This document shows, piece after piece, positions 1 through 64,000 of a stretch of DNA of 64,000 bases; the first letter of the stretch is position 1; the number at the start of each line of letters is the position of its first letter. Source of the DNA: a virus; IMG/VR virus record IMGVR_UViG_3300045988_147264, positions 32,001 to 96,000 of that record. One strand, written 5' to 3'. The notes beneath the pieces are model-generated. The model had not been told where the DNA came from and did not search any database. It was given only the letters and a program-made list of their open reading frames with translations. The translations under genes were made by a program, and so were the position numbers.

Positions 1-403
1 AATTAGACCAGAAATTATTCTCGCTCTTATAAACGCTCAATGCGTTAGCCTGCAAACCCATGATATACTCAAGATAATCCTTCTCTGAATTCGTGAGAAC
101 ATTCTTGAACACACCGGAACTCAATACAGGCACTGTGTAATAACGCACGGACTGTTCAGACATTCCTCCGGCAAGCACATGTTTAGGATTCTTTACAAGC
201 CATGTCTCCTTAGGGACAAGACGCACAATGATTCTTGACTGTCTAAGACAATTGATCAATTCCTTCCCGGAGCGATTCAACGCCACTTCGGCTGATTCAT
301 CATTATCCTTTACCACAACGCGCTTTGGCTTTGCGATTGGTTTAACGTCATCTGACATGATCTCCTCCATGTCAAGATTAATCTTCTCTTCCACTTTACT
401 CAT
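1..403 (-). CDS. hypothetical virion-module protein, partial (start codon at 401-403, gene runs past window start)
   Basis: Uninterrupted minus-strand reading frame from ATG at 403 to position 1 (MSKVEEKINLDMEEIMSDDVKPIAKPK...). It lies directly downstream of the putative capsid gene and is absent from the ORF track only because it has no stop in the window. Confidence 0.45.
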   Translation of the reverse strand, partial: MSKVEEKINLDMEEIMSDDVKPIAKPKRVVVKDNDESAEVALNRSGKELINCLRQSRIIVRLVPKETWLVKNPKHVLAGGMSEQSVRYYTVPVLSSGVFKNVLTNSEKDYLEYIMGLQANALSVYKSENNFWSN

Positions 404-500
404 AAAAACTTCTTTCTTAAAATAATAAACGCGGAGAGGGCATCAACCCACCCCGCGTTGTATATTCAAATATGTTATCCTTAATCTTATATTAAATCAA

Positions 501-2024
501 TTACTCCGAAAGGATTGACGGAATGATTGACATTGTTCTGGTTGGGTCAAGTACACAAACTCCGAGAGTAGCCATACGGTGCATAACCGCAGAATCCTCA
601 TCGAATGACATGAACTGATTACCGATCTGACCAGTAAACGGATTTCTCAACCCCCATTGATAGCCTCGATACTCTGGCTGTCCCTTAATCTGGCACTTGA
701 AGATATTTGGCTGATCAGATGTGCCAATATAGAAAATGTCAAATCTGTAAGACTGTGCGACTCCACCCTCCGGATGCAGCACCTTGTTACGAACAGGATC
801 ATCATACATTGGGAGTACGTTAAGCTTAACCTTAACTCCTAATGGAGCAATCCACTCTGTTACCTGATAGTCAGTGAGCGACACTGCGTTACCAGGAGCA
901 AAGTTAGCACTGGTCTTATTGAAATATGAAGGGTTCTGGGTTGACATCATAGGCATCCAACCAGAAGCGGTATTCTTAGCCTCGCGGTTAAAAATAAGCG
1001 CACCCTTTTCCCCAGTGTTGATTACGAAAGTGCGATCACCGAAATCAAGCTTAGCCGCAGACAACTCATAAAGAGCGTCGAGAATCAGCTTCATTACAGA
1101 ATGTGTATCATTGTAATACATGGTATTACCATACTCCATCTGCTCGAAGAGACCAGCTCCTGTCTTGATAGCGTTTCCACTCTTTCCGATATTGAGATAC
1201 TCTCCATTCGCGTTTCTATTGGAACGGCCAAACAGAATAGCGTTGTTCTTATAGTCGCTAAAGGTCTGCTCGAACTCCCACTCAACATTGTGCATCCACA
1301 TGTTTGATGTCGTGTGCTCAAGCTTTCCACCAGCAGTCTCCTTTACAATAGGAATACCGACAGCAAGTTTCTTATTAAGCATCGAACCTGGAACTTTGTG
1401 CTGAAGACGAATTGTAGACCACTCGTTACGCATGGATACCGGAGTCGAGAAACGAAGATCTCCAACCTTACGGCTCAATTCTTTCTCTACGAAAGCGGCC
1501 TCAACGGAGAATTTCTCTCCAGCAAGAAGTCTCTCAGCTGGAACGCCATTAATGTTACCACCAGCAAGCTCGACCTTGTATACGGCCTGCGTTCCCTCCA
1601 TCCTAGGATCGCCAAGTATTCTGAACTGATATATTTCATTAAGGTTACCTGTGATGTATTCGCCATCAGCGAACTGATCCTCGTTGAACACAAGATAGAA
1701 CGGAACCGTATTCGCACCGACCATTCCAGATTTTGATGTCACAGGGGTGCCATCCTCCAGTCTCGCCTCTACAAGAGGAATGTTTCTACGATTGGAACCA
1801 ATAACGTCCCACGTATACTCAGAGTCATCCTCGAATTCGTGAATAGGGAATGTATTAAGGAATGTATCCCAACTCTTTCCCCTATAATAAGCAAGCAACT
1901 GAACCATTACGTTAGTTGCCTTCTGTGGCGCGAGTTGATAAATCGCGCCTAAGTGATTTTCCTTAGTAAGTCCTTTCCAATGAGAAAAGCCTACCATCTG
2001 ATACTTACCGAGCAATCCGGCCAT
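501..2024 (-). CDS. putative major capsid protein (HK97-fold, crAss-like size)
   Basis: 507 aa, immediately downstream of an acidic scaffold-like gene in the TerL-portal-...-scaffold-capsid order. Promoter -7 box lies upstream of the scaffold gene. Assignment rests on synteny and size, not on a recognised motif. Confidence 0.45.
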   Translation of the reverse strand: MAGLLGKYQMVGFSHWKGLTKENHLGAIYQLAPQKATNVMVQLLAYYRGKSWDTFLNTFPIHEFEDDSEYTWDVIGSNRRNIPLVEARLEDGTPVTSKSGMVGANTVPFYLVFNEDQFADGEYITGNLNEIYQFRILGDPRMEGTQAVYKVELAGGNINGVPAERLLAGEKFSVEAAFVEKELSRKVGDLRFSTPVSMRNEWSTIRLQHKVPGSMLNKKLAVGIPIVKETAGGKLEHTTSNMWMHNVEWEFEQTFSDYKNNAILFGRSNRNANGEYLNIGKSGNAIKTGAGLFEQMEYGNTMYYNDTHSVMKLILDALYELSAAKLDFGDRTFVINTGEKGALIFNREAKNTASGWMPMMSTQNPSYFNKTSANFAPGNAVSLTDYQVTEWIAPLGVKVKLNVLPMYDDPVRNKVLHPEGGVAQSYRFDIFYIGTSDQPNIFKCQIKGQPEYRGYQWGLRNPFTGQIGNQFMSFDEDSAVMHRMATLGVCVLDPTRTMSIIPSILSE

Positions 2025-2063
2025 AGTTTTGTTTAATTAAATGTTGTTAAAAAATATATTTTT

Positions 2064-3224
2064 CTACACATCGAGCCGCCATCCACCTTTTCCAAGGTAT
2101 TCAGGCGAATTGTCGTCAGTTACCCCACTCAGAAGATTGAGACTGCCGTCACTATTCCTTGAGGTATTCGACAATGTGTGCTCCAATTCACGAAGGCTAC
2201 TCTTCATCTGACGTTTGACACCACTCTGAATAAGCTTTCCAATATTCGAGAAACCATCAGTCAGAGTATAGATTATACCAAAGTTTTTAAGATACTCCTT
2301 TGGATTCTCTCGCTGATATTTCTGAACCGCTGTCAGCATCTGACCAGTCTTATCATCGCGATAAGACGCCTTGCTGATATTATCATAAATCTTCTGCCTA
2401 ACCTGCTTATCTACAGGAAGAGCTCCAAAGATATCCTTATCCTCCATGATAGATTTCTTAAGTTCCTCAAATGATTTACGATTATTGTCATCCTGTTCCC
2501 TTCTAGCCTTCTGTTCTTTGTCAACAAGATCCTTATAAATATTCCTATAATATTCCTTGTTGGCGGCGAGAGCTTCTTTTGCATCTTCGATGTCAGTACC
2601 GGCATCGAAAGATTTCTTGAGTTCTCGTTTAATCTTGTCTTCTGAATAGCCCCTGTTGAGCATGTCCTGCGCAATGATGTTGCTCCTAAGTTTGTCCGCC
2701 TCCTCATCATTCGCTGTTATGTTCTCTTCAGTAATACTATCCAAATATTTAATTATCGACTCGTTTTTCTTAATCTCAGTCGGCTCAACCCCTGCGTTAA
2801 GTGCGTCATTGATGCGTTTCTGTGACTCGTCAAAACGAGACTCGATAACCTTATTAATAGCCTCGGCGAAGTCCTCGGCGGTCTTCACTTTGGCAAGATC
2901 CTCATCATTAAGGCCAGAAAGAACACCGTCTTTCACAAGTGCGTCAAGCGTGGAAGAGTAGAAGTTTGTTTCGTTGTTAGGAGAAGTCTCGGCACCATGA
3001 CCGGTTTCCTCCTGGCCGTTCTTAACAACACTACCTACGCTCTCTGGACCGTCGTCTGAGAATAAACTATCTACATCGACTGGCTCCTCGGTCTTGTGTT
3101 CCCCGTGTTTTCCTTCACCGCCATCAGTGGTTGACGGTTCACCATTAGTTTCTGTGTTATTGCCAATAAAGAGATTATCAATCTCTTCCGGCGTCTGAAT
3201 GAAATCAATATTTAATCCTTCCAT
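2064..3224 (-). CDS. putative scaffolding protein (highly acidic, predicted coiled-coil)
   Basis: 386 aa rich in D/E/K with coiled-coil character (EELKKSIMEDKD..., KRELKKSFDAGTDIEDAKEALAANKEYY). It sits directly upstream of the capsid candidate. Confidence 0.35.
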   Translation of the reverse strand: MEGLNIDFIQTPEEIDNLFIGNNTETNGEPSTTDGGEGKHGEHKTEEPVDVDSLFSDDGPESVGSVVKNGQEETGHGAETSPNNETNFYSSTLDALVKDGVLSGLNDEDLAKVKTAEDFAEAINKVIESRFDESQKRINDALNAGVEPTEIKKNESIIKYLDSITEENITANDEEADKLRSNIIAQDMLNRGYSEDKIKRELKKSFDAGTDIEDAKEALAANKEYYRNIYKDLVDKEQKARREQDDNNRKSFEELKKSIMEDKDIFGALPVDKQVRQKIYDNISKASYRDDKTGQMLTAVQKYQRENPKEYLKNFGIIYTLTDGFSNIGKLIQSGVKRQMKSSLRELEHTLSNTSRNSDGSLNLLSGVTDDNSPEYLGKGGWRLDV

Positions 3225-3285
3225 AAACTCCTAAATTAAAGATTGTTTCGCAAAGATAATCATTTTTAATCAACCAGCACAGAAT

Positions 3286-3750
3286 CTAACTGCCATCGTT
3301 ATGAAAGTATGACGTTCTTAGTTTGGTCAACGTCCTCTTTTCTACATAACGTATCGTAGAATTTTCCTTATATTTTACATTACCATACTTGTCGGCCTGT
3401 TTTTCCGGATAATGATCATAATAGCCATCACCGGCATGCAGCCAACAACGTATACCGGAGTATGCCCCAACAACAAGCAGATAGAGCCACCCGAGACGCC
3501 TGCTTTGAAACGTATGTCCATATTCGTGATATAACGTCTCTTCACGTATTATTCCCTTTTTATTACAAAAACAGAACAGATACTTCCCAAGTGAGAAAGA
3601 CTTACCAGTATTCCGTTGACCATAAACAACGAATTTATGGCCCTTGTCGTCCTCATAATAATATTTTATGATAGGCTTGTAAAACATAATACAGAACAGT
3701 CCAAGTATGTTCTGAGGTAATTGCCATAAATAAAGTAAAAATTCTTTCAT
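3286..3750 (-). CDS. small membrane protein with HExxH zinc-metallopeptidase motif
   Basis: N-terminal hydrophobic helix (ILGLFCIMFY) followed by LYHEYGHTFQS (HEXXH). Confidence 0.4.
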   Translation of the reverse strand: MKEFLLYLWQLPQNILGLFCIMFYKPIIKYYYEDDKGHKFVVYGQRNTGKSFSLGKYLFCFCNKKGIIREETLYHEYGHTFQSRRLGWLYLLVVGAYSGIRCWLHAGDGYYDHYPEKQADKYGNVKYKENSTIRYVEKRTLTKLRTSYFHNDGS

Positions 3751-3751
3751 A

Positions 3752-4216
3752 TTATATTATTGTAATTGTTATTTCCTGGCCTTGTGACACACTTTCATGC
3801 ATCATCCCATATAGTCGCTCAAAATAAGCGCGAGAGTTCGCTATACGGCCTTTCTGTGAGTTTATACCAACCCCTATGCAACCAAGCGACTCCTCCGCTG
3901 TATTGAATGGATGAATAAGCACACCATTATATCCTGGCACGTTGATAAGCCTTGGTATCTTGCCATCACAAAAATCCCTATAATATTTGTTCCACCTGAA
4001 TTTTGGCGACACAACGTCAAGTGTTATCTTATATGTGCCGGTCGGAATGGCTGTCTCTCCATATACCTTGAGTTTATTGATTTGTTCTATCGGCATCTTT
4101 TGGTTAAGTCCACGATCCTTATCCTCAAGTGTGCTTGAAAAATATTTACCGTCAACATATAATTTACCGATAGTATATGTATCGGCCTTGAACACCCTTT
4201 TCAATAAAAGTTTCAT
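3752..4216 (-). CDS. hypothetical protein, possible cell-wall-active enzyme (His...SxGC motif reminiscent of YkuD L,D-transpeptidase fold)
   Basis: 154 aa. VLIHPFNTAEESLGCIGVG resembles the His...Ser-x-Gly-Cys catalytic signature. Function is speculative. Confidence 0.25.
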   Translation of the reverse strand: MKLLLKRVFKADTYTIGKLYVDGKYFSSTLEDKDRGLNQKMPIEQINKLKVYGETAIPTGTYKITLDVVSPKFRWNKYYRDFCDGKIPRLINVPGYNGVLIHPFNTAEESLGCIGVGINSQKGRIANSRAYFERLYGMMHESVSQGQEITITII

Positions 4217-4228
4217 ATTGATAATTTT

Positions 4229-4975
4229 TTAGCGATAGCGTAATTTCTCAGCGACAGCGTAAGCCGTGCGTTGCTCAACATTGAATGAATTAGGCTTTTC
4301 ATCGTAAGCGACGACAAGAAATGCTATTGGAAGGTGATCTCCTGGTACCAAAAACATAGCGTAATATGTTATGCCAGGAGCAGATAAAAGTCCATATAAA
4401 TACTTGTCGTTGTCTTTTAAATCCTCGACATATCCTTGTGACATTCCTGTTCTGCCGGCATTTTGCGCAGCTTTTATGAATGCCAAATTAATGTCTTTTA
4501 GATCTTTGGCGAATGAATTAATGTCTTGACGTAATGATTCCATTGATGGACTCGCAAATACGAATGGCATACCTCCAAAACCAACTTGTGTATTGTGTAA
4601 CTCAAATAATGTGGCAGATCGAGCACTTGTGTAATTAATGACATTATCAAGGCATTTCTGAATATCTCCGCGAACATCAAGACTTTTCTGAAGCTTTTCT
4701 TCATGTACCGCATCTCTTAAATTGGTAATGTGGTTCACAAATTTTTTAGGAAACACTAGGACCCACACAGCAATTGCGATAATGCACATCATTGCGAGAT
4801 TCTTTAATATTCTTTGCCATCGATATTCTTTGCTAAGCAGCTTAAGACCCTTATCAATCCAAGCCACTATTGCGTTTCCTCTATTAACGAACTTATCGTC
4901 ACTTGGGATATCTGGACCGTAATCAACAGGCTCGTCCATAATCGGCTCCTCTATATCTTCTTTCATATTAGTCAA
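4229..4975 (-). CDS. hypothetical protein with internal transmembrane helix
   Basis: 248 aa. Hydrophobic segment LAMMCIIAIAVWVLVF. 8-nt overlap with the upstream gene. Confidence 0.5.
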   Translation of the reverse strand: MTNMKEDIEEPIMDEPVDYGPDIPSDDKFVNRGNAIVAWIDKGLKLLSKEYRWQRILKNLAMMCIIAIAVWVLVFPKKFVNHITNLRDAVHEEKLQKSLDVRGDIQKCLDNVINYTSARSATLFELHNTQVGFGGMPFVFASPSMESLRQDINSFAKDLKDINLAFIKAAQNAGRTGMSQGYVEDLKDNDKYLYGLLSAPGITYYAMFLVPGDHLPIAFLVVAYDEKPNSFNVEQRTAYAVAEKLRYR

Positions 4976-5603
4976 CTATTTTAATAAACCTTTGTTCGTC
5001 CACCTTTATATATGGATTTTTCTCTACAACTCTACCCTCGACAACGATATGTCGCTTTTGAAATATTCTTCCAATCAAGCACTTTTTGGGTTTACCAACA
5101 ATTCTCTTTGATGACGATACTACAATATACGTATCGCTGTTAAACTCTGGATGTACAGCTATCTTATTAGGATACTCTAAACTCAACGCAAGACTGTACC
5201 AATTCTTATCGGTAAGCGTTGTATCAATCTTCATATCCTTTAAAAATATCGTATCTCTAAGCGTTACGGTATCCTTCTTGGAAGACGTCATTACAAGCCT
5301 TGAGATGCTCTCGAGCTCCTTGTCTTTTACGCGTAATTCTTTGCGTACAGCATTCATTTTTTGGTTAATACTGTCAACAGAGTTATTCAGCGCGTCAATG
5401 GTATAATTAAGAACAAGCACACTGTCTTTAAGTTCAGAATTAAATAATTCGTAAGCATTTACGTTATTATTGGATTCAGCTAATTTTCTGTTAAGCGCGA
5501 CATTCTTTTTATATAGTACCGAAGACGCGACAGATAGCGAAACAATAATAACAATAATTGCCGCATAAATGTAATACCTGATCTTCATGTACTTAGCCTC
5601 CAA
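4968..5603 (-). CDS. N-terminally membrane-anchored coiled-coil protein (spanin-like architecture)
   Basis: 211 aa. N-terminal TM helix IYAAIIVIIVSLSVASSV followed by long helical/coiled-coil region. Overlaps neighbouring genes. Confidence 0.4.
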   Translation of the reverse strand: MEAKYMKIRYYIYAAIIVIIVSLSVASSVLYKKNVALNRKLAESNNNVNAYELFNSELKDSVLVLNYTIDALNNSVDSINQKMNAVRKELRVKDKELESISRLVMTSSKKDTVTLRDTIFLKDMKIDTTLTDKNWYSLALSLEYPNKIAVHPEFNSDTYIVVSSSKRIVGKPKKCLIGRIFQKRHIVVEGRVVEKNPYIKVDEQRFIKIVD

Positions 5604-6202
5604 TTAACGTTAGACATTATTGATGAGGTCTGAATACCGCCTTCAGATGTAAAATTAACAATTGTGTTACCAAAATATATGTATTTATCAACTGGCGGAT
5701 CAGGTGTGTCACCGATTCCATCCTGCGATACATTTAACGTTTTGGTTATCACATCGCCATCAGACAAAATAATCTTTATGTCTCTTGAATGAGACGATGT
5801 ATTAGTGCCAACATTGATTGTTATTACATATTCATACATAGCGGTCTTTCCAGGATCACCACTAATGAATATATAATTTACACCATCCCAATTAGATAAA
5901 ATTCCACCGTTTACACGAACGTTACCAGCCATTGATGTCACAATGGTCTTGACATTTGCCGCGCCGACAATAGTTACCATCGATTCGTTTGCATCAAGAT
6001 GTTGGGTATATCTTGATATGTTAAGAACTTCACCGACGCCCTTTTGTTCAAGACTTATAGTCGCATATTTCTTATTATCAAACGATACCCTAAACCGTCC
6101 CATTAGTGACTCTCTTCCATTGTTTGGCGAGGATGTACTAATAATTATATCACTATTTCCTGAACCGGATGTATCGCCGCTCTTAATATAAAAATTACTC
6201 AT
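5585..6202 (-). CDS. Ig-like beta-sandwich virion protein (paralog family, C-terminal W-x-L motif)
   Basis: 205 aa, S/T/N/G-rich, ends NVNWRLST. Similar repeat texture to the 221-, 550- and 921-aa neighbours. Confidence 0.5.
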   Translation of the reverse strand: MSNFYIKSGDTSGSGNSDIIISTSSPNNGRESLMGRFRVSFDNKKYATISLEQKGVGEVLNISRYTQHLDANESMVTIVGAANVKTIVTSMAGNVRVNGGILSNWDGVNYIFISGDPGKTAMYEYVITINVGTNTSSHSRDIKIILSDGDVITKTLNVSQDGIGDTPDPPVDKYIYFGNTIVNFTSEGGIQTSSIMSNVNWRLST

Positions 6203-6253
6203 GTAGCTATTATATTAAGGGACGAGCATAACCCGTCCCCAGTGTTAAACAAA

Positions 6254-6919
6254 TTAAACAGTTGTAAGTGTCCAGGCAATATTGGAAGATATCTTTGCGT
6301 TGGTTGACGGTGTACCGTCTGCGGCAATGCGAATAAATGCTATCTCTGATCCCTGACTATTCGTAAATTTAAGATACTTTTCAGCTCCTGCCTGATTAAT
6401 ATCTCCAGTACCGACGATAGATGCCGTCGTTGCTGATGTTATTGTTACAGGATACTTTACAATAGACACAGACGCATTCGCGGGAATCGTTACAACCATT
6501 GTTACGGTATACTGAGCCGTGGCTCCAGGGTCCCCCGTAGGTGTAACAGTAATATTATTTGTACCAGACAGTGAAACGGCAGAATCATTAACGCTGATGC
6601 TTTTGATTACAGGAATTTGTGAAGAATATCCTGTAGGTGCATCAACCCTTGCAATAAATGACTTACTATTTGACGTAAACACAACATTTACGTTACCGCC
6701 ATCCTTAACAGCGGTTCCGACAGAAGAGATTTTTATGAACTCTGTTGCTCCTTCCTGAGTAATTTCAAGGTTGTTGCTTGATGTTAATGTTCCGTCTGTT
6801 TCTTTTGCAGAAATGTTTACTGTACGAGAGTTTCGTCCGGTATTTTTAGTCGTGCTTATAGTCAACGTGACGTCTCCAGAACCGGAGTCAGGTGTGATTG
6901 TTGCAAAATTAGTTACCAT
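6254..6919 (-). CDS. Ig-like beta-sandwich virion protein (paralog family)
   Basis: 221 aa, T/S/V-rich, ends NIAWTLTTV. N-terminus MVTNFATITPDSGSGDVTLTISTT resembles the start of the 205-aa protein. Confidence 0.5.
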   Translation of the reverse strand: MVTNFATITPDSGSGDVTLTISTTKNTGRNSRTVNISAKETDGTLTSSNNLEITQEGATEFIKISSVGTAVKDGGNVNVVFTSNSKSFIARVDAPTGYSSQIPVIKSISVNDSAVSLSGTNNITVTPTGDPGATAQYTVTMVVTIPANASVSIVKYPVTITSATTASIVGTGDINQAGAEKYLKFTNSQGSEIAFIRIAADGTPSTNAKISSNIAWTLTTV

Positions 6920-6933
6920 ATATATGTATATAA

Positions 6934-9891
6934 TTATGTTGTTGCTATGTCTCTAAAGTAACACCAAACAGCTACATAGCCAGTCCTGTTTGGCCAAACC
7001 TTGTCGAGAACTTGCTGAAGTGTGCAAGAATTCTGTAACCCAGAAAGATTAAAATCAATAAACGAATATATTTCAGGATTACGTGACTCTGCATTAAACA
7101 AGCTTACGCCAAATATCGGTTCAACTCGACCGGTTGATTCATCAATCTGTTTTATAACATCAGATAGATTACTGTCTGTAGCTGTTGCTATAAATGGTTG
7201 ATTCGATGTATCGGTCCAGAATTTTTGGTTATTCGGCAACTGTACTACGGTCGTCGCGCCGAACGTTGTATAACAGTAAAGCCTATGGCTATTCGCATTC
7301 ATATACACGTCCATAGTGGTATCCTTGTTAAGTGGAGGAACCGATTGCGTTTTTGTATCAAAACCAGTGGCGCTCAATCTTATACTATAAGACTTGCCGC
7401 CTTCAAGATTTGCAAATGAGGCTCTGTTTTCTGTACCTGAAAGATTTGGTGCCGAACTTGTTGACTGCAATACACTACCGCTTGCATCAATAAGATCAAT
7501 ATTAATTGGTTCCAGTATTGGATCTGTTAAGTTGATATTAAGACTATAATATTCCTTGTTCTCATAGGCGTTCTGAATAATTGTTTTCTCGTCTGTAGGT
7601 GTTCCTGGATATGATTTATATATACCAATAACATGTCTAGTTTCCTCCACGGCATTAGGCTGGCTAAGCATTGTCACAGTATATGTGGTATCATAATCAT
7701 TCGACGGAGACATATTCACATAAGAGAACGTGTCAGAACTTATTGATGACTTTGGATAATACAGTTTTGATGTTCTATAAAGATTGAATGTACTTGTACC
7801 AGCCACGTCTGTCGGGCTTAAATTTGAGCCATTAGGAATACCGTTACTTGGATTAGGTTCACTCATAAACGCCCAGTCTTCCTTAATGACGGATCCGACG
7901 TTATATGACATCTTTTTGTCAACAAGGCGCACAACACCAGTTCTTGCTGACAATGACGTATTATGCGAAAAATCAAGTCTATATACTGGAGAAGAGGTAC
8001 CACTGTCAACAGGAGTGATCCAATCATCGTCGGATACAACTTGGTATCCAATGTTGTTCTGGTCTGTTATTGTTGGTATCAACGACGTCTCGTCCGCTTT
8101 TATGGTTTCCAGAGCTTTCAGTGACCAATATGGTGTAAGATAAGCTGCGAATGAATCCTGAATAATTGTTGTTGATTTAGAGTATTCACCTAGTCCATCT
8201 GTACGTGTTCCTGTGACTGTTATTGTAGAAGTCTTGGCATATTGTTCCGGATTCGTAGCATAATTGAACGTGATAACATTAGAGTTGTCTTCAACATCTG
8301 TAGTTAGAATCATATTGCCAACCACCGTGACAACAGGGTTTTTTATTCCTGTGTATTCATATGGAAGTTTAAATGTTCCATAATCACAACTTAAATGAAT
8401 ATTTTCTCGCTCGAACTTTACGTCTGCCGGAACATATGTAACTGTAACGATATAATGTTTATACGTAGAATCAACCGCGCACCTTATTATAACGGTTGAA
8501 TTATCAGCGCCTGGCTTAACAGTAAGAACTCCATTATTATTTATAGATGCATATGAGTCTCCTAAACCAATACTCCATGCACAATCTGTTGCACTTGTGC
8601 CATTGAGCCAATTAATTGAATATGTGGCTGAATTTTTAGTATTGTTTACAACCTTTTCTCCGCTAATATTCCATGTACCTGTAGGACTGCTGTATACAGA
8701 AAACCGTCTTGATCCTACTATACTTTTGTTGTCAGTACTCTGAGCGATAACAGTAACGCCGCCTCCTGTGGCTTTGAAAGAAATATTACATATTGAAGGA
8801 TCATCTGTATTTGGTGTTAACGTCGCATAATCAGCTCCGGACGAGATCGCCCAACTAATATTTTTTTGCGTTGTATTAGCAGGAGACAACACTGCTTGAA
8901 TATCACTATCTCCGTAAACAAATTCAGAACCGTTGATGGATATTGAGTTTACCGGAACTTCCGCCTCTTGAGTTATCTTTGTTGACTGGAATGTTATCAA
9001 TTCTTCAGTACTGCTCAAAATGGCTGGATTTACAGCCGCTGATGTAGTGTAATTGGTTGTGTATTTCTCAGAAGTTGTAGCACCGTTTACAAGCGTGCAA
9101 GTAAACACCTGATTATTCAGCATTACACGAACATCCATGCTTCCAGCATGTGCTTCAGAAGTCACCCAATACTCCAATTGATTTTCAGAGATTCTCTTCC
9201 AATGAAGATTTACCGTTGGAACAGGAGTATCAACATATACACCACAAACTGCTGTTACATAATCAGCCGGCGTTAAATCATTCGTGAATGGCTTGTCAGA
9301 AGCATCAACATAAAAATAGTGATAACCTGGCTCAAAACCATATACAACATTAGGCATTCCATCATAAGAATTATTATCTCCTTCGGTATAATAGAACGAC
9401 ATTTCCCAAAGATATTTTGACGTGCCGCCAGAATAATATTCATCTGTCGCTTGAGTATATTTATCAGTAGAGAATTCTGTGCCATTTAATTGAAGAGCGT
9501 TTTCTGGATCATCTTCGTTAATTATCGATCCATCAAACGAATTTGAGTACGATACCCAGTTATCATCATCAGAAAACCTATAACGTATGTATTGTCCATT
9601 GCTATAACCAGAAAAGTCGATGTTATATGGTTCATAATAACCAACGACTTGCCTTTTTTCTGTAAGAGAATTATCCACAAATAACGGCACAAACTCTTGC
9701 TGTAATTCAATAACTTGGGGCAATTCACCTTCACTTCCTTGAAGCGTCATCTGTTGTTTAACAACGCTTCTATCTTTTGATTTATTAGCTGAAATAACTA
9801 ACGGCAGGTCGCCGATCCCAGTACCGTCAAAAGTACCGGGCTCGACTCCTTCACCATTATATTTCAGGATTTTGAACCTGCCTGCATCCAT
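6934..9891 (-). CDS. large tail/virion protein with bacterial Ig-like (Big_2-type) domain
   Basis: 985 aa. Segment ISINGSEFVYGDSDIQAVLSPANTTQKNISWAISSGADYATLTPN...VTVIAQSTDNKSIVGSRRFSVYS matches the Big_2 pattern. Confidence 0.55.
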   Translation of the reverse strand: MDAGRFKILKYNGEGVEPGTFDGTGIGDLPLVISANKSKDRSVVKQQMTLQGSEGELPQVIELQQEFVPLFVDNSLTEKRQVVGYYEPYNIDFSGYSNGQYIRYRFSDDDNWVSYSNSFDGSIINEDDPENALQLNGTEFSTDKYTQATDEYYSGGTSKYLWEMSFYYTEGDNNSYDGMPNVVYGFEPGYHYFYVDASDKPFTNDLTPADYVTAVCGVYVDTPVPTVNLHWKRISENQLEYWVTSEAHAGSMDVRVMLNNQVFTCTLVNGATTSEKYTTNYTTSAAVNPAILSSTEELITFQSTKITQEAEVPVNSISINGSEFVYGDSDIQAVLSPANTTQKNISWAISSGADYATLTPNTDDPSICNISFKATGGGVTVIAQSTDNKSIVGSRRFSVYSSPTGTWNISGEKVVNNTKNSATYSINWLNGTSATDCAWSIGLGDSYASINNNGVLTVKPGADNSTVIIRCAVDSTYKHYIVTVTYVPADVKFERENIHLSCDYGTFKLPYEYTGIKNPVVTVVGNMILTTDVEDNSNVITFNYATNPEQYAKTSTITVTGTRTDGLGEYSKSTTIIQDSFAAYLTPYWSLKALETIKADETSLIPTITDQNNIGYQVVSDDDWITPVDSGTSSPVYRLDFSHNTSLSARTGVVRLVDKKMSYNVGSVIKEDWAFMSEPNPSNGIPNGSNLSPTDVAGTSTFNLYRTSKLYYPKSSISSDTFSYVNMSPSNDYDTTYTVTMLSQPNAVEETRHVIGIYKSYPGTPTDEKTIIQNAYENKEYYSLNINLTDPILEPINIDLIDASGSVLQSTSSAPNLSGTENRASFANLEGGKSYSIRLSATGFDTKTQSVPPLNKDTTMDVYMNANSHRLYCYTTFGATTVVQLPNNQKFWTDTSNQPFIATATDSNLSDVIKQIDESTGRVEPIFGVSLFNAESRNPEIYSFIDFNLSGLQNSCTLQQVLDKVWPNRTGYVAVWCYFRDIATT

Positions 9892-9897
9892 ATATTA

Positions 9898-12800
9898 TTA
9901 GATTGTGTGAATATAACATTTAAGCGACCCGCTCGAATATAGTGGAAGACTATTATCTGTTCGCGTTTTTCCGGTTATAAAGATATTTATAATATGATCG
10001 GTATCGCTATTAAAATATCCTTGTCTCATATCGTGTAGATGGGCAACAAAAAATAGCGTAGTATCCATATAGCCGCTTGTACTAGAGCTTTCCGCCATTG
10101 CCGCTTCTAGTTTAGCCATTACACTAACGGTATAAGCGGCATTTGATACAGGAACGTAATTGAATGTCGCGTTACAATATACAGGAACACTATTTTTATG
10201 CAAAGCATACATTGTTTCTATAGAATCAGTATCAACTTCGTAAGTGGTATTACCTGGTGATATTATTCCAGAATGCGTGTATACATATGGATTCACAATA
10301 GGAACCAGTCCTCTTATCTTATCAGTTATTACATTAACAGAATTCTGGGTTACTGTAATGCCGCTATTAGATGTTAATATGTCAAGCACTGTGTCTCCAG
10401 AGCCGCCAATAAGACAATGATTACTTTCGGTCAGCGAGCCAAACGATGCCATGTTTTTACCAATAAATACAGATGGATTTACATAAACACCGAATGTAGC
10501 CCCTGCATCAAAAGACACATTTGCCTGATTTATATAAGCAGAATAAGAACTAGGTTGACTATACGAATGTGTTACTGAAATTGATATTGTGCATCCAGTA
10601 GTACCAGCATAATACAGGTTTCCTATTTTATTAAAAATTAGCGGAACCTGCTTTACTTGATATACTGGTCCGTTGATTTGAACGCTTCCCGAAGCCATAA
10701 TGTAATTTCTAGAACCAATTTTAGCATTTACTGTTACGCTAAAATTATTTACAGACGGCATTTCTGGATATGTATCCGCTGCATTACTTGACGAACTAGC
10801 TCTTATTATAAGATTATTGCATAACAAGTCGTATAAATATTGGCCAGATGGTGCTATTACAAATGTGCCTACCGTATATACATTAGTTAAGCTACTTACT
10901 GTGCTTTGTGTGGTTCTTCTGGTAAAAAACGTGGTTCCAGAATCTACCTCCAATTTATATGCGTTTGCAGAATAATAATCATAACTTATTGTCTTAGATG
11001 GATCTATAACAGTTACTATCTTATTATTACTGTCTTTAGACTCAAACCTATTATCTTGTATAGTTATTCGTTCCCCGGTTTCAGAGGTTCTCACTTTCTT
11101 TGCGACAAGATCATCAGTATTAATCTTATCAGCATTAATCTTCGTAGCGTTTAAATTAATGGCTTGAATAAGGTTTGACACAACCTGCTGACTAAACAAG
11201 AAATCTGTCGCTATGTTCGCATATTGCCCTTGGAACGCAGACCAATAAGCCTTACCCTCATCTGTATCTGGTTGAGGTGTACTCTCGTTGACAAATTTCT
11301 TTGTCTGAATAGCCATGTAATACTTACCGTCAACTGCTCCAGCTGACGTAAAGTAAACTATATCTACTATAATCGAGTCGTCTGTTTCGGTTCCGGTGTA
11401 TAACCCATCGTTCTTCCATACACCTTTATATGTGACAACAGATGGTTTTGTCTTTCCATCCTTGCCGTCAAAACCACATCTGGCATAACTGATAGAGTAT
11501 GTCACGGTTTCATCAGACCATGTATAAATAATCTTTGTCCACAGATACTGACCAGGAAGGCCCTCAATAGGAGTTGAGTCTTCAAGATGCGCAGGCTCTG
11601 TCCAAGATTCATCTGAAGGGATGACATGATTCATCGTGATCGCATATGAGTATTTTGTATCAACAATTTTAGGCGTTGAACCATCCTCAATGACATAGAT
11701 GTCTTCAGCGTCCCAGAGAATATCGTTTACCTCGAATTCAAATCTGATTTTGCGACTTATTGTAGATGTATCAATAGCTCCTGTATAAACCTGCCTGTCG
11801 TTTGAGTCAATCTTATAATAAAGGGTTCCATCTGTGGTCTCTTCCTTCTTGGCGCCAACAACCTTGATTTTTTTGCAGGAAATTGTTAAATCACTGATTG
11901 AGCCGTCACTAAACTTCTTAATTGCATTCGTGGATGGTTCTATCTTATACAGAACAGCATCAGCTCCTGGCTCTCCAGCCTTCACACAGTTTACTTTAAA
12001 AAACAAAAGTTTTACATACTGTGTTTCATTTACTGTGGCTTTTACTGTGATATCAACGTTAAACGATGTCAACTCAACGCCTTTTTGCCATGAAACTGAA
12101 ATTGCGCCTGTTGCTTTATTAGGGACAACAACAACATTGTTCGCAAAATCTGTCTTTGTTACGACAGCTGTAAGGCTATCAAGCGTTAGTTTCTGAGAAC
12201 CATACCACATTGACGCTATTGGGGTATACGATGCAGCTGCTGTTGTTTTTCCGTCATAAGTAAGTGCAATTGACTCTATCTCATTATCAAGGTCGGCAAC
12301 GATCACAGATTCACCCTGCTCTCCAATAACCTCTTGCCAGTTGTAATCCTCTGGTCTCTGGCTGTCAGGATGATTGCTTGGGTTTTCAGAATAATCGACA
12401 TATGTTCCCATATATCTATATCTCTGCCCCTTCGGCTTTTGTGTCGTGAAGTTTTCATAATCAGGAGCCAATGTGTTTGCCCATGCTATATGTAGACACG
12501 CCGAGTCACCTTTGACTCTAACCTTGCCTACATTGGTAAATCCGTTATGATTCTTGTCGTTCTCAAGAGGAGTTCCTGTATAAACCCACAGATCTTCACC
12601 AATAATATAACCGTCATTTTCTGAAGGCGTAGGAGATGTCGGCAAATCATCTATACTAGCAAGTGACCCTTTAATATTCACGGATTTTCCATTCTTGCCG
12701 TCATTACCGTTCTTACCAATATAAGTAACAGTATAAACAACTGATGTTGTGTTGTCGGTATATGTAGTAGTTGTTCTCGACCATAGGTATTTACCCCCAA

Positions 12801-13314
12801 CGATATCAGGACTTGTTTTTGACCAACCACTTGCTGGCGGATTGTTTCCTTGATCGGATAGAACATATTCCACCAGACTAGATTTGATCCCACGCCCATC
12901 CGTTCCATCCTTAGCCGTCAGTGGCCATATATTCCAAGAACCACCAGTCTCCTTAAGTGCGGCCCAGTGATCATCGCTTGTTTGCGGAGCGGCATGCCAC
13001 AAATCTGGTGCCCTATCCGGGTCAAGCGGCGCATCCTTTGACGCGACTGTTGAGTAACGCCATGTAAGTAATGCTTCACCGCCTCCGGCGACTTTAGCGT
13101 CAGTATATTTCTTCGCCTCATCGAGGGTCATCTTGTCTTGAGAATCGACATAGTTTTTCTCTACGCCGCCAGTTGACGATCCCAACTCGAGGTCATCCAC
13201 AACCTTACAGAGCGTCTCCTGAAGGCTGTTACCAGTGATCGCTTGTCTTGTATTCGTATACACGCGATCCTTTATGTAATTCTTAATTTGAGTTTTTGTT
13301 GCCATATATATCAA
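9898..13314 (-). CDS. giant tail fibre/spike-like protein
   Basis: 1138 aa, beta-rich and T/S/N/G-rich. Contiguous with other tail genes, with a 4-nt overlap with the downstream gene. Confidence 0.5.
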   Translation of the reverse strand: MIYMATKTQIKNYIKDRVYTNTRQAITGNSLQETLCKVVDDLELGSSTGGVEKNYVDSQDKMTLDEAKKYTDAKVAGGGEALLTWRYSTVASKDAPLDPDRAPDLWHAAPQTSDDHWAALKETGGSWNIWPLTAKDGTDGRGIKSSLVEYVLSDQGNNPPASGWSKTSPDIVGGKYLWSRTTTTYTDNTTSVVYTVTYIGKNGNDGKNGKSVNIKGSLASIDDLPTSPTPSENDGYIIGEDLWVYTGTPLENDKNHNGFTNVGKVRVKGDSACLHIAWANTLAPDYENFTTQKPKGQRYRYMGTYVDYSENPSNHPDSQRPEDYNWQEVIGEQGESVIVADLDNEIESIALTYDGKTTAAASYTPIASMWYGSQKLTLDSLTAVVTKTDFANNVVVVPNKATGAISVSWQKGVELTSFNVDITVKATVNETQYVKLLFFKVNCVKAGEPGADAVLYKIEPSTNAIKKFSDGSISDLTISCKKIKVVGAKKEETTDGTLYYKIDSNDRQVYTGAIDTSTISRKIRFEFEVNDILWDAEDIYVIEDGSTPKIVDTKYSYAITMNHVIPSDESWTEPAHLEDSTPIEGLPGQYLWTKIIYTWSDETVTYSISYARCGFDGKDGKTKPSVVTYKGVWKNDGLYTGTETDDSIIVDIVYFTSAGAVDGKYYMAIQTKKFVNESTPQPDTDEGKAYWSAFQGQYANIATDFLFSQQVVSNLIQAINLNATKINADKINTDDLVAKKVRTSETGERITIQDNRFESKDSNNKIVTVIDPSKTISYDYYSANAYKLEVDSGTTFFTRRTTQSTVSSLTNVYTVGTFVIAPSGQYLYDLLCNNLIIRASSSSNAADTYPEMPSVNNFSVTVNAKIGSRNYIMASGSVQINGPVYQVKQVPLIFNKIGNLYYAGTTGCTISISVTHSYSQPSSYSAYINQANVSFDAGATFGVYVNPSVFIGKNMASFGSLTESNHCLIGGSGDTVLDILTSNSGITVTQNSVNVITDKIRGLVPIVNPYVYTHSGIISPGNTTYEVDTDSIETMYALHKNSVPVYCNATFNYVPVSNAAYTVSVMAKLEAAMAESSSTSGYMDTTLFFVAHLHDMRQGYFNSDTDHIINIFITGKTRTDNSLPLYSSGSLKCYIHTI

Positions 13315-13868
13315 TCAAAACTATTATCGAAACTGTCATCAAACGATCCCTTTATCTCAGGTGTTGGAGGTTCAGGATCTACCGGCTTAATATAACTACC
13401 AAGATCGCTTATCTTCAACTTTCGTATCTGCCCATCTTGGAAGATCCACATATACTCATTACCGCTCAACGGTAACGTAGCCCATGGACAACCCTTGAAA
13501 TAATCGTTTATATAACCATACACATACTGTCTAAGGTTCTTGCTTATCCAGTCATTAAGAATTTTATTCACTATATCAGTGACACGTGATTCAAGAACCT
13601 CGTCAAGTATGTCGTAAATCCTGTTATCAATTATATCTGGAAGTACATTTGTAATAAAATCCTGCATGAGCTTATCAAATATCTGTGGCGCGAGTTCATG
13701 TATCAACCGCTCAACGTCCTCGATATTTATAGAGCCACTGATAGGATACCAATCAATAGCTTCCCAGCGATATAATCTGAATTTGTGTCGCCCGTATGGT
13801 TTAAGCCATATAAGCTCCTTGTCTCTTGGCGCCTTAACGCCATAATATATAAAACGTACTCCTGACAT
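13311..13868 (-). CDS. hypothetical protein (acidic C-terminal FD repeats)
   Basis: 185 aa ending PEPPTPEIKGSFDDSFDNSFD. Translationally coupled to the 1138-aa gene. Confidence 0.45.
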   Translation of the reverse strand: MSGVRFIYYGVKAPRDKELIWLKPYGRHKFRLYRWEAIDWYPISGSINIEDVERLIHELAPQIFDKLMQDFITNVLPDIIDNRIYDILDEVLESRVTDIVNKILNDWISKNLRQYVYGYINDYFKGCPWATLPLSGNEYMWIFQDGQIRKLKISDLGSYIKPVDPEPPTPEIKGSFDDSFDNSFD

Positions 13869-14064
13869 TATAATATAATTAAGTCAAAGCCGGTATTTAA
13901 ACCGGCATTGACAATTTAACATTGTTTTTATAGAAACCTGATGGTTTTGTTAACTATGAAAATGTTTATTTCTAAGAAAATAAGGCAATTCATGATTGCT
14001 AGAAAAACAACAACTCAGATTATAGGTACCAATAAATCTGGCAATCTTCTTTTATTTTCATAAA

Positions 14065-16830
14065 CTATTGTATATCAAGGAACATATCATCACAATATAA
14101 GGTAATAATTATATCGCCATTGAAACCAGTAGACACATAACTACTTAAATCTAACACAGATGGATTTTGCATCTCAAGCACGACAGACGAATCAAATCCA
14201 GGAACTTCTGTTCCAAAATAGGTTTCTGACAAATCAAAGGTAGGCAAATTTAATAAACTTAAATTACCTGTTTTGATCTCTGAAATTGACACAATACCTA
14301 TAAGATTAGCTTCGGTGGCGGCAAAATCAGTAACAAAGGCTAGATTATTTAATTTAAAAATTGAGAGCGGCATTGGAATGCACCTGTATACATCCATCCT
14401 AAGTTTTGGTACTGATCCACCTGCATCTACACCCGTTACATAAGGAAATATAGGCAAGTAACTTGTATTGTCATCCCTGTTCATTAACCAAACAAGACCA
14501 AACTTCTCACTAGAGAATTGTGATGATACATAGGAGCTCAAAGGTTCATCTGTTTTAATGACTGCATGATATCTAGTTTGATATTCTTCAACAATACAAT
14601 CAGATTCAAGTATAATTGAACCATAAGAAGTAACGGCATCTTTAACTTTGGTAAAAAGATCTGCTTGAACTTTTGCAATTTCACATAACAAGAAGTTCTC
14701 ATTGTTATAAAAGTCTGTATGTTCAGACGTTTCATTATTATAAACAGTATAAGGATTAGTAGATCCGTTTAATATATGAACATATAAGAACTGATTATAT
14801 TTCCAGTCAACCTGCAACTTGTTGTATAATTCGGCAACATTAGACTTTGGAATATCAATGTATATGTACTGTGAATCCATTGATATAGTTGTTCCCAAAG
14901 ATAAACCATCCGTTATAGTCAAGCCATTGGTATTTATATATACTTCTGGATTATGATCTGCTACATCTAACACTTGATCAGCATTTGATATTGCAATCTT
15001 CATTGCGACGGTATTCTCAGACTCTGAAGCATCTTGTGTACAATTGCAAGTAGCAATTACATCTCCAGTAGAAGCTTTAAGAACGAGATCAAAGGTTCTC
15101 TCTGAAGAAGTGTTAACATCAGGTGCCAGAGATAAGCTCTTATTTCCGGTACCACTTATTGGTAGCTGGTCGCCACTTGCTAAACTGTTGCCAACGTAAG
15201 AAGGACCATCGATAGTCCAACCCACATTATCTGGATCAGAGATATTCAAGTCAAGACCTGAGGCGGATAGATCACTTTGACCATTGCAGTCAAAGCGGAA
15301 TGTGGCAGGAACATTCCAAGAAGGTATAACTAAAGACTCCTGATTGTAGGATATTGATGCCGTAGTTGACTTGTTTCCCTCGCCGGTTATCTTCATTTCA
15401 ATAGTATCGTCCCTGGTTAAACCTGTGACGTTCTTACCAACGGTGGCCTTGAGATTAAGCTCATCAATGGTTATCAAACTTGGTACTGATGTGAACTCAT
15501 AGGTAAAATCAGTTATGGTTCTAGTAGCACCCGAAGTATAGGTGGCTGTCTGGTTCGGGGAAACCTTAGCAGCTATATCTACATCCCCACCAGTCTTTGG
15601 AATAATTACAGTAGAAGATGTGGCGCTAACTGATGAATAGGTTACCTGATTGGCCTGCTGGTACACATCAATATTTTTGGTTGTTTGGGAACCATTCCAG
15701 GTTATAGTGGCTGTAACTGTGTCAAGTTTTGTTCTGGCCTTGATGGTTGAACCAAGATTCGAGCCGTTTACCGTTTTAGACAACGTAATAATAACATCCG
15801 AAGATGTTATAGAAGGAGTATCGGATTCTCCAGAAGAATAATCAATCTTGCCTGAAGCTGAGATAAAGCTTGGTGAGTCAGCTGAGCCACCCGATGCTGG
15901 GATATCGTCTAATGAAACAGAAGCAGAGCTTAAAGTATAGGTGACCTTATTGGGATCCTGTCTTACAAAATCGGTATGAGTTAAGGTCTGACCATTAACG
16001 ATAATGGTTATCTTAATACGGGCTGACTTATAAGAATCAGTGATGTTCTTTCCCAGAGAATCCATAACTAGCTCTCCTGTATGCTCGTCTAAAGTCCAGT
16101 TATAAGGGGAACCAGGAGGATCAGTATAATAGGTATATTTTACAGAATGAGAAGAATTAGATTGGGTAAGAGTTCCACCACCAGATGTTTTGCCATTCCA
16201 TCCCCAAGGGATTGAAAATTCGTAAGAAGGGGTGGCAACACCTCCTTCTGCGCCTATATCCCAATTAGAATATCTCATATTGACACTTGCAGTGCCGTAG
16301 GTCTTCTCACCTTCTGTTTGGGTAATAGTGATGGTTTTAGAAGATACCCCAGGATCACCCGAATCGAGAAGCCTGAAAGTGATGTTCCTGGAGTACTCTG
16401 TCTGATTCTCCGCCACGTCAAAGGAGATCTCAAAAGTGTAAGAGCTAGATGCCCCAGGATCACCCGATATCTGATGAGAGACGTTTCCGTCCCAGGAATA
16501 GGCCGTCCCGTTTACTTTAAGGGCGAAATTTGAAAGTAAAAAGGAATAGCTGAGTTGATACACCGTCAGAGACGGTGAGTTGCTGGTGCCAGTGATTTTC
16601 ACGGTGCCACCCAGAGCTGTGACAGAATAGGAAGTGTTGTCTACCATGATAAACTCGCTAGCTCCATCCTGCGAGAGAACTACAGAATCAGAGGCTCCAC
16701 CAGAGGTAACTCCTTTGATAGAGCCTGATCTGCTTGATCTTCCAGTATGGGGGCTTGCTTTTAGTGATCTTGTCCCCGGGCCACTTCCTATAGGCCCATA
16801 TTTTATGGTTATCCAACTTGGTTTTGCCAT
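14065..16830 (-). CDS. large Ig-like repeat virion protein (paralog of the 550-aa protein)
   Basis: 921 aa. N-terminus MAKPSWITIKYGPIGSG..TRSLKAS.HTGRSSRSGSIKGVTSGGASDS parallels MAKPNWIKLGKSSGS...TALEYTGRQQRGGTITAKTTGGATDT of the 550-aa gene. Repeated 'TVTYTSGATRT', 'ITITQ' blocks. Confidence 0.55.
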   Translation of the reverse strand: MAKPSWITIKYGPIGSGPGTRSLKASPHTGRSSRSGSIKGVTSGGASDSVVLSQDGASEFIMVDNTSYSVTALGGTVKITGTSNSPSLTVYQLSYSFLLSNFALKVNGTAYSWDGNVSHQISGDPGASSSYTFEISFDVAENQTEYSRNITFRLLDSGDPGVSSKTITITQTEGEKTYGTASVNMRYSNWDIGAEGGVATPSYEFSIPWGWNGKTSGGGTLTQSNSSHSVKYTYYTDPPGSPYNWTLDEHTGELVMDSLGKNITDSYKSARIKITIIVNGQTLTHTDFVRQDPNKVTYTLSSASVSLDDIPASGGSADSPSFISASGKIDYSSGESDTPSITSSDVIITLSKTVNGSNLGSTIKARTKLDTVTATITWNGSQTTKNIDVYQQANQVTYSSVSATSSTVIIPKTGGDVDIAAKVSPNQTATYTSGATRTITDFTYEFTSVPSLITIDELNLKATVGKNVTGLTRDDTIEMKITGEGNKSTTASISYNQESLVIPSWNVPATFRFDCNGQSDLSASGLDLNISDPDNVGWTIDGPSYVGNSLASGDQLPISGTGNKSLSLAPDVNTSSERTFDLVLKASTGDVIATCNCTQDASESENTVAMKIAISNADQVLDVADHNPEVYINTNGLTITDGLSLGTTISMDSQYIYIDIPKSNVAELYNKLQVDWKYNQFLYVHILNGSTNPYTVYNNETSEHTDFYNNENFLLCEIAKVQADLFTKVKDAVTSYGSIILESDCIVEEYQTRYHAVIKTDEPLSSYVSSQFSSEKFGLVWLMNRDDNTSYLPIFPYVTGVDAGGSVPKLRMDVYRCIPMPLSIFKLNNLAFVTDFAATEANLIGIVSISEIKTGNLSLLNLPTFDLSETYFGTEVPGFDSSVVLEMQNPSVLDLSSYVSTGFNGDIIITLYCDDMFLDIQ

Positions 16831-16850
16831 GATGATTCGTTTTTAAAATA

Positions 16851-16886
16851 AATTAGAAGATGAGAGGGGTTTCACCCCCTCTCACC
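16851..16886 (-). terminator. candidate intrinsic terminator after the 550-aa gene (minus-strand RNA)
   Basis: Minus-strand RNA: UGAGAGGGG-GUGAAA-CCCCUCUCA (9-bp stem) followed by UCUUCUAAUUUAUUUU. Confidence 0.4.
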
Positions 16887-16897
16887 TTATGACAGCC

Positions 16898-18550
16898 TTA
16901 TTCAAGAGTCCAGCTATCGTTTGACTCTATAGTGAGCGTCTTGGATTCTCCGGCAGCCACAAAGGTGAGGCTCTCTGGAGTAAGGTTGATGTAAGAAGAA
17001 GATCCCTGCTGACTAAACGTGAAGTCTCTGGTGGCAGTCTTGTCGCCCTCACCGGTGACAGTTACTGTCACTACAAATCCTCCGCGAGGTTCAGTAGTAG
17101 GGTTGGCTCCAACAGAAACGATGCCGTCAGAAGAGAGAGCAAACCCAGTTGCAGCAGTCTTGACCTTTGGACTGAGATCGAAGACAACCGCAGCGGTATC
17201 GCTGGCCTCTGTTCTGGTGGCGCCAGAAGTATAGGTGACAGTCTGCTTGGCTCCAACATTGGAGTTGTCTGTCATGTTACGGCTTTGGGTACCGTCAGCC
17301 CTGAGTGAAACTTTTGTGGAAACAGAAGAATCAAATGTAATATCACCGTAAGTAGCGGTATTGGCTGCCTGATATACATCTACAGAAGCAGATTTGGTAG
17401 CGGTAGCTTTCCAAGTAACTGTAGCGGTGAGAGTACCTTTCTTGGTTCTATTAGTTACGGTAGTACCAAGTGAAGCAGCTGAAACTTCCTCACTAAATGT
17501 AATGGTACAATCATCAGAGCCATTGGTGAGATCTACATCACTTGTAACCGAACCCGAGGTGTAAGTCTGTGAACCCTTAGCTGTAACGGTGGCAGAAGAT
17601 ACTGAACCTCCGGAAGCTGGGATGTCATCTGGAGCAGCCAGTGTCACGTCTGTAACGGCATAGGTTACAGAGTTAGCCTTCTGGCTAACTGAAACTTCCT
17701 TGGAAGCGGACTTGCCATTGGCATTAAGAGTGATGGTTACAGTGCCTGAGATCACGTCTCCAACCACGGTTGTACGAGATTCAGCAGATACCTGACCCGT
17801 AGCTGTGGCAAGGGTAAGGGCTTCTGGCCAGCCCGTCTTAGTTGCATAAGCAACAGTGCCACCGGTAGTAATGGTACCACCACCTGAGGTAACACCGTTC
17901 CATCCCCAAGGCTGGGAGAAGGAAACAGAAGGAGCGTCAACTGTACCACCGGCAGCAGGAATTTGTTGATAAGTACCAACAGTGAGGGTGACAGCACCAT
18001 AAAACTTAACACCCTTGGCCTGAGTGATGGTGATGGCTTCTGTAGTCACATCGCCGTTACCATTCTGAAGCTTGATCTCCAATGTTTTGGCAGCTTCAGT
18101 CTTGTTCTCTGGGATCTTGACGTCGATAGTGAAAGTGAACTGAGCATCCTTGCCAGGGTCGTCATCAATGCCAGTATCAGTTTTTCCATCCCAAGAATCA
18201 TCGTTTATTGCGTTGACTTGGATTTTGTAGGCTGCCCCAGGGATAATCTTGCCCGCAGTCTCTGCCACCTTGATGTTTGCCGTATTTGCGGTACCGGTGA
18301 TTTGAATGGTATCAGAACCATCAGAATTGCTACCCTTTGCAGCCGCGTTGTAGGTCTTGGTCGGCACATTAATGAACTCAGCCTTACCTGTCTGAGAAAC
18401 GGAAGTTGTGTCGGTTGCACCTCCGGTTGTTTTAGCGGTAATTGTTCCACCCCTCTGCTGACGGCCCGTGTACTCAAGGGCGGTAACAGTTGTGGAATCG
18501 TTCATGGAACCTGAGCTCTTGCCAAGTTTAATCCAATTCGGTTTTGCCAT
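16898..18550 (-). CDS. Ig-like repeat virion protein (paralog family)
   Basis: 550 aa, T/G/S/A-rich beta repeats, ends NDSWTLE. Confidence 0.55.
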   Translation of the reverse strand: MAKPNWIKLGKSSGSMNDSTTVTALEYTGRQQRGGTITAKTTGGATDTTSVSQTGKAEFINVPTKTYNAAAKGSNSDGSDTIQITGTANTANIKVAETAGKIIPGAAYKIQVNAINDDSWDGKTDTGIDDDPGKDAQFTFTIDVKIPENKTEAAKTLEIKLQNGNGDVTTEAITITQAKGVKFYGAVTLTVGTYQQIPAAGGTVDAPSVSFSQPWGWNGVTSGGGTITTGGTVAYATKTGWPEALTLATATGQVSAESRTTVVGDVISGTVTITLNANGKSASKEVSVSQKANSVTYAVTDVTLAAPDDIPASGGSVSSATVTAKGSQTYTSGSVTSDVDLTNGSDDCTITFSEEVSAASLGTTVTNRTKKGTLTATVTWKATATKSASVDVYQAANTATYGDITFDSSVSTKVSLRADGTQSRNMTDNSNVGAKQTVTYTSGATRTEASDTAAVVFDLSPKVKTAATGFALSSDGIVSVGANPTTEPRGGFVVTVTVTGEGDKTATRDFTFSQQGSSSYINLTPESLTFVAAGESKTLTIESNDSWTLE

Positions 18551-18588
18551 ATTTTTTAATAATTTTAGAAAGTTAATAAATTAGCCTT

Positions 18589-18760
18589 TATTAGACGTTT
18601 AGTCGTTGTATTTGACTCCAAGAGTCCAGGAAGCATTGGATTCTACGGTTAGGTCTTTAGTGCTTTCTGGGTCCGGAAATTCTAATTTCTCTGGAACAAG
18701 TTTGACGAACTCATTCAGAGATTGATGCTTATACATCATCAGAGCTCTAAATACACTCAT
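18589..18760 (-). CDS. small protein carrying the paralog-family C-terminal motif
   Basis: 57-aa ORF not in the track (MSVFRALMMYKHQSLNEFVKLVPEKLEFPDPESTKDLTVESNASWTLGVKYND). It shares the SWTLx ending of the Ig-like proteins. Confidence 0.3.
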
Positions 18761-18763
18761 AGC

Positions 18764-19120
18764 TTATACTTTTGGAAATTCTCCCCAGACGGCCAGGGAT
18801 CCTATTACTGATATAACATATATGCGATCGGCTTGAGTTACAGGAGCCTCTCCGTTCATCCATTTAATAGTGGAGTCTCCAACGATAGCGTGAATGGTTG
18901 CTCCAACTTCGATAGTATAGACAGTCTCTTTGTGAGATGCGCTTGACTGAACGATGTAATCGTCATTAAGCTCCGGAACATCTATGTAGTTGACCCCGTC
19001 GAGTTTATCGAGAACATCTTTTACCGTCTCATCTTTATACTTTATCTGATCTGAATTTGTGATATATTGACCCGCTAATGGTCGTCTTAGTTCGCCATAG
19101 ATCTTAATATAATCTGCCAT
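18764..19120 (-). CDS. hypothetical virion-module protein
   Basis: 118 aa, tightly packed between the fibre-like gene and the Ig-like block. Confidence 0.5.
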   Translation of the reverse strand: MADYIKIYGELRRPLAGQYITNSDQIKYKDETVKDVLDKLDGVNYIDVPELNDDYIVQSSASHKETVYTIEVGATIHAIVGDSTIKWMNGEAPVTQADRIYVISVIGSLAVWGEFPKV

Positions 19121-19133
19121 GATATTCTAAATT

Positions 19134-20309
19134 TTAAGATATAACAATGGTCATAGGGTCTGTACCAGGAAGATCCTTAGTTCGATAGCACTTGTATGTT
19201 CCTAGTTGAGTAGAAGCTTCCACTGGAGTCAAGAACGGAACATCAAAACCACCAGATGTAACCTTATTGATTGACGTAGTATTAGGGACACAGAGCCATA
19301 GGTACTTGGTGGCGTCATCATTGATTAGAGTCTTGGTACCATTGAGAGAAGATCCTCCCTTTGTCAGTGAAGTGATAGTCAACTCATTTCCTGCGGTGGC
19401 TTTAGAAAATCCGTAATATACCGGAAGATAGAGATTAGCACTAATAGATTTTGGTGAGTTCTTTATGGTAGTAGTGCCTTTCTTAGCAGTAACTGAGCCG
19501 AATTTATAGCCCTGAGCAGCGAGAGTGAATTTCTCCGAACCCTCCGCTACGTTCTCCAAGGTCTTAGTCTCGCCGTTGAACTGAATTTGAATAATATCGG
19601 CTACCACCGGTTTAGAGTTTCTAAGGACCCTGAAGTGTACGCTGACTTCTACCGAACTACCTGTCCACTCCACGGAAGACGGAGAAATGGAGGCCTCAAG
19701 AGAGGTAGGGAAGCAATAGTCTTGTAGTTCAGTCATAGCGGCTGCAATAGCCTTATTTTGAACTGGATTTGTTGACTCAGCATTCAGATCCGTGTCTACG
19801 GTAATTTCAGTTCCAGGTTGAATGTTGTCAATCTTGTCCTCAAGCTTCTTTACCTCATCTTTAGTGGCGAGATTTACAAGATCCTGATCAGTTGCGTAAT
19901 TACTGTCATTCTCTAAATCAGATACCTTTGTTGGCATCTTGTCAAGCTTCGCTTTGTCTATGTCCGTATAATCATTGGTTGATAAACCCTTACCTTGTTC
20001 TTTGTCAACCTTCCCTTCGTTTAAAGACAGAATTGATGCATCGGTCTTAGACGCTATGCCATCAATATATTTCTTTACGGTTTTGTTGGCGATTGCATTT
20101 GACGATGAATCGGACATCTTTGTGTCGATTATTATATCACCGGAGCCAGATCCAACTCCAGTAACTGGAACCCATTTGCCATGGTCCCAGATTTCGACAA
20201 CAGGATTATTATTCTCGTCATGATGAACCCACAACACGTTACTCTTGTACGGGAAAGGATACGAAGAACCGCTAGTGCGAACAATCCTTAAATTTCTATT
20301 GAAATCCAT
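19134..20309 (-). CDS. fibre-like protein (central coiled-coil, beta-rich C-terminus)
   Basis: 391 aa. Central heptad-like region KAKLDKMPTKVSDLENDSNYATDQDLVNLATKDEVKKLEDKIDN. Immediately downstream of portal. Confidence 0.45.
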   Translation of the reverse strand: MDFNRNLRIVRTSGSSYPFPYKSNVLWVHHDENNNPVVEIWDHGKWVPVTGVGSGSGDIIIDTKMSDSSSNAIANKTVKKYIDGIASKTDASILSLNEGKVDKEQGKGLSTNDYTDIDKAKLDKMPTKVSDLENDSNYATDQDLVNLATKDEVKKLEDKIDNIQPGTEITVDTDLNAESTNPVQNKAIAAAMTELQDYCFPTSLEASISPSSVEWTGSSVEVSVHFRVLRNSKPVVADIIQIQFNGETKTLENVAEGSEKFTLAAQGYKFGSVTAKKGTTTIKNSPKSISANLYLPVYYGFSKATAGNELTITSLTKGGSSLNGTKTLINDDATKYLWLCVPNTTSINKVTSGGFDVPFLTPVEASTQLGTYKCYRTKDLPGTDPMTIVIS

Positions 20310-20330
20310 ATTTTGATACTTTTATTGAAT

Positions 20331-22763
20331 CTATTTTGTTGTTGGCCTGCTTTTTTGTATAGAAAGCTGTTTTTCCTTAAGTTTATTATCCTTATTGGCC
20401 TGATATTTATCGTGATTGAATTTATCCCTGTCAAGTTGTAATCTAGCATCGAACTCACGTATCTTCTCACGCAGGTTCTGTTTTTCAGATTCACTCATTT
20501 CATCAGGTTCCATAATACCGTCATTCTGTCTGGCAGCCATTGATGCGTTAGCTGATATATTAGCGACAATTATCTTTGTCTCGTTATCTCTCTGATTAAT
20601 CGCATCCTGCTGTTGCATCTCCATTGACTTTTGCTGCATTGCTGCCTCGGTCTTCTGCTGTTCAATTTGCGCTTGTTGTTCCTGCTGTTGCTGAGCTCTC
20701 TGTATCATCTCGTTTTCATTCTTTTCTACAAGGCGTTCCTTCTCGGCAAGCGAACTTGAGTTATATAACTTCATTATTGTAGAAAAGTTCAATGTTTGAT
20801 TTTGCAATGCAGCCTGAGCGAGCATTTCCATCTTTTGATTGAGTTGTTGCACTCCATCAGAGGAATCAACCACAAGACCGTAATCATTCTCCGCAAACTC
20901 GTCGCCATCAATAGACATGATTTGCATTGAATTATCGCTAAGGATATAATTAAACTTCATGGATCGTCCGCGCATCGCTATCTTTGCTGTCTCAAGAAAA
21001 CATTCAAGAGCTCTGCGCTTGACATCATCGTGAACGACAAATAGCCATTCTGTAATATGAGATGACTGCACGTTGGCCCTCTCAACTCCACCTACAGTTT
21101 CCCTATTGGATACTTGGCCCTCACGCTGCCTTGAGATACCGGCAATCTCACCCATCTCAAGTTTAATGAATTCAAGCAAGTTTATCTGGCTTTGAATCGA
21201 GTTGCCAAATTCTGCGTCGATCACTCCAGTTGTGTTGTTATTAAGACCCCCAGCTAATTTACCGGTTGATGCGCCAATATTACCTTCCTTGAAAGAATCA
21301 ACAACAGCTATACCATTGGCCTCGGCGTAATACATCCACTTCTCAATATCCCAGCCTTTAGGCACCTTGGCAATATCGAGTTGTATCAGTTTCCCCCAGT
21401 TATGAGACATTACTTTATTCAGCCTGTCATGAACGATATCATACAGATAATTATAATGTTTCATCATATCAACCATAGAGAATGGCCTGCTATCATTGAG
21501 GTTGTAGATTGAGCCGACTATACCGAAATGACATCTCGAAGGATTGGACAATCTGTTATACTGTACTGGACACGGACGCATATTAACATAAATATCAGTA
21601 CCTATTTTGGTACCCTCCCAGGCTTGATTAACCCAGAAAGTATCCTCAACCTCCCCGATTGATGGGTCTATCTGATAATTCTCATCATAGAAGTTATAAA
21701 CCTCCTCTCCGGTAATAGGATCATACGATCTTACTTTCTTTATTTTCCTGCGCGATTTCCAGTACATTCTCATCACGCGAATATTGCCAGCAACGTCATA
21801 TGGCAGTAACGAGGAATCGTATGAATCCGGAAAAAGATTCATCGCATCAAAGAAATAACCATCTCCACGAACGTCAATCGCGTCATCAATCATTCCTGCA
21901 TTGACAAAGCCTCTTCGCTCGTCAATATTACCCATAGCGTCAACATTAGATCCCTGTGCAAAATCAGGCATCTTTCTGATCCACTCCATATCTTTGGGTG
22001 AAAGAACATCATAGAAGTAATCTATGACTTTGCCAGGAGACCAATAATCCTCGAGAATAACACAATCAGCGTCTTCTATACGGTTTGAATAACCAGACCT
22101 GAAAGCACGTATCTTAAGTGGATTCACTCTTTCAAGAAGAGGTTCTCCACCAACGATTGAGCATTGGTATATTTCCTCACCTACTGTAAGGCCGTCCATG
22201 AAGCCATTATTAAATATCAATGGGAAATTCTGCTCCTTTGAATAATGATTGAGCAGCGCATTGGCACGCACTTCGCGCATATCCTGCCAATCGTAAGTGT
22301 AATAATCGCTAAGCTTCTCAAGTCTTGCGTTGAACTCATCCTCACTCTGGCTCTGGTCTGCGATCATTGCCTGAACCTCCTGAAGCATTTGCCGCTTCTT
22401 TGTCTCCTCGATCTCTGAAAGAGCGTTCGGATTGGTTATGACAACCTTGTAATCAAACACCCGCTTAGATTCCTCGCCCCTCAAGACATTGAGTTTTGAG
22501 TTCATTATTGGGTAATGCACGATATTCTCAGGTACAAGAGTAGACCTGAGGTTGTTTGGATTCAGGACTAATGCTAAATCGCTCATATGAATCCTGCCGT
22601 TAAGCAAGTCATAATTAATTTTCTTGTGGACCACAGAGTTCCTCACCGGACTATAGTTGAAGAATCCTCTGTTGTCACCCCAGTCAACACACTGCCGTCT
22701 CCAGCTCCGGGTCTTCTGGGATAGAGGCAACTGCTGTGGCGGGAAACTAGTGTATTCCGACAT
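20331..22763 (-). CDS. portal protein
   Basis: 810 aa directly downstream of TerL. Gln-rich C-terminal tail (QQQQEQQAQIEQQKTEAAMQQKSMEMQQQ) typical of large podovirus portals. Terminator and promoter box lie between it and TerL. Confidence 0.55.
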   Translation of the reverse strand: MSEYTSFPPQQLPLSQKTRSWRRQCVDWGDNRGFFNYSPVRNSVVHKKINYDLLNGRIHMSDLALVLNPNNLRSTLVPENIVHYPIMNSKLNVLRGEESKRVFDYKVVITNPNALSEIEETKKRQMLQEVQAMIADQSQSEDEFNARLEKLSDYYTYDWQDMREVRANALLNHYSKEQNFPLIFNNGFMDGLTVGEEIYQCSIVGGEPLLERVNPLKIRAFRSGYSNRIEDADCVILEDYWSPGKVIDYFYDVLSPKDMEWIRKMPDFAQGSNVDAMGNIDERRGFVNAGMIDDAIDVRGDGYFFDAMNLFPDSYDSSLLPYDVAGNIRVMRMYWKSRRKIKKVRSYDPITGEEVYNFYDENYQIDPSIGEVEDTFWVNQAWEGTKIGTDIYVNMRPCPVQYNRLSNPSRCHFGIVGSIYNLNDSRPFSMVDMMKHYNYLYDIVHDRLNKVMSHNWGKLIQLDIAKVPKGWDIEKWMYYAEANGIAVVDSFKEGNIGASTGKLAGGLNNNTTGVIDAEFGNSIQSQINLLEFIKLEMGEIAGISRQREGQVSNRETVGGVERANVQSSHITEWLFVVHDDVKRRALECFLETAKIAMRGRSMKFNYILSDNSMQIMSIDGDEFAENDYGLVVDSSDGVQQLNQKMEMLAQAALQNQTLNFSTIMKLYNSSSLAEKERLVEKNENEMIQRAQQQQEQQAQIEQQKTEAAMQQKSMEMQQQDAINQRDNETKIIVANISANASMAARQNDGIMEPDEMSESEKQNLREKIREFDARLQLDRDKFNHDKYQANKDNKLKEKQLSIQKSRPTTK

Positions 22764-22800
22764 ATTATTTAGTATTTAAATTTCAATTATGCAAAGATAT

Positions 22801-22827
22801 AAAAAAAGCCCCGTTTCTCAACGAGGC
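22801..22827 (-). terminator. Rho-independent terminator between TerL and portal (minus-strand RNA)
   Basis: Minus-strand RNA GCCUCGUU-GAGA-AACGGGGC (8-bp stem, one G-U) followed by UUUUUUU. Confidence 0.7.
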
Positions 22828-22866
22828 TAATCATAAAAGTTAACTATCCGTTACACTATCGCTATG

Positions 22867-25107
22867 TTAGCGCAACCGATTGTCATAATTTCTAGTGAAG
22901 TAATCATCATTACCTAAATAATCACTCTCAATAACGTTTTTGGATGAAGATGGATCGCCATTATACGTAACCATAAACTGTTCGCGATAGAGCATTAAAA
23001 GGCCTAAGGCACGAACACGGTCAACATTTATGTCTGGATTATAAAGCATAAGTTCCTTTATGAGCGCCCTGTTGCGTATTCTCGCAAGATTAAACACAGT
23101 CGTTTCTTCACCGTCTTCACCCGATTGTATGGTTACCGGCTTAAGAAGCCAATCTCGAATCAACCTGTTGGCGTAATCGTTTACCGGCTTAGTAGCCTTT
23201 ACTCCCTTACTGTTGTTGCCAACACCTATGTTTTTAATAATATCCTTGTCTTTAAGATATTCGGGAGTATCTGCTAAGAGATATAAACAATTCATTCTGG
23301 AAAAATATGAATATGCTCCCTTAACGTTGCTTTCATATAGACACTTTGCGTTATAGAAAACACATAGTTTTCTAAGCATCTCGAAATTGTCATCGGCAAA
23401 TTGATGTCTTCCAGTATACTCGGCCACAATCGTGTCCGTCCATAAGTCCAGTACAAATGTTGAGGAAAGTGACATTGTATCGGCCTCATCATTATCAACC
23501 GGGTCGTGGCCTATGATATATCTCTGAGGAAACACTTTTCCTTGTGCGTCTTTCTCTGGCATTTTGAATATCTCAAGAGCTCCGGAAACTTTGTTGTCCT
23601 TTAATGGGAAATCACGAATCGGCTGATCGCCTGTCAATTTGAATGATACCGTACCATCTTTCTCCTGCATTAAGTCTCCGACATAGACATCGTCAAACGT
23701 GTGCGGATCATTGTCAATCTCCGCAAGGCGCTGGGTAAGATCAGCGACAGGAAAAATATTACCCCTTGTGCGAAGAATGGCTTCCTGTGGCGTTATTGGA
23801 ATCTCAGCAATACACTTTGTGATTGTATTGATATCGGTTGAGTTGTATTTAACGTTATACCTATTAACGAGAATCTCAAGCAACGCCTTGGTTACATCAG
23901 AGTTACCCTGTTCGTCATAGCAGTCTGATCTGTTGATGTATGCCGGGAAAAAATATGTAAACGTTGGTCGCCCCTGACCCTCCTTATCGTAAACATTTTT
24001 AAGTCCATATGTTTTATATCCGACAGGGTTATACATAATCTCCTGCATTGCTGCAAAGTCAGATTGTTGGTCGCCGGAGGTACCGAAGAGATACATAAGG
24101 CCGAACACAGATTCTCCATCAGAAACCGAAGGCAATAGGTTACTCCACAATGTAAGAAGATTATCAAACGTACCAGCCTCCTCAAAGAGATATAACACGC
24201 CTCTGGTTCCCCTAAGCTTTGATGCGTCGTTCTGGGAAGACTTGCCGACCACCGAGTTAAGAGTTCCTTTATTTGTGCCAGTGTTGAGATCTTTATAACC
24301 CATTTGCCAGTTCATATCGGCCAATGAGTTATACAGTCTTCTTGACGGCCACTGCATGTTCTCCGCAATGAAATCTATGTAGAACTGAAACTTATCAAGC
24401 GTCTGGTCACCACCAGTCAACTTTGCCTTGTCAGTCGCTGTTATATATGAAACAACACGCTTGTTTACCTCAAATGATTCTCCTAATATAAAGCGCTTGG
24501 CAAGCATTGCGGCGGCACAGAACGACTTACCACACCCTCGTCGAGCCAATTCAGCAGCCATCAGACCATGTTCCCTCGCTTGATTGAGATAATGAAATCT
24601 ATAATAATTCCCCTCCCAGGAGAATGGGAAGTCAATCACACGCATCGCTTTTCTACCTCCATTGCTGGATTTCTTTAAGAGAGAGATGGGACAATAATTC
24701 AAAAAGAAATAATGGTCTCCAGTTATCCACTCACCGTCATATGGTCTTACGTAGCCATACAAGCACCTTCTGCGCTCTTCACGTATCCATTTGCCAAACT
24801 CGCTATTAGGATTGGCATTCGGTCTTAAATCGGTAAATCTGCCATATTTTTGATAATGTATCGCAGATGGCCTGAAATAATCAATATCCTCAATTATATG
24901 TGGCTTAGTTATATCGACTATTATCTTGCCCTCTGAATCCCTGGGAAGATCACACGCCCTTGGCTTGTTCGGAGACACCATAGACTGTATGAAAGGAACG
25001 TTATTGAAGAAATCCCAGAACTGATCCTGGACCTCCTGCGGTTGTTTATCAAGCCCCAACTCACTGATCGGGGTCTGATATTTATTAAGAACAATATCCT
25101 CGTACAT
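22867..25107 (-). CDS. terL: terminase large subunit
   Basis: 746 aa. Walker A RRGCGKSFCAAAMLAKRF, Walker B-like VLYLFEEAG, RNaseH-like nuclease motif YIIGHDPVDNDEADTMS. Confidence 0.7.
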   Translation of the reverse strand: MYEDIVLNKYQTPISELGLDKQPQEVQDQFWDFFNNVPFIQSMVSPNKPRACDLPRDSEGKIIVDITKPHIIEDIDYFRPSAIHYQKYGRFTDLRPNANPNSEFGKWIREERRRCLYGYVRPYDGEWITGDHYFFLNYCPISLLKKSSNGGRKAMRVIDFPFSWEGNYYRFHYLNQAREHGLMAAELARRGCGKSFCAAAMLAKRFILGESFEVNKRVVSYITATDKAKLTGGDQTLDKFQFYIDFIAENMQWPSRRLYNSLADMNWQMGYKDLNTGTNKGTLNSVVGKSSQNDASKLRGTRGVLYLFEEAGTFDNLLTLWSNLLPSVSDGESVFGLMYLFGTSGDQQSDFAAMQEIMYNPVGYKTYGLKNVYDKEGQGRPTFTYFFPAYINRSDCYDEQGNSDVTKALLEILVNRYNVKYNSTDINTITKCIAEIPITPQEAILRTRGNIFPVADLTQRLAEIDNDPHTFDDVYVGDLMQEKDGTVSFKLTGDQPIRDFPLKDNKVSGALEIFKMPEKDAQGKVFPQRYIIGHDPVDNDEADTMSLSSTFVLDLWTDTIVAEYTGRHQFADDNFEMLRKLCVFYNAKCLYESNVKGAYSYFSRMNCLYLLADTPEYLKDKDIIKNIGVGNNSKGVKATKPVNDYANRLIRDWLLKPVTIQSGEDGEETTVFNLARIRNRALIKELMLYNPDINVDRVRALGLLMLYREQFMVTYNGDPSSSKNVIESDYLGNDDYFTRNYDNRLR

Positions 25108-25109
25108 AA

Positions 25110-25673
25110 CTAATCGTCAAAACCATCCTCAAATATGGTCTTCTCGCCGCCACCTCTGATACGACCGATCTCATTAAGCTCCTGTGTGACCGCACGCTCC
25201 GCATCAGAAAGATCCTTTACAAGCTTAGGGACCATTGAACCCATTGAGACCATGTTCTTCAGAGCGAGGATTTTGTCCTTCTCCTCAAGCTGGGATAAAT
25301 CTGTAGCACGCATTTCCTTACGTATTTGGTCTACCATAAATCGCGTATCCTCAAGGAGAAGAGTGCTTGATGTTGTGGTATGTTTCTTATATACCTCCAT
25401 GGCTTGTTTAAGTTCGTCTGACGGCTTGAATTTCGCCGGCAGACCCTCCTGTGCTATAATCTCTTTTGCTCGTTCCTGAGGATCCGTAATGTACATATAT
25501 GTACTTCTTGGATCAACCATGAAATAAAGATATGACATCTGCTGGTAGAAAAAATCCTTCACGCGGGTCTTGTCTTTTCTGTAAAGCTCACGTATCGGCT
25601 TTATAAGCATCGCCTCTGGTGTCACAACTATCTTGTAATCCTCGAAATCTATTAATCTCATAACTATAAACAC
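25110..25673 (-). CDS. hypothetical protein upstream of TerL (possible small terminase subunit by position only)
   Basis: 187 aa, 2-nt gap to terL. No motif recognised. Confidence 0.25.
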   Translation of the reverse strand: MFIVMRLIDFEDYKIVVTPEAMLIKPIRELYRKDKTRVKDFFYQQMSYLYFMVDPRSTYMYITDPQERAKEIIAQEGLPAKFKPSDELKQAMEVYKKHTTTSSTLLLEDTRFMVDQIRKEMRATDLSQLEEKDKILALKNMVSMGSMVPKLVKDLSDAERAVTQELNEIGRIRGGGEKTIFEDGFDD

Positions 25674-25718
25674 AAATAGCCGACCCTTGCGGACCGGCTA
25701 AATTAACAAATCTATATA

Positions 25719-26195
25719 TTAATGAATCTTTGATGTCTTGATTTTATTGTCCGGTGCGTATATCGTTCCAGACTTAACCTCCTCGTATTCCTCAATCACG
25801 TAGTCAATATCACTGTCATATATATATAGAAAATCAGTTCCATTGATATTGACAATAGGGAAATTGTATCGAATCTCCGAGTGATGTGTCTCAACGACAC
25901 TCTTGAGAGAATTCTCGTCTTTGACTTGCACGGTTTTACCATACCTCGTAGGGTTAAAACATACGACATCACCTTCCTTGACATCCCTTACCATCGGCCC
26001 TACGGAAATAACCTTCTGCACAGGCATCAGCACACCATGCTGCTTTGTCGGGTCAATAAGTCCAGAATCAGAAACCTGATCTTCGGTAAACTTATCAGCG
26101 GTGATAAGAACTTTATTATACAGAGGCCGTATCTTCTTTATCTTTGAAAGATTCATATTAATTAAAATGCTGGTTGAACCATTTGATAAAATCAT
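25719..26195 (-). CDS. hypothetical protein
   Basis: 158-aa ORF in a co-oriented, tightly packed block. Confidence 0.5.
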   Translation of the reverse strand: MILSNGSTSILINMNLSKIKKIRPLYNKVLITADKFTEDQVSDSGLIDPTKQHGVLMPVQKVISVGPMVRDVKEGDVVCFNPTRYGKTVQVKDENSLKSVVETHHSEIRYNFPIVNINGTDFLYIYDSDIDYVIEEYEEVKSGTIYAPDNKIKTSKIH

Positions 26196-26577
26196 CTGCG
26201 GATACAGTCATTGTGCTGTTGGTCTCACTAGATCTCTTTGTCTCGTTGGCCTCAGAGCTTGTACTTTTTGGGTCATATTCTAGTGCGTCACCAATTCCGT
26301 TTCTGACAGTTTCCATCCTTGGTGCCGGCGCCGGATAAGCCTTAACTGACCTTCCTGCCTCTGACTCGAAATTCGGCGTGCAAAACAGTCTTGTGATACG
26401 TCTTGCGAGAACCTCAAGATAACCACCCATGTAATGAAGCTGCTCCCTTAGCAACGATCTGTCCATTGCCTCAAGATGTCTCTGCCCCTTCTCTACCTCA
26501 AGGAACGCCTTGAGCTTATAATACTTCTTGACGAGGTCTCCATATTCCTCAATCATCCGTGTCTTGTACTCTTCCAT
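26158..26577 (-). CDS. hypothetical protein
   Basis: 139-aa ORF overlapping both neighbours in different frames. Confidence 0.45.
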   Translation of the reverse strand: MEEYKTRMIEEYGDLVKKYYKLKAFLEVEKGQRHLEAMDRSLLREQLHYMGGYLEVLARRITRLFCTPNFESEAGRSVKAYPAPAPRMETVRNGIGDALEYDPKSTSSEANETKRSSETNSTMTVSADDFIKWFNQHFN

Positions 26578-26881
26578 ATCTTTTACCTATTCTTTTTTGG
26601 TTTATATACGCTTTTCGCAGGTATTGGAACCTGTCATAGGGAAGTCCTATCTTCCCGACCGAAGGTATGTTAAAGTTTGTTCTCAACTGTTTGAACTCCT
26701 CTTCGGTCATATCTTTCGAGAGGTCTATCTCACCCATAATGTCAATCAAATGTTTTATGAACATCATATATGTATATCTGACCTCTTCTACGGTTATACC
26801 CATATCCTTGGCAACCTGTGGATATATCTCCCTTTCAAGATAATCCATATTAACTCGATACTTGTTTGCCATTGAAATCAA
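26549..26881 (-). CDS. hypothetical protein
   Basis: 110-aa ORF in the coupled block. Confidence 0.45.
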   Translation of the reverse strand: MISMANKYRVNMDYLEREIYPQVAKDMGITVEEVRYTYMMFIKHLIDIMGEIDLSKDMTEEEFKQLRTNFNIPSVGKIGLPYDRFQYLRKAYINQKRIGKRYGRVQDTDD

Positions 26882-27251
26882 AGTATAACATCAGTTTAAA
26901 TGAATCGTCACCGTCATTAAATCTCGGCACAAACCTTGGATTTATCTTACCGTCAGTAATAAAATTGGCGCGCTTCAGTTTTGTGAGCAGCATCTGCAAA
27001 TGCTCAGGTGTGACACCACACTCCTCTTCGATTCTCCTGCGTGAGTCAGCGCTCATCACAACCTTGTCAAGCAAAAACTCATCTGTTATTACGCGCCCCA
27101 ACTCGAATCTCAGGTTAAGCATCGTCGCGGCGACGTCTACCTGTCTCTCGGACATCATGTGGAAAGGCCTCAGGAAATTCAGCCACATCCTGAAGAACTC
27201 CTTCCCAGGTGACGAGGGGATGCGTATCACGCTGTTTATTCCATTAGCCAT
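26850..27251 (-). CDS. hypothetical protein
   Basis: 133-aa ORF. Confidence 0.45.
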   Translation of the reverse strand: MANGINSVIRIPSSPGKEFFRMWLNFLRPFHMMSERQVDVAATMLNLRFELGRVITDEFLLDKVVMSADSRRRIEEECGVTPEHLQMLLTKLKRANFITDGKINPRFVPRFNDGDDSFKLMLYFDFNGKQVSS

Positions 27252-27257
27252 AACCGA

Positions 27258-27590
27258 TTATCCTTTTGTGCCTACATTCTCTCCCTCATCAGTATCCTCT
27301 TTATCGGAATCACCGCTCTCCTTAAACATTGCGTCTGTAATCTCCTCTATCGTGTCAGCAACAACACTCTTAGGAAATAGCGGAGCCTGCTCAATGATTT
27401 TAAAAAGGAAATTCAATCTTGTGAAGAAATTAGATGCGTCGGCACGCTGAAGCTTATCGTACAACGACTTCGCCTGAGCCGAAAGCTGTCTGTTAAAATC
27501 GACTGCCTGATCATACTTCTCCTTAAGCTCCTTGTATTGAGCCTCGTAATCAACCTTTACAGACGGTGTAATTTTCTTTACTTCTCCCAT
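27258..27590 (-). CDS. hypothetical protein (coiled-coil, acidic C-terminus)
   Basis: 110 aa. C-terminal SGDSDKEDTDEGENVG. Confidence 0.45.
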   Translation of the reverse strand: MGEVKKITPSVKVDYEAQYKELKEKYDQAVDFNRQLSAQAKSLYDKLQRADASNFFTRLNFLFKIIEQAPLFPKSVVADTIEEITDAMFKESGDSDKEDTDEGENVGTKG

Positions 27591-27602
27591 AACAATATAA
27601 TA

Positions 27603-27812
27603 TTAATTTTTATTTTTATCTTCCTCTTTCATTGCCAGCCACTCATTAATATGGCACTGGCCTATGTCGGTGCTACCACAGTCGTCACAATAATCACCGA
27701 ATCCATCACCTACCATAATCCTCAAAGAATGACAGTGCTTGCAATAAAACACGGGTTCATCCTCATATTGAGACGGGTGTGTGAGATACATATCACTATC
27801 AACTTTAGCCAT
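27603..27812 (-). CDS. small Cys/His-rich zinc-binding protein
   Basis: 69 aa with CKHCH...CDDCGSTDIGQCH. Confidence 0.45.
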   Translation of the reverse strand: MAKVDSDMYLTHPSQYEDEPVFYCKHCHSLRIMVGDGFGDYCDDCGSTDIGQCHINEWLAMKEEDKNKN

Positions 27813-27825
27813 ATGATAATTTTAT

Positions 27826-27867
27826 GAAAACAATAAAACCGGGGTTTCTCTCGGTACCCGGCCCCCC
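27826..27867 (-). terminator. Rho-independent terminator downstream of the 112-aa membrane protein gene (minus-strand RNA)
   Basis: Minus-strand RNA GGGGGG-CCGGG-UACCGAGAGAAA-CCCGG then UUUUAUUGUUUUC. Confidence 0.6.
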
Positions 27868-27946
27868 AGCTCGCTAATACTGGACCGATCCTCCACGGCT
27901 GGTTACTGCCCGAGGCATCTACGGCGTTTGTACCCTGTCCGCAGCC

Positions 27947-28285
27947 CTACTGCTCCTTCGCTTTCTTTGACTTAGTTGTAACTTTAGCAGCCTTCTTGGT
28001 CTTTGTACCACCCTGTTTAAAACCAATAGGCTTTGGTTCGGTTTTAGGCTCATCAACCTCCACCGGAGTGTCATCACCATTCACCGTCTGGCAAAACTCC
28101 TTGATAAACCAATAACCGGAGAGAAATGACGCCACGATAACCACGCACTTCGTGACGTTGCCGCCAAGGGTGGCGGCCGATGCAAGTGACCATATTGTCG
28201 CAAGGCACCATATCAACCATCCTGCGGTTGATTCAATAAAAGCACAAACTTTCTTCATAACAACAAAATAATTTGAACAAAACAA
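27947..28285 (-). CDS. small membrane protein with lysine-rich C-terminal tail
   Basis: 112 aa. Two hydrophobic helices (WLIWCLATIWSLASAA, VVIVASFLSGYWFI) then KTEPKPIGFKQGGTKTKKAAKVTTKSKKAKEQ. Confidence 0.5.
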   Translation of the reverse strand: MFCSNYFVVMKKVCAFIESTAGWLIWCLATIWSLASAATLGGNVTKCVVIVASFLSGYWFIKEFCQTVNGDDTPVEVDEPKTEPKPIGFKQGGTKTKKAAKVTTKSKKAKEQ

Positions 28286-28290
28286 ACTTT

Positions 28291-28362
28291 GTTGCGGGGG
28301 CAGGGATCGAACCTGCGGCCTCCAGATTATGAGCCTGGCGAGCTACCACTGCTCCACCCCAC
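28291..28362 (-). tRNA. tRNA-Met (anticodon CAT; initiator, elongator or Ile2 identity not resolved)
   Basis: Minus-strand cloverleaf folded by hand. Acceptor TGTGGGG/CCCCGCA, D-arm GAGC-AGTGGTA-GCTC, anticodon arm CCAGG-CTCATAA-TCTGG, T-arm GCAGG-TTCGATC-CCTGC. No encoded CCA. Confidence 0.8.
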
Positions 28363-28368
28363 AATATT

Positions 28369-28440
28369 GATGCCGGTACCGGGCTCGAACCGATATCCTT
28401 GGATTACAAAACCAAGATGCTACCCATTACACCAACCGGC
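28369..28440 (-). tRNA. tRNA-Thr (anticodon TGT)
   Basis: Acceptor TGCCGGT/ACCGGCA, D-arm with A14 G18 G19, anticodon stem TTGGT/TCCAA with T31-T39 mismatch, loop TTTGTAA, T-arm ATCGG-TTCGAGC-CCGGT. 6-nt spacer to tRNA-Met. Confidence 0.7.
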
Positions 28441-28459
28441 ACTATCTTAACTTGACAAT

Positions 28460-28467
28460 ACAAAGAT
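28460..28467 (-). promoter_or_regulatory. Bacteroidota-type -7 promoter box (TATCTTTG) upstream of the tRNA pair
   Basis: Minus-strand TTTGTATCTTTGTAT ends 20 nt upstream of the tRNA-Thr 5' end. The same TATCTTTG is found upstream of several other transcription units in the window. Confidence 0.45.
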
Positions 28468-28623
28468 ACAAAGAATTTTTGAATTATGCAAATTTTTCTT
28501 CATTTTTATTAAACTTATTAGTAACACCACAAACAGCGCTTAAATTATTCAATATCCGCTTATCTACGTGAAGAAATATATAACCCATGCCGTCTTTGTT
28601 AATTACATCGAATTCAAGGCCAT

Positions 28624-29121
28624 TTATTTGCGTTTTAAGCGCTTTTTCGTATCGCGCATATAATTACACATCTCAATCATAGATCGCGTGTCAAAGCGCC
28701 TTAAATTGAGAAATTCCTTAATGGCGTCTATCATAACAAAACGATATTCCACCGATGTGATATTATCGTATCTTATGTCGCGCCATGAGGAACATGAGCA
28801 CCTTGGGTCAATAAACATTATAGCCTTAACGATACTGCGCCGCTCAAGAAAGTAACTGAACCTTATGTCTCTTTTAGTAAATGTCGCTAAAGGAATGATA
28901 TCAAACGACTGAGACTGTTGAGGATTCCTGTAAGATATGATGCTGTCGAAGATAATATTGTCAATATCTTTCAATGGGAGATCAACAACAGAATCGGCAT
29001 TCATCTTTTTAGGAAGACCACCGCTCCTTTTCCTGTAATTATAAAACGGTGGTTTTGATAATATCTTGTCATAAACGTATTTATCAATTTCGCCGATAAC
29101 TCCAATCTCTAATGTATCCAT
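28624..29121 (-). CDS. hypothetical protein
   Basis: 165-aa ORF. Minus-strand TATCTTTG box at 29166-29173 lies about 45 nt upstream of its start. Confidence 0.5.
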   Translation of the reverse strand: MDTLEIGVIGEIDKYVYDKILSKPPFYNYRKRSGGLPKKMNADSVVDLPLKDIDNIIFDSIISYRNPQQSQSFDIIPLATFTKRDIRFSYFLERRSIVKAIMFIDPRCSCSSWRDIRYDNITSVEYRFVMIDAIKEFLNLRRFDTRSMIEMCNYMRDTKKRLKRK

Positions 29122-29246
29122 ATATCTAATATACTATTATTGCCATTTCTTTGTTCGCCATGATACAAAGATACAAAAAAATTCTGACATTTCGGCTATT
29201 TTTGCGACAATGTTATCAACTATATTATAAACAATTGCTGTAACCG

Positions 29247-31292
29247 TTATTCATATATTGATTCTCTCCATGGATTAAAGTACCCAACATTTCCCTCAAG
29301 CGACTTTATTTGATTCGGTGAAAACACCGCTGTTTCATTAAATCTGAAACCGGTTGTACCGGAAATCCCATTATAACCCAATGATTCAATATAGGCTCTA
29401 TTTTCTGGAGTTATATTTTGCAGAATCCATGCAGGCATCTTTCCCATACGTGGATCTGTTATATCAATCGGATTTACGCCCGTGCTGACGATGTATGTTC
29501 TCCCACCGTTATACCAGTCAGGTTTATAGCCCGTGTGAACTCCTATACCAGGCTGCTCATAACGCTCTGCATATCCTCTTTGATTAGTTAAGTATATACC
29601 TTCGGGACCAGTACCTGTTCCTCTGACCTGTCCTCTATATAAATGATGCGACTTTTGTGGAAATATAGTGGCATCGGCATACGGAGCGCCGTGGTACTGT
29701 ATATTAGGTGTTCCGCCAAAATGACTAAGATAATCAGCGTAAGCCCTTGATTTCATTTGTAGGTAAGCTCTAGGATCTACACCCAATTTAGCGGCGTCTT
29801 CATACACATTTCTGTGATCTAGTCTTTGCTTTCTATATATATCAGAGTATTCATTGCGCAAGAACGTCGGAACCTCTTCGCCGGATTTAGACCATCCAGT
29901 AAAATATGGCATACCATCATTAAGGTATTCATCAGCTATCCGCGCTCTAAACCTCAGATCTTTATCAAGCCCCTTATATGGTTTAACGATCTGCCTGAAC
30001 GCATCGGCATAGAGTTCTCGCGGAACCACATCAATATAATTCTTATCAGTAGTGTTTATATTATGTCCCTCATATACGTATTTGCCATTATCATATAATA
30101 AACCTATACCTTTCCTTTCGAGCTTATTACCGACAGAATGGCCGAACTCATGGGCAAGTGATGTCTTTGATGTCCAGGGAGCGTATCTTATGGAATTAGT
30201 CTTATCATTATACGCTTGTATAGAACCGGATTCATCGCGTAACTTGAAAACTAATTCAGGTTTGGTCTGTATGGCTGCTCTATATTCCTTACTATTCTTA
30301 CCGAAAGCCTTTTCTATATCATCGAGAACATCATAAAAATGCTCTCCCCTTAATCTTCCAGATACTTTTGTTCCGGAAAAATTCAATGGATTCGTAAACT
30401 CAAGAAGCGAACTTAAAACAGGGTGTTGATACCTATCGACAAACAGATCTCCCCAGCTGTCACGCAAGCCTCCGGTGGTCTGATTTATACCAGCATCGAA
30501 GATTGTGTTAGCCATTCCAGCAAGCATGCCGGCAGGGCCAGCGATTCCACCTGCTATAACGGGAAATACATACTTAGTAGCAAACCTGTCTCTACCGAGG
30601 GTTATATAGTCATTAAACGCCTGCTTGTCACCATTTCTGATCGCATCCAATAATTGTTTATCAATGTATTTATCAGCTCCTTTATCGCGCCACCTTTTCT
30701 GTGTCCTGTTGAATATTCTCGACTGTCTTCTGGTTCCGATAATGTCGTCGTTAAGACCATATCTATCCGCAAGATCATAAGCCTTGTTTTTTATCTGCTT
30801 TCTGCTCAGGCCACGAAGATTTATCGCGATCTTTTCTGATGGCGTTATCGAATCAAACATCTGTTCAATCTCCCCGCCATCGCCGTGCCACTTTGCAGAA
30901 TTGCGCGCGAAATTAGCCTTCTTCACCATCGCGGTGCTATAATCATCCTTATTGGAAAGGACACGCGACGCAAACTCCTGCACGCCCATGCCGTGCCTTT
31001 TCGCGGCCGACGTGAACGTGCCTTTCTTTGACGGATCAATATGTATGCCACCACCGTTGCTATACTCGTTATACAATGCCCTCATCTCATCAAGACTCGT
31101 CACACCACTCCCGGTAAATAACGAAATAAGTGAGGCCCTCTCGGACATGCTGAGAGAACCCCACTTGCCAATATTATTATCCATTATGAAAAAAGTATTT
31201 CCTATCTCGCGGGAGACGTCAATGGAACAACCCTCTTGTTGTCCTTGTTGAGATTCTCCCTGCCACGCACAACAGCCCCGCAATCGATGCAC
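29247..31292 (-). CDS. large protein with HExxH zinc-metallopeptidase motif (true start probably the internal Met at 31184)
   Basis: 681-aa ORF containing SLAHEFGHSVGN. The first 36 codons overlap the 3' end of the exonuclease gene by 90 nt and are Cys/Gln-rich nonsense-like, so the start is likely MDNNIGKWGSL at 31184. Confidence 0.5.
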   Translation of the reverse strand: MHRLRGCCAWQGESQQGQQEGCSIDVSREIGNTFFIMDNNIGKWGSLSMSERASLISLFTGSGVTSLDEMRALYNEYSNGGGIHIDPSKKGTFTSAAKRHGMGVQEFASRVLSNKDDYSTAMVKKANFARNSAKWHGDGGEIEQMFDSITPSEKIAINLRGLSRKQIKNKAYDLADRYGLNDDIIGTRRQSRIFNRTQKRWRDKGADKYIDKQLLDAIRNGDKQAFNDYITLGRDRFATKYVFPVIAGGIAGPAGMLAGMANTIFDAGINQTTGGLRDSWGDLFVDRYQHPVLSSLLEFTNPLNFSGTKVSGRLRGEHFYDVLDDIEKAFGKNSKEYRAAIQTKPELVFKLRDESGSIQAYNDKTNSIRYAPWTSKTSLAHEFGHSVGNKLERKGIGLLYDNGKYVYEGHNINTTDKNYIDVVPRELYADAFRQIVKPYKGLDKDLRFRARIADEYLNDGMPYFTGWSKSGEEVPTFLRNEYSDIYRKQRLDHRNVYEDAAKLGVDPRAYLQMKSRAYADYLSHFGGTPNIQYHGAPYADATIFPQKSHHLYRGQVRGTGTGPEGIYLTNQRGYAERYEQPGIGVHTGYKPDWYNGGRTYIVSTGVNPIDITDPRMGKMPAWILQNITPENRAYIESLGYNGISGTTGFRFNETAVFSPNQIKSLEGNVGYFNPWRESIYE

Positions 31293-32158
31293 CTGTAAAG
31301 CTTATACCTACACGTGCTAGTGTTGTAATACCTGTCAGGTATCTCAACCAAGTGATCCTCCGAGGAACCACATACAGGGCACCTCACAACGCCGTCATCA
31401 AAGGTCGCTGCGACATTCGGATGACTCTTCATCCACGGCCTCAGCTTAAGGTAAACCAACTCAAGAATCTTGACATCCTGCTGGTTGTACACAGCCATCT
31501 CCTCAAGAGCCTTTCCGTCACCGTTGAGACACTTCTCCCACAAGGAGAAATCAGTGCCTATCTTGTGAGGAAAACCAAAGTAACCGGCCAGGGCGTCAAG
31601 CTTGTTGCTCTTGAAGCCAAAGTATCTCTTCGCGACATCAAGGGTGTCTATGATATAATACGGAGAAGGACACTTCAGATCGTTCAATATAAACCTCGTG
31701 TTCATCCACGGCACGTCAGCCCTCTTGGCGTTATGCGCCACAACGACATCTGCCTCGTCAATAAGCTTCCACAATGACCGCATGATCCTCGAGTCATCCT
31801 GCCTAAGCGCCTCCTCGGAAGTCAGCACGTCACACATCTCCTCGCCGCCGTAAAGCCACTTTGCGGACCAGCACAACATGAACCAATCTTGCCTGACATG
31901 ATCCCACGCGATGTCCTGTTTCCATAAACCCCAGATATAACCCAACATAGGAGCTGTCTCGGTATCAAAGATCAACACCTTAGGCATCTTTTTGGGAGGA
32001 CCAACAACAACATTGTAACCACCGCTTGACCGCACAACATCCTTAGCCCCGCGTATGTCGTCAACACTGCATTTCAAATAACGGCTCAACTTGCCAGAAC
32101 CCATACCCAAAAGGTACGGCTTGCGCCTCATGCGCTCAACTATCTCATCAAAAACCAT
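31202..32158 (-). CDS. DnaQ-like DEDD 3'-5' exonuclease with C-terminal zinc ribbon
   Basis: Exo I LIFDTETAP, Exo II VVAHNAKRAD, Exo III YNQQDV. C-terminal CPVCG...CIDCG. Confidence 0.6.
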   Translation of the reverse strand: MVFDEIVERMRRKPYLLGMGSGKLSRYLKCSVDDIRGAKDVVRSSGGYNVVVGPPKKMPKVLIFDTETAPMLGYIWGLWKQDIAWDHVRQDWFMLCWSAKWLYGGEEMCDVLTSEEALRQDDSRIMRSLWKLIDEADVVVAHNAKRADVPWMNTRFILNDLKCPSPYYIIDTLDVAKRYFGFKSNKLDALAGYFGFPHKIGTDFSLWEKCLNGDGKALEEMAVYNQQDVKILELVYLKLRPWMKSHPNVAATFDDGVVRCPVCGSSEDHLVEIPDRYYNTSTCRYKLYRCIDCGAVVRGRENLNKDNKRVVPLTSPAR

Positions 32159-32161
32159 AAA

Positions 32162-32593
32162 CTAAAACTCAATCTCTGAAACAAACTTCGGACGACGACG
32201 CCCGTTGAGAATCGTACGGATCTCAAACACACTCGACCCCTCTGGAATGACGTCATAACTCATATGAACCTTACGCCACGCGTTCCTTGCCATACGATGG
32301 TCAACCTTTATACCATCCGGCATGAACACCCTTGGAGGCCTGTAAGTGGACAACGCGACCTTGTGCATCATGTTGTCCCTGATCACTATCGGCGTGATGA
32401 ACGCCTGGACACACAGACCATCGTCGTTCCTGATGAAAGTCGGAACCATGCGCTCAAACCTGACACCATGATTCGTCAAACAATTGGCCGTAAAAGCCTC
32501 GTCAGAGTTAAACCTCAGTTTCTTCGCGTAGGCATAAACCTTGCCTACAAAAACCCTGTTCGCAGAACTAACAACACCCATTTTAAAAAACAA
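32162..32593 (-). CDS. hypothetical protein
   Basis: 143-aa ORF coupled to the exonuclease gene (3-nt gap). Confidence 0.45.
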   Translation of the reverse strand: MFFKMGVVSSANRVFVGKVYAYAKKLRFNSDEAFTANCLTNHGVRFERMVPTFIRNDDGLCVQAFITPIVIRDNMMHKVALSTYRPPRVFMPDGIKVDHRMARNAWRKVHMSYDVIPEGSSVFEIRTILNGRRRPKFVSEIEF

Positions 32594-33561
32594 GACTTAA
32601 TGTAATTATACAATACCCTGAATACCCAGGAAACCCAATGGGAGAACAGATCGCCTAACATTAACATTACCTAAACTTAACTTAACTTAACTTTATTTAA
32701 GTAATTTCGTTAACTATTAAACATAATTAGCCCCCCCCGCTACGACCTTGGACGCCTAAAATTAATAGAAACGCTTACAGCAATAGCGGGGCGAGTACTC
32801 GCGATCACTCGCCACCCCCGTTATCCTTGACCGGTAATTCAATCGTCTAGCATATAGCCTTACCGCAACCTAACCATACAGGAATTACAGGCCTGTCTCT
32901 CTTTTCCCCATCCGGCAAAATGTCATTCCGGGAGAGATAGAATACCAGTATATTATGCATTTTAACCGCCTCAACAGCGGAGCACGCGCGCTTACTTTTC
33001 GCAACGCTTCATCAAGGACTGTTCTCGTTCGTAGGGGTGAAACTCGCCGTAGTTCCTACCCATTTTACATGTTGGCCATGCGGGACACTTGTTTGACGGT
33101 GGTTAAAATATTACTACACCAGCCAGTGACAAGATCGGTTGAAACCCCTGTCTTTAATCCACACCTCATAAGGCTCCGGAAAAGAGTACGCGAAATGACA
33201 TTAACGCGTCGAACAATGCAAATATACAAAATATTTATGAATCCACCAAATAATTATACAAATAATTATATACACCAAACTGAAATTGTTGGGCCATGAC
33301 CCCAAAATATTATAAAAATTTTGAAAATTTTTGAAAAAAAATATTTTTATAGAGATAGTCGTTTGGGTGGGATACTCCCTAACAACCCCACCCCGTTGCT
33401 CCCGATTGGGGACCCACCCCCGGGGTGCTTTCGCTTCTCCCCAATCGCTCGCGACTTTACTCACTAGCAATCCCACAATGCTTTTTATCGGCGTGCAACA
33501 GTTGCATACCACGAGCGTCAGCGTTTCGTGCGCGGCTTGCTGGTATGGCTGAATTGCACCA

Positions 33562-34050
33562 TTGACTGCCAAATCATCACTATTTATGGCACGTTTCACA
33601 TTGGGCAACGCTGGTGCCACTAAGACCAGCAACGATTTCTACGCAGGCGCAAACGCATTCGGTGCAAAAAGAGTCGAACTTCCTCGCATTCCAATCGATG
33701 TCGATGAGACGTCTGGGCTTGCTGTCTGGAAAATCGCCGGCAACTCCGACAAATCCAAGGGCGCGATAACACCAGATCGTTACTTCGCAATCCTGTCGGG
33801 CACCGTGGTCGAGAGAACCCGCACAACCCGCGACGGCGAAGAATTCATCACCAAAGAGATCGAACTGACCTGCGCGCAGGCTGGAACGGACGACACTCAC
33901 GGCACCTTCAGGGTAAGCCTGCGTTGTTCCTCCGAATCTCAACTCGTTGTCGGCGAGAGCGTAGACACAACAAAAATTGAAGCGCTCCCGTTCCTCAATC
34001 CGCTCGACAACAAAGTGCGCACCTACTACGACGCACCTGCTGCTCAGTAA
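33562..34050 (+). CDS. hypothetical protein encoded in a GC-rich island (composition atypical for this genome)
   Basis: 162-aa ORF (MTAKSSLFMARFTLGNAGATKTSND...) with protein-like composition. A fully overlapping antisense ORF is judged an artefact of high GC. Confidence 0.35.
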   Translation: MTAKSSLFMARFTLGNAGATKTSNDFYAGANAFGAKRVELPRIPIDVDETSGLAVWKIAGNSDKSKGAITPDRYFAILSGTVVERTRTTRDGEEFITKEIELTCAQAGTDDTHGTFRVSLRCSSESQLVVGESVDTTKIEALPFLNPLDNKVRTYYDAPAAQ

Positions 34051-34099
34051 TACAAACAGCGCCAACACCCGCTCATAACGGCCGGGTCGCGGCGCTTCT

Positions 34100-34800
34100 C
34101 TTTATTGGCGTCAGGGCATCTTAGACCAACATCTTGGGTGACTTGACGCCTTAGATCATCTCGCGCTACGACATACAGCGCCGGTATATATTATGTATCC
34201 AATAGTTTAAGCTATCCATAGCTTAAGCTAACCGATAGTTTATGCTATCTCTCCAGGAAGACCAACATTTGCGGCCATAGCCTCGCTAAGCCGCACCGTT
34301 CATCAAGCCATTCACTTTGGTCCTCCTGGAAGATTAGTTTAACCACCGGTTGCCTATTGGGCCATTATGTGCCGCGCTGCTACTATAGTATGCATAACTA
34401 TACCTTATATTATATAGGTATATCTTATGCTATCCATTATTTAAACTATTGGAGAGTTTAAGTTTACTATGGTTTATGTATTATACCGCGAGATGACTTT
34501 GAGTGAACCACAAGTAAAACAACGCCTCTTTAAAGGTAAATAGACTAACAAACAGCTGACTAGTAACTACGGTGAACGTCCATCTAATAGTCGAAATATC
34601 CTTTCTCTTGGCGGTTGTTTTACTTGTGGCATTACTATATTAGACCACACCTAACGCATTGATACTGAGTGTCTTTTCTATCGATGAGATTATTTAATCA
34701 TTGATAGCTCTGATACTCCCCCCACAAGCCTTAATGTTTAGGTGTACTAGTATCCTAATACACTCAAAGTAAGACAGTCATTACTCATTTGTCGTGAGAT
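34100..34800. repeat. non-coding repeat/palindrome hub (candidate replication origin or regulatory region)
   Basis: Perfect palindrome AGCTTAAGCT (34220-34229). Inverted pair CCAATAGTTTAA (34199) / TTAAACTATTGG (34441). 13-bp inverted repeat CCACAAGTAAAAC (34508) / GTTTTACTTGTGG (34626). Direct repeats ATAGTTTAAGCTAT / ATAGTTTATGCTAT, TATGCTATC x2, GACCAACAT x2. No ORF over 60 aa. Confidence 0.5.
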
Positions 34801-34815
34801 ACGTTTGTAGTGCTG

Positions 34816-34935
34816 GGCCACATTGCCTGATTTGGGGTAACACAAGACACATTTTTAACAGAATATACATAAGTTAAGTATTGCGCCAATTATCAAATGT
34901 CTTGTGTTTTTATGGTTCGAGTCCATGTGTGGCCG
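34816..34935 (+). tRNA. tRNA-like gene with about 48-nt insertion (perfect acceptor and T-arm; interior non-canonical)
   Basis: Acceptor GGCCACA/TGTGGCC (7 bp), T-arm TATGG-TTCGAGT-CCATG. Interior has a 9-bp helix CACAAGACA/TGTCTTGTG enclosing 48 nt. GTCGTGAGAT motif 15 nt upstream. Confidence 0.4.
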
Positions 34936-35228
34936 CTTATGCGCATGTAATCACATTTTAATTCGACTTTCCATCTGTTTTTGTAATTGAGGTTAGATAT
35001 TAGTTGTTACTTGCTAAAAACAAAAAAAATCCAATGTTCTAAGCATTGGTGATGGCGATAATATGTTTATTGTGAAATAAACATATTGGTAACACTGTGA
35101 GGTATTACAGTCATCATGATTACATGTGCATATTGTATATTGTGAATCTTTTCTTTAGTTATGTATTAAGTTTTAGTGTTATTGTATCATGCCAAGACAT
35201 GTCGTGAGATATAATCGAGGCTGGTTAT

Positions 35229-35341
35229 GGTCATGTAGCTCAGTATGGTTCAGAGCGGCGGCGATGTTAGATTAGTTATGTCAAAAATATTCTGATTGAT
35301 ACAAAGCCCGCAGGTCGCTGGTTCAAATCCAGCCATGGCCA
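35229..35341 (+). tRNA. tRNA-like gene with about 40-nt insertion in the anticodon region
   Basis: Acceptor GGTCATG/CATGGCC, D-arm GCTC-AGTATGGTTCA-GAGC, T-arm GCTGG-TTCAAAT-CCAGC, variable AGGTC. Anticodon stem GCGGC/CCCGC (one C-C) flanks a 44-nt segment. Anticodon not assignable. GTCGTGAGAT 18 nt upstream. Confidence 0.45.
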
Positions 35342-35422
35342 CGATGTTGTTTAACATTTTGTAGTAAAACATACATAATTGTTATGATGTTTCGTCGTGA
35401 GATGAGGTGTCATAAGATCGAT

Positions 35423-35494
35423 TGTTGTGTGATGTAATGGTTAGCATAGGAGATTTTGGTTCTTCTCGTAGAGGTTCGAGTCCTCTCACAACAA
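35423..35494 (+). tRNA. tRNA-Gln (anticodon TTG)
   Basis: Acceptor TGTTGTG/CACAACA, D-arm ATGT-AATGGTTA-GCAT, anticodon arm GGAGA-TTTTGGT-TCTTC, T-arm AGAGG-TTCGAGT-CCTCT. GTCGTGAGAT 19 nt upstream. Confidence 0.75.
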
Positions 35495-35553
35495 CAAATC
35501 AATCGGGAGGTTGGTTTCCGCTCAAACAATAATCCATGGATAAAATTGAGCGG

Positions 35554-35625
35554 GAGGCGATAGTTCAGATGGTTAGAATACTCGAGACGCGTTGGGGGAA
35601 GTTGGTTCGAGTCCAACTCGCCTCA
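35554..35625 (+). tRNA. tRNA-like gene or pseudo-tRNA with non-canonical anticodon arm
   Basis: Perfect acceptor GAGGCGA/TCGCCTC, D-arm GTTC-AGATGGTTA-GAAT, T-arm GTTGG-TTCGAGT-CCAAC. The 17-nt anticodon region CTCGAGACGCGTTGGGG has a G-G mismatch, no U33, and two adjacent 6-bp palindromes (CTCGAG, ACGCGT). Confidence 0.35.
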
Positions 35626-35630
35626 CAAAT

Positions 35631-35715
35631 GCCTTGGTGGTGAAATGGTAGACACGAGGGACTTAAAATCCCTTGGACAGAAATGTCCGTATGGGTTCGA
35701 TTCCCATCTGGGGCA
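35631..35715 (+). tRNA. tRNA-Leu (anticodon TAA), type II with long variable arm
   Basis: D-arm GTG-AAATGGTAGA-CAC, anticodon arm AGGGA-CTTAAAA-TCCCT, variable arm GGAC-AGAAAT-GTCC, T-arm ATGGG-TTCGATT-CCCAT. Acceptor GCCTTGG/CTGGGGC has three G-U pairs. Confidence 0.7.
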
Positions 35716-35750
35716 CAAAACAAATAACATAATGTTTTCTTCCAACATTT

Positions 35751-35871
35751 TAAGGTTAAGCAAGTCAAACCGGACGAGGTTAAAAGACTGGGCACGGAAA
35801 TGAGTTATGGTCAATACTCACATTAATCAAAATTGTATCGGGCTGTCGAGCCCTGCCATTGCTTAACCTTA
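35751..35871 (+). ncRNA. candidate structured ncRNA closed by a perfect 13-bp helix
   Basis: TAAGGTTAAGCAA (35751-35763) pairs with TTGCTTAACCTTA (35859-35871). Internal hairpins GGGCT-GTCG-AGCCC and GAGT...ACTC. Directly downstream of tRNA-Leu. Confidence 0.35.
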
Positions 35872-35926
35872 ATTTTTGTAGATTAGTACTTAAGAAGTTA
35901 TAAATTAATATCGTTATATAATTGCT

Positions 35927-36355
35927 ATGTGTTGGTTATCTAATAAATTAAAAATAAAGACCGCTAAAAAAGACATTGCTGTTTGGAAAGTTGTCCTTTT
36001 TGATAGAAGAAAAGGAATTTATGTATCTCCTATTATTAATTATCGTTATATTTTAGGCGTAATTTATAAAGTGGAAATGATTTTTAAAGTAAATAATTAT
36101 CCTTTAATAGGAGGGCATGATGGGTTTCATTCCTTTTCTAATAGAGTATATTACCGTTACTTTAATAACAAAATTCACATATTCAAAAAGCGCATTTTTG
36201 CAGAGGATGAACATGTATTTAACATTAGTGGTAATGACGGTTTTAACTTTGCAATAGCCAAAGGACGATTACCAAAAGGCACAAAATATGCAATAAATAA
36301 AAATGGTGAAATAATCTCATCTAGTATAGTTATAGATGATTTTATTGATTTGTAG
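35927..36355 (+). CDS. hypothetical protein encoded inside the tRNA cluster (AT-rich, Asn/Ile/Lys/Phe-rich)
   Basis: 142-aa ORF with noticeably lower GC than neighbouring genes. Ends 15 nt before tRNA-Ile. Confidence 0.4.
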   Translation: MCWLSNKLKIKTAKKDIAVWKVVLFDRRKGIYVSPIINYRYILGVIYKVEMIFKVNNYPLIGGHDGFHSFSNRVYYRYFNNKIHIFKKRIFAEDEHVFNISGNDGFNFAIAKGRLPKGTKYAINKNGEIISSSIVIDDFIDL

Positions 36356-36370
36356 CCACAACTTAAAATC

Positions 36371-36443
36371 AGGGCGTTAGTTCAGTGGTTAGAGCACGAA
36401 GCTTATACCTTCGGAGTCAGGGGTTCAAATCCCTTACGCCCTA
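36371..36443 (+). tRNA. tRNA-Ile (anticodon TAT, reads AUA)
   Basis: Acceptor AGGGCGT/ACGCCCT, D-arm GTTC-AGTGGTTA-GAGC, anticodon arm CGAAG-CTTATAC-CTTCG (perfect), T-arm AGGGG-TTCAAAT-CCCTT. Confidence 0.7.
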
Positions 36444-36579
36444 CTTATAGATTTTCTTTAGTTCCTGGATCATGGCCAGGCTGTGTTCTTCTGAAAAGAA
36501 ATTCAAAAAGCTTACAAAAATCAAATGTAGGTGGGAACATGGTAGATTAAGTGGAAACGATCTGGAGAAAATCTATTTT

Positions 36580-36776
36580 GATCTCGTAGCTCAGTTGGCA
36601 GAGCACAATATTTCAGACAATAGTCCAAACCACAAAAACTTAAAGATATAAGGTTCATCCCTTACACTTCTCAGAAATGATGGAGGATAGTTTAATGAAA
36701 ACATTAAGTTTGCCTATATAAAAGCAGGTGTGGCAGGTTAATATTGAAGTCGCGGGTTCGATTCCCGTCGGGATCA
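36580..36776 (+). tRNA. tRNA gene interrupted by about 124-nt insertion in the anticodon loop (Lys-TTT, opal-suppressor TCA or other depending on splice site)
   Basis: 5' part: acceptor GATCTCG, canonical D-arm GCTC-AGTTGGCA-GAGC, anticodon 5' stem CAATA then TTTCAGA... 3' part: ...AA-TATTG (perfect partner of CAATA), variable AAGTC, T-arm GCGGG-TTCGATT-CCCGT, acceptor CGGGATC. Total 197 nt. Confidence 0.55.
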
Positions 36777-37040
36777 CACAATATATAAAAATAGTGGATA
36801 GGCCTGGAAGTAGCCATTCCTTAAAGAGTAATTGACCACCCGATCTATTAACGCTCCTTGGTAAAAGAGGAAAACGCAACTTAGTGGGATAAATGGAATA
36901 AGAAATGTAATGCACAAATCTGTATAACAGAGAGCATAAGATTCAATCTTTTACAGAGAAAACTGAAAAGGTAGTTGTATAACATCTTTGTAAGAGATAA
37001 ATTTATTTTTGGTGTAATAACACGCTATTTTTATTATTTT

Positions 37041-37113
37041 CTTCATGTGGCGAAGTGGCTAACGCGGCGGTCTGCAAAACCGTTATTCGTGGGTTCGAGT
37101 CCCACCATGGAGT
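37041..37113 (+). tRNA. tRNA-Cys (anticodon GCA)
   Basis: Acceptor CTTCATG/CATGGAG, D-arm GCG-AAGTGGCTAA-CGC, anticodon arm GCGGT-CTGCAAA-ACCGT, T-arm GTGGG-TTCGAGT-CCCAC. Confidence 0.6.
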
Positions 37114-37141
37114 CTAAGTTAAACAAATAAAGACAAACATC

Positions 37142-37411
37142 ATGGACGTAAAAACTTTTAACGAATTCTTTAACGAGCTCGCAAATGAGCAAAAGCGCAA
37201 CATTGATAATGTTGTTCATTACAGATATTCAAACAAGCCGGCAGTTGTAGCTACTGTAGATATGCCGAAAAATGAAAGAGTCCCAAGCTACAGGGTTGTT
37301 CGTTTCCTCGAATCCCAAGGAATCAAATTTGATTACCTTGCGTACGACAGAGAAAAATGCCGTTACTATGCTATGCTTAATAAAAATAGCTTTGAGAGAT
37401 GCGAACAGTAG
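37142..37411 (+). CDS. hypothetical early protein
   Basis: 89-aa ORF, first gene of the rightward module. Confidence 0.5.
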   Translation: MDVKTFNEFFNELANEQKRNIDNVVHYRYSNKPAVVATVDMPKNERVPSYRVVRFLESQGIKFDYLAYDREKCRYYAMLNKNSFERCEQ

Positions 37412-38037
37412 ACAATGCGGTAGACAATTTTGAACTGATTCGTGGATTCATGCGTTTTGAGTCTACGGATCAGTTTTATTTTCTACAGATTCTTCAACGG
37501 AAAAAGGATGGTCCTGGACCAAACGGCATTGTATATGGCACAAACAATAAAGCCAGAGCAATCAAGAGTTACTGCATAACGTCTGTCGAGATGTTGGATA
37601 GAATCTCTATTGAAGTCAAACATTTATGTAAATACTTCAATGCCAGGGCTTATTTTTATCCTGCGAGAAGATCTTTCAAAAAGGTTGCCATGAGGAACAT
37701 GGTGTTGCTTGCAAACAACATTTCTGAAGGTAATTACAACCACGCAAAGACTAATTACTGGTCGGCATGTGGTACCACTGAGATCGAGAAGTTATATTTA
37801 GTTGATGTGGATAATGACAAGTGCGACAAGGGTCGAGTGATTGACATAAACGTGGAAATTGAAACGAATGTAAGATCCGGCGCTTCTGTCGGCCAACGCA
37901 TAAAACTTTGTGTTCCCACAAAGAATGGCATTCATTTCATATGTTCGCCGTTTGACGTGGCTTCATTTAAGGAGAAGTATCCAGACATTGATGTACACAA
38001 AAGCAATCCTACAATATTATATTGTTTAAAAGATTAA
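37399..38037 (+). CDS. hypothetical protein
   Basis: 212-aa ORF, 13-nt overlap with the upstream gene. Confidence 0.5.
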   Translation: MRTVDNAVDNFELIRGFMRFESTDQFYFLQILQRKKDGPGPNGIVYGTNNKARAIKSYCITSVEMLDRISIEVKHLCKYFNARAYFYPARRSFKKVAMRNMVLLANNISEGNYNHAKTNYWSACGTTEIEKLYLVDVDNDKCDKGRVIDINVEIETNVRSGASVGQRIKLCVPTKNGIHFICSPFDVASFKEKYPDIDVHKSNPTILYCLKD

Positions 38038-38041
38038 CATT

Positions 38042-38245
38042 ATGGACATTAAATTTTCAAAGAAATCCATTAAGGACAATGGTTTCATTGTTCTTTATTG
38101 GGTACCAAACAACGAGATTGGGTTTAATCTATTTAAATCTCGGGAAGTCGCGCGAAAATTTGCCCTTGACAAGGTATCGGAAGGTTGCTCTGTAACTACA
38201 TTCACTAAAGACTGTGAACTACAGCCTAAAAGAAGGATTCTGTAA
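38042..38245 (+). CDS. hypothetical small protein
   Basis: 67-aa ORF, 4-nt spacing. Confidence 0.45.
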   Translation: MDIKFSKKSIKDNGFIVLYWVPNNEIGFNLFKSREVARKFALDKVSEGCSVTTFTKDCELQPKRRIL

Positions 38246-38248
38246 ATT

Positions 38249-38449
38249 ATGAAACCATACAGTAATGGCAAAGAATTCTTGCAAGACTCTATGAAACACG
38301 GTCCATACATTAAGGATGAAGTTCATGATTGTTGGAGATTTCCGACGAAAATCGAGAACAACGGTGTATGGCTTGACGATTATAGGTTTTGCAACTATAT
38401 CGCCTTGTCATCATATTGTTGGCAAGACGGTAAACGTTGTTGTCGATAA
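38249..38449 (+). CDS. hypothetical small Cys/Trp-rich protein
   Basis: 66 aa with CWRF...CNYIALSSYCWQDGKRCC. Confidence 0.45.
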   Translation: MKPYSNGKEFLQDSMKHGPYIKDEVHDCWRFPTKIENNGVWLDDYRFCNYIALSSYCWQDGKRCCR

Positions 38450-38690
38450 TAAATAATACCTGATTAAATGTTGGATGAGAGGCATCCACCATCTAAGGAG
38501 TTGATTCATTCCAGAGGGTTGAGTGTAATCTCAGGTTGGCTATACGTGTATAGCTGACTGTTCCGGCTAGGCTGGCGGAGTTAATAGCCGCACATACGGT
38601 GCCTTGAGCATCTGGTGATAAGCGGGGTGGATAATCATTGAATCATTTGGCGTAACAGCACATAATCAGGTATTTAAATTACGTATTAAT
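38450..38690 (+). ncRNA. candidate structured RNA / regulatory leader in an unusually GC-rich 240-nt intergenic region
   Basis: Hairpins TGGATG-AGAGG-CATCCA, GCTATAC-GT-GTATAGC, GCGG-AGTTAATA-GCCGC. GC is clearly above the flanking genes. Confidence 0.3.
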
Positions 38691-38695
38691 CAAAC

Positions 38696-38944
38696 ATGAA
38701 CACACTAGAACAAGGATTACTTGTACCCATCAGGTCAGAACTTATAGGGCACAATGCAATATTTTACTCTTTTAGTGGTAAGACAATTGCAGAAAACATT
38801 ACGGAAGTAGAGCTTGACGGTTATGGAAAATTCATTAGAATTACGGCCGATAAGATTGTCTATGCTATTCCCGGAACAAGAGCAACACTTGAAACGAATC
38901 AACGTCGTTTTCATGTTTCAAGCAAATATGAAGTAACAAAATAA
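38696..38944 (+). CDS. hypothetical small protein
   Basis: 82-aa ORF. Confidence 0.45.
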   Translation: MNTLEQGLLVPIRSELIGHNAIFYSFSGKTIAENITEVELDGYGKFIRITADKIVYAIPGTRATLETNQRRFHVSSKYEVTK

Positions 38945-38954
38945 TAAACAATAA

Positions 38955-39176
38955 ATGAAAAAGTTTATAATAAAACATAAAACAGACGGTTCCATAATTG
39001 GCACGCTTAACACAAAGAAACAAGCATCTGACTTTGTCATGAAATTGGTTGAATTAAATAAGATTGACAACATATTCAATGTGGTGTGTGAGGAACAAGA
39101 CATTGATGATTATCCCCTCACTTTCGGCGATGCTTATGCGAAGTTAGACATCACTGGAAGCGCTCTTGAACTGTAA
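38955..39176 (+). CDS. hypothetical small protein
   Basis: 73-aa ORF. Confidence 0.45.
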   Translation: MKKFIIKHKTDGSIIGTLNTKKQASDFVMKLVELNKIDNIFNVVCEEQDIDDYPLTFGDAYAKLDITGSALEL

Positions 39177-39360
39177 GGCGACAATAATCTTGCGAAATCC
39201 GCCGTGGCTTTCTATAAACTGGCTGTCATTGCAAGGGCTTGGAATAAAACTGATGGCTTTACGCCAGATCGTTCCAATATCGAACAGCGAATATATTATC
39301 CGTGGTTTGTCTATGAAGAACGAGTCAAAAGATTTTATTGAGGAACTTAAAAAGAAATAG
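39166..39360 (+). CDS. hypothetical small protein
   Basis: 64-aa ORF overlapping the upstream gene by 11 nt. Confidence 0.4.
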   Translation: MNCKATIILRNPPWLSINWLSLQGLGIKLMALRQIVPISNSEYIIRGLSMKNESKDFIEELKKK

Positions 39361-39362
39361 TT

Positions 39363-39536
39363 ATGTCTAAAGAAGAGTATGAAGATAATATTACAGCCGC
39401 ATTTAAAGCAGGCGCAAGATGGATGCTTGAAAAAGCCTGTGAATACATAAGGAGTCAATATCCAGTTCACTATCAAGAATGGTATGAGTTGGCTGAAAAA
39501 CGTGTTAAACAATTCAAGAAAGCAATGGAGGAATAA
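39363..39536 (+). CDS. hypothetical small protein (57 aa, below ORF-track cutoff)
   Basis: ATG at 39363 to TAA at 39534-39536: MSKEEYEDNITAAFKAGARWMLEKACEYIRSQYPVHYQEWYELAEKRVKQFKKAMEE. Fills an otherwise empty gap with tight spacing. Confidence 0.4.
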   Translation: MSKEEYEDNITAAFKAGARWMLEKACEYIRSQYPVHYQEWYELAEKRVKQFKKAMEE

Positions 39537-39538
39537 AC

Positions 39539-39712
39539 ATGACAGAAGAAGAGTTAATACAATTTCTAAAAAAGAATTTAGCCGTTGAGGTTTGTCATCC
39601 GGAACATAATGTTGGTTATTATCACATTGTAAAGGAGCCTGATGAACACAACATCACGGTAAAAATAAAACTATTAGGAAGGACAATTTGCGAAGGCACA
39701 TCTTGTTCTTAA
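39539..39712 (+). CDS. hypothetical small protein (57 aa, below ORF-track cutoff)
   Basis: ATG at 39539 to TAA at 39710-39712: MTEEELIQFLKKNLAVEVCHPEHNVGYYHIVKEPDEHNITVKIKLLGRTICEGTSCS. Confidence 0.4.
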   Translation: MTEEELIQFLKKNLAVEVCHPEHNVGYYHIVKEPDEHNITVKIKLLGRTICEGTSCS

Positions 39713-39733
39713 AACTTAAAGAAACAAAATAAT

Positions 39734-40303
39734 ATGGGATGTCATACGTGGTTTTATGTTTGTCTTCCTGACAAACAAGAAAAATGGCTCAATGAGTGGA
39801 AGCGCATTAAAATAAGAGCCGTAAACAGACACATCAAGAGCGTCAATGACCTTAGTACGTTGCAGTTGAAGAATCGCATTAAGGAATGGGCGAATATGTA
39901 TCCTAATAGTGGAATTGAAAACTTCACTGTTGAACAATTCAAGGAAGCTGTTCTTAAAACGGATCTTAGGATTAAAAAGATGTTCGACGACAATCTTGAT
40001 ATCTTGCATATAATGAAGAACTGTGACCAGGTTGATACATGTTGTATCTATGGCCTATATATGATTCATGACAACAAGATTTATCGCGAGATGAATGCAA
40101 GTTATCCTAACGGGAAGCCAGTTTTCCCTGATGGGTTACACGATCTATTTAGAGTCTATGATTATGAAGCCAATGCTTGCCTAAACATAGATGACTGCTA
40201 TACCTGCCTTAAAGATCACAACGTAACGTTGTCAAACTCGCAAGACAGGGAACTCAAATCATTCTGGAATAAATACCCTGACAGTATTATATGTTTTGGT
40301 TGA
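39734..40303 (+). CDS. hypothetical Cys-rich protein
   Basis: 189-aa ORF. Confidence 0.5.
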   Translation: MGCHTWFYVCLPDKQEKWLNEWKRIKIRAVNRHIKSVNDLSTLQLKNRIKEWANMYPNSGIENFTVEQFKEAVLKTDLRIKKMFDDNLDILHIMKNCDQVDTCCIYGLYMIHDNKIYREMNASYPNGKPVFPDGLHDLFRVYDYEANACLNIDDCYTCLKDHNVTLSNSQDRELKSFWNKYPDSIICFG

Positions 40304-40544
40304 TATGATAATGACAATCTACACAGTGATTTTCATCGCGATAGTGGTGATAATCTCTGCCAACATAGTCAAGAATCACGGCAAAGACTGTGTTAGTGTT
40401 GACATATTTGGCTATACAGTGACATCCGGCGAATTAGTTGTGATTGCAATGTTTTGGCCACTCGCAATAGTATATCTCATGCTCTGGCTTGTATGGAAAG
40501 CGTTCTGCGCAATCCTACAGGCTGTAGGTATCCTTCGTTCATAA
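40296..40544 (+). CDS. small integral membrane protein
   Basis: 82 aa with two hydrophobic helices (IYTVIFIAIVVIISANIV, VVIAMFWPLAIVYLMLWLVW). Confidence 0.5.
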   Translation: MVDMIMTIYTVIFIAIVVIISANIVKNHGKDCVSVDIFGYTVTSGELVVIAMFWPLAIVYLMLWLVWKAFCAILQAVGILRS

Positions 40545-40547
40545 TGT

Positions 40548-41345
40548 TTGCACAAGTCACAAATCGCTGTGTTTGTGGCTTATGTTTTAACTAAAAAAGA
40601 CATGCAGTATTATTTAAAAATCGATACGTGCTTCAAGCGCGTACAAGACAAAGATAATCCTTTGTTTAACTGTATTATTCCTGACGAATTCACTCGGGAT
40701 GAATTCGCTGTTCTACAGGATTGCAGATGGTTGGCTACTGAAAAAGTTGACGGTACAAACATGTCATATCATTTCAGATATGAAGCCAATCCGACGGGTA
40801 ATGAACCACCGCTCGTGGATATTCTTGAGATTCATGGTAAAACTCCGGACTCTAAGATACCTATTCCTTTAATCGAGAAGATGCAGTCTCTTGTTTCCAA
40901 GGAAGACTTTCATAGGTTGTTCCTTAGAGAAGATAAGCCTAACTCGCTTGTCGATGTTTGGATTTTTGGTGAAGGTTATGGCAAAAAGATTCAAAAGTTC
41001 GGCAATGATTACATCAGTAATGGCGTGAATTTCATTGTCTTTGACATCAAAATCGGCAATATTTGGCTCACAAGAGGATCCGTAGAGGAGATTTGTCGGG
41101 AGTTACGCCTTGACATTGTGCCTATCATTGATTATATGACCTTAAATCAAGGTATAAGACTTGTTGAAAAGGGTTTTAAGTCAAGGGTTGCAGAGAATGA
41201 AAACCTTAATGCCGAGGGACTTGTGCTGTCAGCGCCATGTATGATGCTTGACAGGCTCGGCAACAGGATTGTCACCAAGATTAAGACATGTGACTTCAAT
41301 CAGTTAAAAGCAAAACTCAAAAGTAATGGAACAGTTCTCGGTTAA
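40548..41345 (+). CDS. ATP-dependent RNA (or polynucleotide) ligase, nucleotidyltransferase superfamily
   Basis: Motif I ATEKVDGTNMSY (KxDG), motif III NFIVFDIKIG, motif IV AEGLVLSAP, motif V RIVTKIKT. 265 aa, the size of phage Rnl-type ligases. Confidence 0.6.
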   Translation: MHKSQIAVFVAYVLTKKDMQYYLKIDTCFKRVQDKDNPLFNCIIPDEFTRDEFAVLQDCRWLATEKVDGTNMSYHFRYEANPTGNEPPLVDILEIHGKTPDSKIPIPLIEKMQSLVSKEDFHRLFLREDKPNSLVDVWIFGEGYGKKIQKFGNDYISNGVNFIVFDIKIGNIWLTRGSVEEICRELRLDIVPIIDYMTLNQGIRLVEKGFKSRVAENENLNAEGLVLSAPCMMLDRLGNRIVTKIKTCDFNQLKAKLKSNGTVLG

Positions 41346-41372
41346 CAAATGGCTTAATAGTTACAATTTAAT

Positions 41373-41783
41373 GTGCAGGCTAATATGATTCTCACTGGAA
41401 TATCACATATGTATTGGATAACAAGGTTATCATTAATACATGACGCGTTTTTATTCGTTTTTATCATTGCTGCAACTGTGGCGTCCCTTACCGGAATAAT
41501 TGTTTTTTTATCGACTGGTGATGATAAAGATGACTATGCTTGTTTTAAGCGCGTAAAAAAGTGCTTTATTACAGCAATTGTAGCTGTTGTTCTTAGTGGT
41601 GTAGGATTGGTATTTGTTCCAAAAACAAATGAGGCTCTGCTCATTTATGGCGTAGGTACAACAATTGATTACGTTGACAACAACGAAACCATTAAACAAC
41701 TCCCGGATAAGGCTGTACAGGCACTTGACAAGTACCTAGACTTGCTTAACAAAGACAGTGAAAATAAAAATTCTCATAACTAA
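41373..41783 (+). CDS. membrane protein
   Basis: 136 aa. Hydrophobic helices LFVFIIAATVASLTGIIVFL and AIVAVVLSGVGLVFV. Confidence 0.5.
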   Translation: MQANMILTGISHMYWITRLSLIHDAFLFVFIIAATVASLTGIIVFLSTGDDKDDYACFKRVKKCFITAIVAVVLSGVGLVFVPKTNEALLIYGVGTTIDYVDNNETIKQLPDKAVQALDKYLDLLNKDSENKNSHN

Positions 41784-41784
41784 A

Positions 41785-42606
41785 ATGAATTTAATCAAAT
41801 CATCTGTTGAAGAATGGGTGCAAGAAAACTCGCTTCAAGGGGCTTACAAACAAATCGAGAAAGCCGCAAGAGTCTGCTATAAGTCAGATCTTGGAAAGAA
41901 TCCCGCTGAATTTGTTGACAAGCTCGTTTCTAATGGCCATATGGCTATGCTCGAACACGGCATTCTATATTTACGTATCGAGTTTAACCATTTACTCGAC
42001 CATACGGTACATAAAAGTGTCAATAAGTTGTTATCATCTCCTTACGTCAAATTCAAAACATTTGGCGTCAACGGAAAGCCAATAGAATGGCACATAACAG
42101 CCAACATGCGAGTGTTCTATGAACTTAATGTTCTTGATCTGCTACAATATGCTGTTACTCCTGACGACTCGTATGAGAAGGTCAGGTGTTTCCACTTTGT
42201 GCTGAACAGGGCGATAGCAAATGAGTTCGTTCGTCACAGAAAATTCAGTTTCGCCCAGGAGTCTACCAGATTCTGCAATTACAGCAAGGACAAGTTTGAC
42301 AATCAGGTAACTTTTGTTATATCTGATGAGGTTGAAAACTCTTCCTCAAAAGACCTGTTCAAACGAGCCATGGCTGATGCTGAAAGGCATTATCTCACGG
42401 CATTGAAAGATGGTCTTAAACCAGAAGAAGCGAGAGACATGTTGCCATTATCAACAAAGACAGAGCTTGTAATGACAGGATTTTTGTCAGATTGGCAGCA
42501 TTTTATCGATTTGCGTTCCATTGGCAGCACAGGAAGGCCGCATCCGGAAGCGAAAAAGCTGGCAGACCAAGTAAAAGAAATACTTTATGGATCTACGAAC
42601 ACTTAA
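41785..42606 (+). CDS. thyX: flavin-dependent thymidylate synthase ThyX
   Basis: ThyX signature FVRHRKFSFAQESTRF (RHRx7S). Start placed at ATG 41785 (MNLIKSS...) just after the upstream stop. The longer track ORF begins at 41758. Confidence 0.7.
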   Translation: MNLIKSSVEEWVQENSLQGAYKQIEKAARVCYKSDLGKNPAEFVDKLVSNGHMAMLEHGILYLRIEFNHLLDHTVHKSVNKLLSSPYVKFKTFGVNGKPIEWHITANMRVFYELNVLDLLQYAVTPDDSYEKVRCFHFVLNRAIANEFVRHRKFSFAQESTRFCNYSKDKFDNQVTFVISDEVENSSSKDLFKRAMADAERHYLTALKDGLKPEEARDMLPLSTKTELVMTGFLSDWQHFIDLRSIGSTGRPHPEAKKLADQVKEILYGSTNT

Positions 42607-42835
42607 GAAATACTTTGCTCGATGTAGAATCTCATATACTGTAGTTTGGACTCCTAATCAAGAAATGTATGTTTCATTACCAACGTGTTCTGACAGGAAG
42701 CCAATCTATCGATTAATTGTTATTGATAACGGGCTGGTTGTTATCGTTACTAACAAGATTGTCGTTTATAATCAAATAGAAGAAATCAAACAAATAAAGT
42801 TTTATGATTCTAAAGGTAAAGAAATTGCACAATGA
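42587..42835 (+). CDS. hypothetical small protein
   Basis: 82-aa ORF overlapping thyX end and dut start. Confidence 0.4.
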   Translation: MDLRTLKKYFARCRISYTVVWTPNQEMYVSLPTCSDRKPIYRLIVIDNGLVVIVTNKIVVYNQIEEIKQIKFYDSKGKEIAQ

Positions 42836-43229
42836 TGCTCAGTTGCCGTTCTATGCCACAAAAGGTTCAGTTGGAATGGATCTTACATGCGTGAGTGCCG
42901 AGTGGGATCGTGAACATAACGAGATTAAGTATGGCACTGGTCTTGCATTCGAGATTCCTCAAGGATATGGTGGATTCCTGTTTCCAAGAAGCTCTGTATG
43001 CAAGAAAACTCTTGACATGGCTAACTGCGTCGGCGTGATTGACTCTGATTACAGGGGAGAGGTTTCTGCTGTGTTCAGAATCACAAATCCAGCTGATGAA
43101 AAGGTATATGCTATTGGTGAAAGATGTTGCCAGATTGTAATCTTGCCGGTAGCTATATGCGAAATTGTTGAAGGCGATCTTAGCGAAACAGCAAGAGGCG
43201 CTCGTGGATATGGTTCAACAGGTAAATAA
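42804..43229 (+). CDS. dut: dUTP pyrophosphatase (dUTPase)
   Basis: Motifs GSVGMDL, FPRSS, VGVIDSDYRGE, ARGARGYGSTGK. Confidence 0.8.
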   Translation: MILKVKKLHNDAQLPFYATKGSVGMDLTCVSAEWDREHNEIKYGTGLAFEIPQGYGGFLFPRSSVCKKTLDMANCVGVIDSDYRGEVSAVFRITNPADEKVYAIGERCCQIVILPVAICEIVEGDLSETARGARGYGSTGK

Positions 43230-43236
43230 TTATATC

Positions 43237-43473
43237 ATGAATGTATTTAAGTTTGTTTTCGGCTACAACGACGGTAAAGTAAAAGAAAGGCTTATGGTCT
43301 TTGACCATGTGTGCGCCGCATCCTTTGCTGAACTGGAGGGTAAAAGGCCCGGTTGCGTTTCTGTAGACAAGGAGGAAGTTACGCCTGAAATGGCAAGAGA
43401 AATCCTTGAAAAGGATAATACTCTTACCGACATCGGCAGAATGCTTCTTGAACAGATAGCCAACAAGAAATAA
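43237..43473 (+). CDS. hypothetical small protein
   Basis: In-frame ATG at 43237 (MNVFKFVFGYNDGK...) immediately after the dut stop. The track ORF starts at 43165 inside dut. Confidence 0.45.
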   Translation: MNVFKFVFGYNDGKVKERLMVFDHVCAASFAELEGKRPGCVSVDKEEVTPEMAREILEKDNTLTDIGRMLLEQIANKK

Positions 43474-43481
43474 TCTTCAAA

Positions 43482-43555
43482 TCCCGTGTAATATACTTTG
43501 TAGCAACATTGTATATGAGATGGTATTATCGGTTCAACTCCGATCACGGGATCCA
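43482..43555 (+). ncRNA. 72-nt tRNA-like minihelix element with genome-encoded 3' CCA (no recognisable D or anticodon arms)
   Basis: Acceptor TCCCGTG/CACGGGA (7 bp perfect), T-arm ATCGG-TTCAACT-CCGAT (canonical loop), discriminator T then CCA. Positions 8-48 form one hairpin (ATATAC/GTATAT stem, 14-nt loop). Confidence 0.45.
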
Positions 43556-43575
43556 TCAACAATCAAAAAAACATT

Positions 43576-43701
43576 ATGAACAAAGTAATTAAAGATTTTC
43601 TGATATTCGCGGGACAGAGTTTCGCGTTTATCGTTACGGCAATAATTTTTGTCGTACTGTTTACTCTATTGTTTGGCGTTATAATAGCTATATTCCAATG
43701 A
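43576..43701 (+). CDS. small hydrophobic membrane peptide (41 aa)
   Basis: MNKVIKDFLIFAGQSFAFIVTAIIFVVLFTLLFGVIIAIFQ. Stop overlaps the next ATG (ATGA). Below the ORF-track cutoff. Confidence 0.4.
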   Translation: MNKVIKDFLIFAGQSFAFIVTAIIFVVLFTLLFGVIIAIFQ

Positions 43702-43949
43702 TACGAGTTAAGGTAGATGACACTCCTGCGACATGGCTGGAATTCAAAGATGGCACGTCGGAAGAATATATAGCGAAGAGAGTCGCTATATATAAGAAAA
43801 CCAAGGATGACGAGTTGAAATCAATCATCGAAGGATGCAAAAAAGATCTTGGCACAAAAGTAGCAAAGAACAACCATCACTATAAGAAGATGCGTGCTTT
43901 GCTTGAGGTCAATATTTCAGATGCCTCCGGAGGTAAAATACTATACTAA
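43698..43949 (+). CDS. hypothetical small protein
   Basis: 83-aa ORF. Confidence 0.45.
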   Translation: MIRVKVDDTPATWLEFKDGTSEEYIAKRVAIYKKTKDDELKSIIEGCKKDLGTKVAKNNHHYKKMRALLEVNISDASGGKILY

Positions 43950-43952
43950 AAA

Positions 43953-44282
43953 ATGTTAACATTCAAAACAAATGTTTTAGGCGGACCCCCCTTCTATATG
44001 GGGACTGTAACTTATAATAAGACTCCAACAGATTCACACAGGAGCGCTTATTATGGCCATTTAAGCTCATCTTCAAGACCGATCGATCTTGACAACAACA
44101 GAAGAAGTGTATGTGTTCATTACTCGCCGGTAAAAGACAATACCAAGCCGTTCGATTTGCGACAAGTAGCCGTCGCGATGAGGGCTATTATGAAAACAAT
44201 TAATAATTGTGAAAAAGATAGAATTAGATCCCGCGGACGTCGCATTATTCTCGGCGACGCAAATGAACCTTTTATTATCTGA
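43953..44282 (+). CDS. hypothetical protein
   Basis: 109-aa ORF. Confidence 0.45.
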   Translation: MLTFKTNVLGGPPFYMGTVTYNKTPTDSHRSAYYGHLSSSSRPIDLDNNRRSVCVHYSPVKDNTKPFDLRQVAVAMRAIMKTINNCEKDRIRSRGRRIILGDANEPFII

Positions 44283-44826
44283 TGGACATCAGTTCATTCA
44301 ATATTATTCACAAAGAAGGGTATGTTATCCAGATTATGGTTCCGGAACAGATCTTGTTGACAAATTAAATCTATATGATGGTATTCAAAATGTAGAATCA
44401 ATCGCGGATTTCTGCTTTGATGGATGTCCTCCTATCGAGATGCCAATCAAGATAGATGTGATTTGTGACGATGTGTTATATATTGAAAGAAATATTGAAG
44501 ATTGCCCTGAAAATCTGAAACAAAAAATCTTGGATACAATCATGATAGAAGCGGTTAACTTACTTACAATGTATAATGATAGCCTTAGATTCAAGTTGTC
44601 ACGAAAACAAGGTAAGACAAACTTTTATATGCGTGAGGCATCTAAGATCAAAGTTTTCACAGGTAGCGGCTTGTTTTCAATACGAACAAAAAAGCCTATG
44701 GCTATTCGTGCATTCATGAAGACAAAACTGAAATCAATCTTTGATGCCAGAGCTGCCATGTGTTGGGATTCAAGATATCTCGCGAAAACAAACAGATTCT
44801 ATAAAAAAATGATTGAATATGTTTAA
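44209..44826 (+). CDS. hypothetical protein (start uncertain, possibly ATG 44263)
   Basis: 205-aa ORF overlapping the previous gene by 74 nt. An in-frame ATG at 44263 gives a shorter overlap. Confidence 0.45.
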   Translation: MKKIELDPADVALFSATQMNLLLSDGHQFIQYYSQRRVCYPDYGSGTDLVDKLNLYDGIQNVESIADFCFDGCPPIEMPIKIDVICDDVLYIERNIEDCPENLKQKILDTIMIEAVNLLTMYNDSLRFKLSRKQGKTNFYMREASKIKVFTGSGLFSIRTKKPMAIRAFMKTKLKSIFDARAAMCWDSRYLAKTNRFYKKMIEYV

Positions 44827-45487
44827 TTTTGACATAAGGAGGATCCATACCAAATATCGTATCAGTATACCTTCTATTATATATAAATCTGCATCGAATG
44901 GTATGGTCGTGGATCAGCCTCGAAATTTAGGCGCAAAATGTTATTTTAGTATATATATGTTCAAACCGAATCGAAAAGTCCTTGCCTTGGTTCTATCACG
45001 ACCATATCTAAGGGAGATTGTGTTGCTAGCAATCGATTATCTCGAGTCAAAGTTCGGAAAAGACAGGAAGAATCTCTTTAGATTAGCTTATGTTTTATCC
45101 GGAATGTATGGCATTGATTTGATTAATACGATCATAACGCAAGCCATGTCCATCTATTATAGCGTTGGTGATATCTTTGACGAAAAAGCAACTGTTGAAA
45201 AAGCTATTGCCACTATAGATATGGGCAATAAAGTCAAATTTAACCTTAAAAATGGTGTATGTTTGCCATTCGCGTCAAATATTTTTCTAGAACCATGGGT
45301 GAAAGAATATTATTCCAATCTTATACAACAATATGATCAGAATGTATTCTATATCCACTTAATTGATTCAATGGCGTCAATGGAGAAATATAATATTCTT
45401 GACACAACGCTTTCATGGGCGCATTGCAGCGAATCGTCGGATGTATGGATGGATCGTAACCGAAAATTCAATGAGAAATATGACTGA
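44813..45487 (+). CDS. hypothetical protein
   Basis: 224-aa ORF. Confidence 0.5.
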   Translation: MNMFNFDIRRIHTKYRISIPSIIYKSASNGMVVDQPRNLGAKCYFSIYMFKPNRKVLALVLSRPYLREIVLLAIDYLESKFGKDRKNLFRLAYVLSGMYGIDLINTIITQAMSIYYSVGDIFDEKATVEKAIATIDMGNKVKFNLKNGVCLPFASNIFLEPWVKEYYSNLIQQYDQNVFYIHLIDSMASMEKYNILDTTLSWAHCSESSDVWMDRNRKFNEKYD

Positions 45488-45695
45488 GACAACAATGAAT
45501 ATTAATCCCAGAGACAAGTACTTTGGAATTACGCCTTTGACCGGCCACGATGAGGCTATCGGTAAAATCAAGGATAAGATTACATCACAGAAGGACTATA
45601 TCGACCTTCCGTTTCAGACGTCAAGAGAATCTCGCGCAGTCTGTGATGGTCTGTATGAATTCATTATGAACATAACAAGATTCAGCGATGAATGA
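45471..45695 (+). CDS. hypothetical small protein (start chosen at in-frame ATG 45471)
   Basis: The track ORF 45363-45695 is almost entirely inside the upstream gene. MRNMTETTMNIN... from 45471 is more plausible. Confidence 0.35.
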   Translation: MRNMTETTMNINPRDKYFGITPLTGHDEAIGKIKDKITSQKDYIDLPFQTSRESRAVCDGLYEFIMNITRFSDE

Positions 45696-46329
45696 TAATG
45701 AGTTCAGGTTAACAGAACTTTTTGAGTACAGCGCTACCGAGTTATACATGATGAGGAAATGCAGGTCAAACATCGGTTTTATAGCCATAAAATATGATGT
45801 TATGAAGCATCTTAAAAAGCTTCCGGAATTTGATAAGGAAGAGAATGGATATATGAGACCATGGGATCTGCTAAAAGAGTTGAGGCCAAATAGGACGAAA
45901 TATACCGATAACGAACCGTTTTCATTTCATCACGTTGGGCGCGGATCGATTGGCATAAGCACAACTCTTCCAGTATCAGATTACGGAACGTTTATCTTTC
46001 CTTATCCGAAGTGCATCAACGATAAGCAAATGTACTATCGTTATATAGGTAAGACAGGCGCGGCATCTGCCTTGTGGAGATACGGGGCCAATTTTATCAT
46101 GTCAGCCAAGTCTGATACAAAGAGGCATTGTAGCTACGTAGCTGATTTCTATTTCGTCTATGGAAACAAGGTTGTTCTGGTCTCATGTACTAACTATAAT
46201 AAAGTTGTGGACGCGCTGTTTACCAAGGCAAGATCATCTGAAAACCTTGGATTAGCAAAGGCTTACGACAGGGAACATCCAAATATCTATCATGATATTT
46301 ATGGTTGTATTGACATTAAGGTGTTATGA
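45688..46329 (+). CDS. hypothetical protein
   Basis: 213-aa ORF. Confidence 0.5.
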   Translation: MNDNEFRLTELFEYSATELYMMRKCRSNIGFIAIKYDVMKHLKKLPEFDKEENGYMRPWDLLKELRPNRTKYTDNEPFSFHHVGRGSIGISTTLPVSDYGTFIFPYPKCINDKQMYYRYIGKTGAASALWRYGANFIMSAKSDTKRHCSYVADFYFVYGNKVVLVSCTNYNKVVDALFTKARSSENLGLAKAYDREHPNIYHDIYGCIDIKVL

Positions 46330-46628
46330 AAACGTTTAGAGAGATAGCAACAGAACAAATTGACATTTACGAAAAGAAAAACGCCGATTATGGTGATGCC
46401 GCTGAATCGTTATATCGTGAACACGGTATGACGTACTTCATAATAATGCTGAAGCAGAAACTTCTCAGAATTGAGAGTATATGTAAACAGCAGTCTGTTA
46501 ACTTTGAGTCTCTCGAAGACTCTTTCAGAGATATATCGAATTATGCAATTATGGCCGCGATGCGTTGCCCCGACAAGAAAGAACCGGTACAGCAAGCCGC
46601 CACAGTGCATATTCCGAAAAGACGTTAA
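46326..46628 (+). CDS. hypothetical protein, possibly MazG-like nucleotide pyrophosphohydrolase
   Basis: 100 aa, all-helical with acidic motif EQIDIYEKKNADYGDAAESLYRE. Weak, motif-level only. Confidence 0.25.
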   Translation: MKTFREIATEQIDIYEKKNADYGDAAESLYREHGMTYFIIMLKQKLLRIESICKQQSVNFESLEDSFRDISNYAIMAAMRCPDKKEPVQQAATVHIPKRR

Positions 46629-46712
46629 ACATTAAAAAAACAATGATAAACAAATCACCACCAAAACAATCTGTATAAGCAGACTATTGTAATAATAAAA
46701 AAAACAAAACAT

Positions 46713-47315
46713 ATGGATATAAACATAAAGGGTAAGGTCTTAGACAAATGTAAGGTCGATGTACAGACCGCTCTTGCATTGGTGTTGTTGAAAAAGTGCG
46801 GGAATATTCCTCTCCTGTTAAACAATATGTACGAGCGTGGTCTCGTTAATATGGTTGACACGGATTTTGGATATTCCTTAACTAACGAGGGGATAGATGC
46901 CGCTAATTTCATTCTGTGTGAGGGGAAAGTTCAACAATCCTCGCAATCAGAAGAGGCGATTGAAGTGGCATTGGCAATGATGGAAATATATCCAAACGGC
47001 CGAAAAGAAAGTTCCGCGTCGGTACCACAGTCTTGGAGAGGAAATAAATATGACATAACCAACAGGATAATTAAATTCTGGAACGCATATGGTCATCGCT
47101 CCAAAGAAGAGATGGTTGACGCCACAAAGAGATACGTTGATAGTTTTAACGGAGATTACACTTATATGAAGTTATTGAAATACTTCATCTGGAAGTGTGA
47201 TGGCCTTGGTAGTAGTATCGCCAACGGTGACTCCACATCGCTGTTAGCTGATTTTCTTGAAAATAAGTCTTTAGAGCCAGCAACAATAGCCAGTCCTTTC
47301 GCTCATATCAGGTAG
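46713..47315 (+). CDS. hypothetical protein
   Basis: 200-aa ORF. Confidence 0.5.
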   Translation: MDINIKGKVLDKCKVDVQTALALVLLKKCGNIPLLLNNMYERGLVNMVDTDFGYSLTNEGIDAANFILCEGKVQQSSQSEEAIEVALAMMEIYPNGRKESSASVPQSWRGNKYDITNRIIKFWNAYGHRSKEEMVDATKRYVDSFNGDYTYMKLLKYFIWKCDGLGSSIANGDSTSLLADFLENKSLEPATIASPFAHIR

Positions 47316-47318
47316 CGA

Positions 47319-48581
47319 ATGGGAGAGCTTGTACATAGAATCATTGGCAATCTTGAACAAAGACGCCAAAGAGTATTGAACGGAGAGATAAACTGCATAC
47401 CGTCGCCGTTATCTCGATTTCGATGTGATTTTCCCGGTGTGGAACAGGGTAAGTTCTACCTTGTGTCAGGAGGCTCAAAAGCAGCAAAAACACAAATCAC
47501 GTCGTTTCTATTTCTTTTCAATAGTGTATTATATGCTTATCAACATCCAGAAAAAGCAGATTTGACTGTATTCTATTTTCCATTGGAGGAAACGCCGGAA
47601 GCGATAACCCTAAGGTTCATGAGTTTTCTGCTATATATTCTTTCTGGTGGGAAATTAGTTGTATCGTCAACGGATCTCAAGTCAGTGGATGAACGTAATC
47701 CATTGGATGAGTCTATACTAAAGGAACTCAATTCTGAGCGATATCAGCGCATTCTGGACTTCTTTGAGACACATGTACACTTCTATCAAGAAAAGAATCC
47801 TACTGGCATATTCTTGAAGGTTAAATCCTATGCCGAACAACACGGTACGACTCATTATAAAGAGATGAAGTTCAACCGAGATAACGGCAAGGAAGAAACG
47901 GCACAGGTGTTTGATTACTATGTGCCGGATAACCCAAATGAGTATGTTATCATCATCACCGATCACGTGTCGCTCTTATCCACAGAGCGCGGTGGGTCAT
48001 TAAAAGAAGCCATTGATACATACAGTACGTATATGGTGACACTTCGTAACAGGTATAATTATACGCCTATCGCAGTTCAGCAGCAGAACGTTGAGACGAT
48101 TGGTCTTGATGCGTTCAAAGCAAACAAGATTAGACCGACACTTGCCGGTCTTGCTGACTCTAAGAATACCGGCAAGGATTGTACTGTTATGCTGGGAATA
48201 ACCAATCCATTCGCGTTTGAAATACCTACCTGGGATAAGTATGATATCACGAGACTTCGCGACAGCGCGAGATTTCTTGAGATAGTACTCAATCGGGAAG
48301 GTCAGTCAAACTGTAGGATAGGACTGTATTTTAATGGTGCTTCAAATTACTTTGAGGAACTCCCGCCACCCAATGACAAGGAGAGGCTCAACGCTATATA
48401 CAACAGGATAGATGCTCTTGAAAAAGAGAAACTTTCAATTTGTTGTATGAGTTACTGTTCGCCTAATAATAAAGATACGAGAGAGAGAAATGGCAAGCGT
48501 AAGTATAATACTTGGTACTACAGGTACCGGAAAAAGCACAAGCATTCGTGGACTGGATCCCAAAGAAACAGTTATAATTAA
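47319..48581 (+). CDS. RecA-fold helicase-like protein (DnaB-like by position; deviant Walker A)
   Basis: 420 aa. LVSGGSKAAKTQ (GxxxxAKT) and Walker-B-like YVIIITDHVSLL. Upstream of ATPase, SSB-like and primase genes. Confidence 0.4.
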   Translation: MGELVHRIIGNLEQRRQRVLNGEINCIPSPLSRFRCDFPGVEQGKFYLVSGGSKAAKTQITSFLFLFNSVLYAYQHPEKADLTVFYFPLEETPEAITLRFMSFLLYILSGGKLVVSSTDLKSVDERNPLDESILKELNSERYQRILDFFETHVHFYQEKNPTGIFLKVKSYAEQHGTTHYKEMKFNRDNGKEETAQVFDYYVPDNPNEYVIIITDHVSLLSTERGGSLKEAIDTYSTYMVTLRNRYNYTPIAVQQQNVETIGLDAFKANKIRPTLAGLADSKNTGKDCTVMLGITNPFAFEIPTWDKYDITRLRDSARFLEIVLNREGQSNCRIGLYFNGASNYFEELPPPNDKERLNAIYNRIDALEKEKLSICCMSYCSPNNKDTRERNGKRKYNTWYYRYRKKHKHSWTGSQRNSYN

Positions 48582-49170
48582 CGTTCTCGGTAAAAGATTG
48601 CCCTTTAAAGGAAGCAATACTGTTTACAATCGCGAGAAGAAAAACCTTTTCCAAGTAGAGTCTTCGGAGGAGATCGTGCGTTTAATCGAACAGATAGACA
48701 AGAACGCTCCTCACGTAAAGAATGTGATCATAGATGATTGCAGTTATACAATGAGAAAGGAATATTTCAATCGAGCGAAAGAACGCGGTTATGACAGGTT
48801 CGTTGACATTGCGGTCCATACACAACAAATAATTCAGGCATGCGAGAAAGCAAGGGAAGATATTGATGTCTTTCTTATGTATCATAGCGAGGACGTGGTT
48901 GACAACGGCACAATAGTGACGTATAAGATTGCGACCATCGGCAAGATGCTTGATCAAACGTATAATCCTATGGAGGTAGTTCCAGTAGTCCTTTTCGCCA
49001 CAACGAAATTTGATGATAAGGGTATGCCGACATATGGATTTATCACACATCGAATGCAACTTAACGGTGTAGCCATTCCGGCAAAATCGCCGCATGGCAT
49101 GTTCAAGGATGATTTCATTCCTAATGACCTTGGATTGGTCAAGAAAGCTTTTGTTGAATATTATAACTAA
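48490..49170 (+). CDS. P-loop ATPase (Sak4-like / RecA-like recombination ATPase candidate)
   Basis: Classic Walker A ILGTTGTGKSTSI, Walker B VIIDDCSY. 226 aa. Overlaps the 3' end of the helicase-like gene by 92 nt in another frame. Confidence 0.45.
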   Translation: MASVSIILGTTGTGKSTSIRGLDPKETVIINVLGKRLPFKGSNTVYNREKKNLFQVESSEEIVRLIEQIDKNAPHVKNVIIDDCSYTMRKEYFNRAKERGYDRFVDIAVHTQQIIQACEKAREDIDVFLMYHSEDVVDNGTIVTYKIATIGKMLDQTYNPMEVVPVVLFATTKFDDKGMPTYGFITHRMQLNGVAIPAKSPHGMFKDDFIPNDLGLVKKAFVEYYN

Positions 49171-49179
49171 CAGTGACAT

Positions 49180-50130
49180 ATGATAGATAATTTAAATTTT
49201 CTTTTAATGGCATGGGGTGCCAAGGATACATCAGTTCCATCTGTAGAGTTTCCAAAATATGTTGGTATCGCTCCGATCAAGATTCTCGCTGTCAATCCTA
49301 CCGAAAAGGAAAGATGTGCGATTTTTGGTACAGAGCCGACCGGCAAGGAACCTGAGTATGTCACAGAAGTTGACTACAACGGAAAAAAGATTCGCAGAGT
49401 GAGGATTTGTTTTGTGATCAAGACAGTCAAGGAAGTCTGTGGCGTTGATCTCACGACTACAGTGAATTTCTTTGTGTCAAACAAGAAGTTTATGTCAAAA
49501 AACGGTGAGAAACTTATGGTCATGGACAATTATGGACGCGATTGCTGGGTAACAAAGGAGCAGTTTGCAAACAAGACCGTTCCTGAATTCAGAGTTGGCA
49601 GGTTTGGCAAGGATTATCACGCCGCGTTTGAAGGAGAACGTGAGCTCGTTGGATTCATGAGGGCTTATCTCAATGTAGATGATCCGGAGGTTTATGATAA
49701 CAGTACCGGTCTATTTGTTGAAAGAGCAGATCTTACATCTGCCGAAGGAACCCTTGAAAACATCGCCAATTACTTCAATGGTGATTTTTCCGAGTTGAAG
49801 GGACTTCTCACGATCTTTCCTGACAATGCGTTCAAGGCTTTATTCGGCGTCAGACATACTGATGACAATAAAGATTATCAGGATGTGTTCACCAAACTGT
49901 TTGTTAAGAACAATGTAACTCATGCAAGAACAGAAAAGCTCTTCCAGAAGGCGCTTGATGATATGTTAGCATATTCTCCTGGTCACACAGACTATGAGAT
50001 CTGTCCAATCAAGGAAGCTCCGAAACCGCAACCAGCCGACCTTTCGGCTCCAAAGACGACAGCCCAACCAGCCGCTGTGGTAGATGACCTTCCATTCGGT
50101 GATGACAATAACCCGTGGGGTAACCTGTAA
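49180..50130 (+). CDS. putative single-stranded DNA-binding protein (SSB-type acidic C-terminal tip)
   Basis: 316 aa ending ...PAAVVDDLPFGDDNNPWGNL, similar to the DDDIPF tail of SSBs. Between recombination ATPase and primase. Confidence 0.35.
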   Translation: MIDNLNFLLMAWGAKDTSVPSVEFPKYVGIAPIKILAVNPTEKERCAIFGTEPTGKEPEYVTEVDYNGKKIRRVRICFVIKTVKEVCGVDLTTTVNFFVSNKKFMSKNGEKLMVMDNYGRDCWVTKEQFANKTVPEFRVGRFGKDYHAAFEGERELVGFMRAYLNVDDPEVYDNSTGLFVERADLTSAEGTLENIANYFNGDFSELKGLLTIFPDNAFKALFGVRHTDDNKDYQDVFTKLFVKNNVTHARTEKLFQKALDDMLAYSPGHTDYEICPIKEAPKPQPADLSAPKTTAQPAAVVDDLPFGDDNNPWGNL

Positions 50131-51119
50131 TGTTCGCAGGCAAATCCAGTGTATGCTTGGATGATATTCGTGCCAGGGTCTCTGAAGAGGCTCTGGCATT
50201 TTATTATCTTGAGGCGGCTGTTCCTTCGCTTATAAACTCTCCTTTCAGGAGGGATGACAAGCCATCGTTTAGCCTGTATTTCAATAGCGAAGGAAATGTG
50301 CTATACAAGGATTTCGCTACCGATGAAAAAGGAACCATATATCACGCGTTAATGAGACTGTTTAACATGTCTTTCAATGATATGCTTCAGACAGTTTATA
50401 ATGATGTCGTGAATGGTAAAATAAGCTCAAATGGAACACAGTTTGGCGTGAAGAGGAGTTACTCCTCACACGAACGCACAAATGACATCAAGATTGATAT
50501 ATGCATCCGCAAATGGATGCCATGGGATGTCGAATATTGGTCGTCGTTTGGCATAAATACAGACTGGCTCGATTATGCCGATGTGTATCCCATAACACAT
50601 TATTTCCTTACAAAGAACAACAAAACATCTGTAATACGTGCGGAAAAATACGCTTACGCCTATGTTGAGCGTAAAGAAGGCAAAATCACTGTCAAGGTGT
50701 ATCAACCATATTGTCCAATGTATAAGTGGCCGGCGAACAACAATGACGGCACTACGATCGCATTGTGGTCGAAAATACCTCTACATGGAGACGTTGTTTG
50801 CGTGTGTTCTTCAGTAAAGGATGCTTTGTGTTTATGGAGCAATACCGGCGTTCCTGCCGTTGCTTTGCAAGGTGAGGGATATCCAATGTCTAATCATGCT
50901 GTAAACGACCTTAAAAGCCGTTTTAAGCGCGTTTTGATTATGTTGGATAATGATATACCAGGCCTTGAGTATTCAACAAAACTAGCCAGGGCTACGGGTT
51001 TTACTAACGTTATTCTTCCATTCTTCAGTGGTGGAAAGGATATATCAGACTACTATAAAGCTATAAATAACAGACAAAGGTTTATTAAAGATATATTAAA
51101 TGTCATACATGGATTATGA
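50130..51119 (+). CDS. DnaG-type DNA primase (zinc-binding-like N-terminus plus TOPRIM)
   Basis: SPFRRDDKPSFSLYF resembles the primase zinc-ribbon motif CPFHxEKTPSF (Cys/His replaced). TOPRIM-like VLIMLDNDIPG and acidic cluster. Confidence 0.55.
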   Translation: MFAGKSSVCLDDIRARVSEEALAFYYLEAAVPSLINSPFRRDDKPSFSLYFNSEGNVLYKDFATDEKGTIYHALMRLFNMSFNDMLQTVYNDVVNGKISSNGTQFGVKRSYSSHERTNDIKIDICIRKWMPWDVEYWSSFGINTDWLDYADVYPITHYFLTKNNKTSVIRAEKYAYAYVERKEGKITVKVYQPYCPMYKWPANNNDGTTIALWSKIPLHGDVVCVCSSVKDALCLWSNTGVPAVALQGEGYPMSNHAVNDLKSRFKRVLIMLDNDIPGLEYSTKLARATGFTNVILPFFSGGKDISDYYKAINNRQRFIKDILNVIHGL

Positions 51120-51987
51120 TTCGGCTAAACGAATTGCGTGTTATATTGAATGCATAAGCGAATTTGAGGCGTTTGATCGCGATAAAAATATTGTTCTTAA
51201 AAGAGCGGTCAGAGCGTGTTTCTCTTCGTTACGAAAGCGGGAAGATATAACTCGCATAAAGATTTATATGTACGCATATGAGCCGAAACTTTCGATCGAA
51301 GATAATGTTTTCTATTATAATAAACATAAAGGTATAAAGAGATATTATCCAGTTACCGATTTATCAATTACGATGATGAGGAAGATCTTAGATCTTGCAA
51401 AGAGTATTGTTGACTTTAAGTCCTCAATTTCTATTGAGCATATCATCGACGAAAACGGCAACGATAGGTTTCAATATTGCACAGATCTTCTGTTTCCAAG
51501 CGATACAAATACCATTCAAAAACTGTTCGTGTGTACCGTTGTAAGATGGTTCTATGAACAACAGAACCGTTATATCGCATTAAAAGCTTATGAATTGTAT
51601 AACACCGAGAAGTATCATCGCTTTGGTTTTTTCAATTTATACTGTTTCGTAAAGGAACAATGTTACGATAATGTGAATGATTTTGGACACGATCTTCTTG
51701 ATGGTAAAAGTCTTGTTCGTAGAACATTTTTCGTTCCAGAAAAACTCAAATCGTTATACGAAATGAGTTCCTCGTTACGCAATGGTAAAAGTATCACATT
51801 ACTTTGGATGGGGTGTGGCTATTCTGGAATACCAGTAGAAAACACTTCAATGCAAGTTACAGAAATTTACTGCAAAGGCGGTAAACAAGGATTTGATCTT
51901 CAAGAGAGGCTTGAAAGCAATATTGATTTCATTATTTCAAAAATAAAAGGAAATGAGACATTTGACTGTGAGAACGAGGAACAGTAA
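51100..51987 (+). CDS. hypothetical protein
   Basis: 295-aa ORF overlapping primase end (20 nt) and ATP-grasp start (35 nt). Confidence 0.5.
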   Translation: MSYMDYDSAKRIACYIECISEFEAFDRDKNIVLKRAVRACFSSLRKREDITRIKIYMYAYEPKLSIEDNVFYYNKHKGIKRYYPVTDLSITMMRKILDLAKSIVDFKSSISIEHIIDENGNDRFQYCTDLLFPSDTNTIQKLFVCTVVRWFYEQQNRYIALKAYELYNTEKYHRFGFFNLYCFVKEQCYDNVNDFGHDLLDGKSLVRRTFFVPEKLKSLYEMSSSLRNGKSITLLWMGCGYSGIPVENTSMQVTEIYCKGGKQGFDLQERLESNIDFIISKIKGNETFDCENEEQ

Positions 51988-52753
51988 ATGTTATGCGTTG
52001 CGTGACATTGAAGTTCCCCAAAAAACGATCCTCAGGCTTGGTAGCGTCACGCCTACTGCGGAAATAACACGTAAGACTGACATCATTGAGATAAATCCAG
52101 CGGAAGCATGCGCCATATCGTCAGATAAGCGCGCCACAAGAAGGATTCTTCTCGAAGCAGGTGTGTCGATTGCAGACGAATGCGTGATTCCAGAAGATGT
52201 TCGTGACAATCACGACAACATTATTGCCATAATCCTTAAGTATATGCAAGATAATGATTGTAACATCATTGCAAAGCGTTATAATTCCTCAAAAGGGAAG
52301 GGGTTACTGCTGCTGGACAGTCCTGATGCAGTTGAGTCTTTTGTGAATTTCGCTAAAATTGAGAATTGGGTGCTTGAGCGCTATTACACGTATTCCCGTG
52401 AATACCGTATTCATGTAACCAAGGATGGTTGTTTTCTCGCAGATAGAAAGATGCTTATTAACGGAGCCGATGAAAGATGGCATCGTCACGAGACAAATTC
52501 TGTCTGGATTAACGAAAATAACGAATTATTTAACAAACCGATTAACTGGGAAGATATAGTTGCCGATTGTGTAAAGGCAATGCATGCAATCGGTTTGGAT
52601 ATCTGTTGCTTTGATGTCAAGGTGCAGAATGACAAACATGAGAATCCTAAATGGATAATCATGGAGTCAAATAGCGCACCTGGACTCAATGACTCTTCTA
52701 TTGAATTATATAGAGAACAAATTAAAAAAATTATCAATGAAAGAACGGTATAA
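51953..52753 (+). CDS. ATP-grasp family ligase
   Basis: ATP-grasp hallmarks: IIAKRYNSSKGKGLLLL (K/G-rich loop), LERYYTYSREYRIHV, WIIMESNSAPGL (E-x-N-x-x-P-G). Confidence 0.65.
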   Translation: MRHLTVRTRNSKCYALRDIEVPQKTILRLGSVTPTAEITRKTDIIEINPAEACAISSDKRATRRILLEAGVSIADECVIPEDVRDNHDNIIAIILKYMQDNDCNIIAKRYNSSKGKGLLLLDSPDAVESFVNFAKIENWVLERYYTYSREYRIHVTKDGCFLADRKMLINGADERWHRHETNSVWINENNELFNKPINWEDIVADCVKAMHAIGLDICCFDVKVQNDKHENPKWIIMESNSAPGLNDSSIELYREQIKKIINERTV

Positions 52754-53849
52754 CAACCTTCTGAAAATGTATCCACGGCTTAAGCCGCGTATGTTATTTG
52801 GTCAGTCAAGAACAGTTTACAAATCAACTACCATAAGACTTGACGGTGAGGAAAAAGGAGCCATATGTAAAGACTCTAAATTCGGCGAAAAATGTTGTTT
52901 TGGCAACACGACTAAACAAAGATTTATTTCCGCAAAAATCTCTTATGATATCTTCTTTACGGACGATATTAGGTTTGTCGAACGCTTGATGCCAGTAACG
53001 CTGTTCACAAAGGACGAGATTGAATCATTCTTGAATTATCTTAAAAACGTGGTCGATTTTGAGTTTACTGTAGAATATGGCCAAGTAAAGAATTTTGATC
53101 TTTTCAAAAATGATGGTAATTTCGTTCATTATTTAGAAAATAGTTGTAAAGAAACCAAAATAGATTATCGTGAATTAACGGGTTTTCTCCTGCACGTTAC
53201 AATCGATGCCATAAGGCCTATTCATGCGTTCATACTTCAATGGATAAGGCAAATATATGACGGACGAGCTCAATTTTATACCGGCATAGTATATGAACTG
53301 AAGAAACGAACCGAGTTCAAGAATCTGTCTCTGTTTACCATAATGAGTCTTGTATATAGCTCATTACGGTTTAGTGAGGGCTCGACCGACATGTGTGTAT
53401 TTCCTACGGATATGTATGAAGGAAGGTTGTCTTTCCCAAAAATGAAAGACAGGTTCAGCGATATGAATAAAATGTTTAAAAGATTCGTCAATACAAGCAT
53501 TTATTCAAGCAAACGGTACGATCATGAAAAAGAAGTTCCAGCAGATCTCAAAGAGTATACTTATGGAGATTGTCTTGAATTCATAGACATGGTTTGGTGC
53601 AATCTTTGCAGAGACTTGTTCATTGAGAATCTGGAAGTGAAAATCAACGACTCTGATAGAATTTCAGTTTTTGGCGATTATCGTGAAATGAGTGATTTCA
53701 TTAATCGTTATGACGAAATTGTGGAATTGTTCGCCAGAATAGCGTCTTTAATTTTGTCCGGAAAGTGGAAACTTGACAAAGAGAGTCTCGATTGGAGAAT
53801 CGACACAAAGCGAATCATCAATGACACCTATAAATACTTGAGTGAATGA
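52737..53849 (+). CDS. hypothetical protein inside the ligase operon (start chosen at ATG 52737)
   Basis: The track ORF starts at 52689 inside the ATP-grasp gene. ATG 52737 (MKERYNNLLK...) gives a 17-nt overlap. 370 aa, no recognised motif. Confidence 0.45.
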   Translation: MKERYNNLLKMYPRLKPRMLFGQSRTVYKSTTIRLDGEEKGAICKDSKFGEKCCFGNTTKQRFISAKISYDIFFTDDIRFVERLMPVTLFTKDEIESFLNYLKNVVDFEFTVEYGQVKNFDLFKNDGNFVHYLENSCKETKIDYRELTGFLLHVTIDAIRPIHAFILQWIRQIYDGRAQFYTGIVYELKKRTEFKNLSLFTIMSLVYSSLRFSEGSTDMCVFPTDMYEGRLSFPKMKDRFSDMNKMFKRFVNTSIYSSKRYDHEKEVPADLKEYTYGDCLEFIDMVWCNLCRDLFIENLEVKINDSDRISVFGDYREMSDFINRYDEIVELFARIASLILSGKWKLDKESLDWRIDTKRIINDTYKYLSE

Positions 53850-54499
53850 TGAACAAAACAAGAAAAGTATACGTTGTTGGAATGGGCACCGGATATGCTC
53901 ATCCCATAAAGAACAAACAGTTGGTCAATACCATTCAAGAAGCGGACATTGTCCTTTTCACAGGTGGCGCTGACGTAGATCCATCAATCTATGGTAAGAA
54001 AGCCATAGAAGCAACATGGCCCAACCTTCGTAGAGATATCTATGAAAAGGAGTTCTATGAAGCCATGAGGCCAGACCAGTTGGCAATCGGTATTTGTCGC
54101 GGATTGCAGTTATTTTGTGCTCTTAATGGAGGCAATCTTGTGCAGGATACCACAAATCACGCTGGACCAGACCATACAGTGAAGATTCTCGAAACCGGAG
54201 ATACATTCATGGTTTCATCGCTGCATCATCAAATGGTCTATCCTTTCGATATGTCAAATAGAGACTATACCATTCTTGGCATATCAGAACACAACAGAAG
54301 TCTTTATTACGCTGGTGACGGTATTGATCCTGAGGTAATAAAGGACTTTGGTGAACCTGAAATCGTATTGTTTCACAAAGAGGGAAGGCCAGTCAGCTTC
54401 GGCATTCAGGGACATCCGGAAATGATGTCTCCAAACAGTCCTTTTGTGCAGTACGAAAACGAAATGATTGAAAAGTTGTTAAAACAAATCAAAGGCTAA
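53846..54499 (+). CDS. class I glutamine amidotransferase-like protein / peptidase C26-type thiol hydrolase
   Basis: Catalytic Cys in GICRGLQLF, His-Glu in GIQGHPE. 217 aa. ATGA overlap with the upstream gene. Confidence 0.65.
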   Translation: MMNKTRKVYVVGMGTGYAHPIKNKQLVNTIQEADIVLFTGGADVDPSIYGKKAIEATWPNLRRDIYEKEFYEAMRPDQLAIGICRGLQLFCALNGGNLVQDTTNHAGPDHTVKILETGDTFMVSSLHHQMVYPFDMSNRDYTILGISEHNRSLYYAGDGIDPEVIKDFGEPEIVLFHKEGRPVSFGIQGHPEMMSPNSPFVQYENEMIEKLLKQIKG

Positions 54500-54502
54500 C
54501 AA

Positions 54503-55372
54503 ATGATCAAAGAATTTACAGTCGGGGCAGACCCCGAGATGTTTATCATTAATGAGACAACCGGAGAGGTGGTCTCCTCGATTGGATTAATCCCTGGCGA
54601 GAAAGGTGACGCCTATCGCGCCGAAGACATGCCAGAGGGTTACGGCATTGAAACAGACAACATTCTTGCTGAATTCAATATCCCTCCTTGCAAAACCAAG
54701 GATGAGTTCATTAATGCCATGAACTACATGAAGGATTATATTCGTAAGTTCGTGAAGAATGTCAATCCTGAGTTGAATATCAAGTGCTCTGCCAGCGAAA
54801 TGGTCGGAAGCGATCAATTAAGGTCTCCTGAAGCCAAGATGTTCGGATGCTCTGTCGATTTCAATGCTTATACAGAAGACTCCAATCCTAAACCTTGCGG
54901 AGAAAGCACCAACCTCAGATCTGCCGGATGCCATATTCATCTTGGCTATGATCCGAAGAGTTACGAGTCAAGCATCGAATTGTTGAAACTCATGGATGTG
55001 TTTGTTGGCTTGCCATCAATACTTATCGACAAGGATGATCGTCGCCGCAGTCTTTACGGCAAAGCCGGTTGTTTCAGGCTTACGCCGTATGGCATTGAGT
55101 ATAGAGTGTTGTCGGCAAAGATGTATGACACCAACGATCTCATGTCGCTAGTCTGGGACGGTGTCATGCTTGCGATTGCTGCCTATAATAACAATTTCGA
55201 GTATAACGCCGGAGCAGAGATGGTTATTCAGGCCATCAATGAAAGCGATGAGAAACTCGCAAATGCTGTGCTTGAAGATGTGTTTGGAAGCATTTTCAAA
55301 AATTTCCCTGCAATGGCTGACCAAGCAAAATCGTTTATTACTGAATTAGGAACCATAAAGAATAAATTGTAA
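54503..55372 (+). CDS. glutamine-synthetase-fold amidoligase (Amidoligase_2-like), paralog 1
   Basis: Motifs YGIETDNILAEF, SAGCHIHLGYD, YGIEYRVLSA. Paralogous to 56774-58093. Confidence 0.55.
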   Translation: MIKEFTVGADPEMFIINETTGEVVSSIGLIPGEKGDAYRAEDMPEGYGIETDNILAEFNIPPCKTKDEFINAMNYMKDYIRKFVKNVNPELNIKCSASEMVGSDQLRSPEAKMFGCSVDFNAYTEDSNPKPCGESTNLRSAGCHIHLGYDPKSYESSIELLKLMDVFVGLPSILIDKDDRRRSLYGKAGCFRLTPYGIEYRVLSAKMYDTNDLMSLVWDGVMLAIAAYNNNFEYNAGAEMVIQAINESDEKLANAVLEDVFGSIFKNFPAMADQAKSFITELGTIKNKL

Positions 55373-56796
55373 TGTGTGGAATCTTTGGCTTTATAGGCCA
55401 ACGGCAGAAACCGTTTGACAAAAGAGCATTCGTTACCTTGGGTGTCGCAAATGACGCCCGAGGCGGCGATTCTTGCGGCATATTCATTGACGGACAGTAC
55501 GAATATGGTGTCGATAAGCTTAAGTTGTTCGGCGATTTCTGGTATCAATCAAAACTTATCAAAGAGACAAAAAGCGCTACAATCGCTCTTGGGCATGACA
55601 GAAAGGCTTCTGTCGGTGGAGTGAAGGCTGAGTTGGCTCAACCTGTCATCATTAATGGAGAAAACGGACCGGAGTTTGTCTTTATCCATAATGGTACAAT
55701 GGTGAATCATACCGCTCTCGCAAAGAAATATCTGCCAGATATGGATACCGCTCATATGAGCGACTCTCAAATCATGGCGCATATTTTCTATCGTCACGGA
55801 TTTGATTCCATTGAGGAATATATCGGAGCGGCTGTATTTGTCGCTGTCGATTATCGTTCCGGAAAACCTGTGTCGTATTTCTTCAAGGGAGAATCAAAAG
55901 AGTATAGTTATTCGACAAAGGCCACTGAAGAAAGACCATTGTTCTTCACGATGTCTCACCAGCAGGTCTATTTTTCTTCAATCTATTCTACGCTTGCTAC
56001 TCTATTTCCTGATAAGGCATTTGCCAAAAACATTTATTTTCCTAATGGGAATATACTTTATACAGTAAATCCTGATGGAGATTTTGCTGTTGTCAAGGAA
56101 TACGACAGGAGCAAGTGCTATCAGAAAGAATCGTATACGAGCGCCGCTTATAACTATTATGGATATAATCGAAATGTCGATTTTGATGACGAGGAGAGTT
56201 ATTACGATTACTACAGAGGCAAAAACAATAATAACACCCCAACAAACCTGTTGACGTCTGGTAACAATGGTAAGCTTACGTTTGATTCCAAGACGATGCT
56301 GTATTACGAAGGAGATGATGTCGCGCATGGGTTGTATTATGTTGTTGACAACGGCTCAATCGTGCCAGCAAGAACAGCCAATGCGTTTGAGGCGTTCTTC
56401 TTCAATGGCGTTCTCATTAAGAATGCAGATGCGTTATTCTTCTTGATAGAATTTATGGTGACAATGCAGTTGACTGAAGATAAGGTTTTCGAGAAATATG
56501 ACTCCCTTGTGAGGTACTTAAGTCCATTGCCGGCGGTTAGCCTTGGTGATGACGGTACTCCCACCTTTCATAAGTATGTCACGCCTACCGAATGTGAGCT
56601 GTTTAGCGGTACAATGTTTCCACTGTTTGCCGGTAGGTCAATTATGTGTCAAGCCGGTGCTGTATCGTCTTCAACGCTTATCGCCGATTCAGTAGGAGAG
56701 AACATCTATAAGAAATTTAGCGAAGAGCCTATCAATATGGAATTACTTGATGACTTTTTAGATTCAACCGTAAATGAAACTGAAAATAATAAATAA
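55372..56796 (+). CDS. class II (Ntn) glutamine amidotransferase fused to an uncharacterised 250-aa C-terminal domain
   Basis: N-terminus MCGIFGFIG with catalytic Cys2 after Met removal, plus FVFIHNGTMVNH. ATG overlaps the stop of the preceding gene. Confidence 0.6.
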   Translation: MCGIFGFIGQRQKPFDKRAFVTLGVANDARGGDSCGIFIDGQYEYGVDKLKLFGDFWYQSKLIKETKSATIALGHDRKASVGGVKAELAQPVIINGENGPEFVFIHNGTMVNHTALAKKYLPDMDTAHMSDSQIMAHIFYRHGFDSIEEYIGAAVFVAVDYRSGKPVSYFFKGESKEYSYSTKATEERPLFFTMSHQQVYFSSIYSTLATLFPDKAFAKNIYFPNGNILYTVNPDGDFAVVKEYDRSKCYQKESYTSAAYNYYGYNRNVDFDDEESYYDYYRGKNNNNTPTNLLTSGNNGKLTFDSKTMLYYEGDDVAHGLYYVVDNGSIVPARTANAFEAFFFNGVLIKNADALFFLIEFMVTMQLTEDKVFEKYDSLVRYLSPLPAVSLGDDGTPTFHKYVTPTECELFSGTMFPLFAGRSIMCQAGAVSSSTLIADSVGENIYKKFSEEPINMELLDDFLDSTVNETENNK

Positions 56797-58093
56797 TCTT
56801 TCCGAAGATTCAAGACAAGATCGTGATGGATATGTCAGAGGAATCTTGCAGGCCACAAAGAACTCCATTGTTGTAGGATGGGTTCCACTGTCTCCTCTTA
56901 ATGTGCTTATCTGTACGAAGCTGAGAATTCCTGGACTTTATGAATATGTCAATATGTCACGTGTTTATGGTCATTCATATGAAGAGCTTAAAGACGTATT
57001 GCATTTTGACAATTCGATAGGGCTTTACAGGTTCATATTTGAGTCTACTCCAGAAACAATTGCCATGGCTACTGCCGTCATGGGTAATGGTCAGTATCCA
57101 TATCTCATTGAAAGAGAGTATGAGGCATTGAATAATCTAGGTAGGTTCAATGATTCTCACATTGTCGAACAGCACAAGACATATACTCTTGGCGACAAGC
57201 TTAAATACACGTTTGGCATTGAGTTTGAGACATCCTGCGGTTACGTTCCTTGCGATAGGACATTCATAGATGGCCTTATTCCGTTAAGAGATGGAAGTAT
57301 TTCTGGAATAGAATACTCAACAATTGTTCTTAAAGGAAATGACGGATTGAATACACTTAAACAGTGTATGGATGACCTGACCAAATACACTATGTTTAAC
57401 AAGGAGTGCGCGTTACACATTCACCTTGGTGGGTTTCCGGTAAAACAGGAATATATCGCAGCATTGGCCGGCGTACAGAAGAAACTTGAGGATTCAAACT
57501 ATCTGTTTACTCTGCCTGAATGGTCATTTAACACAGAGCTTTATAAGTCTAACGGCAAAAGCTACTGCAAGAAGACACCGATATACGAAAGTTTCGATGA
57601 GTTATTCCACGGCGTGACTGGTAAAGATTTCAAGGGTTCATTGTCAGAACCACATCCAAGGGATCCCGAAAGAACTTCCAAGTGGAATATATCTTCCAGA
57701 TATTATGGACTCAATCTTGTCAATATGGTCTGCTATAAGACTCCAAAGACTGTTGAGTTCAGATTCCTCAGACCAACAGACAACTTCAAAAAGGTGTATA
57801 TTTGGCTTGCGATATTTAACGCGCAGCTGGAGTTCACCAAAATGCTTGTTGAAAAATACAAGAGAGCCATATCAGAGGATGCAAATGCTTCGTTCATGTT
57901 AGATTATATAAATGATCTTAATTTTGACCTGACAACCGTTTTGTCAAGTGTATATGAAGGAGACTTTCTTGATTGGCTTATTGACGGTCTGAAACTCATG
58001 AAGCGAGTTATTAGTGTTCAAAATGGAGCAAATGACCACTACGGATCACTTGTAAGTGTTGAAAACAAGATTCTTGGCACTGATGTACTTTAG
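56774..58093 (+). CDS. glutamine-synthetase-fold amidoligase (Amidoligase_2-like), paralog 2
   Basis: Motifs FGIEFETSCGY, CALHIHLGG, TVEFRFLRPT. 23-nt overlap with the upstream gene. Confidence 0.55.
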   Translation: MKLKIINNLSEDSRQDRDGYVRGILQATKNSIVVGWVPLSPLNVLICTKLRIPGLYEYVNMSRVYGHSYEELKDVLHFDNSIGLYRFIFESTPETIAMATAVMGNGQYPYLIEREYEALNNLGRFNDSHIVEQHKTYTLGDKLKYTFGIEFETSCGYVPCDRTFIDGLIPLRDGSISGIEYSTIVLKGNDGLNTLKQCMDDLTKYTMFNKECALHIHLGGFPVKQEYIAALAGVQKKLEDSNYLFTLPEWSFNTELYKSNGKSYCKKTPIYESFDELFHGVTGKDFKGSLSEPHPRDPERTSKWNISSRYYGLNLVNMVCYKTPKTVEFRFLRPTDNFKKVYIWLAIFNAQLEFTKMLVEKYKRAISEDANASFMLDYINDLNFDLTTVLSSVYEGDFLDWLIDGLKLMKRVISVQNGANDHYGSLVSVENKILGTDVL

Positions 58094-58100
58094 GATTGGA

Positions 58101-58164
58101 AATATTTTGTCACACTGATATTGCGTAATTCAATATTATTCAGTATCTTTGTGACAAAAATATT
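58101..58164 (+). promoter_or_regulatory. 14-bp inverted repeat (operator- or terminator-like) overlapping a TATCTTTG -7 promoter box
   Basis: AATATTTTGTCACA (58101-58114) / TGTGACAAAAATATT (58150-58164). TATCTTTG at 58144-58151, 19 nt before the ATG at 58170. Confidence 0.45.
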
Positions 58165-58169
58165 TTCAT

Positions 58170-58652
58170 ATGAATAAAAAGATTAAAAACGCTACTCCCG
58201 TCGATATTGACGGAATACACTTCAGATCAAAAATGGAGGCAAGAGTTTACTCTATACTTAAAGAGAATGGGTTTGACATTGATTACGAAAAGAGAACTTT
58301 TGATTTGCTTAGTGGGTTTTATCCCACTGTTGAATGCTATGACAGGCATTACGACCGCAAACAAAAAAGTGAAATGTTCGGACTTAGCCAAGACAAGGTT
58401 ATGGCCATAACATACACTCCAGATTTCTCTATTGAAATAAATGGAATACTCGTTCTTCTTGAAGTAAAGGGAAAAGAAAATGATACTTATCCATTAAAGA
58501 AAAAGATGTTTCGCAGGCTGCTTGAGTCTCTTAAAGAGATGACTGGCAAGCGATTTATCTTTATTGAAGTGCATACGTTAAGGGAAACGAGGAGCGTTGT
58601 AGAATTTTTAAAGACATTAAACAATGAAGAAACCAATGCTTCAAATGATTGA
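58170..58652 (+). CDS. PD-(D/E)xK family nuclease
   Basis: 160 aa. ITYTPDFSIEINGILVLLEVKGKE fits the PD...(D/E)xK pattern. Confidence 0.5.
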   Translation: MNKKIKNATPVDIDGIHFRSKMEARVYSILKENGFDIDYEKRTFDLLSGFYPTVECYDRHYDRKQKSEMFGLSQDKVMAITYTPDFSIEINGILVLLEVKGKENDTYPLKKKMFRRLLESLKEMTGKRFIFIEVHTLRETRSVVEFLKTLNNEETNASND

Positions 58653-58989
58653 AGATCTAATTGATTTCTTGCCCGAAAAAGACATTCCAATAGCGAAGCG
58701 TCTTCTTAAGGAAAGAAAACTTGAAGATCTTGTTAATCTGATATCATCCGCGCTATTTAAGGTTGAGAAGGTGCTTAGCGGCAAAAGCAAAGGCAACGAG
58801 CAATACGACAAATACTTTGATGAAAATTCTGAGAATATCACGTGGCTTCAAAAATTGTATTCAGAGGCTTCAATGTATTCAGAATTGGTCAACGGAGATA
58901 TTGTTGACCCTTATGACGATGACGATTACGGCATAGTTGTAAACGATCTCAATCCAGACAGTTTCTGTGAGGAGGACGCCATATGGTGA
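58624..58989 (+). CDS. hypothetical acidic protein
   Basis: 121-aa ORF. Confidence 0.45.
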   Translation: MKKPMLQMIEDLIDFLPEKDIPIAKRLLKERKLEDLVNLISSALFKVEKVLSGKSKGNEQYDKYFDENSENITWLQKLYSEASMYSELVNGDIVDPYDDDDYGIVVNDLNPDSFCEEDAIW

Positions 58990-60074
58990 CGTTTAAATCA
59001 ATAAAGAATCTGTCAGTCAATATTACCGAGAGTGAATATCGTAAAATGAACGCGATGCACTACTCGATGTTGTCTCATTTCAGCGAAGGCGGATTTGAAT
59101 CAATAGACCATCTGGATGATCCTTTGTCAACTCCAAGTCTTACATTCGGCAAGATGGTTGACTTGATGGTTTCCGATAGATCTTCGTTTAACGATGTGTA
59201 TGCCATAATTGAAGACAAGGATATGCCGTCAGATAAAACAAAGGAAATGATGGACTATCTCGCTGATGTATATGGCCATTGTTATGACAAGTTCGCTGAT
59301 ATTCCAGAAGAATTTATTGAGAATTCGTGTCAGAAGATTGGCTATCGTAAAACATATCTTCCAAAAACAAGATATTCATCACTTGACAAGTACCGCCAGT
59401 ATTACGAGTTAATCAATTTCGCAAGAAAGACGAATAAAACTCTGGTAACACAAAGTGAGCGAAGAGCGGCAATAGCATGCTATAACGCACTTCTTGACAG
59501 CAAGGCTACAAAAGAGTTCTTTAAGGAAGACTTGTTTGAGGCGAACAGGGATATTGAGCGTGTCTATCAGCTGAAATTCGTATCAGATTATGAACATAAC
59601 GGACATAAGATAACATTCAAAGTGATGCCGGATCTATTGATAGTTGATCACAAGGCGAAAACGGTGAGAATCATTGACCTCAAGACGTCAAGTTTCAAGG
59701 AATATGAGTTTCCATGGGCCTTTGTTAAGTTCAATTATCAGATTCAGGCCAGACTTTATTATCGTGTGATTCGTGATGTTCTTGCAAGAGACGAATATTT
59801 CAAGGACTTTACGTTCTTGCCGTCTCAGTTTGTTGTCATAAACCGTGACACTCTCAATCCACTTATATGGACGTTTGATTCATTTGACAAAAACGGAACA
59901 CTGTCTATGGGGAAAACAAGTATGCGTGACCCGTATGACATTGCCGAAGAATTGGATACATATCTTCATATGTCTGCTGATGAACGCATAGTTCCTATAG
60001 GTGTGTCACTTGAGAGCTCTGGTAACAGCATTGAAAACTGGTTCAAAAAGGAGGTTGGATATGCTGACGCCTAA
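58983..60074 (+). CDS. RecB-family PD-(D/E)xK exonuclease (Cas4 / lambda-Exo-like)
   Basis: VMPDLLIVDHKAKTVRIIDLKTS followed by QIQARLYY (QxxxY motif). Confidence 0.55.
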   Translation: MVTFKSIKNLSVNITESEYRKMNAMHYSMLSHFSEGGFESIDHLDDPLSTPSLTFGKMVDLMVSDRSSFNDVYAIIEDKDMPSDKTKEMMDYLADVYGHCYDKFADIPEEFIENSCQKIGYRKTYLPKTRYSSLDKYRQYYELINFARKTNKTLVTQSERRAAIACYNALLDSKATKEFFKEDLFEANRDIERVYQLKFVSDYEHNGHKITFKVMPDLLIVDHKAKTVRIIDLKTSSFKEYEFPWAFVKFNYQIQARLYYRVIRDVLARDEYFKDFTFLPSQFVVINRDTLNPLIWTFDSFDKNGTLSMGKTSMRDPYDIAEELDTYLHMSADERIVPIGVSLESSGNSIENWFKKEVGYADA

Positions 60075-60447
60075 GGATACTGGATTCACAGACATACACG
60101 GAAATCCAATAAAAACGGGCGACTGGTTTATTTTCAAAGGTGGTTTTTACCGCGTGAATGGAACTCCTGAAAAACCGGTTCTCGCAAAATCTGGAAAGTA
60201 CGGGCATGATGACATTCCCTTAGAGGATGCGATTGCGAATACGCGAGACCAAATATTCACAATGACGCCAGTGAAATTCAATGGAGTTAAGCGTTGTGCT
60301 CAATGCGGAGAATCAAAACCGTACGACGAGTTCGCGATTAACCTCAGTAGGAAAGATTTACACTTTCCATATTGCCGTAGCTGCGCGAAAATGCGCCAGA
60401 TGGGTTATCATACTCCTGTCGAAGAAAAACGCGCTCAGGAGGCCTAA
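60061..60447 (+). CDS. zinc-ribbon protein, possible small nuclease (start chosen at ATG 60061)
   Basis: CAQCGESKPYDEF...HFPYCRSCAKM (CxxC...CxxC). The track ORF starts at 60001 inside the upstream gene. Confidence 0.35.
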   Translation: MLTPKDTGFTDIHGNPIKTGDWFIFKGGFYRVNGTPEKPVLAKSGKYGHDDIPLEDAIANTRDQIFTMTPVKFNGVKRCAQCGESKPYDEFAINLSRKDLHFPYCRSCAKMRQMGYHTPVEEKRAQEA

Positions 60448-60497
60448 AAATGGCCTTTAAATCAATATTAACAATTAACAAGTATAGTGTTTGAATT

Positions 60498-61016
60498 GTG
60501 AGAGAGAAAATACTTGGAGTAATTGCTGTAATTCTCATCATAGTTGTCGTGATTATCATGGCAATTCTATTTTGTGATTTCATATCGAGAAAAATATCAG
60601 CAAAGCGACGCAACAAAACAGCAGTGTCGTTCTTTGAAACATTGAATCTTGTCGGTCTCCCGATAATAACTGTCAATAATAATGGTCACAAACTTAATTT
60701 CTTGCTTGATACAGGAAGCAATACTTCCTATATTAATGAGGGATGTATTGACATGCTTGATTATAAGAAGACCGATGAGAAAGGTAAGATTGTTGGTATG
60801 AACGGTACTGTCTCGGCAGGGGAGTTTATAGAGATGAATATATCGTATCGAAACAACTCTTTTGAAGAGACATTCCTTACCGCAAACCTCAATGACCTGT
60901 TCGCTAAGATTCGTGCGAATAAGGGCATTGAACTTCATGGCCTGATTGGAGTAAGTTTTTTCGATAGATATCGTTACATTCTTGATTTCAAAGAATATGC
61001 GGCATATCAGGGGTAA
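60498..61016 (+). CDS. membrane-anchored retropepsin-like aspartic protease
   Basis: N-terminal TM helix GVIAVILIIVVVIIMAILF. Catalytic FLLDTGSNTSYIN (D-T-G-S) and downstream GLIGVSFFDRYRYILDF. Confidence 0.55.
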   Translation: MREKILGVIAVILIIVVVIIMAILFCDFISRKISAKRRNKTAVSFFETLNLVGLPIITVNNNGHKLNFLLDTGSNTSYINEGCIDMLDYKKTDEKGKIVGMNGTVSAGEFIEMNISYRNNSFEETFLTANLNDLFAKIRANKGIELHGLIGVSFFDRYRYILDFKEYAAYQG

Positions 61017-61017
61017 T

Positions 61018-61386
61018 ATGTCAAAAACATTGACAATGCATGTAAATCATTTGTGTGAGACGTCGTATAAATTGTTCGTTGACGGAATAAATTTCGTTCC
61101 CAAAGAAGAAATAAACAATCTTAAGATTGGCTCAATGGGAAAAGACGGAATTTGTGTCAATTTTGTAAAGGATGACAATAATAACGTGTTCTATGATATA
61201 GAGCGTTGGCATTTCGAGCCAAACTATGCTGGCGAAGACGTTTATGTCAGGGACCCTACGATAAAACACGTCAAGTTGCTTCCGTTCACGTTTGATATAT
61301 ATCAATGGACATTGTTGTTATCTTTAATCGATAAGTATGACAGAAGGGATAAGACGGGTGTTGATGAAAAAACGTGTGATAATTGA
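61018..61386 (+). CDS. hypothetical protein (start chosen at ATG 61018)
   Basis: MSKTLTMHVNHL... begins 1 nt after the upstream stop. The track ORF begins at 60982. Confidence 0.45.
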   Translation: MSKTLTMHVNHLCETSYKLFVDGINFVPKEEINNLKIGSMGKDGICVNFVKDDNNNVFYDIERWHFEPNYAGEDVYVRDPTIKHVKLLPFTFDIYQWTLLLSLIDKYDRRDKTGVDEKTCDN

Positions 61387-61642
61387 TGACCTTTCTTGTT
61401 ATTCAAGAAACGATAAGGCATATACACCTTCGTATTCAATAGGAAAAGACAAGGATACGCGTCATTATGAACTCGACAATCACGATGTCGGTGTAGCATA
61501 TTATGACGGAGAATTGTATTTTCTCAGGGCATACAACAGGAGATGGGTCATCGAATCCACGATCAAACAGGAACAGGCTATTCATATGTCACACGTTATG
61601 TCAAACATGTGTCAATGGTTAAAAACTAATGGACTACACTAA
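61337..61642 (+). CDS. hypothetical small protein
   Basis: 101-aa ORF. Alternative in-frame start at 61364. Confidence 0.4.
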   Translation: MTEGIRRVLMKKRVIIDDLSCYSRNDKAYTPSYSIGKDKDTRHYELDNHDVGVAYYDGELYFLRAYNRRWVIESTIKQEQAIHMSHVMSNMCQWLKTNGLH

Positions 61643-62234
61643 ATCTTCTTATGTACAGGAGGCTACAAGGCTCCGTGATCGCATGGATGGAAAAGATCTA
61701 ACAAAGATATTTTTCACATCTGATACGCATTTTGGTCACGGAAACATAATAAACTTCTGTAAAAGACCATATGAGAACGTTTCAAAAATGGATAACGCTC
61801 TCATAGAAAACTGGAATGCCACTGTCGGACCAGCCGATGATATATATCATCTTGGTGACTTCTGTTTTAACGGAATACAACGATGGTGGGAACTGATTGG
61901 AGCCCTTAACGGGCGGATACATCTTATACTTGGCAATCATGATTTGAAATATATCGATAAAGGTATATTATATATGTTCTGCGAGGTTGAGCACCAAAAA
62001 GTGTTATACCTTAACGACAGAATGATATATCTTAATCACGTACCTTTCTTGAGTTATGGAGGTGATGAGCGTGGGAACATACAGTTGTACGGTCACGTTC
62101 ACTCTGGACCAGACTCTACAAGTCGTGATTTGCCTAGACTCGAAATGTGTTACAAAACTCAATATGATGTCGGTGTTGACAATAACGGATACAAACCGAT
62201 AAGCTTACACGACATCTTGTGTAAAATCGAATAA
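61629..62234 (+). CDS. calcineurin-like metallophosphoesterase
   Basis: Motifs IFFTSDTHFGH, YHLGDF, ILGNHD, GHVH. Confidence 0.65.
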   Translation: MDYTKSSYVQEATRLRDRMDGKDLTKIFFTSDTHFGHGNIINFCKRPYENVSKMDNALIENWNATVGPADDIYHLGDFCFNGIQRWWELIGALNGRIHLILGNHDLKYIDKGILYMFCEVEHQKVLYLNDRMIYLNHVPFLSYGGDERGNIQLYGHVHSGPDSTSRDLPRLEMCYKTQYDVGVDNNGYKPISLHDILCKIE

Positions 62235-62237
62235 TGG

Positions 62238-62630
62238 TTGGGATATTTTGTTTTATTCTTGTCATTGTTTGCGTTTTTTATCTATTATTGTATAGTTTGG
62301 AATCTAAGAATAGGAAATATGTCTCGTCGAAGAAAAGGAAGGAGAACTTCTGCAACGCATCGTCATCACGAAAATCGTAGAAAGATGTTTATTAAGTATT
62401 CAGAGGAATCCAAACAAAAACAAAAGCAAATGAATCTGATAACACTCTATACGTGTACGAATGCCAAAATAAATATTAATCCGGCGTACGTGATTAATTG
62501 CTTTCAACGTTTCGGTACTGGTCGTGTCGTGCTTATTTTGTCGAATGGAGATCATTTCGTTCTTGCGGAACACGAAAAATACCGAAGCGTTGTCACGAGA
62601 ATAAGAAACGCAAATAATTTACCATTCTAA
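62238..62630 (+). CDS. hypothetical protein (N-terminal hydrophobic segment, Arg-rich stretch)
   Basis: 130-aa ORF. Possible alternative start at MSRRRKGRR. Confidence 0.4.
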   Translation: MGYFVLFLSLFAFFIYYCIVWNLRIGNMSRRRKGRRTSATHRHHENRRKMFIKYSEESKQKQKQMNLITLYTCTNAKININPAYVINCFQRFGTGRVVLILSNGDHFVLAEHEKYRSVVTRIRNANNLPF

Positions 62631-62634
62631 TAAT

Positions 62635-62931
62635 ATGCCACAAACAGCAAAAGCAATTAGCAAGTATCTGCGTGCGCAGAAATGGTTTCGCGAGTACTTG
62701 CATGAAATGTATACAAACAACGATGTCACGAACAAAGCAGGTGTCTCAGACTATCTCAATGGAAAGCGCGGAGAATACACCATCTCAGGTGGATTTGACT
62801 GGTCGAAGTCGTCCATTGAAGTCTGGACCAAAAGGAATGACCGGTTCTGGAACTGGTATTGGGAGGAAGACAATGATTCACGAAAACAAAAAACTCGTAG
62901 ACAGGCTGTGCGAGCAGATCGACGACCTTAA
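62635..62931 (+). CDS. hypothetical small protein
   Basis: 98-aa ORF, Trp-rich (WNWYWEED). Confidence 0.4.
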   Translation: MPQTAKAISKYLRAQKWFREYLHEMYTNNDVTNKAGVSDYLNGKRGEYTISGGFDWSKSSIEVWTKRNDRFWNWYWEEDNDSRKQKTRRQAVRADRRP

Positions 62932-63130
62932 GAGGATTGTTGACTTTATTGATGACCACAAAGGAAAATCAATTGGTGTCGGTATGAGCAACACAAGAAT
63001 CACATTACGTGATATCAGGTGGGGCGGATATATCAATGCCATCATTGATGATAATGAACTTATCGAAAGGTTTCGTGGGTTTGTATGCAACGAAATAACT
63101 TTGCTTGAGAAAAAACTCAAGGAACTTTAG
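62873..63130 (+). CDS. hypothetical small protein (start chosen at ATG 62873)
   Basis: MIHENKKLVDRLCEQIDDLKRIVDF... The upstream part of track ORF 62672 is low-complexity. Confidence 0.4.
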   Translation: MIHENKKLVDRLCEQIDDLKRIVDFIDDHKGKSIGVGMSNTRITLRDIRWGGYINAIIDDNELIERFRGFVCNEITLLEKKLKEL

Positions 63131-63137
63131 TGATATT

Positions 63138-63174
63138 AGAGGCGATGGGCTACGGCTTGTCGCCTCTTTTTTTT
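63138..63174 (+). terminator. Rho-independent terminator
   Basis: AGAGGCGA-TGGGCTACGGCTTG-TCGCCTCT followed by TTTTTTTT. Confidence 0.7.
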
Positions 63175-63271
63175 ACCATGATTGGTCGTGACATGTTGTT
63201 CGTCAATAATTAAGATTGTTGCAATGCTGTACGATTGTAGTAATTCATTGGGTCAATTGCGCTTTTTTGAT

Positions 63272-63279
63272 TATCTTTG
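63272..63279 (+). promoter_or_regulatory. Bacteroidota-type -7 promoter box TATCTTTG
   Basis: TTGATTATCTTTGTCGC, 37 nt upstream of the ATG at 63316 and downstream of the terminator. Confidence 0.4.
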
Positions 63280-63315
63280 TCGCATTGTTTAAACAATTTT
63301 AATTTATAATATATT

Positions 63316-64000
63316 ATGAGTGAATTTTGTCCTATTATCAAGAAAGGTGGGGCATTCGATGCGTTCGCAAAGAAATACCACATTTCAGAAGACGAATTAA
63401 AGGCCTCAATACGAAAGGTTGGTATTGACAACCCTAAACTTCAAGAAGTTTCGGAAGATGAGTTGTTGAATTCCCCTGAATTTCGTAAACAGGCATCAAA
63501 CGACTATTGGATTAATCCTTCTGGTTGGATTGCGTCTAATAAGGAACATTTTGAAGACGTAAATGCAGAGTTTTCTGACTTCAAGAGAACACTGAGCGAC
63601 AATGTGCAATGGATTGATGATAATACTATTTATTTTAAGCGTGACGAAATCGATCAGGATGACATTGATGACATCGAGTATATTGAGGGAATTATCGGTC
63701 ATGAAAATGTGTTCAATAGAGAAACGAATGATGGTGTAGTCATTTCATTTGCTCTTCCAAAAGGATTTCAAAGCGCCTTAGAAAAACGAGTAAAACCGGC
63801 TACTGAAAAGAAACAATATGATATAAATAATCATATTCAAATTCATAAAGGAAATTGGTCTAGAAAAGAAGCTGAACAAAATCCAAATATTCTTTATATA
63901 TTTACAGATAATACTGATAGAGATAGCGGTTCTGGAATTATTCCTAATAATAGTTGGTATTCTGAAAAATATGGTAAGGGACATCACTTCCCTACCACGA
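63316..64000 (+). CDS. hypothetical protein, 3'-partial (continues beyond window end)
   Basis: Open frame from ATG 63316 to the window end (MSEFCPIIKKGGAFDAFAKKYHISEDELKAS...ILYIFTDNTDRDSGSG...). Acidic DQDDIDDIEYIEG segment. Confidence 0.5.
   Translation, partial: MSEFCPIIKKGGAFDAFAKKYHISEDELKASIRKVGIDNPKLQEVSEDELLNSPEFRKQASNDYWINPSGWIASNKEHFEDVNAEFSDFKRTLSDNVQWIDDNTIYFKRDEIDQDDIDDIEYIEGIIGHENVFNRETNDGVVISFALPKGFQSALEKRVKPATEKKQYDINNHIQIHKGNWSRKEAEQNPNILYIFTDNTDRDSGSGIIPNNSWYSEKYGKGHHFPTT

Follow-up and report, generated by a model that had tools for sequence, protein, structure and literature searches.

An interrupted tRNA-Lys(UUU) gene with a group I intron remnant and two apparently non-decoding tRNA-like RNAs among the tRNA genes of a crAss-like phage

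The group I intron of the Azoarcus tRNA-Ile gene is about 205 nt long, and we know of no self-splicing group I intron nearly as small as 124 nt, the size of the largest insertion considered here. The tRNA-Leu(UAA) genes of cyanobacteria and plastids carry a group I intron of the IC3 type between U34 and position 35. Introns that we found in relatives of the phage studied here occupy the same place and share with the bacterial and plastid tRNA group I introns a U.G wobble in P1, a terminal G, and the P3-P7-P3′-P7′ order of helices. They differ in residing in Crassvirales phages, in occurring also in tRNA-Lys(UUU), in their length of 505–680 nt, and in being negative for Rfam RF00028, and the copy in the phage studied here differs further, being a 124-nt 3′ stump without a catalytic core. 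Group I introns are also present in tRNA-Asn and tRNA-Asp genes of Patescibacteria (PMC13011429). Archaeal and eukaryal tRNA introns, which lie between positions 37 and 38, form a bulge-helix-bulge (BHB) and are removed by EndA and a ligase, are alike in being short insertions in the anticodon region, and an RNA ligase is encoded in the phage genome as well. In contrast to them, the three insertions described below form no BHB, no splicing endonuclease was found among 10 neighboring ORFs, and the insertion in (c) is not at 37/38.

Two further systems resemble (a) and (b). The T4 tRNA cluster contains two stable, non-decoding RNAs of ~120–140 nt, species 1 and 2 (rnaC and rnaD), whose function is unknown. 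As these RNAs are usually described, the likeness is that of small non-decoding RNAs located among phage tRNA genes and processed with them; unlike them, (a) and (b) retain the full cloverleaf frame except for the anticodon loop. With the tRNA-like domain of tmRNA, (a) and (b) share an acceptor, a T arm, and a long helix that opens into a large insert, but they lack a G3.U70 pair (C3-G70 in (a), U3.G70 in (b)), a tag reading frame, and pseudoknots. The inserts are rich in indels and contain scattered stop codons, which does not fit a tag ORF, and the Rfam tmRNA model matched only the T arm of (c), with a score of 13.9 bits. Papers on crAss-like phages (PMC7886860; bioRxiv 10.1101/2021.08.26.457843) mention group I introns in protein-coding genes alone, and in our literature search neither tRNA introns nor tRNA mimics were described for these phages.

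The DNA analyzed (the window, 64,000 nt) comes, as judged from its sequence, from a crAss-like gut phage of the Crassvirales (Steigviridae-like) with a very plastic tRNA cluster. A first-pass annotation had pointed to three tRNA frames, here (a), (b), and (c), that are interrupted in the anticodon region. We found these frames exactly where they had been placed (Table 1), with insertions of 44–124 nt. A rule-based scan of the window, which required a T-loop, a 5-bp T stem, an acceptor paired at 7 of 7 positions, U8, and a D stem, returned exactly three interrupted frames, namely (a), (b), and (c), each with the elements of a cloverleaf (7-bp acceptor, D arm, T arm with a TTCRANY loop). The same scan of 100 dinucleotide shuffles of the window gave a mean of 0.12 and a maximum of one. 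All three frames were found again in related phage contigs (designated by L numbers); one independent Logan assembly, L082, is 100% identical to the window over 34000–37400. ARAGORN called none of the three at default settings, and (b) and (c), but not (a), when intron search was enabled. A search of 34400–37300 against Rfam at E ≤ 10 assigned none of the inserts to a family, be it ribozyme, intron, or other. In this region, tRNA genes and introns are gained and lost between close relatives. Among the oddities seen are a Gln-Cys tRNA fusion via a shared T-loop in L097, another tRNA-like sequence with an enlarged loop in L099 (930–1018), and, in the window, a ‘tRNA-Ala(CGC)’ with A33 and a poor anticodon stem.

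Table 1. Positions of the features discussed, in window coordinates.
Feature	Position	Strand	Basis or remark
TCGTGAGAT motif, putative promoter or processing signal	34792..34800	+	15 nt upstream of (a)
(a) tRNA-like RNA gene	34816..34935	+	sequence; 7 distinct variants in relatives
(a) insert, A/U-rich 48-nt loop on 9-bp helix	34850..34897	+	essentially unstructured fold
TCGTGAGAT motif	35202..35210	+	18 nt upstream of (b)
(b) tRNA-like RNA gene	35229..35341	+	Rfam tRNA 50.2 bits; 4 variants
(b) insert, 44 nt, irregular extended hairpin prolonging the anticodon stem	35263..35306	+	fold
tRNA-Leu(UAA)	35631..35716	+	no intron here; group I intron after U34 in close relative L084
(c) 5′ exon of tRNA-Lys(UUU), through U34	36580..36613	+	intronless L083 allele, intron-bearing L001 allele
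(c) 124-nt group I intron relic	36614..36737	+	3′-end identity to the intron family of relatives
(c) 3′ exon: U35 U36 A37 A38, stem, AAGTC, T arm, acceptor, discriminator A	36738..36776	+	
RNA ligase family gene (context)	40548..41345	+	PF09414 at 6.3e-13; phrog_548

The whole of (c), 36580–36776, consists of a perfect 5′ half, the insert, and a perfect 3′ half. In L083, the syntenic position is occupied by an uninterrupted tRNA-Lys(UUU) gene (Rfam, 69.9 bits), flanked by tRNA-Ile(UAU) on one side and by a downstream block conserved with the window on the other; in L001, it is occupied by a tRNA-Lys(UUU) gene that a 505-nt group I intron interrupts after U34 and whose joined exons read C-U-UUU-A-A. 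When the exons of (c) were joined in silico at the homologous junction, ARAGORN reported tRNA-Lys(ttt); a 7-nt anticodon loop of the U33 type on an in-register 5-bp stem is obtained only once 36614–36737 is removed. Moreover, the anticodon stem of tRNA-Lys covaries among alleles (CAATA/TATTG, ATACA/TGTAT, and CAACA/TGTTG). Two segments of the insert, 36619–36644 and 36703–36737, are 96% and 94% identical, respectively, to the 3′ end of the intron in the L083 tRNA-Leu gene. The 3′ splice site of (c), GGCAGG/TTAA, aligns with GGTAGG/TTAA of L001 and GGCAGG/AAAA of L083, the terminal guanosine being present. The relic retains the 3′ strand of P7, AATAGTCC (36619–36626), the P9 hairpins, and the terminal G (36737), and lacks the guide sequence, P2–P6, the 5′ strand of P7, P3′, and P8. 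There is no P1 either: the GAGUG guide of L001, L083, and L006 is missing, and the insert starts with CAGAC and continues with the 3′ strand of P7. A blastn search of the whole window with the intron family found no core segment outside (c), where the match is limited to the 3′ stump, and Rfam at E ≤ 10 assigned no family to the relic. A split ribozyme acting in trans, with its core in a 125-nt structured element at 35744–35874, was considered and rejected, since this element is present whatever the intron state (full in L001, none in L083) and has no similarity to the core.

The family to which the relic belongs was defined in relatives. The long inserts of L001, L004, L006, L036, and L083 share P2, P3, and P7 with strong covariation: the 18 pairs of the family helices are 91.7% paired, double changes occur in 10 of them, and the observed score was reached by none of 500 shuffles. 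The helices follow the pseudoknotted P3-P7-P3′-P7′ order of group I introns, and the inserts end with G and have the U.G wobble at the 5′ splice site, where the exon pairs with GAGUG. Full-length copies measure 505–680 nt, and one contains an HNH-like ORF. RF00028 (Intron_gpI) did not match the full-length insert of L001 at E ≤ 10, or those of L004, L006, L036, and L083 at E ≤ 1; group I membership therefore rests on manual helix assignment and covariation. Comparison of the loci indicates that, in crAss-like phages, the family is mobile between genes for tRNA-Leu(UAA) and tRNA-Lys(UUU), and three allelic states (none, full, and truncated) were documented.

We conclude from these alignments that (c) is a tRNA-Lys(UUU) gene in which the 3′ end of a group I intron persists as a stump and, judging by the missing core elements, that the 124-nt allele is probably unspliceable. 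According to the scenario we propose, a mobile intron of the group I family seen in tRNA-Leu(UAA) and tRNA-Lys(UUU) genes of related phages formerly resided after U34, and deletion or incomplete homing removed the segment that starts just past the 5′ splice site and extends up to the 3′ strand of P7. The remaining stump would be unable to build a catalytic core, so the transcript of (c) should remain unspliced, yielding a Lys pseudo-tRNA whose anticodon arm is oversized. The first-pass annotation had allowed for two junctions in (c). The one after U34, the group I position, which gives Lys UUU, is correct in light of the L083 and L001 alleles and the joined exons. Its own refuting condition, that a conventional group I intron had gone unrecognized, essentially describes (c), except that only a 3′ stump is left of the intron that is full in L001 and absent in L083. 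The 37/38 placement is contradicted by the intronless L083 allele, and the UCA reading, which would have made (c) an opal suppressor, is refuted by both alleles, which give UUU. Nor did we find a code that such a suppressor would serve: read with table 11, ORFs of 746–1138 aa contain no interruption, TerL gives a single alignment that covers 99% of its length, and the phage, by its reading frames, uses the standard genetic code with no TGA recoding. With its fixed 37/38 intron placement, ARAGORN can turn a group I remnant into a spurious “tRNA-SeC/suppressor” call.

Frame (a) has an acceptor (GGCCACA/TGTGGCC), a T-loop (TTCGAGT), an atypical 3-bp D stem, and a discriminator G, and has no anticodon loop. 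In its place is a 9-bp ‘anticodon’ helix, CACAAGACA (34841–34849) paired with TGTCTTGTG (34898–34906), which encloses 48 nt, just as first described. The covariation analysis that had been proposed for this insertion was carried out on seven variants. The insert is practically unstructured (MFE −0.7 kcal/mol, z +0.94); in relatives it measures 48–60 nt, with MFE values from 0 to −4.5 kcal/mol, and its sole conserved part is a short AAGTATTG motif. In contrast, the 24 helix pairs are 99.4% paired across the variants, with two compensatory pairs, and helix changes are compensatory or wobble-compatible (AU/GU/GC at acceptor pair 5-68, CG/UA at stem pair 27-43); the shuffle control gave 25/500, which we count as a weakness. 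Identity among variants is 85–100% in the frame and 48–92% in the insert. Compared with the two most distant relatives, it is 85–87% in the frame, 48–58% in the insert, and 60–72% in the flanks, and the insertion is common to lineages in which a neighboring protein is just ~80% identical. Neither Rfam nor ARAGORN, at default settings or with intron search, gave a call for (a), and a covariance model built from it found no member in 86 further loci (~1.3 Mb including the window), which confines the family to one genus-level lineage. When (a) and (b) inserts were compared by blastn with the intron family and all loci, nothing beyond orthologs was found, and no convincing parent of (a) or (b) was present among 191 tRNAs of related phage loci. 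In L097, the copies of (a) and (b) have changes in the T-loop, with loss of C56, suggesting decay in that lineage. By this pattern of variation, (a) is a conserved tRNA-like RNA with a frame under structural selection, and it cannot decode.

In (b), the acceptor, D arm, AGGTC variable loop, and T arm are all canonical, as the first description had it, and the Rfam tRNA match of 50.2 bits leaves 46 nt where the loop should be. The stem halves GCGGC (35258–35262) and CCCGC (35307–35311) lie 44 nt apart and are incompletely complementary, with a C/C mismatch or a bulged C, and the insert extends them into an irregular hairpin of ~20 bp. In the helix of the insert, four pairs vary on one side yet stay paired, and one pair breaks; there is one substitution relative to L001. 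Among the four variants no double compensatory change is seen, overall divergence is about that of neighboring DNA, and (b) is missing from the close relatives L087, L092, and L099, so (b) could be a young decaying tRNA gene. Its 3′ half (T arm and acceptor strand) exactly matches Salinisphaera tRNA(CAU), with similar acceptor and D arms, and a scan of genome contigs with this half matched Salinisphaera tRNA(CAU) genes alone. The match suggests a frame of the Met/Ile2 type, without a direct ancestor having been found.

A common upstream sequence accompanies (a) and (b). The TCGTGAGAT motif has four exact copies in 64 kb, three of which lie 15–19 nt upstream of (a), (b), and tRNA-Gln, and clusters of three to four copies occur solely in the tRNA-like region of contigs of this lineage. 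In L087, from which (b) is missing, the (b) leader with TCGTGAGAT is joined directly to tRNA-Gln. The motif may function as a promoter or a processing signal.

We next consider splicing of the insertions. The RNA ligase noted ~4 kb downstream indeed belongs to that family, but its proposed role as a splicing helper does not agree with its conservation: it is present in L085, L087, L092, L098, and L099, whether (b) and (c) are present or not. Pfam searches with 10 neighboring ORFs found no endonuclease or kinase family. Folding gave a continuous 9-bp helix for (a), a 7-bp helix for (c), and an irregular hairpin for (b), with no bulge-helix-bulge (3-nt bulges at 4-bp spacing). With the inserts of (a) and (b) excised in the 27–31/39–43 register, every combination of flanking nucleotides gave A33, never U33, and the structure that ARAGORN intron search offers for (b) works only with a G.A pair and a variable loop of 3 nt. 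Among all possible deletion products, ARAGORN called 24 for (a), 55 for (b), and 149 for (c) out of 273, with many different anticodons; it is too permissive on such products, and this test does not discriminate. By these comparisons, (a) and (b) lack the features of introns and are not intron-containing tRNAs.

The reading that we favor with moderate confidence is that (c) contains a dead group I stump in tRNA-Lys(UUU), and that (a) and (b) are tRNA-shaped, non-decoding small RNAs, the anticodon loop being replaced in (a) by the 9-bp helix with a floppy 48–60-nt loop and in (b) by the irregular hairpin. Their acceptor/T-arm module should be a substrate for RNase P, RNase Z, and CCA addition, and the processed products may be stable tRNA mimics; our best guess is that they would occupy or decoy tRNA-binding factors, such as anticodon nucleases, or punctuate transcripts. 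The suggestion of tRNA-like RNAs, which the first-pass annotation offered as a fallback, thus far gives the best reading of (a) and (b).

An unlikely alternative is that all three are dying tRNA genes, functionless scars left where group I introns were lost imprecisely or where other indels occurred. Such a scar is clearly seen in (c), the region turns over its tRNA genes and introns, (b) is missing from L087, and the L097 fusion, the L099 tRNA-like, and the A33 of ‘tRNA-Ala(CGC)’ would all fit. What this alternative does not account for is the frame of (a), which stays at 85–87% with compensatory pairs while its insert falls to 48–58% and the neighboring protein to ~80%; (a) and (b) also have no similarity to the intron family, and each retains its own upstream motif. 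It is quite unlikely, in our estimate, that scars of intron decay gave rise to an undescribed Crassvirales family of anticodon-less tRNA mimics, comprising (a), (b), and possibly unspliced (c); if true, selection would have retained them for undergoing tRNA-type processing and titrating tRNA-targeting defense nucleases of the host or other tRNA-binding factors.

Against anticodon nucleases, phages deploy repair enzymes or altered tRNAs, as T4 does with Pnkp/Rnl1 against PrrC and T5 with tRNA variants. That (a), (b), and perhaps unspliced (c) are anticodon-less decoys, titrating tRNA-targeting defense nucleases or other tRNA-binding proteins, would agree with a preserved tRNA body from which the anticodon loop, the usual target of cleavage, is eliminated, and with an RNA ligase of the tRNA-repair kind in the phage. 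However, this proposal is purely inferential, a decoy has no obvious need for the large floppy loop of (a), and (b) is dispensable in close relatives; we regard it as distinctly doubtful. Finally, a new class of short introns in all three genes, autocatalytic or removed by an endonuclease and the phage ligase, with (c) perhaps an opal suppressor, might be read from the intact tRNA frames (selected in (a)), the freely evolving, intron-like insert of (a), the nearby ligase, and the ARAGORN calls of (b) and (c), but it is extremely improbable given the group I homology and UUU anticodon of (c), the invariable A33 of (a) and (b), and the lack of a BHB, of Rfam ribozyme or intron families at E ≤ 10, of an endonuclease or kinase in the 10 ORFs, and of TGA recoding.

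These results dispose of the tempting but mistaken idea that a gut phage carries short introns of a new class and an opal suppressor, and show that 37/38 placement by ARAGORN can mislead on group I remnants. They also document, in crAss-like phages, a mobile family of tRNA group I introns by its empty, full, and truncated alleles. Frame (a), which is lineage-specific, structurally selected, and non-decoding, is a concrete candidate for phage tRNA mimicry.

The three split tRNA frames (a), (b), and (c) were all found with the sequence details described in the first-pass annotation. ARAGORN at default settings called none of them. In Rfam searches, (b) scored as a tRNA (50.2 bits) whose anticodon loop is replaced by 46 nt; (a) and (c) gave no match, and no ribozyme or intron family was found at E<=10. 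When intron search was enabled, ARAGORN reported (b) as "Asn(gtt), 38-nt intron", by forcing a G.A pair and a variable loop of 3 nt, and (c) as "SeC(tca), 124-nt intron at 37/38". A rule-based scan of the window returned exactly these three split frames; 100 dinucleotide shuffles gave a mean of 0.12 frames and a maximum of 1. An independent Logan assembly was 100% identical over the whole region. The presence of three split frames is confirmed.

Judging by its portal and terminase, both of which match crAss-type PHROGs, the window comes from a crAss-like phage. The large terminase shares 61.5% identity with the cr116_1 protein (Crassvirales, Steigviridae, Asinivirinae) and 55% with its crAss001 counterpart. 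The frames belong to a tRNA gene cluster on the + strand, immediately to the right of a divergent junction at ~34 kb. Tandem-like repeats in the divergent intergenic region (ATAGTTTAAGCTATC / ATAGCTTAAGCTAAC / ATAGTTTATGCTATC), perfectly conserved in the related phage L001, are a possible origin or operator array.

Positions of the features discussed, in the window and in related phage contigs (L numbers)
Source	Positions	Strand	Feature
Window	34170-34249		Tandem-like repeats
Window	34792-34800, 35202-35210, 35395-35403		TCGTGAGAT motif, upstream of (a), (b), and tRNA-Gln
Window	34816-34935	+	(a), insert 34850-34897
Window	35025-35125		Structured element between (a) and (b)
Window	35229-35341	+	(b), insert 35263-35306
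Window	35554-35626		Called tRNA-Ala(CGC)
Window	35631-35716		tRNA-Leu(UAA)
Window	35744-35874		Structured element, ~125 nt
Window	36580-36776	+	(c), insert 36614-36737
Window	36619-36644		Family-like segment 1 in (c) insert
Window	36703-36737		Family-like segment 2 in (c) insert
Window	36780-36905		Non-coding block
Window	40548-41345	+	RNA ligase
L004	7274-7340	-	Pistol ribozyme/tmRNA
L036	3663-4072	-	Pistol ribozyme/tmRNA
L015	2395-2650		Split tRNA-Arg(UCU)-like gene
L018	2194-2385		Intact allele of the L015 gene
L087	5745-5812		Odd tRNA-like gene
L092	1051-1115		Odd tRNA-like gene
L099	930-1018		Odd tRNA-like gene
L097	6676-6760		tRNA-Gln/tRNA-Cys fusion
L092-L096	first ~1600 nt		Break zone

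Comparison with its orthologs identifies (c), on sequence grounds, as a tRNA-Lys(UUU) carrying a group I intron stump. Three allelic states occupy one syntenic position: no intron, full intron, and stump. In L083 (ERZ1034878), the gene is an uninterrupted tRNA-Lys(UUU), GATCTCGTAGCTCAGTTGGTAGAGCACAACACTTTTAATGTTGGGGTCTCGGGTTCGAATCCCGCCGGGATCAC (Rfam score 69.9 bits), with tRNA-Ile(UAU) on one side and, downstream, a block 100% identical to the one following (c). In L001 (IMG/VR, DNA ~87% identical), 505 nt are inserted after U34, and ARAGORN reports Lys(ttt) i(35,505). In the window stump allele, U32-U33-U34 come from the 5' exon and U35-U36-A37-A38 from the 3' exon; with the exons joined 36613-to-36738, ARAGORN returns Lys(ttt). 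Covariation in the anticodon stem across these alleles (CAACA/TGTTG, ATACA/TGTAT, CAATA/TATTG) shows that (c) is one orthologous, once-functional tRNA. The intronless allele refutes the earlier suggestion that (c) might mature to an opal suppressor tRNA(UCA), a reading that arises solely because ARAGORN fixes introns at 37/38. An opal suppressor in this phage is not supported. Window ORFs of 746-1138 aa are unbroken with the standard code and TerL aligns in one piece over 99% of its length, which indicates a phage without stop-codon recoding.

The long inserts of the relatives are, by their predicted core, group I introns of a single family, an assignment to be read with the caveat that the Rfam Intron_gpI model does not match them. 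Members reside in tRNA-Leu(UAA) and tRNA-Lys(UUU) genes of L001, L004, L006, L036, L083, and L084; L006 has the intron twice, and one of these copies contains an HNH-like ORF. Each intron follows a U that could pair as a U.G wobble with a GAGUG guide sequence, and all share a GAAA-capped P2, P3 and P7 ordered P3-P7-P3'-P7', and a terminal G. In the core-segment alignment, 18 pairs are 91.7% paired, with both sides changed in 10, and the observed covariation score was reached by 0/500 shuffles.

Similarity of the 124-nt insert of (c) to this family is confined to two segments: the P7 3' strand AATAGTCC with the stretch following it (96% identical to L083), and the last P9 hairpin through the terminal G (94%). 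The guide sequence, P2-P6, P7 5' strand, P3', and P8 have no counterpart in the insert or elsewhere in the 64 kb. With only 3'-end segments left, the insert is a 5'-truncated relic; lacking the core, it would be unable to self-splice.

Two further elements were noted. The non-coding 126-nt block immediately downstream of (c) does not differ between the window, L001, and L083 (100% identity; region average ~87%). Its folding is not strong (z +1.06), so it may act as a signal at the level of protein or DNA. The ~125-nt element has a 13-bp closing stem, AAGGUUAAGCAA.../...UUGCUUAACCUU (MFE -38.2 kcal/mol, z -3.44), and none of 200 shuffles folded as stably. The element is ~90% conserved in L083 and in L001, where tRNA-Lys follows it directly; it has no Rfam match and is a candidate new phage ncRNA.

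The substitution pattern of (a) marks it as a tRNA-like RNA under selection, not an intron-containing tRNA. Among its seven distinct forms (window, L087, L097, L084, L001, L092, and L099), 99.4% of cells in the 24 pairs of four helices are paired, the sole broken cell being one U.U in L001. Acceptor pair 5-68 occurs as AU, GU, and GC, the long helix opens with either CG or UA, and five more pairs change on a single side with pairing kept (wobble-compatible). In the controls, the shuffle result was modest (25/500) and slid partners were only 27-46% paired. Compared with the two most distant relatives, in which the protein next to (a) is ~80% identical, identity is 85-87% in the frame, 48-58% in the insert, and 60-72% in the flanks. 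The insert (48-60 nt) is rich in A/U and indels and nearly unfolded (0 to -4.5 kcal/mol), with AAGTATTG as its only conserved part; it shows no similarity to the intron family. No bulge-helix-bulge was found in (a), the 9-bp helix being continuous, and with the stem in register all 7-nt loops assembled from flanking nucleotides have A33. A covariance model of (a) found no member in 86 further loci (~1.3 Mb searched, window included).

The frame of (b) is that of a textbook tRNA. Its 3' half exactly matches that of Salinisphaera tRNA(CAU) genes, and there is also similarity in the acceptor and D arms, which weakly suggests a Met/Ile2-type origin. The insert (44-46 nt) is predicted to fold into an irregular hairpin prolonging the anticodon stem. 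Among four variants (window, L097, L084, and L001), four hairpin pairs are altered on one side yet paired and one is broken; the changes seen in the T stem and the anticodon stem are likewise compatible with wobble pairing, and no double compensatory change occurs. Divergence is about that of adjacent DNA, and no excision restores U33. The gene is absent in L092, L099, and L087, where its leader joins tRNA-Gln directly. It may be a tRNA mimic or a pseudogene, in either case a young one.

The window has four exact copies of the TCGTGAGAT motif, and three of them precede (a), (b), and the genuine tRNA-Gln at a distance of 15-19 nt. Clustering of 3-4 copies is confined to the tRNA-like region in this lineage (L001, L084, L087, L092, L097, and L099). 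The shared motif, possibly a phage promoter or processing signal, suggests that the three may be separate small-RNA genes, expressed alike.

Other unusual elements were seen in the cluster and its relatives. Between (a) and (b), a structured element (z -3.85) has two hairpins, the second kept by G.U pairs in L092, which implies a + strand RNA; in L001 and L087 its loop contains TTGTGAGATAA, which resembles the TCGTGAGAT motif. In the called tRNA-Ala(CGC), the anticodon stem pairs poorly, position 33 is A, and G3-C70 stands where G3.U70 is expected; Rfam scores the gene at 45.8 bits, with a loop of 6 nt. It too is probably a tRNA-like gene that is non-canonical or decaying. In L015, ~180 nt holding another complete tRNA split the anticodon region of a tRNA-Arg(UCU)-like gene. 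Further odd tRNA-like genes in L099 ("anticodon loop" of 18 nt), L092, and L087 are missed or mis-called by ARAGORN; a TCGTGAGA-type motif precedes the first two. In L097, a tRNA-Gln 5' part is joined to a tRNA-Cys 3' part via a common GGTTCGAGTCC T-loop, a deletion through recombination between tRNA genes that shows cluster plasticity. Five independent assemblies of a related phage (L092-L096) all break off no more than ~430 nt before the (a) ortholog, within a stretch rich in AT repeats; a terminus of the genome or a terminal repeat may adjoin the cluster there. Between them, the crAss-like relatives L004 and L036 have a Pistol self-cleaving ribozyme near the tRNA region, scoring 62 bits against a gathering threshold of 34.5, and a tmRNA encoded by the phage, scoring 60.6 bits (E 3e-21).

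Of the two explanations originally offered, tRNA-like RNAs hold for (a) and are plausible for (b); a novel short intron class is not supported. The RNA ligase invoked for splicing is a real gene (PF09414). It is kept in relatives without (b), (c), or both, and none of 10 neighbouring ORFs tested matched an endonuclease or kinase. It is improbable that the frames are tRNA decoys without an anticodon, a family that arose from scars of introns. As tmRNA, BHB introns, or decoding tRNAs, (a) and (b) failed the defining tests for each.

Among tRNA mimics, (a) and (b) resemble the T4 species 1/2 RNAs and the tRNA-like domain of tmRNA. The intron of (c) groups with the group I introns of bacterial tRNAs and shares the U34/35 site of the classic tRNA-Leu(UAA) intron, but is a decayed copy in a Crassvirales phage. 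The crAss-phage papers PMC7886860 and bioRxiv 10.1101/2021.08.26.457843 report group I introns in protein-coding genes only, and recent tRNA-intron work concerns Patescibacteria (PMC13011429). The window tRNA-Leu(UAA) is intronless whereas its L084 ortholog has the intron, which indicates that intron gain and loss are ongoing.

Follow-up and report, generated by a model that had tools for sequence, protein, structure and literature searches.

A conserved tRNA-like small-RNA gene, probably of tRNA-His descent, in one clade of gut crAss-like phages

The tRNA genes of phages are commonly attributed to codon supply or to the need to make good host tRNAs lost to immune nucleases. Other RNAs processed by tRNA enzymes do not decode, among them phage T4 species 1/2, the murine gammaherpesvirus vtRNAs, mascRNA, and a domain of tmRNA. 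The part of a tRNA that is read by RNase P, the 3' trimming enzymes, and the CCA-adding enzyme is the acceptor/T minihelix. Further non-decoding tRNA-like RNAs have been described in the YrlA domain (PMC4201824) and in plant-virus TLS-His (PMC8127992). Among the irregular tRNAs reported by Mukai et al., some carry histidine identity at the acceptor end, and those with G-1 are charged by histidyl-tRNA synthetase (HisRS), are unused in translation, and have been proposed to be regulatory (PMC5389517). D-armless and armless mitochondrial tRNAs decode with the help of co-evolved factors (PMC6158502, PMC12221289).

Here we describe a tRNA-like element found in a 64,000-nucleotide stretch of viral DNA (the window; positions 32,001 to 96,000 of IMG/VR record IMGVR_UViG_3300045988_147264). 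The setting is a very abundant group of gut phages, and the element was compared across relatives of the phage that carries it.

Architecture and setting of the element

The element occupies positions 43482-43555 of the window on the plus strand. It measures 71 nt to the discriminator and 74 nt including CCA (Table 1), and the length of 72 nt given by an earlier sequence-only reading has been corrected accordingly. The parts listed by that reading were recovered directly from the letters: a perfect 7-bp acceptor stem, a canonical T arm, a discriminator T at 43552 followed by CCA at 43553-43555, and an interval of 39 nt (43489-43527) between the acceptor 5' strand and the T arm, in which ATATAC and GTATAT enclose a 14-nt loop. 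With an energy of -21.4 kcal/mol (z = -2.49), equaled by 5 of 200 shuffled sequences, the most stable fold is made up of the acceptor stem, the central hairpin, and the T arm.

Table 1. Parts of the element and its flanking reading frames, in window coordinates
Feature	Position	Strand	Observation
Base -1 (A), eighth acceptor pair with base 73 (U, 43552)	43481	+	A:U in 8 variants, G:C in 2
Acceptor stem, 5' strand TCCCGTG	43482-43488	+	4/7 pairs with compensatory double changes; 100% of cells paired
Connector U8 A9	43489-43490	+	Invariant except for C8 in L082
Central hairpin	43491-43516	+	Stem ATATAC 43491-43496/GTATAT 43511-43516; apical 2-3 bp 43499-43500/43507-43508
Alternative 7-nt "anticodon loop" AUAUGAG	43513-43519	+	AUG at 43515-43517; closing stem 43508-43512/43520-43524
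Conserved G-rich segment GAGAUGGUAUU, interval between hairpin and T arm	43517-43527	+	7 invariant positions
T arm: stem ATCGG (43528-43532)/CCGAT (43540-43544), loop UUCAACU (TTCAACT, 43533-43539)	43528-43544	+	2/5 pairs compensatory; 100% paired
Acceptor stem, 3' strand CACGGGA	43545-43551	+	Pairing and covariation
Base 73 (U) and trailer CCA	43552-43555	+	CCA in window lineage only
Upstream orphan ORF, 78 aa	43237-43473	+	Anchor for finding relatives
Downstream hydrophobic ORF, 41 aa	43576-43701	+	Start 20 nt past the element

The 78-aa and 41-aa ORFs are 102 nt apart, and the element takes up most of that gap; all three lie on the plus strand, in a locus that runs RNA ligase, ThyX, dUTPase, 78-aa ORF, element, 41-aa ORF, and 83-aa ORF. 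The 78-aa ORF had no family match. When neighboring ORFs were scanned for RNA-binding or tRNA enzymes, none was found except the RNA ligase 2 kb upstream, and no candidate partner protein was evident among them. No signal stood out in promoter and terminator scans nearby; a test for an intrinsic terminator at the element reported none, and the trailer is A-rich and not a U tract.

The RNA ligase (40548-41345, plus strand; Pfam PF09414, PHROG 548) is found in most relatives and is absent from L075; it may have a role in tRNA repair or in the joining of interrupted tRNAs. Compared with a 95%-identical relative (L001), the window has about 2.7 kb of extra DNA within about 37100-43200, an early-region indel between tRNA-Cys and the 78-aa ORF. 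Elsewhere in the window, a cluster at 53846-58093 (plus strand) encodes Peptidase_C26/GATase, a phiEco32-like COOH-NH2 ligase, GATase_6, and Amidoligase_2 and is probably a peptide- or base-modification module.

Standard tRNA finders overlook genes of this type. At default settings, ARAGORN found seven other tRNAs in the window and did not call the element; Rfam at gathering thresholds found eight tRNAs, with the element again absent. In a local scan, the Rfam tRNA model (RF00005) scored the element at 25.4 bits against a gathering score of 29 (E = 0.0026 in a 281-nt search space) and aligned only the acceptor stem, U8-A9, and the T arm; the element was not in the list of a whole-window E-value scan. 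No Rfam match to tmRNA, YrlA, or other tRNA-like families was obtained at E <= 10. Matches to the T-loop motif GGTTCRANYCC number 11 in the window, where 0.29 would be expected, and all 11 lie inside tRNAs or tRNA-like elements. A weak model match at 61487-61559 was set aside as not tRNA-like on reading. Judged from the window alone, the case for the element is just borderline, and the evidence that we regard as decisive is the set of compensatory changes in both stems across ten variants, described below.

At least three further tRNA genes of this phage are aberrant and contain short insertions. A UCA-anticodon tRNA (36580-36777, plus strand), of the opal-suppressor type and labeled SeC by ARAGORN, has a 124-nt insertion after the anticodon loop, a length too short for a group I intron; its counterpart in L005, called in ARAGORN intron mode with an insertion of roughly 505 nt, is labeled tRNA-Lys(ttt), a doubtful call. 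A tRNA-Asn(GTT)-like gene (35229-35341, plus strand) with a 38-nt insertion on the 3' side of the anticodon arm scores 50 bits with the Rfam tRNA model and is called by ARAGORN in intron mode only. At 34816-34935 (plus strand), where gene blocks switch from the minus to the plus strand, lies a tRNA-like element that no tool called, with acceptor strands GGCCACA/TGTGGCC, the T arm TATGGTTCGAGTCCATG, and an 8-bp stem, ACAAGACA/TGTCTTGT, around about 50 nt. L005 probably has a copy of that element: a T arm at its position 928 comes with TGTGGCC as its 3' acceptor strand. In more than one respect, tRNA biology in this clade is out of the ordinary.

Conservation and covariation within one phage clade

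The phage has a crAss-like layout, and its ThyX is 40-44% identical to the ThyX of Suoliviridae and Steigviridae. Relatives were found through homologues of the 78-aa ORF, dUTPase, and ThyX, on contigs from gut metagenomes, and ten distinct versions of the element were recovered from related crAss-like phages, all at the same locus. As judged from these sequences, what this small group of gut crAss-like phages carries is a conserved RNA gene of 72-75 bases. The clade is isolated, with dUTPase identity of at least 77% within it and at most 61% outside and ThyX identity of at least 80% within and at most 48% outside.

Neither the element nor the order of genes around it is present in the nearest outsiders. 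No homologue was found at the DNA level among GenBank phages by megablast and blastn, and tblastn with the 78-aa ORF found none outside the clade. Exact and degenerate pattern scans of IMG/VR returned just two close relatives, the other acceptor-pattern matches being ordinary tRNAs; a scan of one metagenome with the core plus T-arm pattern matched solely the variable arms of ordinary tRNA-Ser genes, which we take as chance. A covariance model of the family found nothing beside the dUTPase genes of 23 other viral loci, nothing in cr114_1 and crAss001, and nothing in the next-nearest ThyX/dUTPase relatives (L083 and L077). The homologues in related phages that the sequence-only reading had asked about are present inside the clade, in ten versions, and none was found beyond it. 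In two unrelated records, L030 and L032 (IMG/VR 3300009510_000017 and 3300047994_000066), a CUA amber-suppressor-type tRNA with an encoded CCA has an acceptor stem, TCCCGTG/CACGGGA, identical to that of the element, probably by coincidence.

One lineage, represented by two samples, lacks the element (L080, 1176-1204; L081, 432-460). There, the 74-nt element is replaced by CGTGG, leaving a spacer of 29 nt; the flanking ORFs are intact, the 41-aa ORF being retained. Because both deeper clades have the element, the loss is secondary, and because one lineage has deleted it, the element is dispensable and accessory. The deletion shows that any function it may have is conditional.

Covariation was assessed on an alignment of ten related sequences, all from one narrow family. 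The acceptor/T pairing on which the sequence-only reading depended is conserved throughout, with 100% of cells paired in the ten variants. Double changes were found at 4 of the 7 pairs of the acceptor helix (5 of 8 when the pair between base -1 and base 73 is counted) and at 2 of the 5 pairs of the T stem; over 13 helix positions there were at least seven compensatory double substitutions and no broken pair. When the 3' partners were slid by one to three columns as a control, 18-47% of cells paired and almost no double changes appeared. The T loop of the relatives reads UUCGACU or UUCGAAU. A U.G pair occurs in the T stem of L050, and U.G and G.U pairs occur in the hairpin; such pairs point to an RNA on the plus strand rather than a DNA cruciform.

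The interior of the element has changed slowly as well. Between the window and clade B, the central 40 nt are identical at 29-30 of 40 positions (72-75%), against 45-47% at the 4-fold degenerate sites of four flanking genes, which served as a neutral yardstick, and the 5' leader is unalignable between the clades. Core positions G36, A37, U40, G41, U43, A44, and U47 are invariant; L082 departs at two otherwise invariant positions, with C8 and A42. We take these patterns of substitution to show that the element is an RNA under selection on its acceptor helix and T arm and that the sequence of its 40-nt core is constrained too.

Core fold, trailer, and tRNA-His ancestry

In both runs, the RNAalifold consensus of the ten variants comprised the acceptor helix, the central hairpin, and the T arm, and not an anticodon stem, in agreement with the fold drawn from the window alone. 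In the hairpin (10-15/30-35), pair 11:34 is U-A, U.G, or C-G. The earlier statement that the interval cannot form a cloverleaf was too strong: ARAGORN draws a weak one at an 80% threshold or, at the default threshold, in mitochondrial mode. Under relaxed settings the call is tRNA-His, the anticodon being AUG for the window and GUG for close relatives. The anticodon stem so drawn (A-U, U.G, U.G, G.U, U-A) closes the loop AU-AUG-AG in the window, where two of four D-stem pairs form, and the general 7-nt loop, AU-NNN-AK, retains U33 and A37. This stem (27-31/39-43) can pair in all variants, with three G.U pairs, and its pair 28:42 is U.G, C-G, or U-A. The D stem is paired in 39% of cells, with 10:25 and 12:23 never forming; L050 alone has a 3-bp D stem, in another register. 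The triplet at the anticodon position is AUG, GUG, or GCG over the ten variants and so is not conserved. Nine variants were folded under both models, and in these the hairpin was favored over the anticodon stem by 4-9 kcal/mol.

Other arrangements of the core can be paired. The relatives allow a mini-hairpin (37-40/44-47; 4 bp with a GGU loop) in which pair 39:45 is A-U, G-C, or G.U; it is compatible with the central hairpin, and the two together would form a four-way junction with unusual arms. A variable-arm-like helix (30-33/42-45) and a pseudoknot (27-29/41-43) are pairable as well. Because nearly all core changes are transitions that keep wobble pairing, the variation at hand does not separate these alternative folds. 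The most stable and best-supported model is one in which the D and anticodon arms are replaced by one long hairpin and a short G-rich segment after it.

The sequence-only reading had made the encoded CCA the defining feature of the element. None of the eight recognizable tRNAs in the window has CCA after the discriminator, as that reading noted, and yet the relatives of the element do not keep it: the trailer is CCA in the window lineage, CUA in L050, and CAA in clade B, so that CCA is specific to one lineage. The eight recognizable tRNA genes end in N73-C-A/T-A or T, mostly CAA (3' flanks, for example, at 28291, 35495, 35626, 35716, 36444, and 37114), and every tRNA or tRNA-like gene of the window has C at position 74. 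The CCA of the element is best read as a one-base variant of the N73-C-N-A trailer common to the phage tRNA genes, and through this shared trailer its 3' maturation is tied to theirs. The N-C-N-A trailer is a phage-wide signature of tRNA-type genes.

Base -1 pairs with base 73 in every variant, as A:U in eight and G:C in two (L047 and L042), and is never unpaired. The pairing holds across five unrelated leaders, the eight A:U variants themselves having three different leaders, and RNAalifold includes it, giving an 8-bp acceptor helix. An eighth acceptor pair at -1:73 is a hallmark of tRNA-His. The loop takes the form AUGUGAK, with AUGUGAU in L050; that of Escherichia coli tRNA-His is UUGUGAU. 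Four of the 10 aligned variants have GUG as their triplet, as does a truncated copy in L079. No variant combines G-1:C73 with a GUG anticodon, the bacterial tRNA-His identity set; G-1:C73 is found solely in the two variants with a GCG triplet, and the window has A-1:U73 with AUG. The L050 version scores 31.2 bits with the Rfam tRNA model, above the threshold of 29. Because of the -1:73 pair and the AUGUGAK loop, the element has most probably descended from a tRNA-His gene. The idea of an RNA with no tRNA ancestry is contradicted by these two features together with U8, U33, A37, and the above-threshold score of L050.

Candidate role, alternatives, and related systems

Our preferred reading, to which we give a probability of about 45%, is that the element is a tRNA-His-derived small-RNA gene, processed by tRNA enzymes and probably yielding a non-decoding mimic, in one isolated crAss-like clade. 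The tRNA-mimic noncoding RNA of the sequence-only reading is retained here as to its selected RNA, its acceptor/T minihelix, and its noncanonical body, and abandoned as to its definition by CCA and its want of tRNA ancestry. Of the roles put forward in that reading, anticodon-nuclease decoy and primer would be no more than candidates, and punctuation alone is hard to square with a core whose unpaired sequence is conserved. The element would be cotranscribed with the surrounding plus-strand genes; RNase P would cut its 5' end at -1 or +1, and the 3' tRNA-processing pathway would trim it, CCA then being added. Excision and CCA tailing are expected because the minihelix is the part that those enzymes read, and we infer that the element is processed like a tRNA. 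The product would be a stable RNA of about 72-76 nt, with an mRNA severed between the 78-aa and 41-aa ORFs as a by-product.

The mature RNA is most likely non-decoding, since its would-be anticodon varies and a cloverleaf is disfavored. Its most likely role would be that of a tRNA mimic acting through its His-like acceptor end and conserved core, with a possible partner in histidyl-tRNA synthetase or in another enzyme or toxin that recognizes tRNA acceptor ends, for which it would be a ligand or a substrate. It may possibly serve as a decoy for defense enzymes that target tRNA acceptor ends. The boldest version, a dedicated phage tRNA mimic with a histidine-type end that, once matured by RNase P and CCA addition, would be charged without being used by the ribosome or would act as a sponge for a host enzyme or immune toxin directed at acceptor ends, we consider quite unlikely; if true, it would be a bacterial-virus counterpart of plant-virus tRNA-like structures and an RNA-based counter-defense or regulator.

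Four rival explanations were weighed, in order of likelihood an odd working tRNA, a processing signal, a pseudogene, and a DNA-level site. The first, which is unlikely, holds that the element is a structurally odd tRNA that decodes, adopting in vivo a cloverleaf with a reduced D arm with the help of modifications and tertiary contacts. It would read as His(GUG) in most of clade A, as an A34 variant in the window, and as Arg(GCG) or a His-charged CGY reader in clade B. The relaxed ARAGORN call of tRNA-His(AUG/GUG) with its 7-nt loop, U33, and A37 speaks for such a tRNA, as do an anticodon stem that is 100% pairable in all variants, the passage of L050, with its 3-bp D stem, beyond the Rfam gathering score (31.2 bits), the -1:73 pair typical of tRNA-His, a length and trailer like those of other tRNAs, and the lack of any other His or Arg tRNA in the window. 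It is countered by the D stem, paired in only 39% of cells overall, by the three G.U pairs of an anticodon stem that is 4-9 kcal/mol less stable than the hairpin, and by the missing call at default thresholds. The triplet moreover shifts between AUG, GUG, and GCG among close relatives without matching identity changes, G-1:C73 going with GCG. The window would have an A34 His anticodon, which to our knowledge is not found in natural tRNAs. Known bacterial tRNAs are all canonical cloverleaves (PMC11551756).

The second rival is "tRNA punctuation" only, in which RNase P and 3' cuts in a polycistronic early transcript would set mRNA ends or stability and the excised RNA would have no role. The position of the element fits this, in an intergenic gap of co-oriented ORFs with its 3' end 20 nt before the next start codon and no promoter or terminator signal standing out nearby, and the minihelix is its best-conserved structural part. 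However, the unpaired core is conserved well above the neutral level, which would be needless for a mere cleavage signal, and in the lineage without the element the downstream ORFs persist with the A-rich leader intact. We rate this explanation as rather unlikely.

Stem covariation together with a constrained core disfavors both a minihelix-only signal and a neutral pseudogene. A decaying tRNA pseudogene with no present function would account for the below-threshold score in the window, for the changes to C8 and A42 in L082, and for the outright deletion in L080 and L081. It is nonetheless improbable in view of at least seven compensatory double substitutions with no broken pair over 13 helix positions in ten variants and a core whose identity is 72-75%, against about 46% at neutral sites. 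The element is not decaying freely, and the ordinary decayed pseudogene that the sequence-only reading had kept in view is an improbable description of it.

The last rival, a DNA-level site, be it an attachment site that includes a piece of a host tRNA gene, a cruciform, or an origin, has in its favor that tRNA 3' halves commonly serve as integration sites, and it is highly improbable given that both acceptor strands are present, that G.U pairs function at the RNA level only, and that no integrase was seen among the neighbors scanned. An attachment site was sought in 185,579 bacterial genomes and rejected; there were eight unrelated matches, and no Bacteroidota tRNA had the T arm with the 3' acceptor strand. 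Fragments of tRNA genes have been described (PMC9897764).

Returning to the non-decoding mimic that we favor, what has been retained are the parts that processing enzymes and synthetases read, together with a selected core that is not tRNA-like, which would point to a non-decoding use of the tRNA scaffold. The element is a compact test object, with about 74 nt, a natural deletion variant, and ten natural sequence variants. It could be used to address whether phage tRNA mimics counter defenses directed at acceptor ends or tune translation.

With canonical phage tRNAs (RF00005), the element shares the 7-bp acceptor stem, a 5-bp T stem with G53-C61, the UUCRANU loop, U8, a length of 71-72 nt, a plus-strand position in the early region, and the N73-C-N-A trailer. 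It differs in that its D stem is unsupported, its anticodon stem is a weak, GU-rich alternative, its triplet varies, and it draws 25.4 bits against 29 and no default ARAGORN call. Its resemblance to tRNA-His lies in the complementary, covarying -1:73 pair, the AUGUGAK loop, and GUG in 4 of 10 variants, but the pair is A:U and not G:C in 8 of 10, the triplet is AUG in the window and GCG in clade B, and the body is not a cloverleaf. Like the D-armless and armless mitochondrial tRNAs, it has a D arm that is missing or replaced, and it is ARAGORN's mitochondrial mode that draws it; we know of no armless-tRNA decoding system with co-evolved factors in bacteria.

The irregular and allo-tRNA-like sequences of Mukai et al. 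are likewise noncanonical tRNA-like genes, some of them in phages (PMC5389517). They are, however, cloverleaves with 8/4 or 9/3 acceptor/T arms and long variable arms, whereas the element is 7/5 (+1) with a remodeled core, and no sequence relationship was found. The tmRNA, YrlA, and T4 RNAs are all much longer, and the G3:U70 pair of tmRNA is absent from the element, whose pair 3:70 is C-G or U-A; YrlA, for which a Ro-binding module would be diagnostic, gave no model match at E <= 10 either. What the element would share with the non-decoding tRNA-like RNAs is an acceptor/T mimicry that suffices for RNase P, 3' processing, and CCA addition; it differs from them in having no sequence or Rfam match and in residing in a double-stranded DNA phage of Bacteroidota. 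By analogy, and independently of any sequence or model match, the element resembles those tRNA-like RNAs, already known as a class, that make use of the enzymes of tRNA maturation.

Follow-up and report, generated by a model that had tools for sequence, protein, structure and literature searches.

A seven-gene cassette of amide-bond ligases and amidotransferase-type enzymes in a crAss-like phage: a member of a known phage operon with a candidate gamma-glutamyl pathway

The window, as we call the whole 64-kb stretch of DNA analysed here, is that of a crAss-like phage, and its portal shares 66-68% identity with those of cr128_1, IAS virus and Kehishuvirus. Between positions 51100 and 58093 its + strand carries a cassette of seven co-oriented, tightly packed genes, an instance of a phage operon described earlier, that of the phiEco32/LUZ24/RIO-1/PA11 type, for gamma-glutamyl-type amide or peptide bonds. 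Judged by sequence, the products comprise three predicted ATP-dependent carboxylate-amine ligase-type enzymes (ATP-grasp, COOH-NH2 ligase type 2 and Amidoligase_2), two predicted glutamine/gamma-glutamyl-recognising nucleophile enzymes (one of Cys-His-Glu C26 type, the other of N-terminal-Cys Ntn type), and two copies of one cassette-specific protein family, the ORF2 family:

51100..51987, + strand: ORF2-family paralogue A, 295 aa; the seventh gene, outside the coordinates of the first-pass annotation
51953..52753, + strand: ORF1, ATP-grasp carboxylate-amine ligase, RimK/cyanophycin-synthetase-like, 266 aa
52737..53849, + strand: ORF2, ORF2-family paralogue B, cassette-specific, 370 aa (386 aa from the alternative ATG at 52689)
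53846..54499, + strand: ORF3, class-I GATase/peptidase C26-type thiol enzyme, 217 aa
54503..55372, + strand: ORF4, phiEco32-like COOH-NH2 ligase type 2, 289 aa
55372..56796, + strand: ORF5, class-II (Ntn) glutamine amidotransferase-type; domain 1-255, linker 256-299, C-terminal domain 300-474
56774..58093, + strand: ORF6, Amidoligase_2, 439 aa; about 145 N-terminal aa without assignment, then the ligase core

The first-pass annotation had listed ORF1 to ORF6, all of which lie on the + strand where it placed them, with every quoted motif present in the translations; all six are real, but it missed the gene at 51100-51987. Its description of junctions overlapping by 1-23 nt holds for ORF1/ORF2 (17 nt with the ORF2 start at 52737, the 370-aa form used by gene callers; 65 nt if ORF2 starts at its first ATG, 52689), ORF2/ORF3 (4 nt, ATGA), ORF4/ORF5 (1 nt) and ORF5/ORF6 (23 nt), but not for ORF3/ORF4, which are separated by a 3-nt gap. 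The seventh gene shares 20 nt with the primase gene and 35 nt with ORF1. Promoter and terminator scans gave chance-level signals only, and co-transcription is suggested by the gene packing. None of the seven proteins has a hydrophobic segment, and all look soluble.

The enzyme classes initially proposed are upheld by Pfam, PHROG and PDB profile matches, with all active sites intact at the sequence level and catalytic residues kept across 42-80 distinct family members. ORF1 matches PHROG 2599 at 5.9e-22, its Pfam RimK and ATPgrasp_ST matches fall under the gathering score, and NCBIfam gives weak matches to cyanophycin synthetase and rimK_fam. Searched against the PDB, its family profile finds cyanophycin synthetase (2e-12), alpha-L-glutamate ligases (8e-11) and RimK (4iwx, 7.5e-10), and residues K59, E150, R152, H154, K166, D221, E238 and N240 are invariant among 24-42 homologues. 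RimK glutamylates ribosomal protein S6, and its place among the nearest solved relatives of ORF1 would suit a protein-tagging system, in which a protein of the host or phage would receive a glutamate or short peptide tag from the ligases and have it trimmed by the GATase-type enzymes.

ORF4 matches PHROG 3815 at 4.4e-63 and, at 39.2 bits against a cut-off of 25, PF14395 (COOH-NH2_lig), the Pfam name of which is 'Phage phiEco32-like COOH.NH2 ligase-type 2'; the link drawn at first pass to the Iyer/Aravind predictions is thus right. In a 25-sequence alignment D10-P-E12, D52, N53, E57, H144, H146, R181, E199 and R201 are invariant, and in a wider set of 76 sequences D10-P-E12, D52 and E57 remain so, the rest being 93-94% conserved. 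Homologues of this ligase occur in 314 deposited phage genomes or records. ORF6 matches PF12224 (Amidoligase_2) over residues 176-345, scoring 25.9 bits where the cut-off is 22, and PHROG 2443 at 6.7e-13; E150, E152, D173, E180, H215, H217, E328 and R330 are conserved among 26-76 homologues, and its N-terminal 170 aa have no Pfam match. Sequence searches found no solved-structure relative of either protein, and a GS-like fold is predicted for both from their Pfam family membership. The two had been called paralogues, a relationship that could not be demonstrated, as hhalign gives a probability of 1.6% with an alignment limited to the HxH motif.

Among the amidotransferase-type enzymes, ORF3 resembles Lin1909 (PDB 3fij), and its triad Cys84-His190-Glu192 is kept in 98% of 68 homologues. 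ORF5 matches GATase_6 at 1.2e-12 within its Ntn amidotransferase-type domain (residues 1-255), after which come a disordered linker rich in Tyr and Asn (256-299) and, at the C-terminus, a conserved domain (300-474) with no Pfam or PDB match. The possibility, raised at the outset, that the cassette is a routine unit such as PurF or asparagine synthetase did not hold: PurF, AsnB and GlmS are ruled out for ORF5, since the NCBIfam matches cover only the N-terminal glutaminase domain (residues 1-205/269) at about one-tenth of the cut-off scores, PRTase, PP-loop synthetase and SIS domains are lacking, and the C-terminal domain is without a match.

These enzymes could instead be true glutaminases feeding ammonia to the acyl-phosphates of adjoining ligases, with GATase II paired with Amidoligase_2 and GATase I with ORF2, the COOH-NH2 ligase or both, so that carboxylates become carboxamides and the ATP-grasp enzyme adds one peptide bond. 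Parallels exist in MurT/GatD, CobB/CobQ and the NAGGN dipeptide-amide pathway, and ORF1 and ORF5 have weak NCBIfam matches to the ATP-grasp and amidotransferase of the NAGGN 'trio'. Amidation is also favoured by the invariance of the glutamine-binding residues, by the adjacency of GATase II and Amidoligase_2 in every architecture, in either order, and by the lack of any invariant polar residue in the C-terminal domain of ORF5, because of which any synthase site must be in another protein. Against it, ORF3 scores far higher with Peptidase_C26 (2.4e-15) than with the generic GATase model (1.6e-6), and gamma-glutamyl cyclotransferase (GGCT), an enzyme specific to gamma-glutamyl amines and amino acids, recurs in the cassettes of other phages yet has no role in amidation. 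We regard amidation as possible but improbable.

The gene at 51100-51987 has no match in Pfam, PHROG, NCBIfam or PADLOC, and is a paralogue of ORF2: a family HMM built without it matches it at E=6e-13, covering both the CF and RxxYE motifs. The structure searches recommended at first pass were productive in part: Foldseek with the ORF2 model matched the orthologue of this gene in CrAss-like virus ctelJ1 (E 1.9e-6, probability 1.0), but they assigned no known fold to the ORF2 family or the C-terminal domain of ORF5, and no known relatives of the family were found. With a mean identity of 15% the family is fast-evolving; it is frequently duplicated, and its marks are RxxYE and one invariant Cys, which lies in a loop modelled as flexible. 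Its gene always adjoins that of class-I GATase, and two independent contigs encode GATase I-ORF2 fusions. Because of this adjacency and the one type of fusion, the ORF2-family protein is probably a physical partner of class-I GATase, serving in substrate binding or specificity, although the fusion also looks like a glutaminase-synthase fusion, as amidation would have it. In one version of protein tagging, the ORF2-family protein would be the acceptor or carrier through its Cys loop, which its constant presence, rapid evolution and frequent duplication may favour, and the Iyer/Aravind school proposes peptide tagging in related systems. However, ORF2-family proteins lack a conserved C-terminal acceptor motif, no small protein resembling ubiquitin, Pup or LysW is encoded in the cassette, and no feature points to a host target, so that we find tagging distinctly unlikely.

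The co-occurrence survey suggested in the first-pass annotation showed the core order ORF2-GATase I-COOH-NH2 ligase-GATase II-Amidoligase_2 in about 37 of 40 lineages, on phage contigs of 42 kb to 350 kb, with an ATP-grasp gene no more than 9 kb away in 25 of the 40. The cassette always sits among genes of replication and nucleotide metabolism (primase, ThyX, dUTPase, RNR, NrdD, UDG and a GMP-reductase-like gene). Such constant company would befit a system that evades restriction by attaching an amino-acid-type side chain to a base or nucleotide precursor, as would the best NCBIfam match of ORF3, a very weak one to gamma-glutamyl-CDP-amidate hydrolase (4.5e-5, far under its cut-off). Yet the thymidylate synthase of the window is ThyX rather than a ThyA-type hydroxymethylase, no base-exchange enzyme, DNA glycosyltransferase or 5-hmdU kinase was matched among the subset of window ORFs scanned, and searches of ORF2 and the two unassigned domains revealed no nucleotide-binding domain, all of which makes DNA modification highly improbable.

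The same replication-module location, away from lysis or lysogeny genes, speaks against a role in peptidoglycan. According to PMC10580990, PMC11318856 and PMC5498523, which cite Iyer et al. 2009, the cassette would remodel stem-peptide precursors with their gamma-D-Glu amide bond, altering the surface of the infected cell and excluding superinfecting phages. Soluble enzymes could use cytoplasmic UDP-MurNAc-peptides, and the ORF1 family profile weakly reaches D-Ala-D-Ala ligases in the PDB (~1e-6). The cassette, however, lacks any Mur-ligase domain, signal peptide or membrane segment, and it is carried by phages whose hosts differ greatly in their envelopes, among them viruses predicted to infect archaea without murein; we therefore consider this published reading unlikely.

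Overall, a gamma-glutamyl-type ligate-elaborate-deprotect pathway encoded by the seven genes appears the probable reading, if only modestly so, with a mechanism that we infer as follows. Acting as one cytoplasmic pathway expressed along with the replication genes, the ligases would turn carboxylates into acyl-phosphates and couple these to amines, so that at least one gamma-glutamyl or peptide-type amide bond is built on a low-molecular-weight substrate; a small metabolite or precursor seems to us likelier than DNA. Cleavage of a gamma-glutamyl amide by the two GATase-type enzymes, together with GGCT in other phages, would afterwards free or unmask the product. We favour one pathway because of the family assignments, the conserved catalytic residues, the conservation of the unit, the GATase I-ORF2 fusions and the lack of hydrophobic segments, and because the literature reads the operon likewise and the same enzyme set occurs in other phages. 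Against this reading stand the glutaminase-type residues, which suit an ammonia donor just as well, and the absence of GGCT throughout the 64-kb window.

The proposed logic would be that of PuuA/PuuD (putrescine) and of butirosin BtrJ/BtrG, where a gamma-glutamyl amide, first formed by an ATP-dependent ligase, is subsequently removed by a C26-type hydrolase or GGCT. The Peptidase_C26 match of ORF3 and the GGCT of cassette relatives are in keeping with this, whereas no Gln-synt_C-type PuuA, carrier protein or PLP enzyme is present; the resemblance is one of logic only, and membership is not claimed.

The cassette itself is not new, having been known computationally since 2009 and found in hundreds of phages. 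Iyer/Aravind (2009), Hardies (2013) and Duhaime (2017) describe the phage operon and read it as making gamma-glutamyl amide or unusual peptide bonds; our literature search found no experimental function for any member, and the 2009 prediction is still all that papers of 2023 to 2025 cite. Additions made here are the seventh gene, the ORF2 family, the core order, the features of the ORF5 C-terminal domain and the lack of demonstrable paralogy between the ligases. The rarity implied by the phrase 'unusually elaborate' is not borne out, as these enzymes together form a recognised and conserved operon of LUZ24/tf, phiEco32-like and PA11-like isolates, and the set is present in tf/LUZ24, phiEco32-like SU7, PA11-like Ty, cr108_1 and phi14:2.

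Like the window, the phiEco32/LUZ24/RIO-1-type operon encodes a COOH-NH2 ligase type 2, an Amidoligase_2, an Ntn GATase carrying a long extension at its C-terminus, and a RimK-like ATP-grasp enzyme, on a single strand, in an early/replication module by primase or helicase; what sets the window apart is its class-I GATase of C26 type, its two ORF2-family proteins and its lack of GGCT. In tf and SU7, neither the ~200-aa protein between the ligases nor the two upstream hypothetical proteins could be recognised as GATase I or ORF2-family members. The cultured PA11-like Pseudomonas phages (Paundecimvirus: PA11, TC6, O4 and vB_PaeM_Ty) share with the window both GATase classes, both ligases and ATP-grasp, enzymes already listed in the TC6 paper, but in a different gene order. 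In vB_PaeM_Ty, GATase I (TY_20) matches at 3e-57 and GATase II (TY_22) at 9e-23, the COOH-NH2 ligase, amidoligase and ATP-grasp are detected, and TY_19 (310 aa, upstream of GATase I) is undetected by the ORF2-family HMM. In the Crassvirales, uncultured cr108_1 and cultured Cellulophaga phage phi14:2 carry the cassette at the same locus as the window, flanked by primase and UDG/resolvase/exonuclease genes, with identities to the window of only 35-50%. The operon is already annotated in phi14:2, where the order is GGCT-ATP-grasp-ligase-GATase II-ligase, without GATase I and ORF2, whereas cr108_1, annotated as ATP-grasp/amidotransferase/COOH-NH2 ligase/glutamine amidotransferase, has the gene order of the window and, like it, two ORF2-family genes.

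All six ORFs described in the first-pass annotation were found in place, all on the + strand, and profile searches bore out the enzyme families that it had named. The overlaps of 1-23 nt, which it had extended to the whole cassette, hold for four junctions (17, 4, 1 and 23 nt, the 17-nt value assuming that ORF2 starts at 52737; public-data gene callers take ORF2 as the 370-aa form), while ORF3 and ORF4 are separated by a gap of 3 nt. ORF1 matches the phage ATP-grasp family PHROG 2599 at 5.9e-22, its Pfam matches on their own lying under the gathering score; a profile of its family, built from 24 ATP-grasp homologues, retrieved RimK, alpha-L-glutamate ligases, cyanophycin synthetase and PurD-type enzymes from the PDB (1e-9 to 4e-13), and the family HMM picks up the ATP-grasps of phages tf, Ty and phi14:2. 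ORF3 is recognized by the Pfam models Peptidase_C26 (2.4e-15) and GATase (1.6e-6), and ORF5 by GATase_6 (1.2e-12). ORF4 belongs to PF14395, "Phage phiEco32-like COOH.NH2 ligase-type 2" (39.2 bits; cut-off 25), and to PHROG 3815 (4.4e-63); it shares 33-36% identity with its counterparts in tf and SU7, and its motif set is invariant. ORF6 scores 25.9 bits with Amidoligase_2 (PF12224), slightly over the cut-off of 22, and its family HMM also picks up the amidoligases tf_21 and SU7 gp83. Scans of the cassette for promoters and terminators stayed at chance level.

The active sites are preserved throughout these enzymes. Homologue alignments place those of the ATP-grasp at K59, E150, R152, H154, K166, D221, E238 and N240. 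In the class-I GATase (ORF3), the Cys-His-Glu triad C84 (GICRG), H190 and E192 (GHPE) is conserved in 98% of 68 homologues and stands in the nucleophile-elbow context that class-I GATases and peptidase C26 require. ORF5, with active-site residues C2, R77, N107-G108 and D131, has the class-II features, namely the Ntn fold, a Cys that directly follows the initiator Met, Asn and Gly as the oxyanion pair, and an Arg and an Asp for the glutamyl moiety. Conserved Glu/His/Arg sets are found in both the COOH-NH2 ligase (ORF4; E12, E57, H144, H146, E199, R201) and Amidoligase_2 (ORF6; E150, E152, D173, E180, H215, H217, E328, R330). For these two the predicted GS-like fold follows Pfam's classification; their families show no mutual match by hhalign, and PDB sequence relatives were found for neither. 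PurF, AsnB or GlmS identity is excluded, with NCBIfam scores of 32-44 bits against cut-offs of 267-418, confined to the N-terminal domain. The C-terminal domain of ORF5 had no match, and no cognate PRTase, PP-loop or SIS synthase domain was found. Between its two domains lies a Tyr/Asn/Asp-rich low-complexity linker (residues 256-299, window 56137-56268; YNYYGYNRNVDFDDEESYYDYYRGKNNNN...), predicted to be disordered and coinciding with a gap-rich, poorly conserved stretch of the alignment.

A set of 80 viral contigs fetched by ligase alignment was combined with seven further loci into 87 loci. The resulting 88 sequences, including the window, form 40 lineages when clustered at 80% identity of the ligase, and their ORFs were classed by iterative HMM searches. 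The contigs span 42 kb to 350 kb. Every one of the 40 lineages has the COOH-NH2 ligase; GATase II was found in 38, and Amidoligase_2 in 37, as many as have GATase I together with the ORF2 family. An ATP-grasp gene lies within 9 kb in 25 of the 40. The gene order hardly varies (ORF2-GATase I-ligase-GATase II-ligase), and GATase II adjoins Amidoligase_2 in every architecture surveyed. Gamma-glutamyl cyclotransferase (GGCT) occurs in 7 lineages and is an accessory, not a universal, part of the operon; no frame of the 64-kb window gave a match to its HMM. In other loci the neighbours include RNR, NrdD, a GMP-reductase-like gene and UDG. Only 15 MAG contigs matched in a scan of bacterial genomes, and a megablast search of deposited phage sequences with the cassette returned nothing, relatives being detectable at the protein level only.

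On jumbo-type contigs, the position directly 5′ of the five-gene core, which in crAss-like phages is taken by the ATP-grasp gene, is occupied by a gene for a 353-aa protein with a Met/Gly-rich tail. It has no match in Pfam, and hmmsearch and hhalign ruled it out as a hidden ATP-grasp. The surveyed loci carrying it are as follows:
L011, L014, L016-L020, L022, L026-L029, L031, L033-L037, L043, L044, L047
L054, L065, L071, L076, L081, L082 (example, L035 6510-7571)

Among jumbo-type contigs, five of 117-218 kb (L081-L085) carry the COOH-NH2 ligase gene as two separate ORFs, around locus positions 9001-10441. On L081 the halves are separated by a LAGLIDADG homing-endonuclease gene; the intervening ORFs of the other four were scanned in part. 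HNH endonuclease genes lie within or beside the cassettes of phages UFV-P2 and SU7.

The core also includes the ORF2 family, of which the window holds a second, divergent copy:
51100-51987 (+), seventh cassette gene, ORF2 paralogue of 295 aa

A family HMM built without this paralogue detects it across the conserved motifs at E=6e-13, and a search of a viral structure library with the ORF2 structure model recovered an orthologue of the seventh gene and both hypothetical proteins of phage cr108_1 with probability 1.0. Among 42 representatives the mean identity is only 15%, with Cys54 invariant and F55, R171 and E175 near-invariant. The family had no match in Pfam, NCBIfam, PADLOC or PDB sequences. 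In a database of 5.8 billion proteins its profile retrieved hardly anything beyond close relatives, and no protein fused to a known domain; an exhaustive search of 1.84 billion proteins yielded only 34 representatives, each single-domain in size. Several proteins of related phages (tf_17, tf_18 and tf_20; SU7 gp84, gp87 and gp88; Ty TY_19) were considered as divergent ORF2 or GATase I members, and no such relationship was detectable. In two independent surveyed contigs, a GATase I with an intact triad and the CRG and HPE motifs is joined to the N-terminus of an ORF2-family domain in fusions of 502-511 aa:
L007 4843-6351 (= L060 6843-8351), GATase I-ORF2 fusion, with separate copies of both genes alongside
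L061 6800-8335, GATase I-ORF2 fusion, with separate copies of both genes alongside

Such fusion argues for a direct functional link between GATase I and ORF2. The invariant Cys in a flexible loop, the RxxYE motif, the constant place beside GATase I, the fusion to it in some phages, and the failure to detect relatives or a known fold bring to mind a new functional class, in which ORF2-family proteins would serve as acceptor or synthase partner of the class-I amidotransferase, or as a carrier holding the product on the cysteine loop; we regard this as improbable. If it were true, the cassette would amount to a self-contained viral assembly line that makes a new amide-linked metabolite or tag. 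Host takeover, superinfection exclusion or counter-defence would be its uses, one example being the neutralisation of a host amine such as a polyamine.

What is inherited together is a set of three enzymes of the carboxylate-amine ligase type, two nucleophile enzymes that recognise glutamyl groups, and one dedicated partner family. Enzymes and partner family may form one cytoplasmic pathway, which would make, and later cut, gamma-glutamyl-type amide bonds on a small substrate. We lean towards such a scheme of ligation, elaboration and release because ORF3 best fits the gamma-glutamyl hydrolase family, because the Ntn domain is compatible with EgtC-like hydrolysis, and because GGCT recurs, being present in the cultured Cellulophaga phage phi14:2, which lacks GATase I and ORF2. 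The chief alternative casts the GATases as ammonia donors for the ligases beside them, a reading that fits the constant adjacency of GATase II and Amidoligase_2, the non-catalytic C-terminal domain of GATase II and the GATase I-ORF2 fusion as well.

As to the target of such ligation and release, papers from 2023, 2024 and 2025 still refer back solely to the 2009 prediction (Iyer et al. 2009) that the cell wall is changed or superinfecting phages are excluded, and an experimental function for the operon was not found in the literature up to 2025. Peptidoglycan precursors, the target favoured in that literature, are possible, but this idea has no supporting domain or localisation signal and fits poorly with a very broad host range, the operon being found in phages of E. 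coli, Pseudomonas, cyanobacteria, marine bacteria and gut Bacteroidota, and on jumbo-phage contigs. None of the seven cassette proteins has a hydrophobic segment, and none matched the PADLOC component models of known anti-phage defence systems at E <= 0.01.

The window belongs to a crAss-like phage, with a portal that shares 66-68% identity with the portals of cr128_1, IAS virus and Kehishuvirus, and with structural genes on the minus and replication genes on the plus strand. tRNA genes flank this switch, and the GC skew reverses near 34 kb. Helicase, Sak4, one gene without assignment and primase lie 5′ of the cassette, and a resolvase, a PD-(D/E)XK exonuclease and endonuclease VII lie 3′ of it. 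The tRNA genes and further members of the replication module are:
28291-28441 (-) and 35423-37114 (+), seven tRNA genes (Met, Thr, Gln, Ala, Leu, Ile, Cys)
40548-41345 (+), RNA ligase (PF09414)
41758-42606 (+), ThyX
42804-43229 (+), dUTPase
61629-62234 (+), calcineurin-like metallophosphoesterase

DNA modification by the cassette is unlikely, as the thymidylate synthase of the window is ThyX and known base-modifying enzyme families were unmatched among the window ORFs scanned. A Condensation-domain match of NRPS type at 44209-44826 (+), under the cut-off at E 7e-4, is probably spurious, with the HHxxxDG motif absent. Directly 5′ of the primase, a 316-aa protein (49180-50130, +), present in the 18 of 40 lineages with crAss-like synteny and unmatched in PHROG and Pfam, has a low-complexity C-terminus ending near "...VVDDLPFGDDNNPWGNL". 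This tail resembles the acidic tip found in bacterial SSB proteins, so that the gene may encode the single-strand-binding protein of the phage. Marine OM43 phages are reported to carry a metallophosphoesterase alongside amidoligase and GATase genes within their replication module (PMC10580990).

The operon is among the most widespread phage gene sets without a known product. In one directed-evolution study of a LUZ24-like phage, the amidoligase and the Ntn amidotransferase carried missense mutations at both the 15-round and the 30-round stage (PMC11450229). That both evolved versions gained such mutations, and that homing endonucleases target the cassette, suggests that the operon matters for infection. 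The window adds no new principle; it shows that the cassette is common among crAss-like gut phages. What is new here is modest: a seventh gene in the cassette, the finding that the ORF2 family constantly accompanies the class-I GATase within the core, and the order of the five-gene core. That core, with its uncharacterised partner protein, offers sharper test targets in cultured relatives. The question of product and target is better addressed in phi14:2, LUZ24, phiEco32 and PA11/TC6 than in the uncultured phage of the window.

The novelty that the first-pass annotation had implied for the cassette does not stand, as this kind of operon has already been described in phages (Hardies et al. 2013; Duhaime et al. 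2017). COOH-NH2 ligase homologues occur in 314 deposited phage genomes, mainly of Pseudomonas, Escherichia, Vibrio and Aeromonas phages. The window shares with the phiEco32/LUZ24/RIO-1-type operon the COOH-NH2 ligase type 2, Amidoligase_2, the RimK-like ATP-grasp, an Ntn GATase with a C-terminal extension beside Amidoligase_2, and a location in the early/replication module by primase/helicase, but lacks its GGCT. The same enzyme set stands beside primase/helicase in phage tf, LUZ24-like phages and the phiEco32-like SU7, and PA11-like phages have both GATase classes in addition. Two members of Crassvirales carry it at the locus that it has in the window: in phi14:2, GGCT, ATP-grasp, ligase, GATase II and ligase lie between primase and UDG, and in cr108_1 the cassette, already annotated, has a gene order identical to that of the window.
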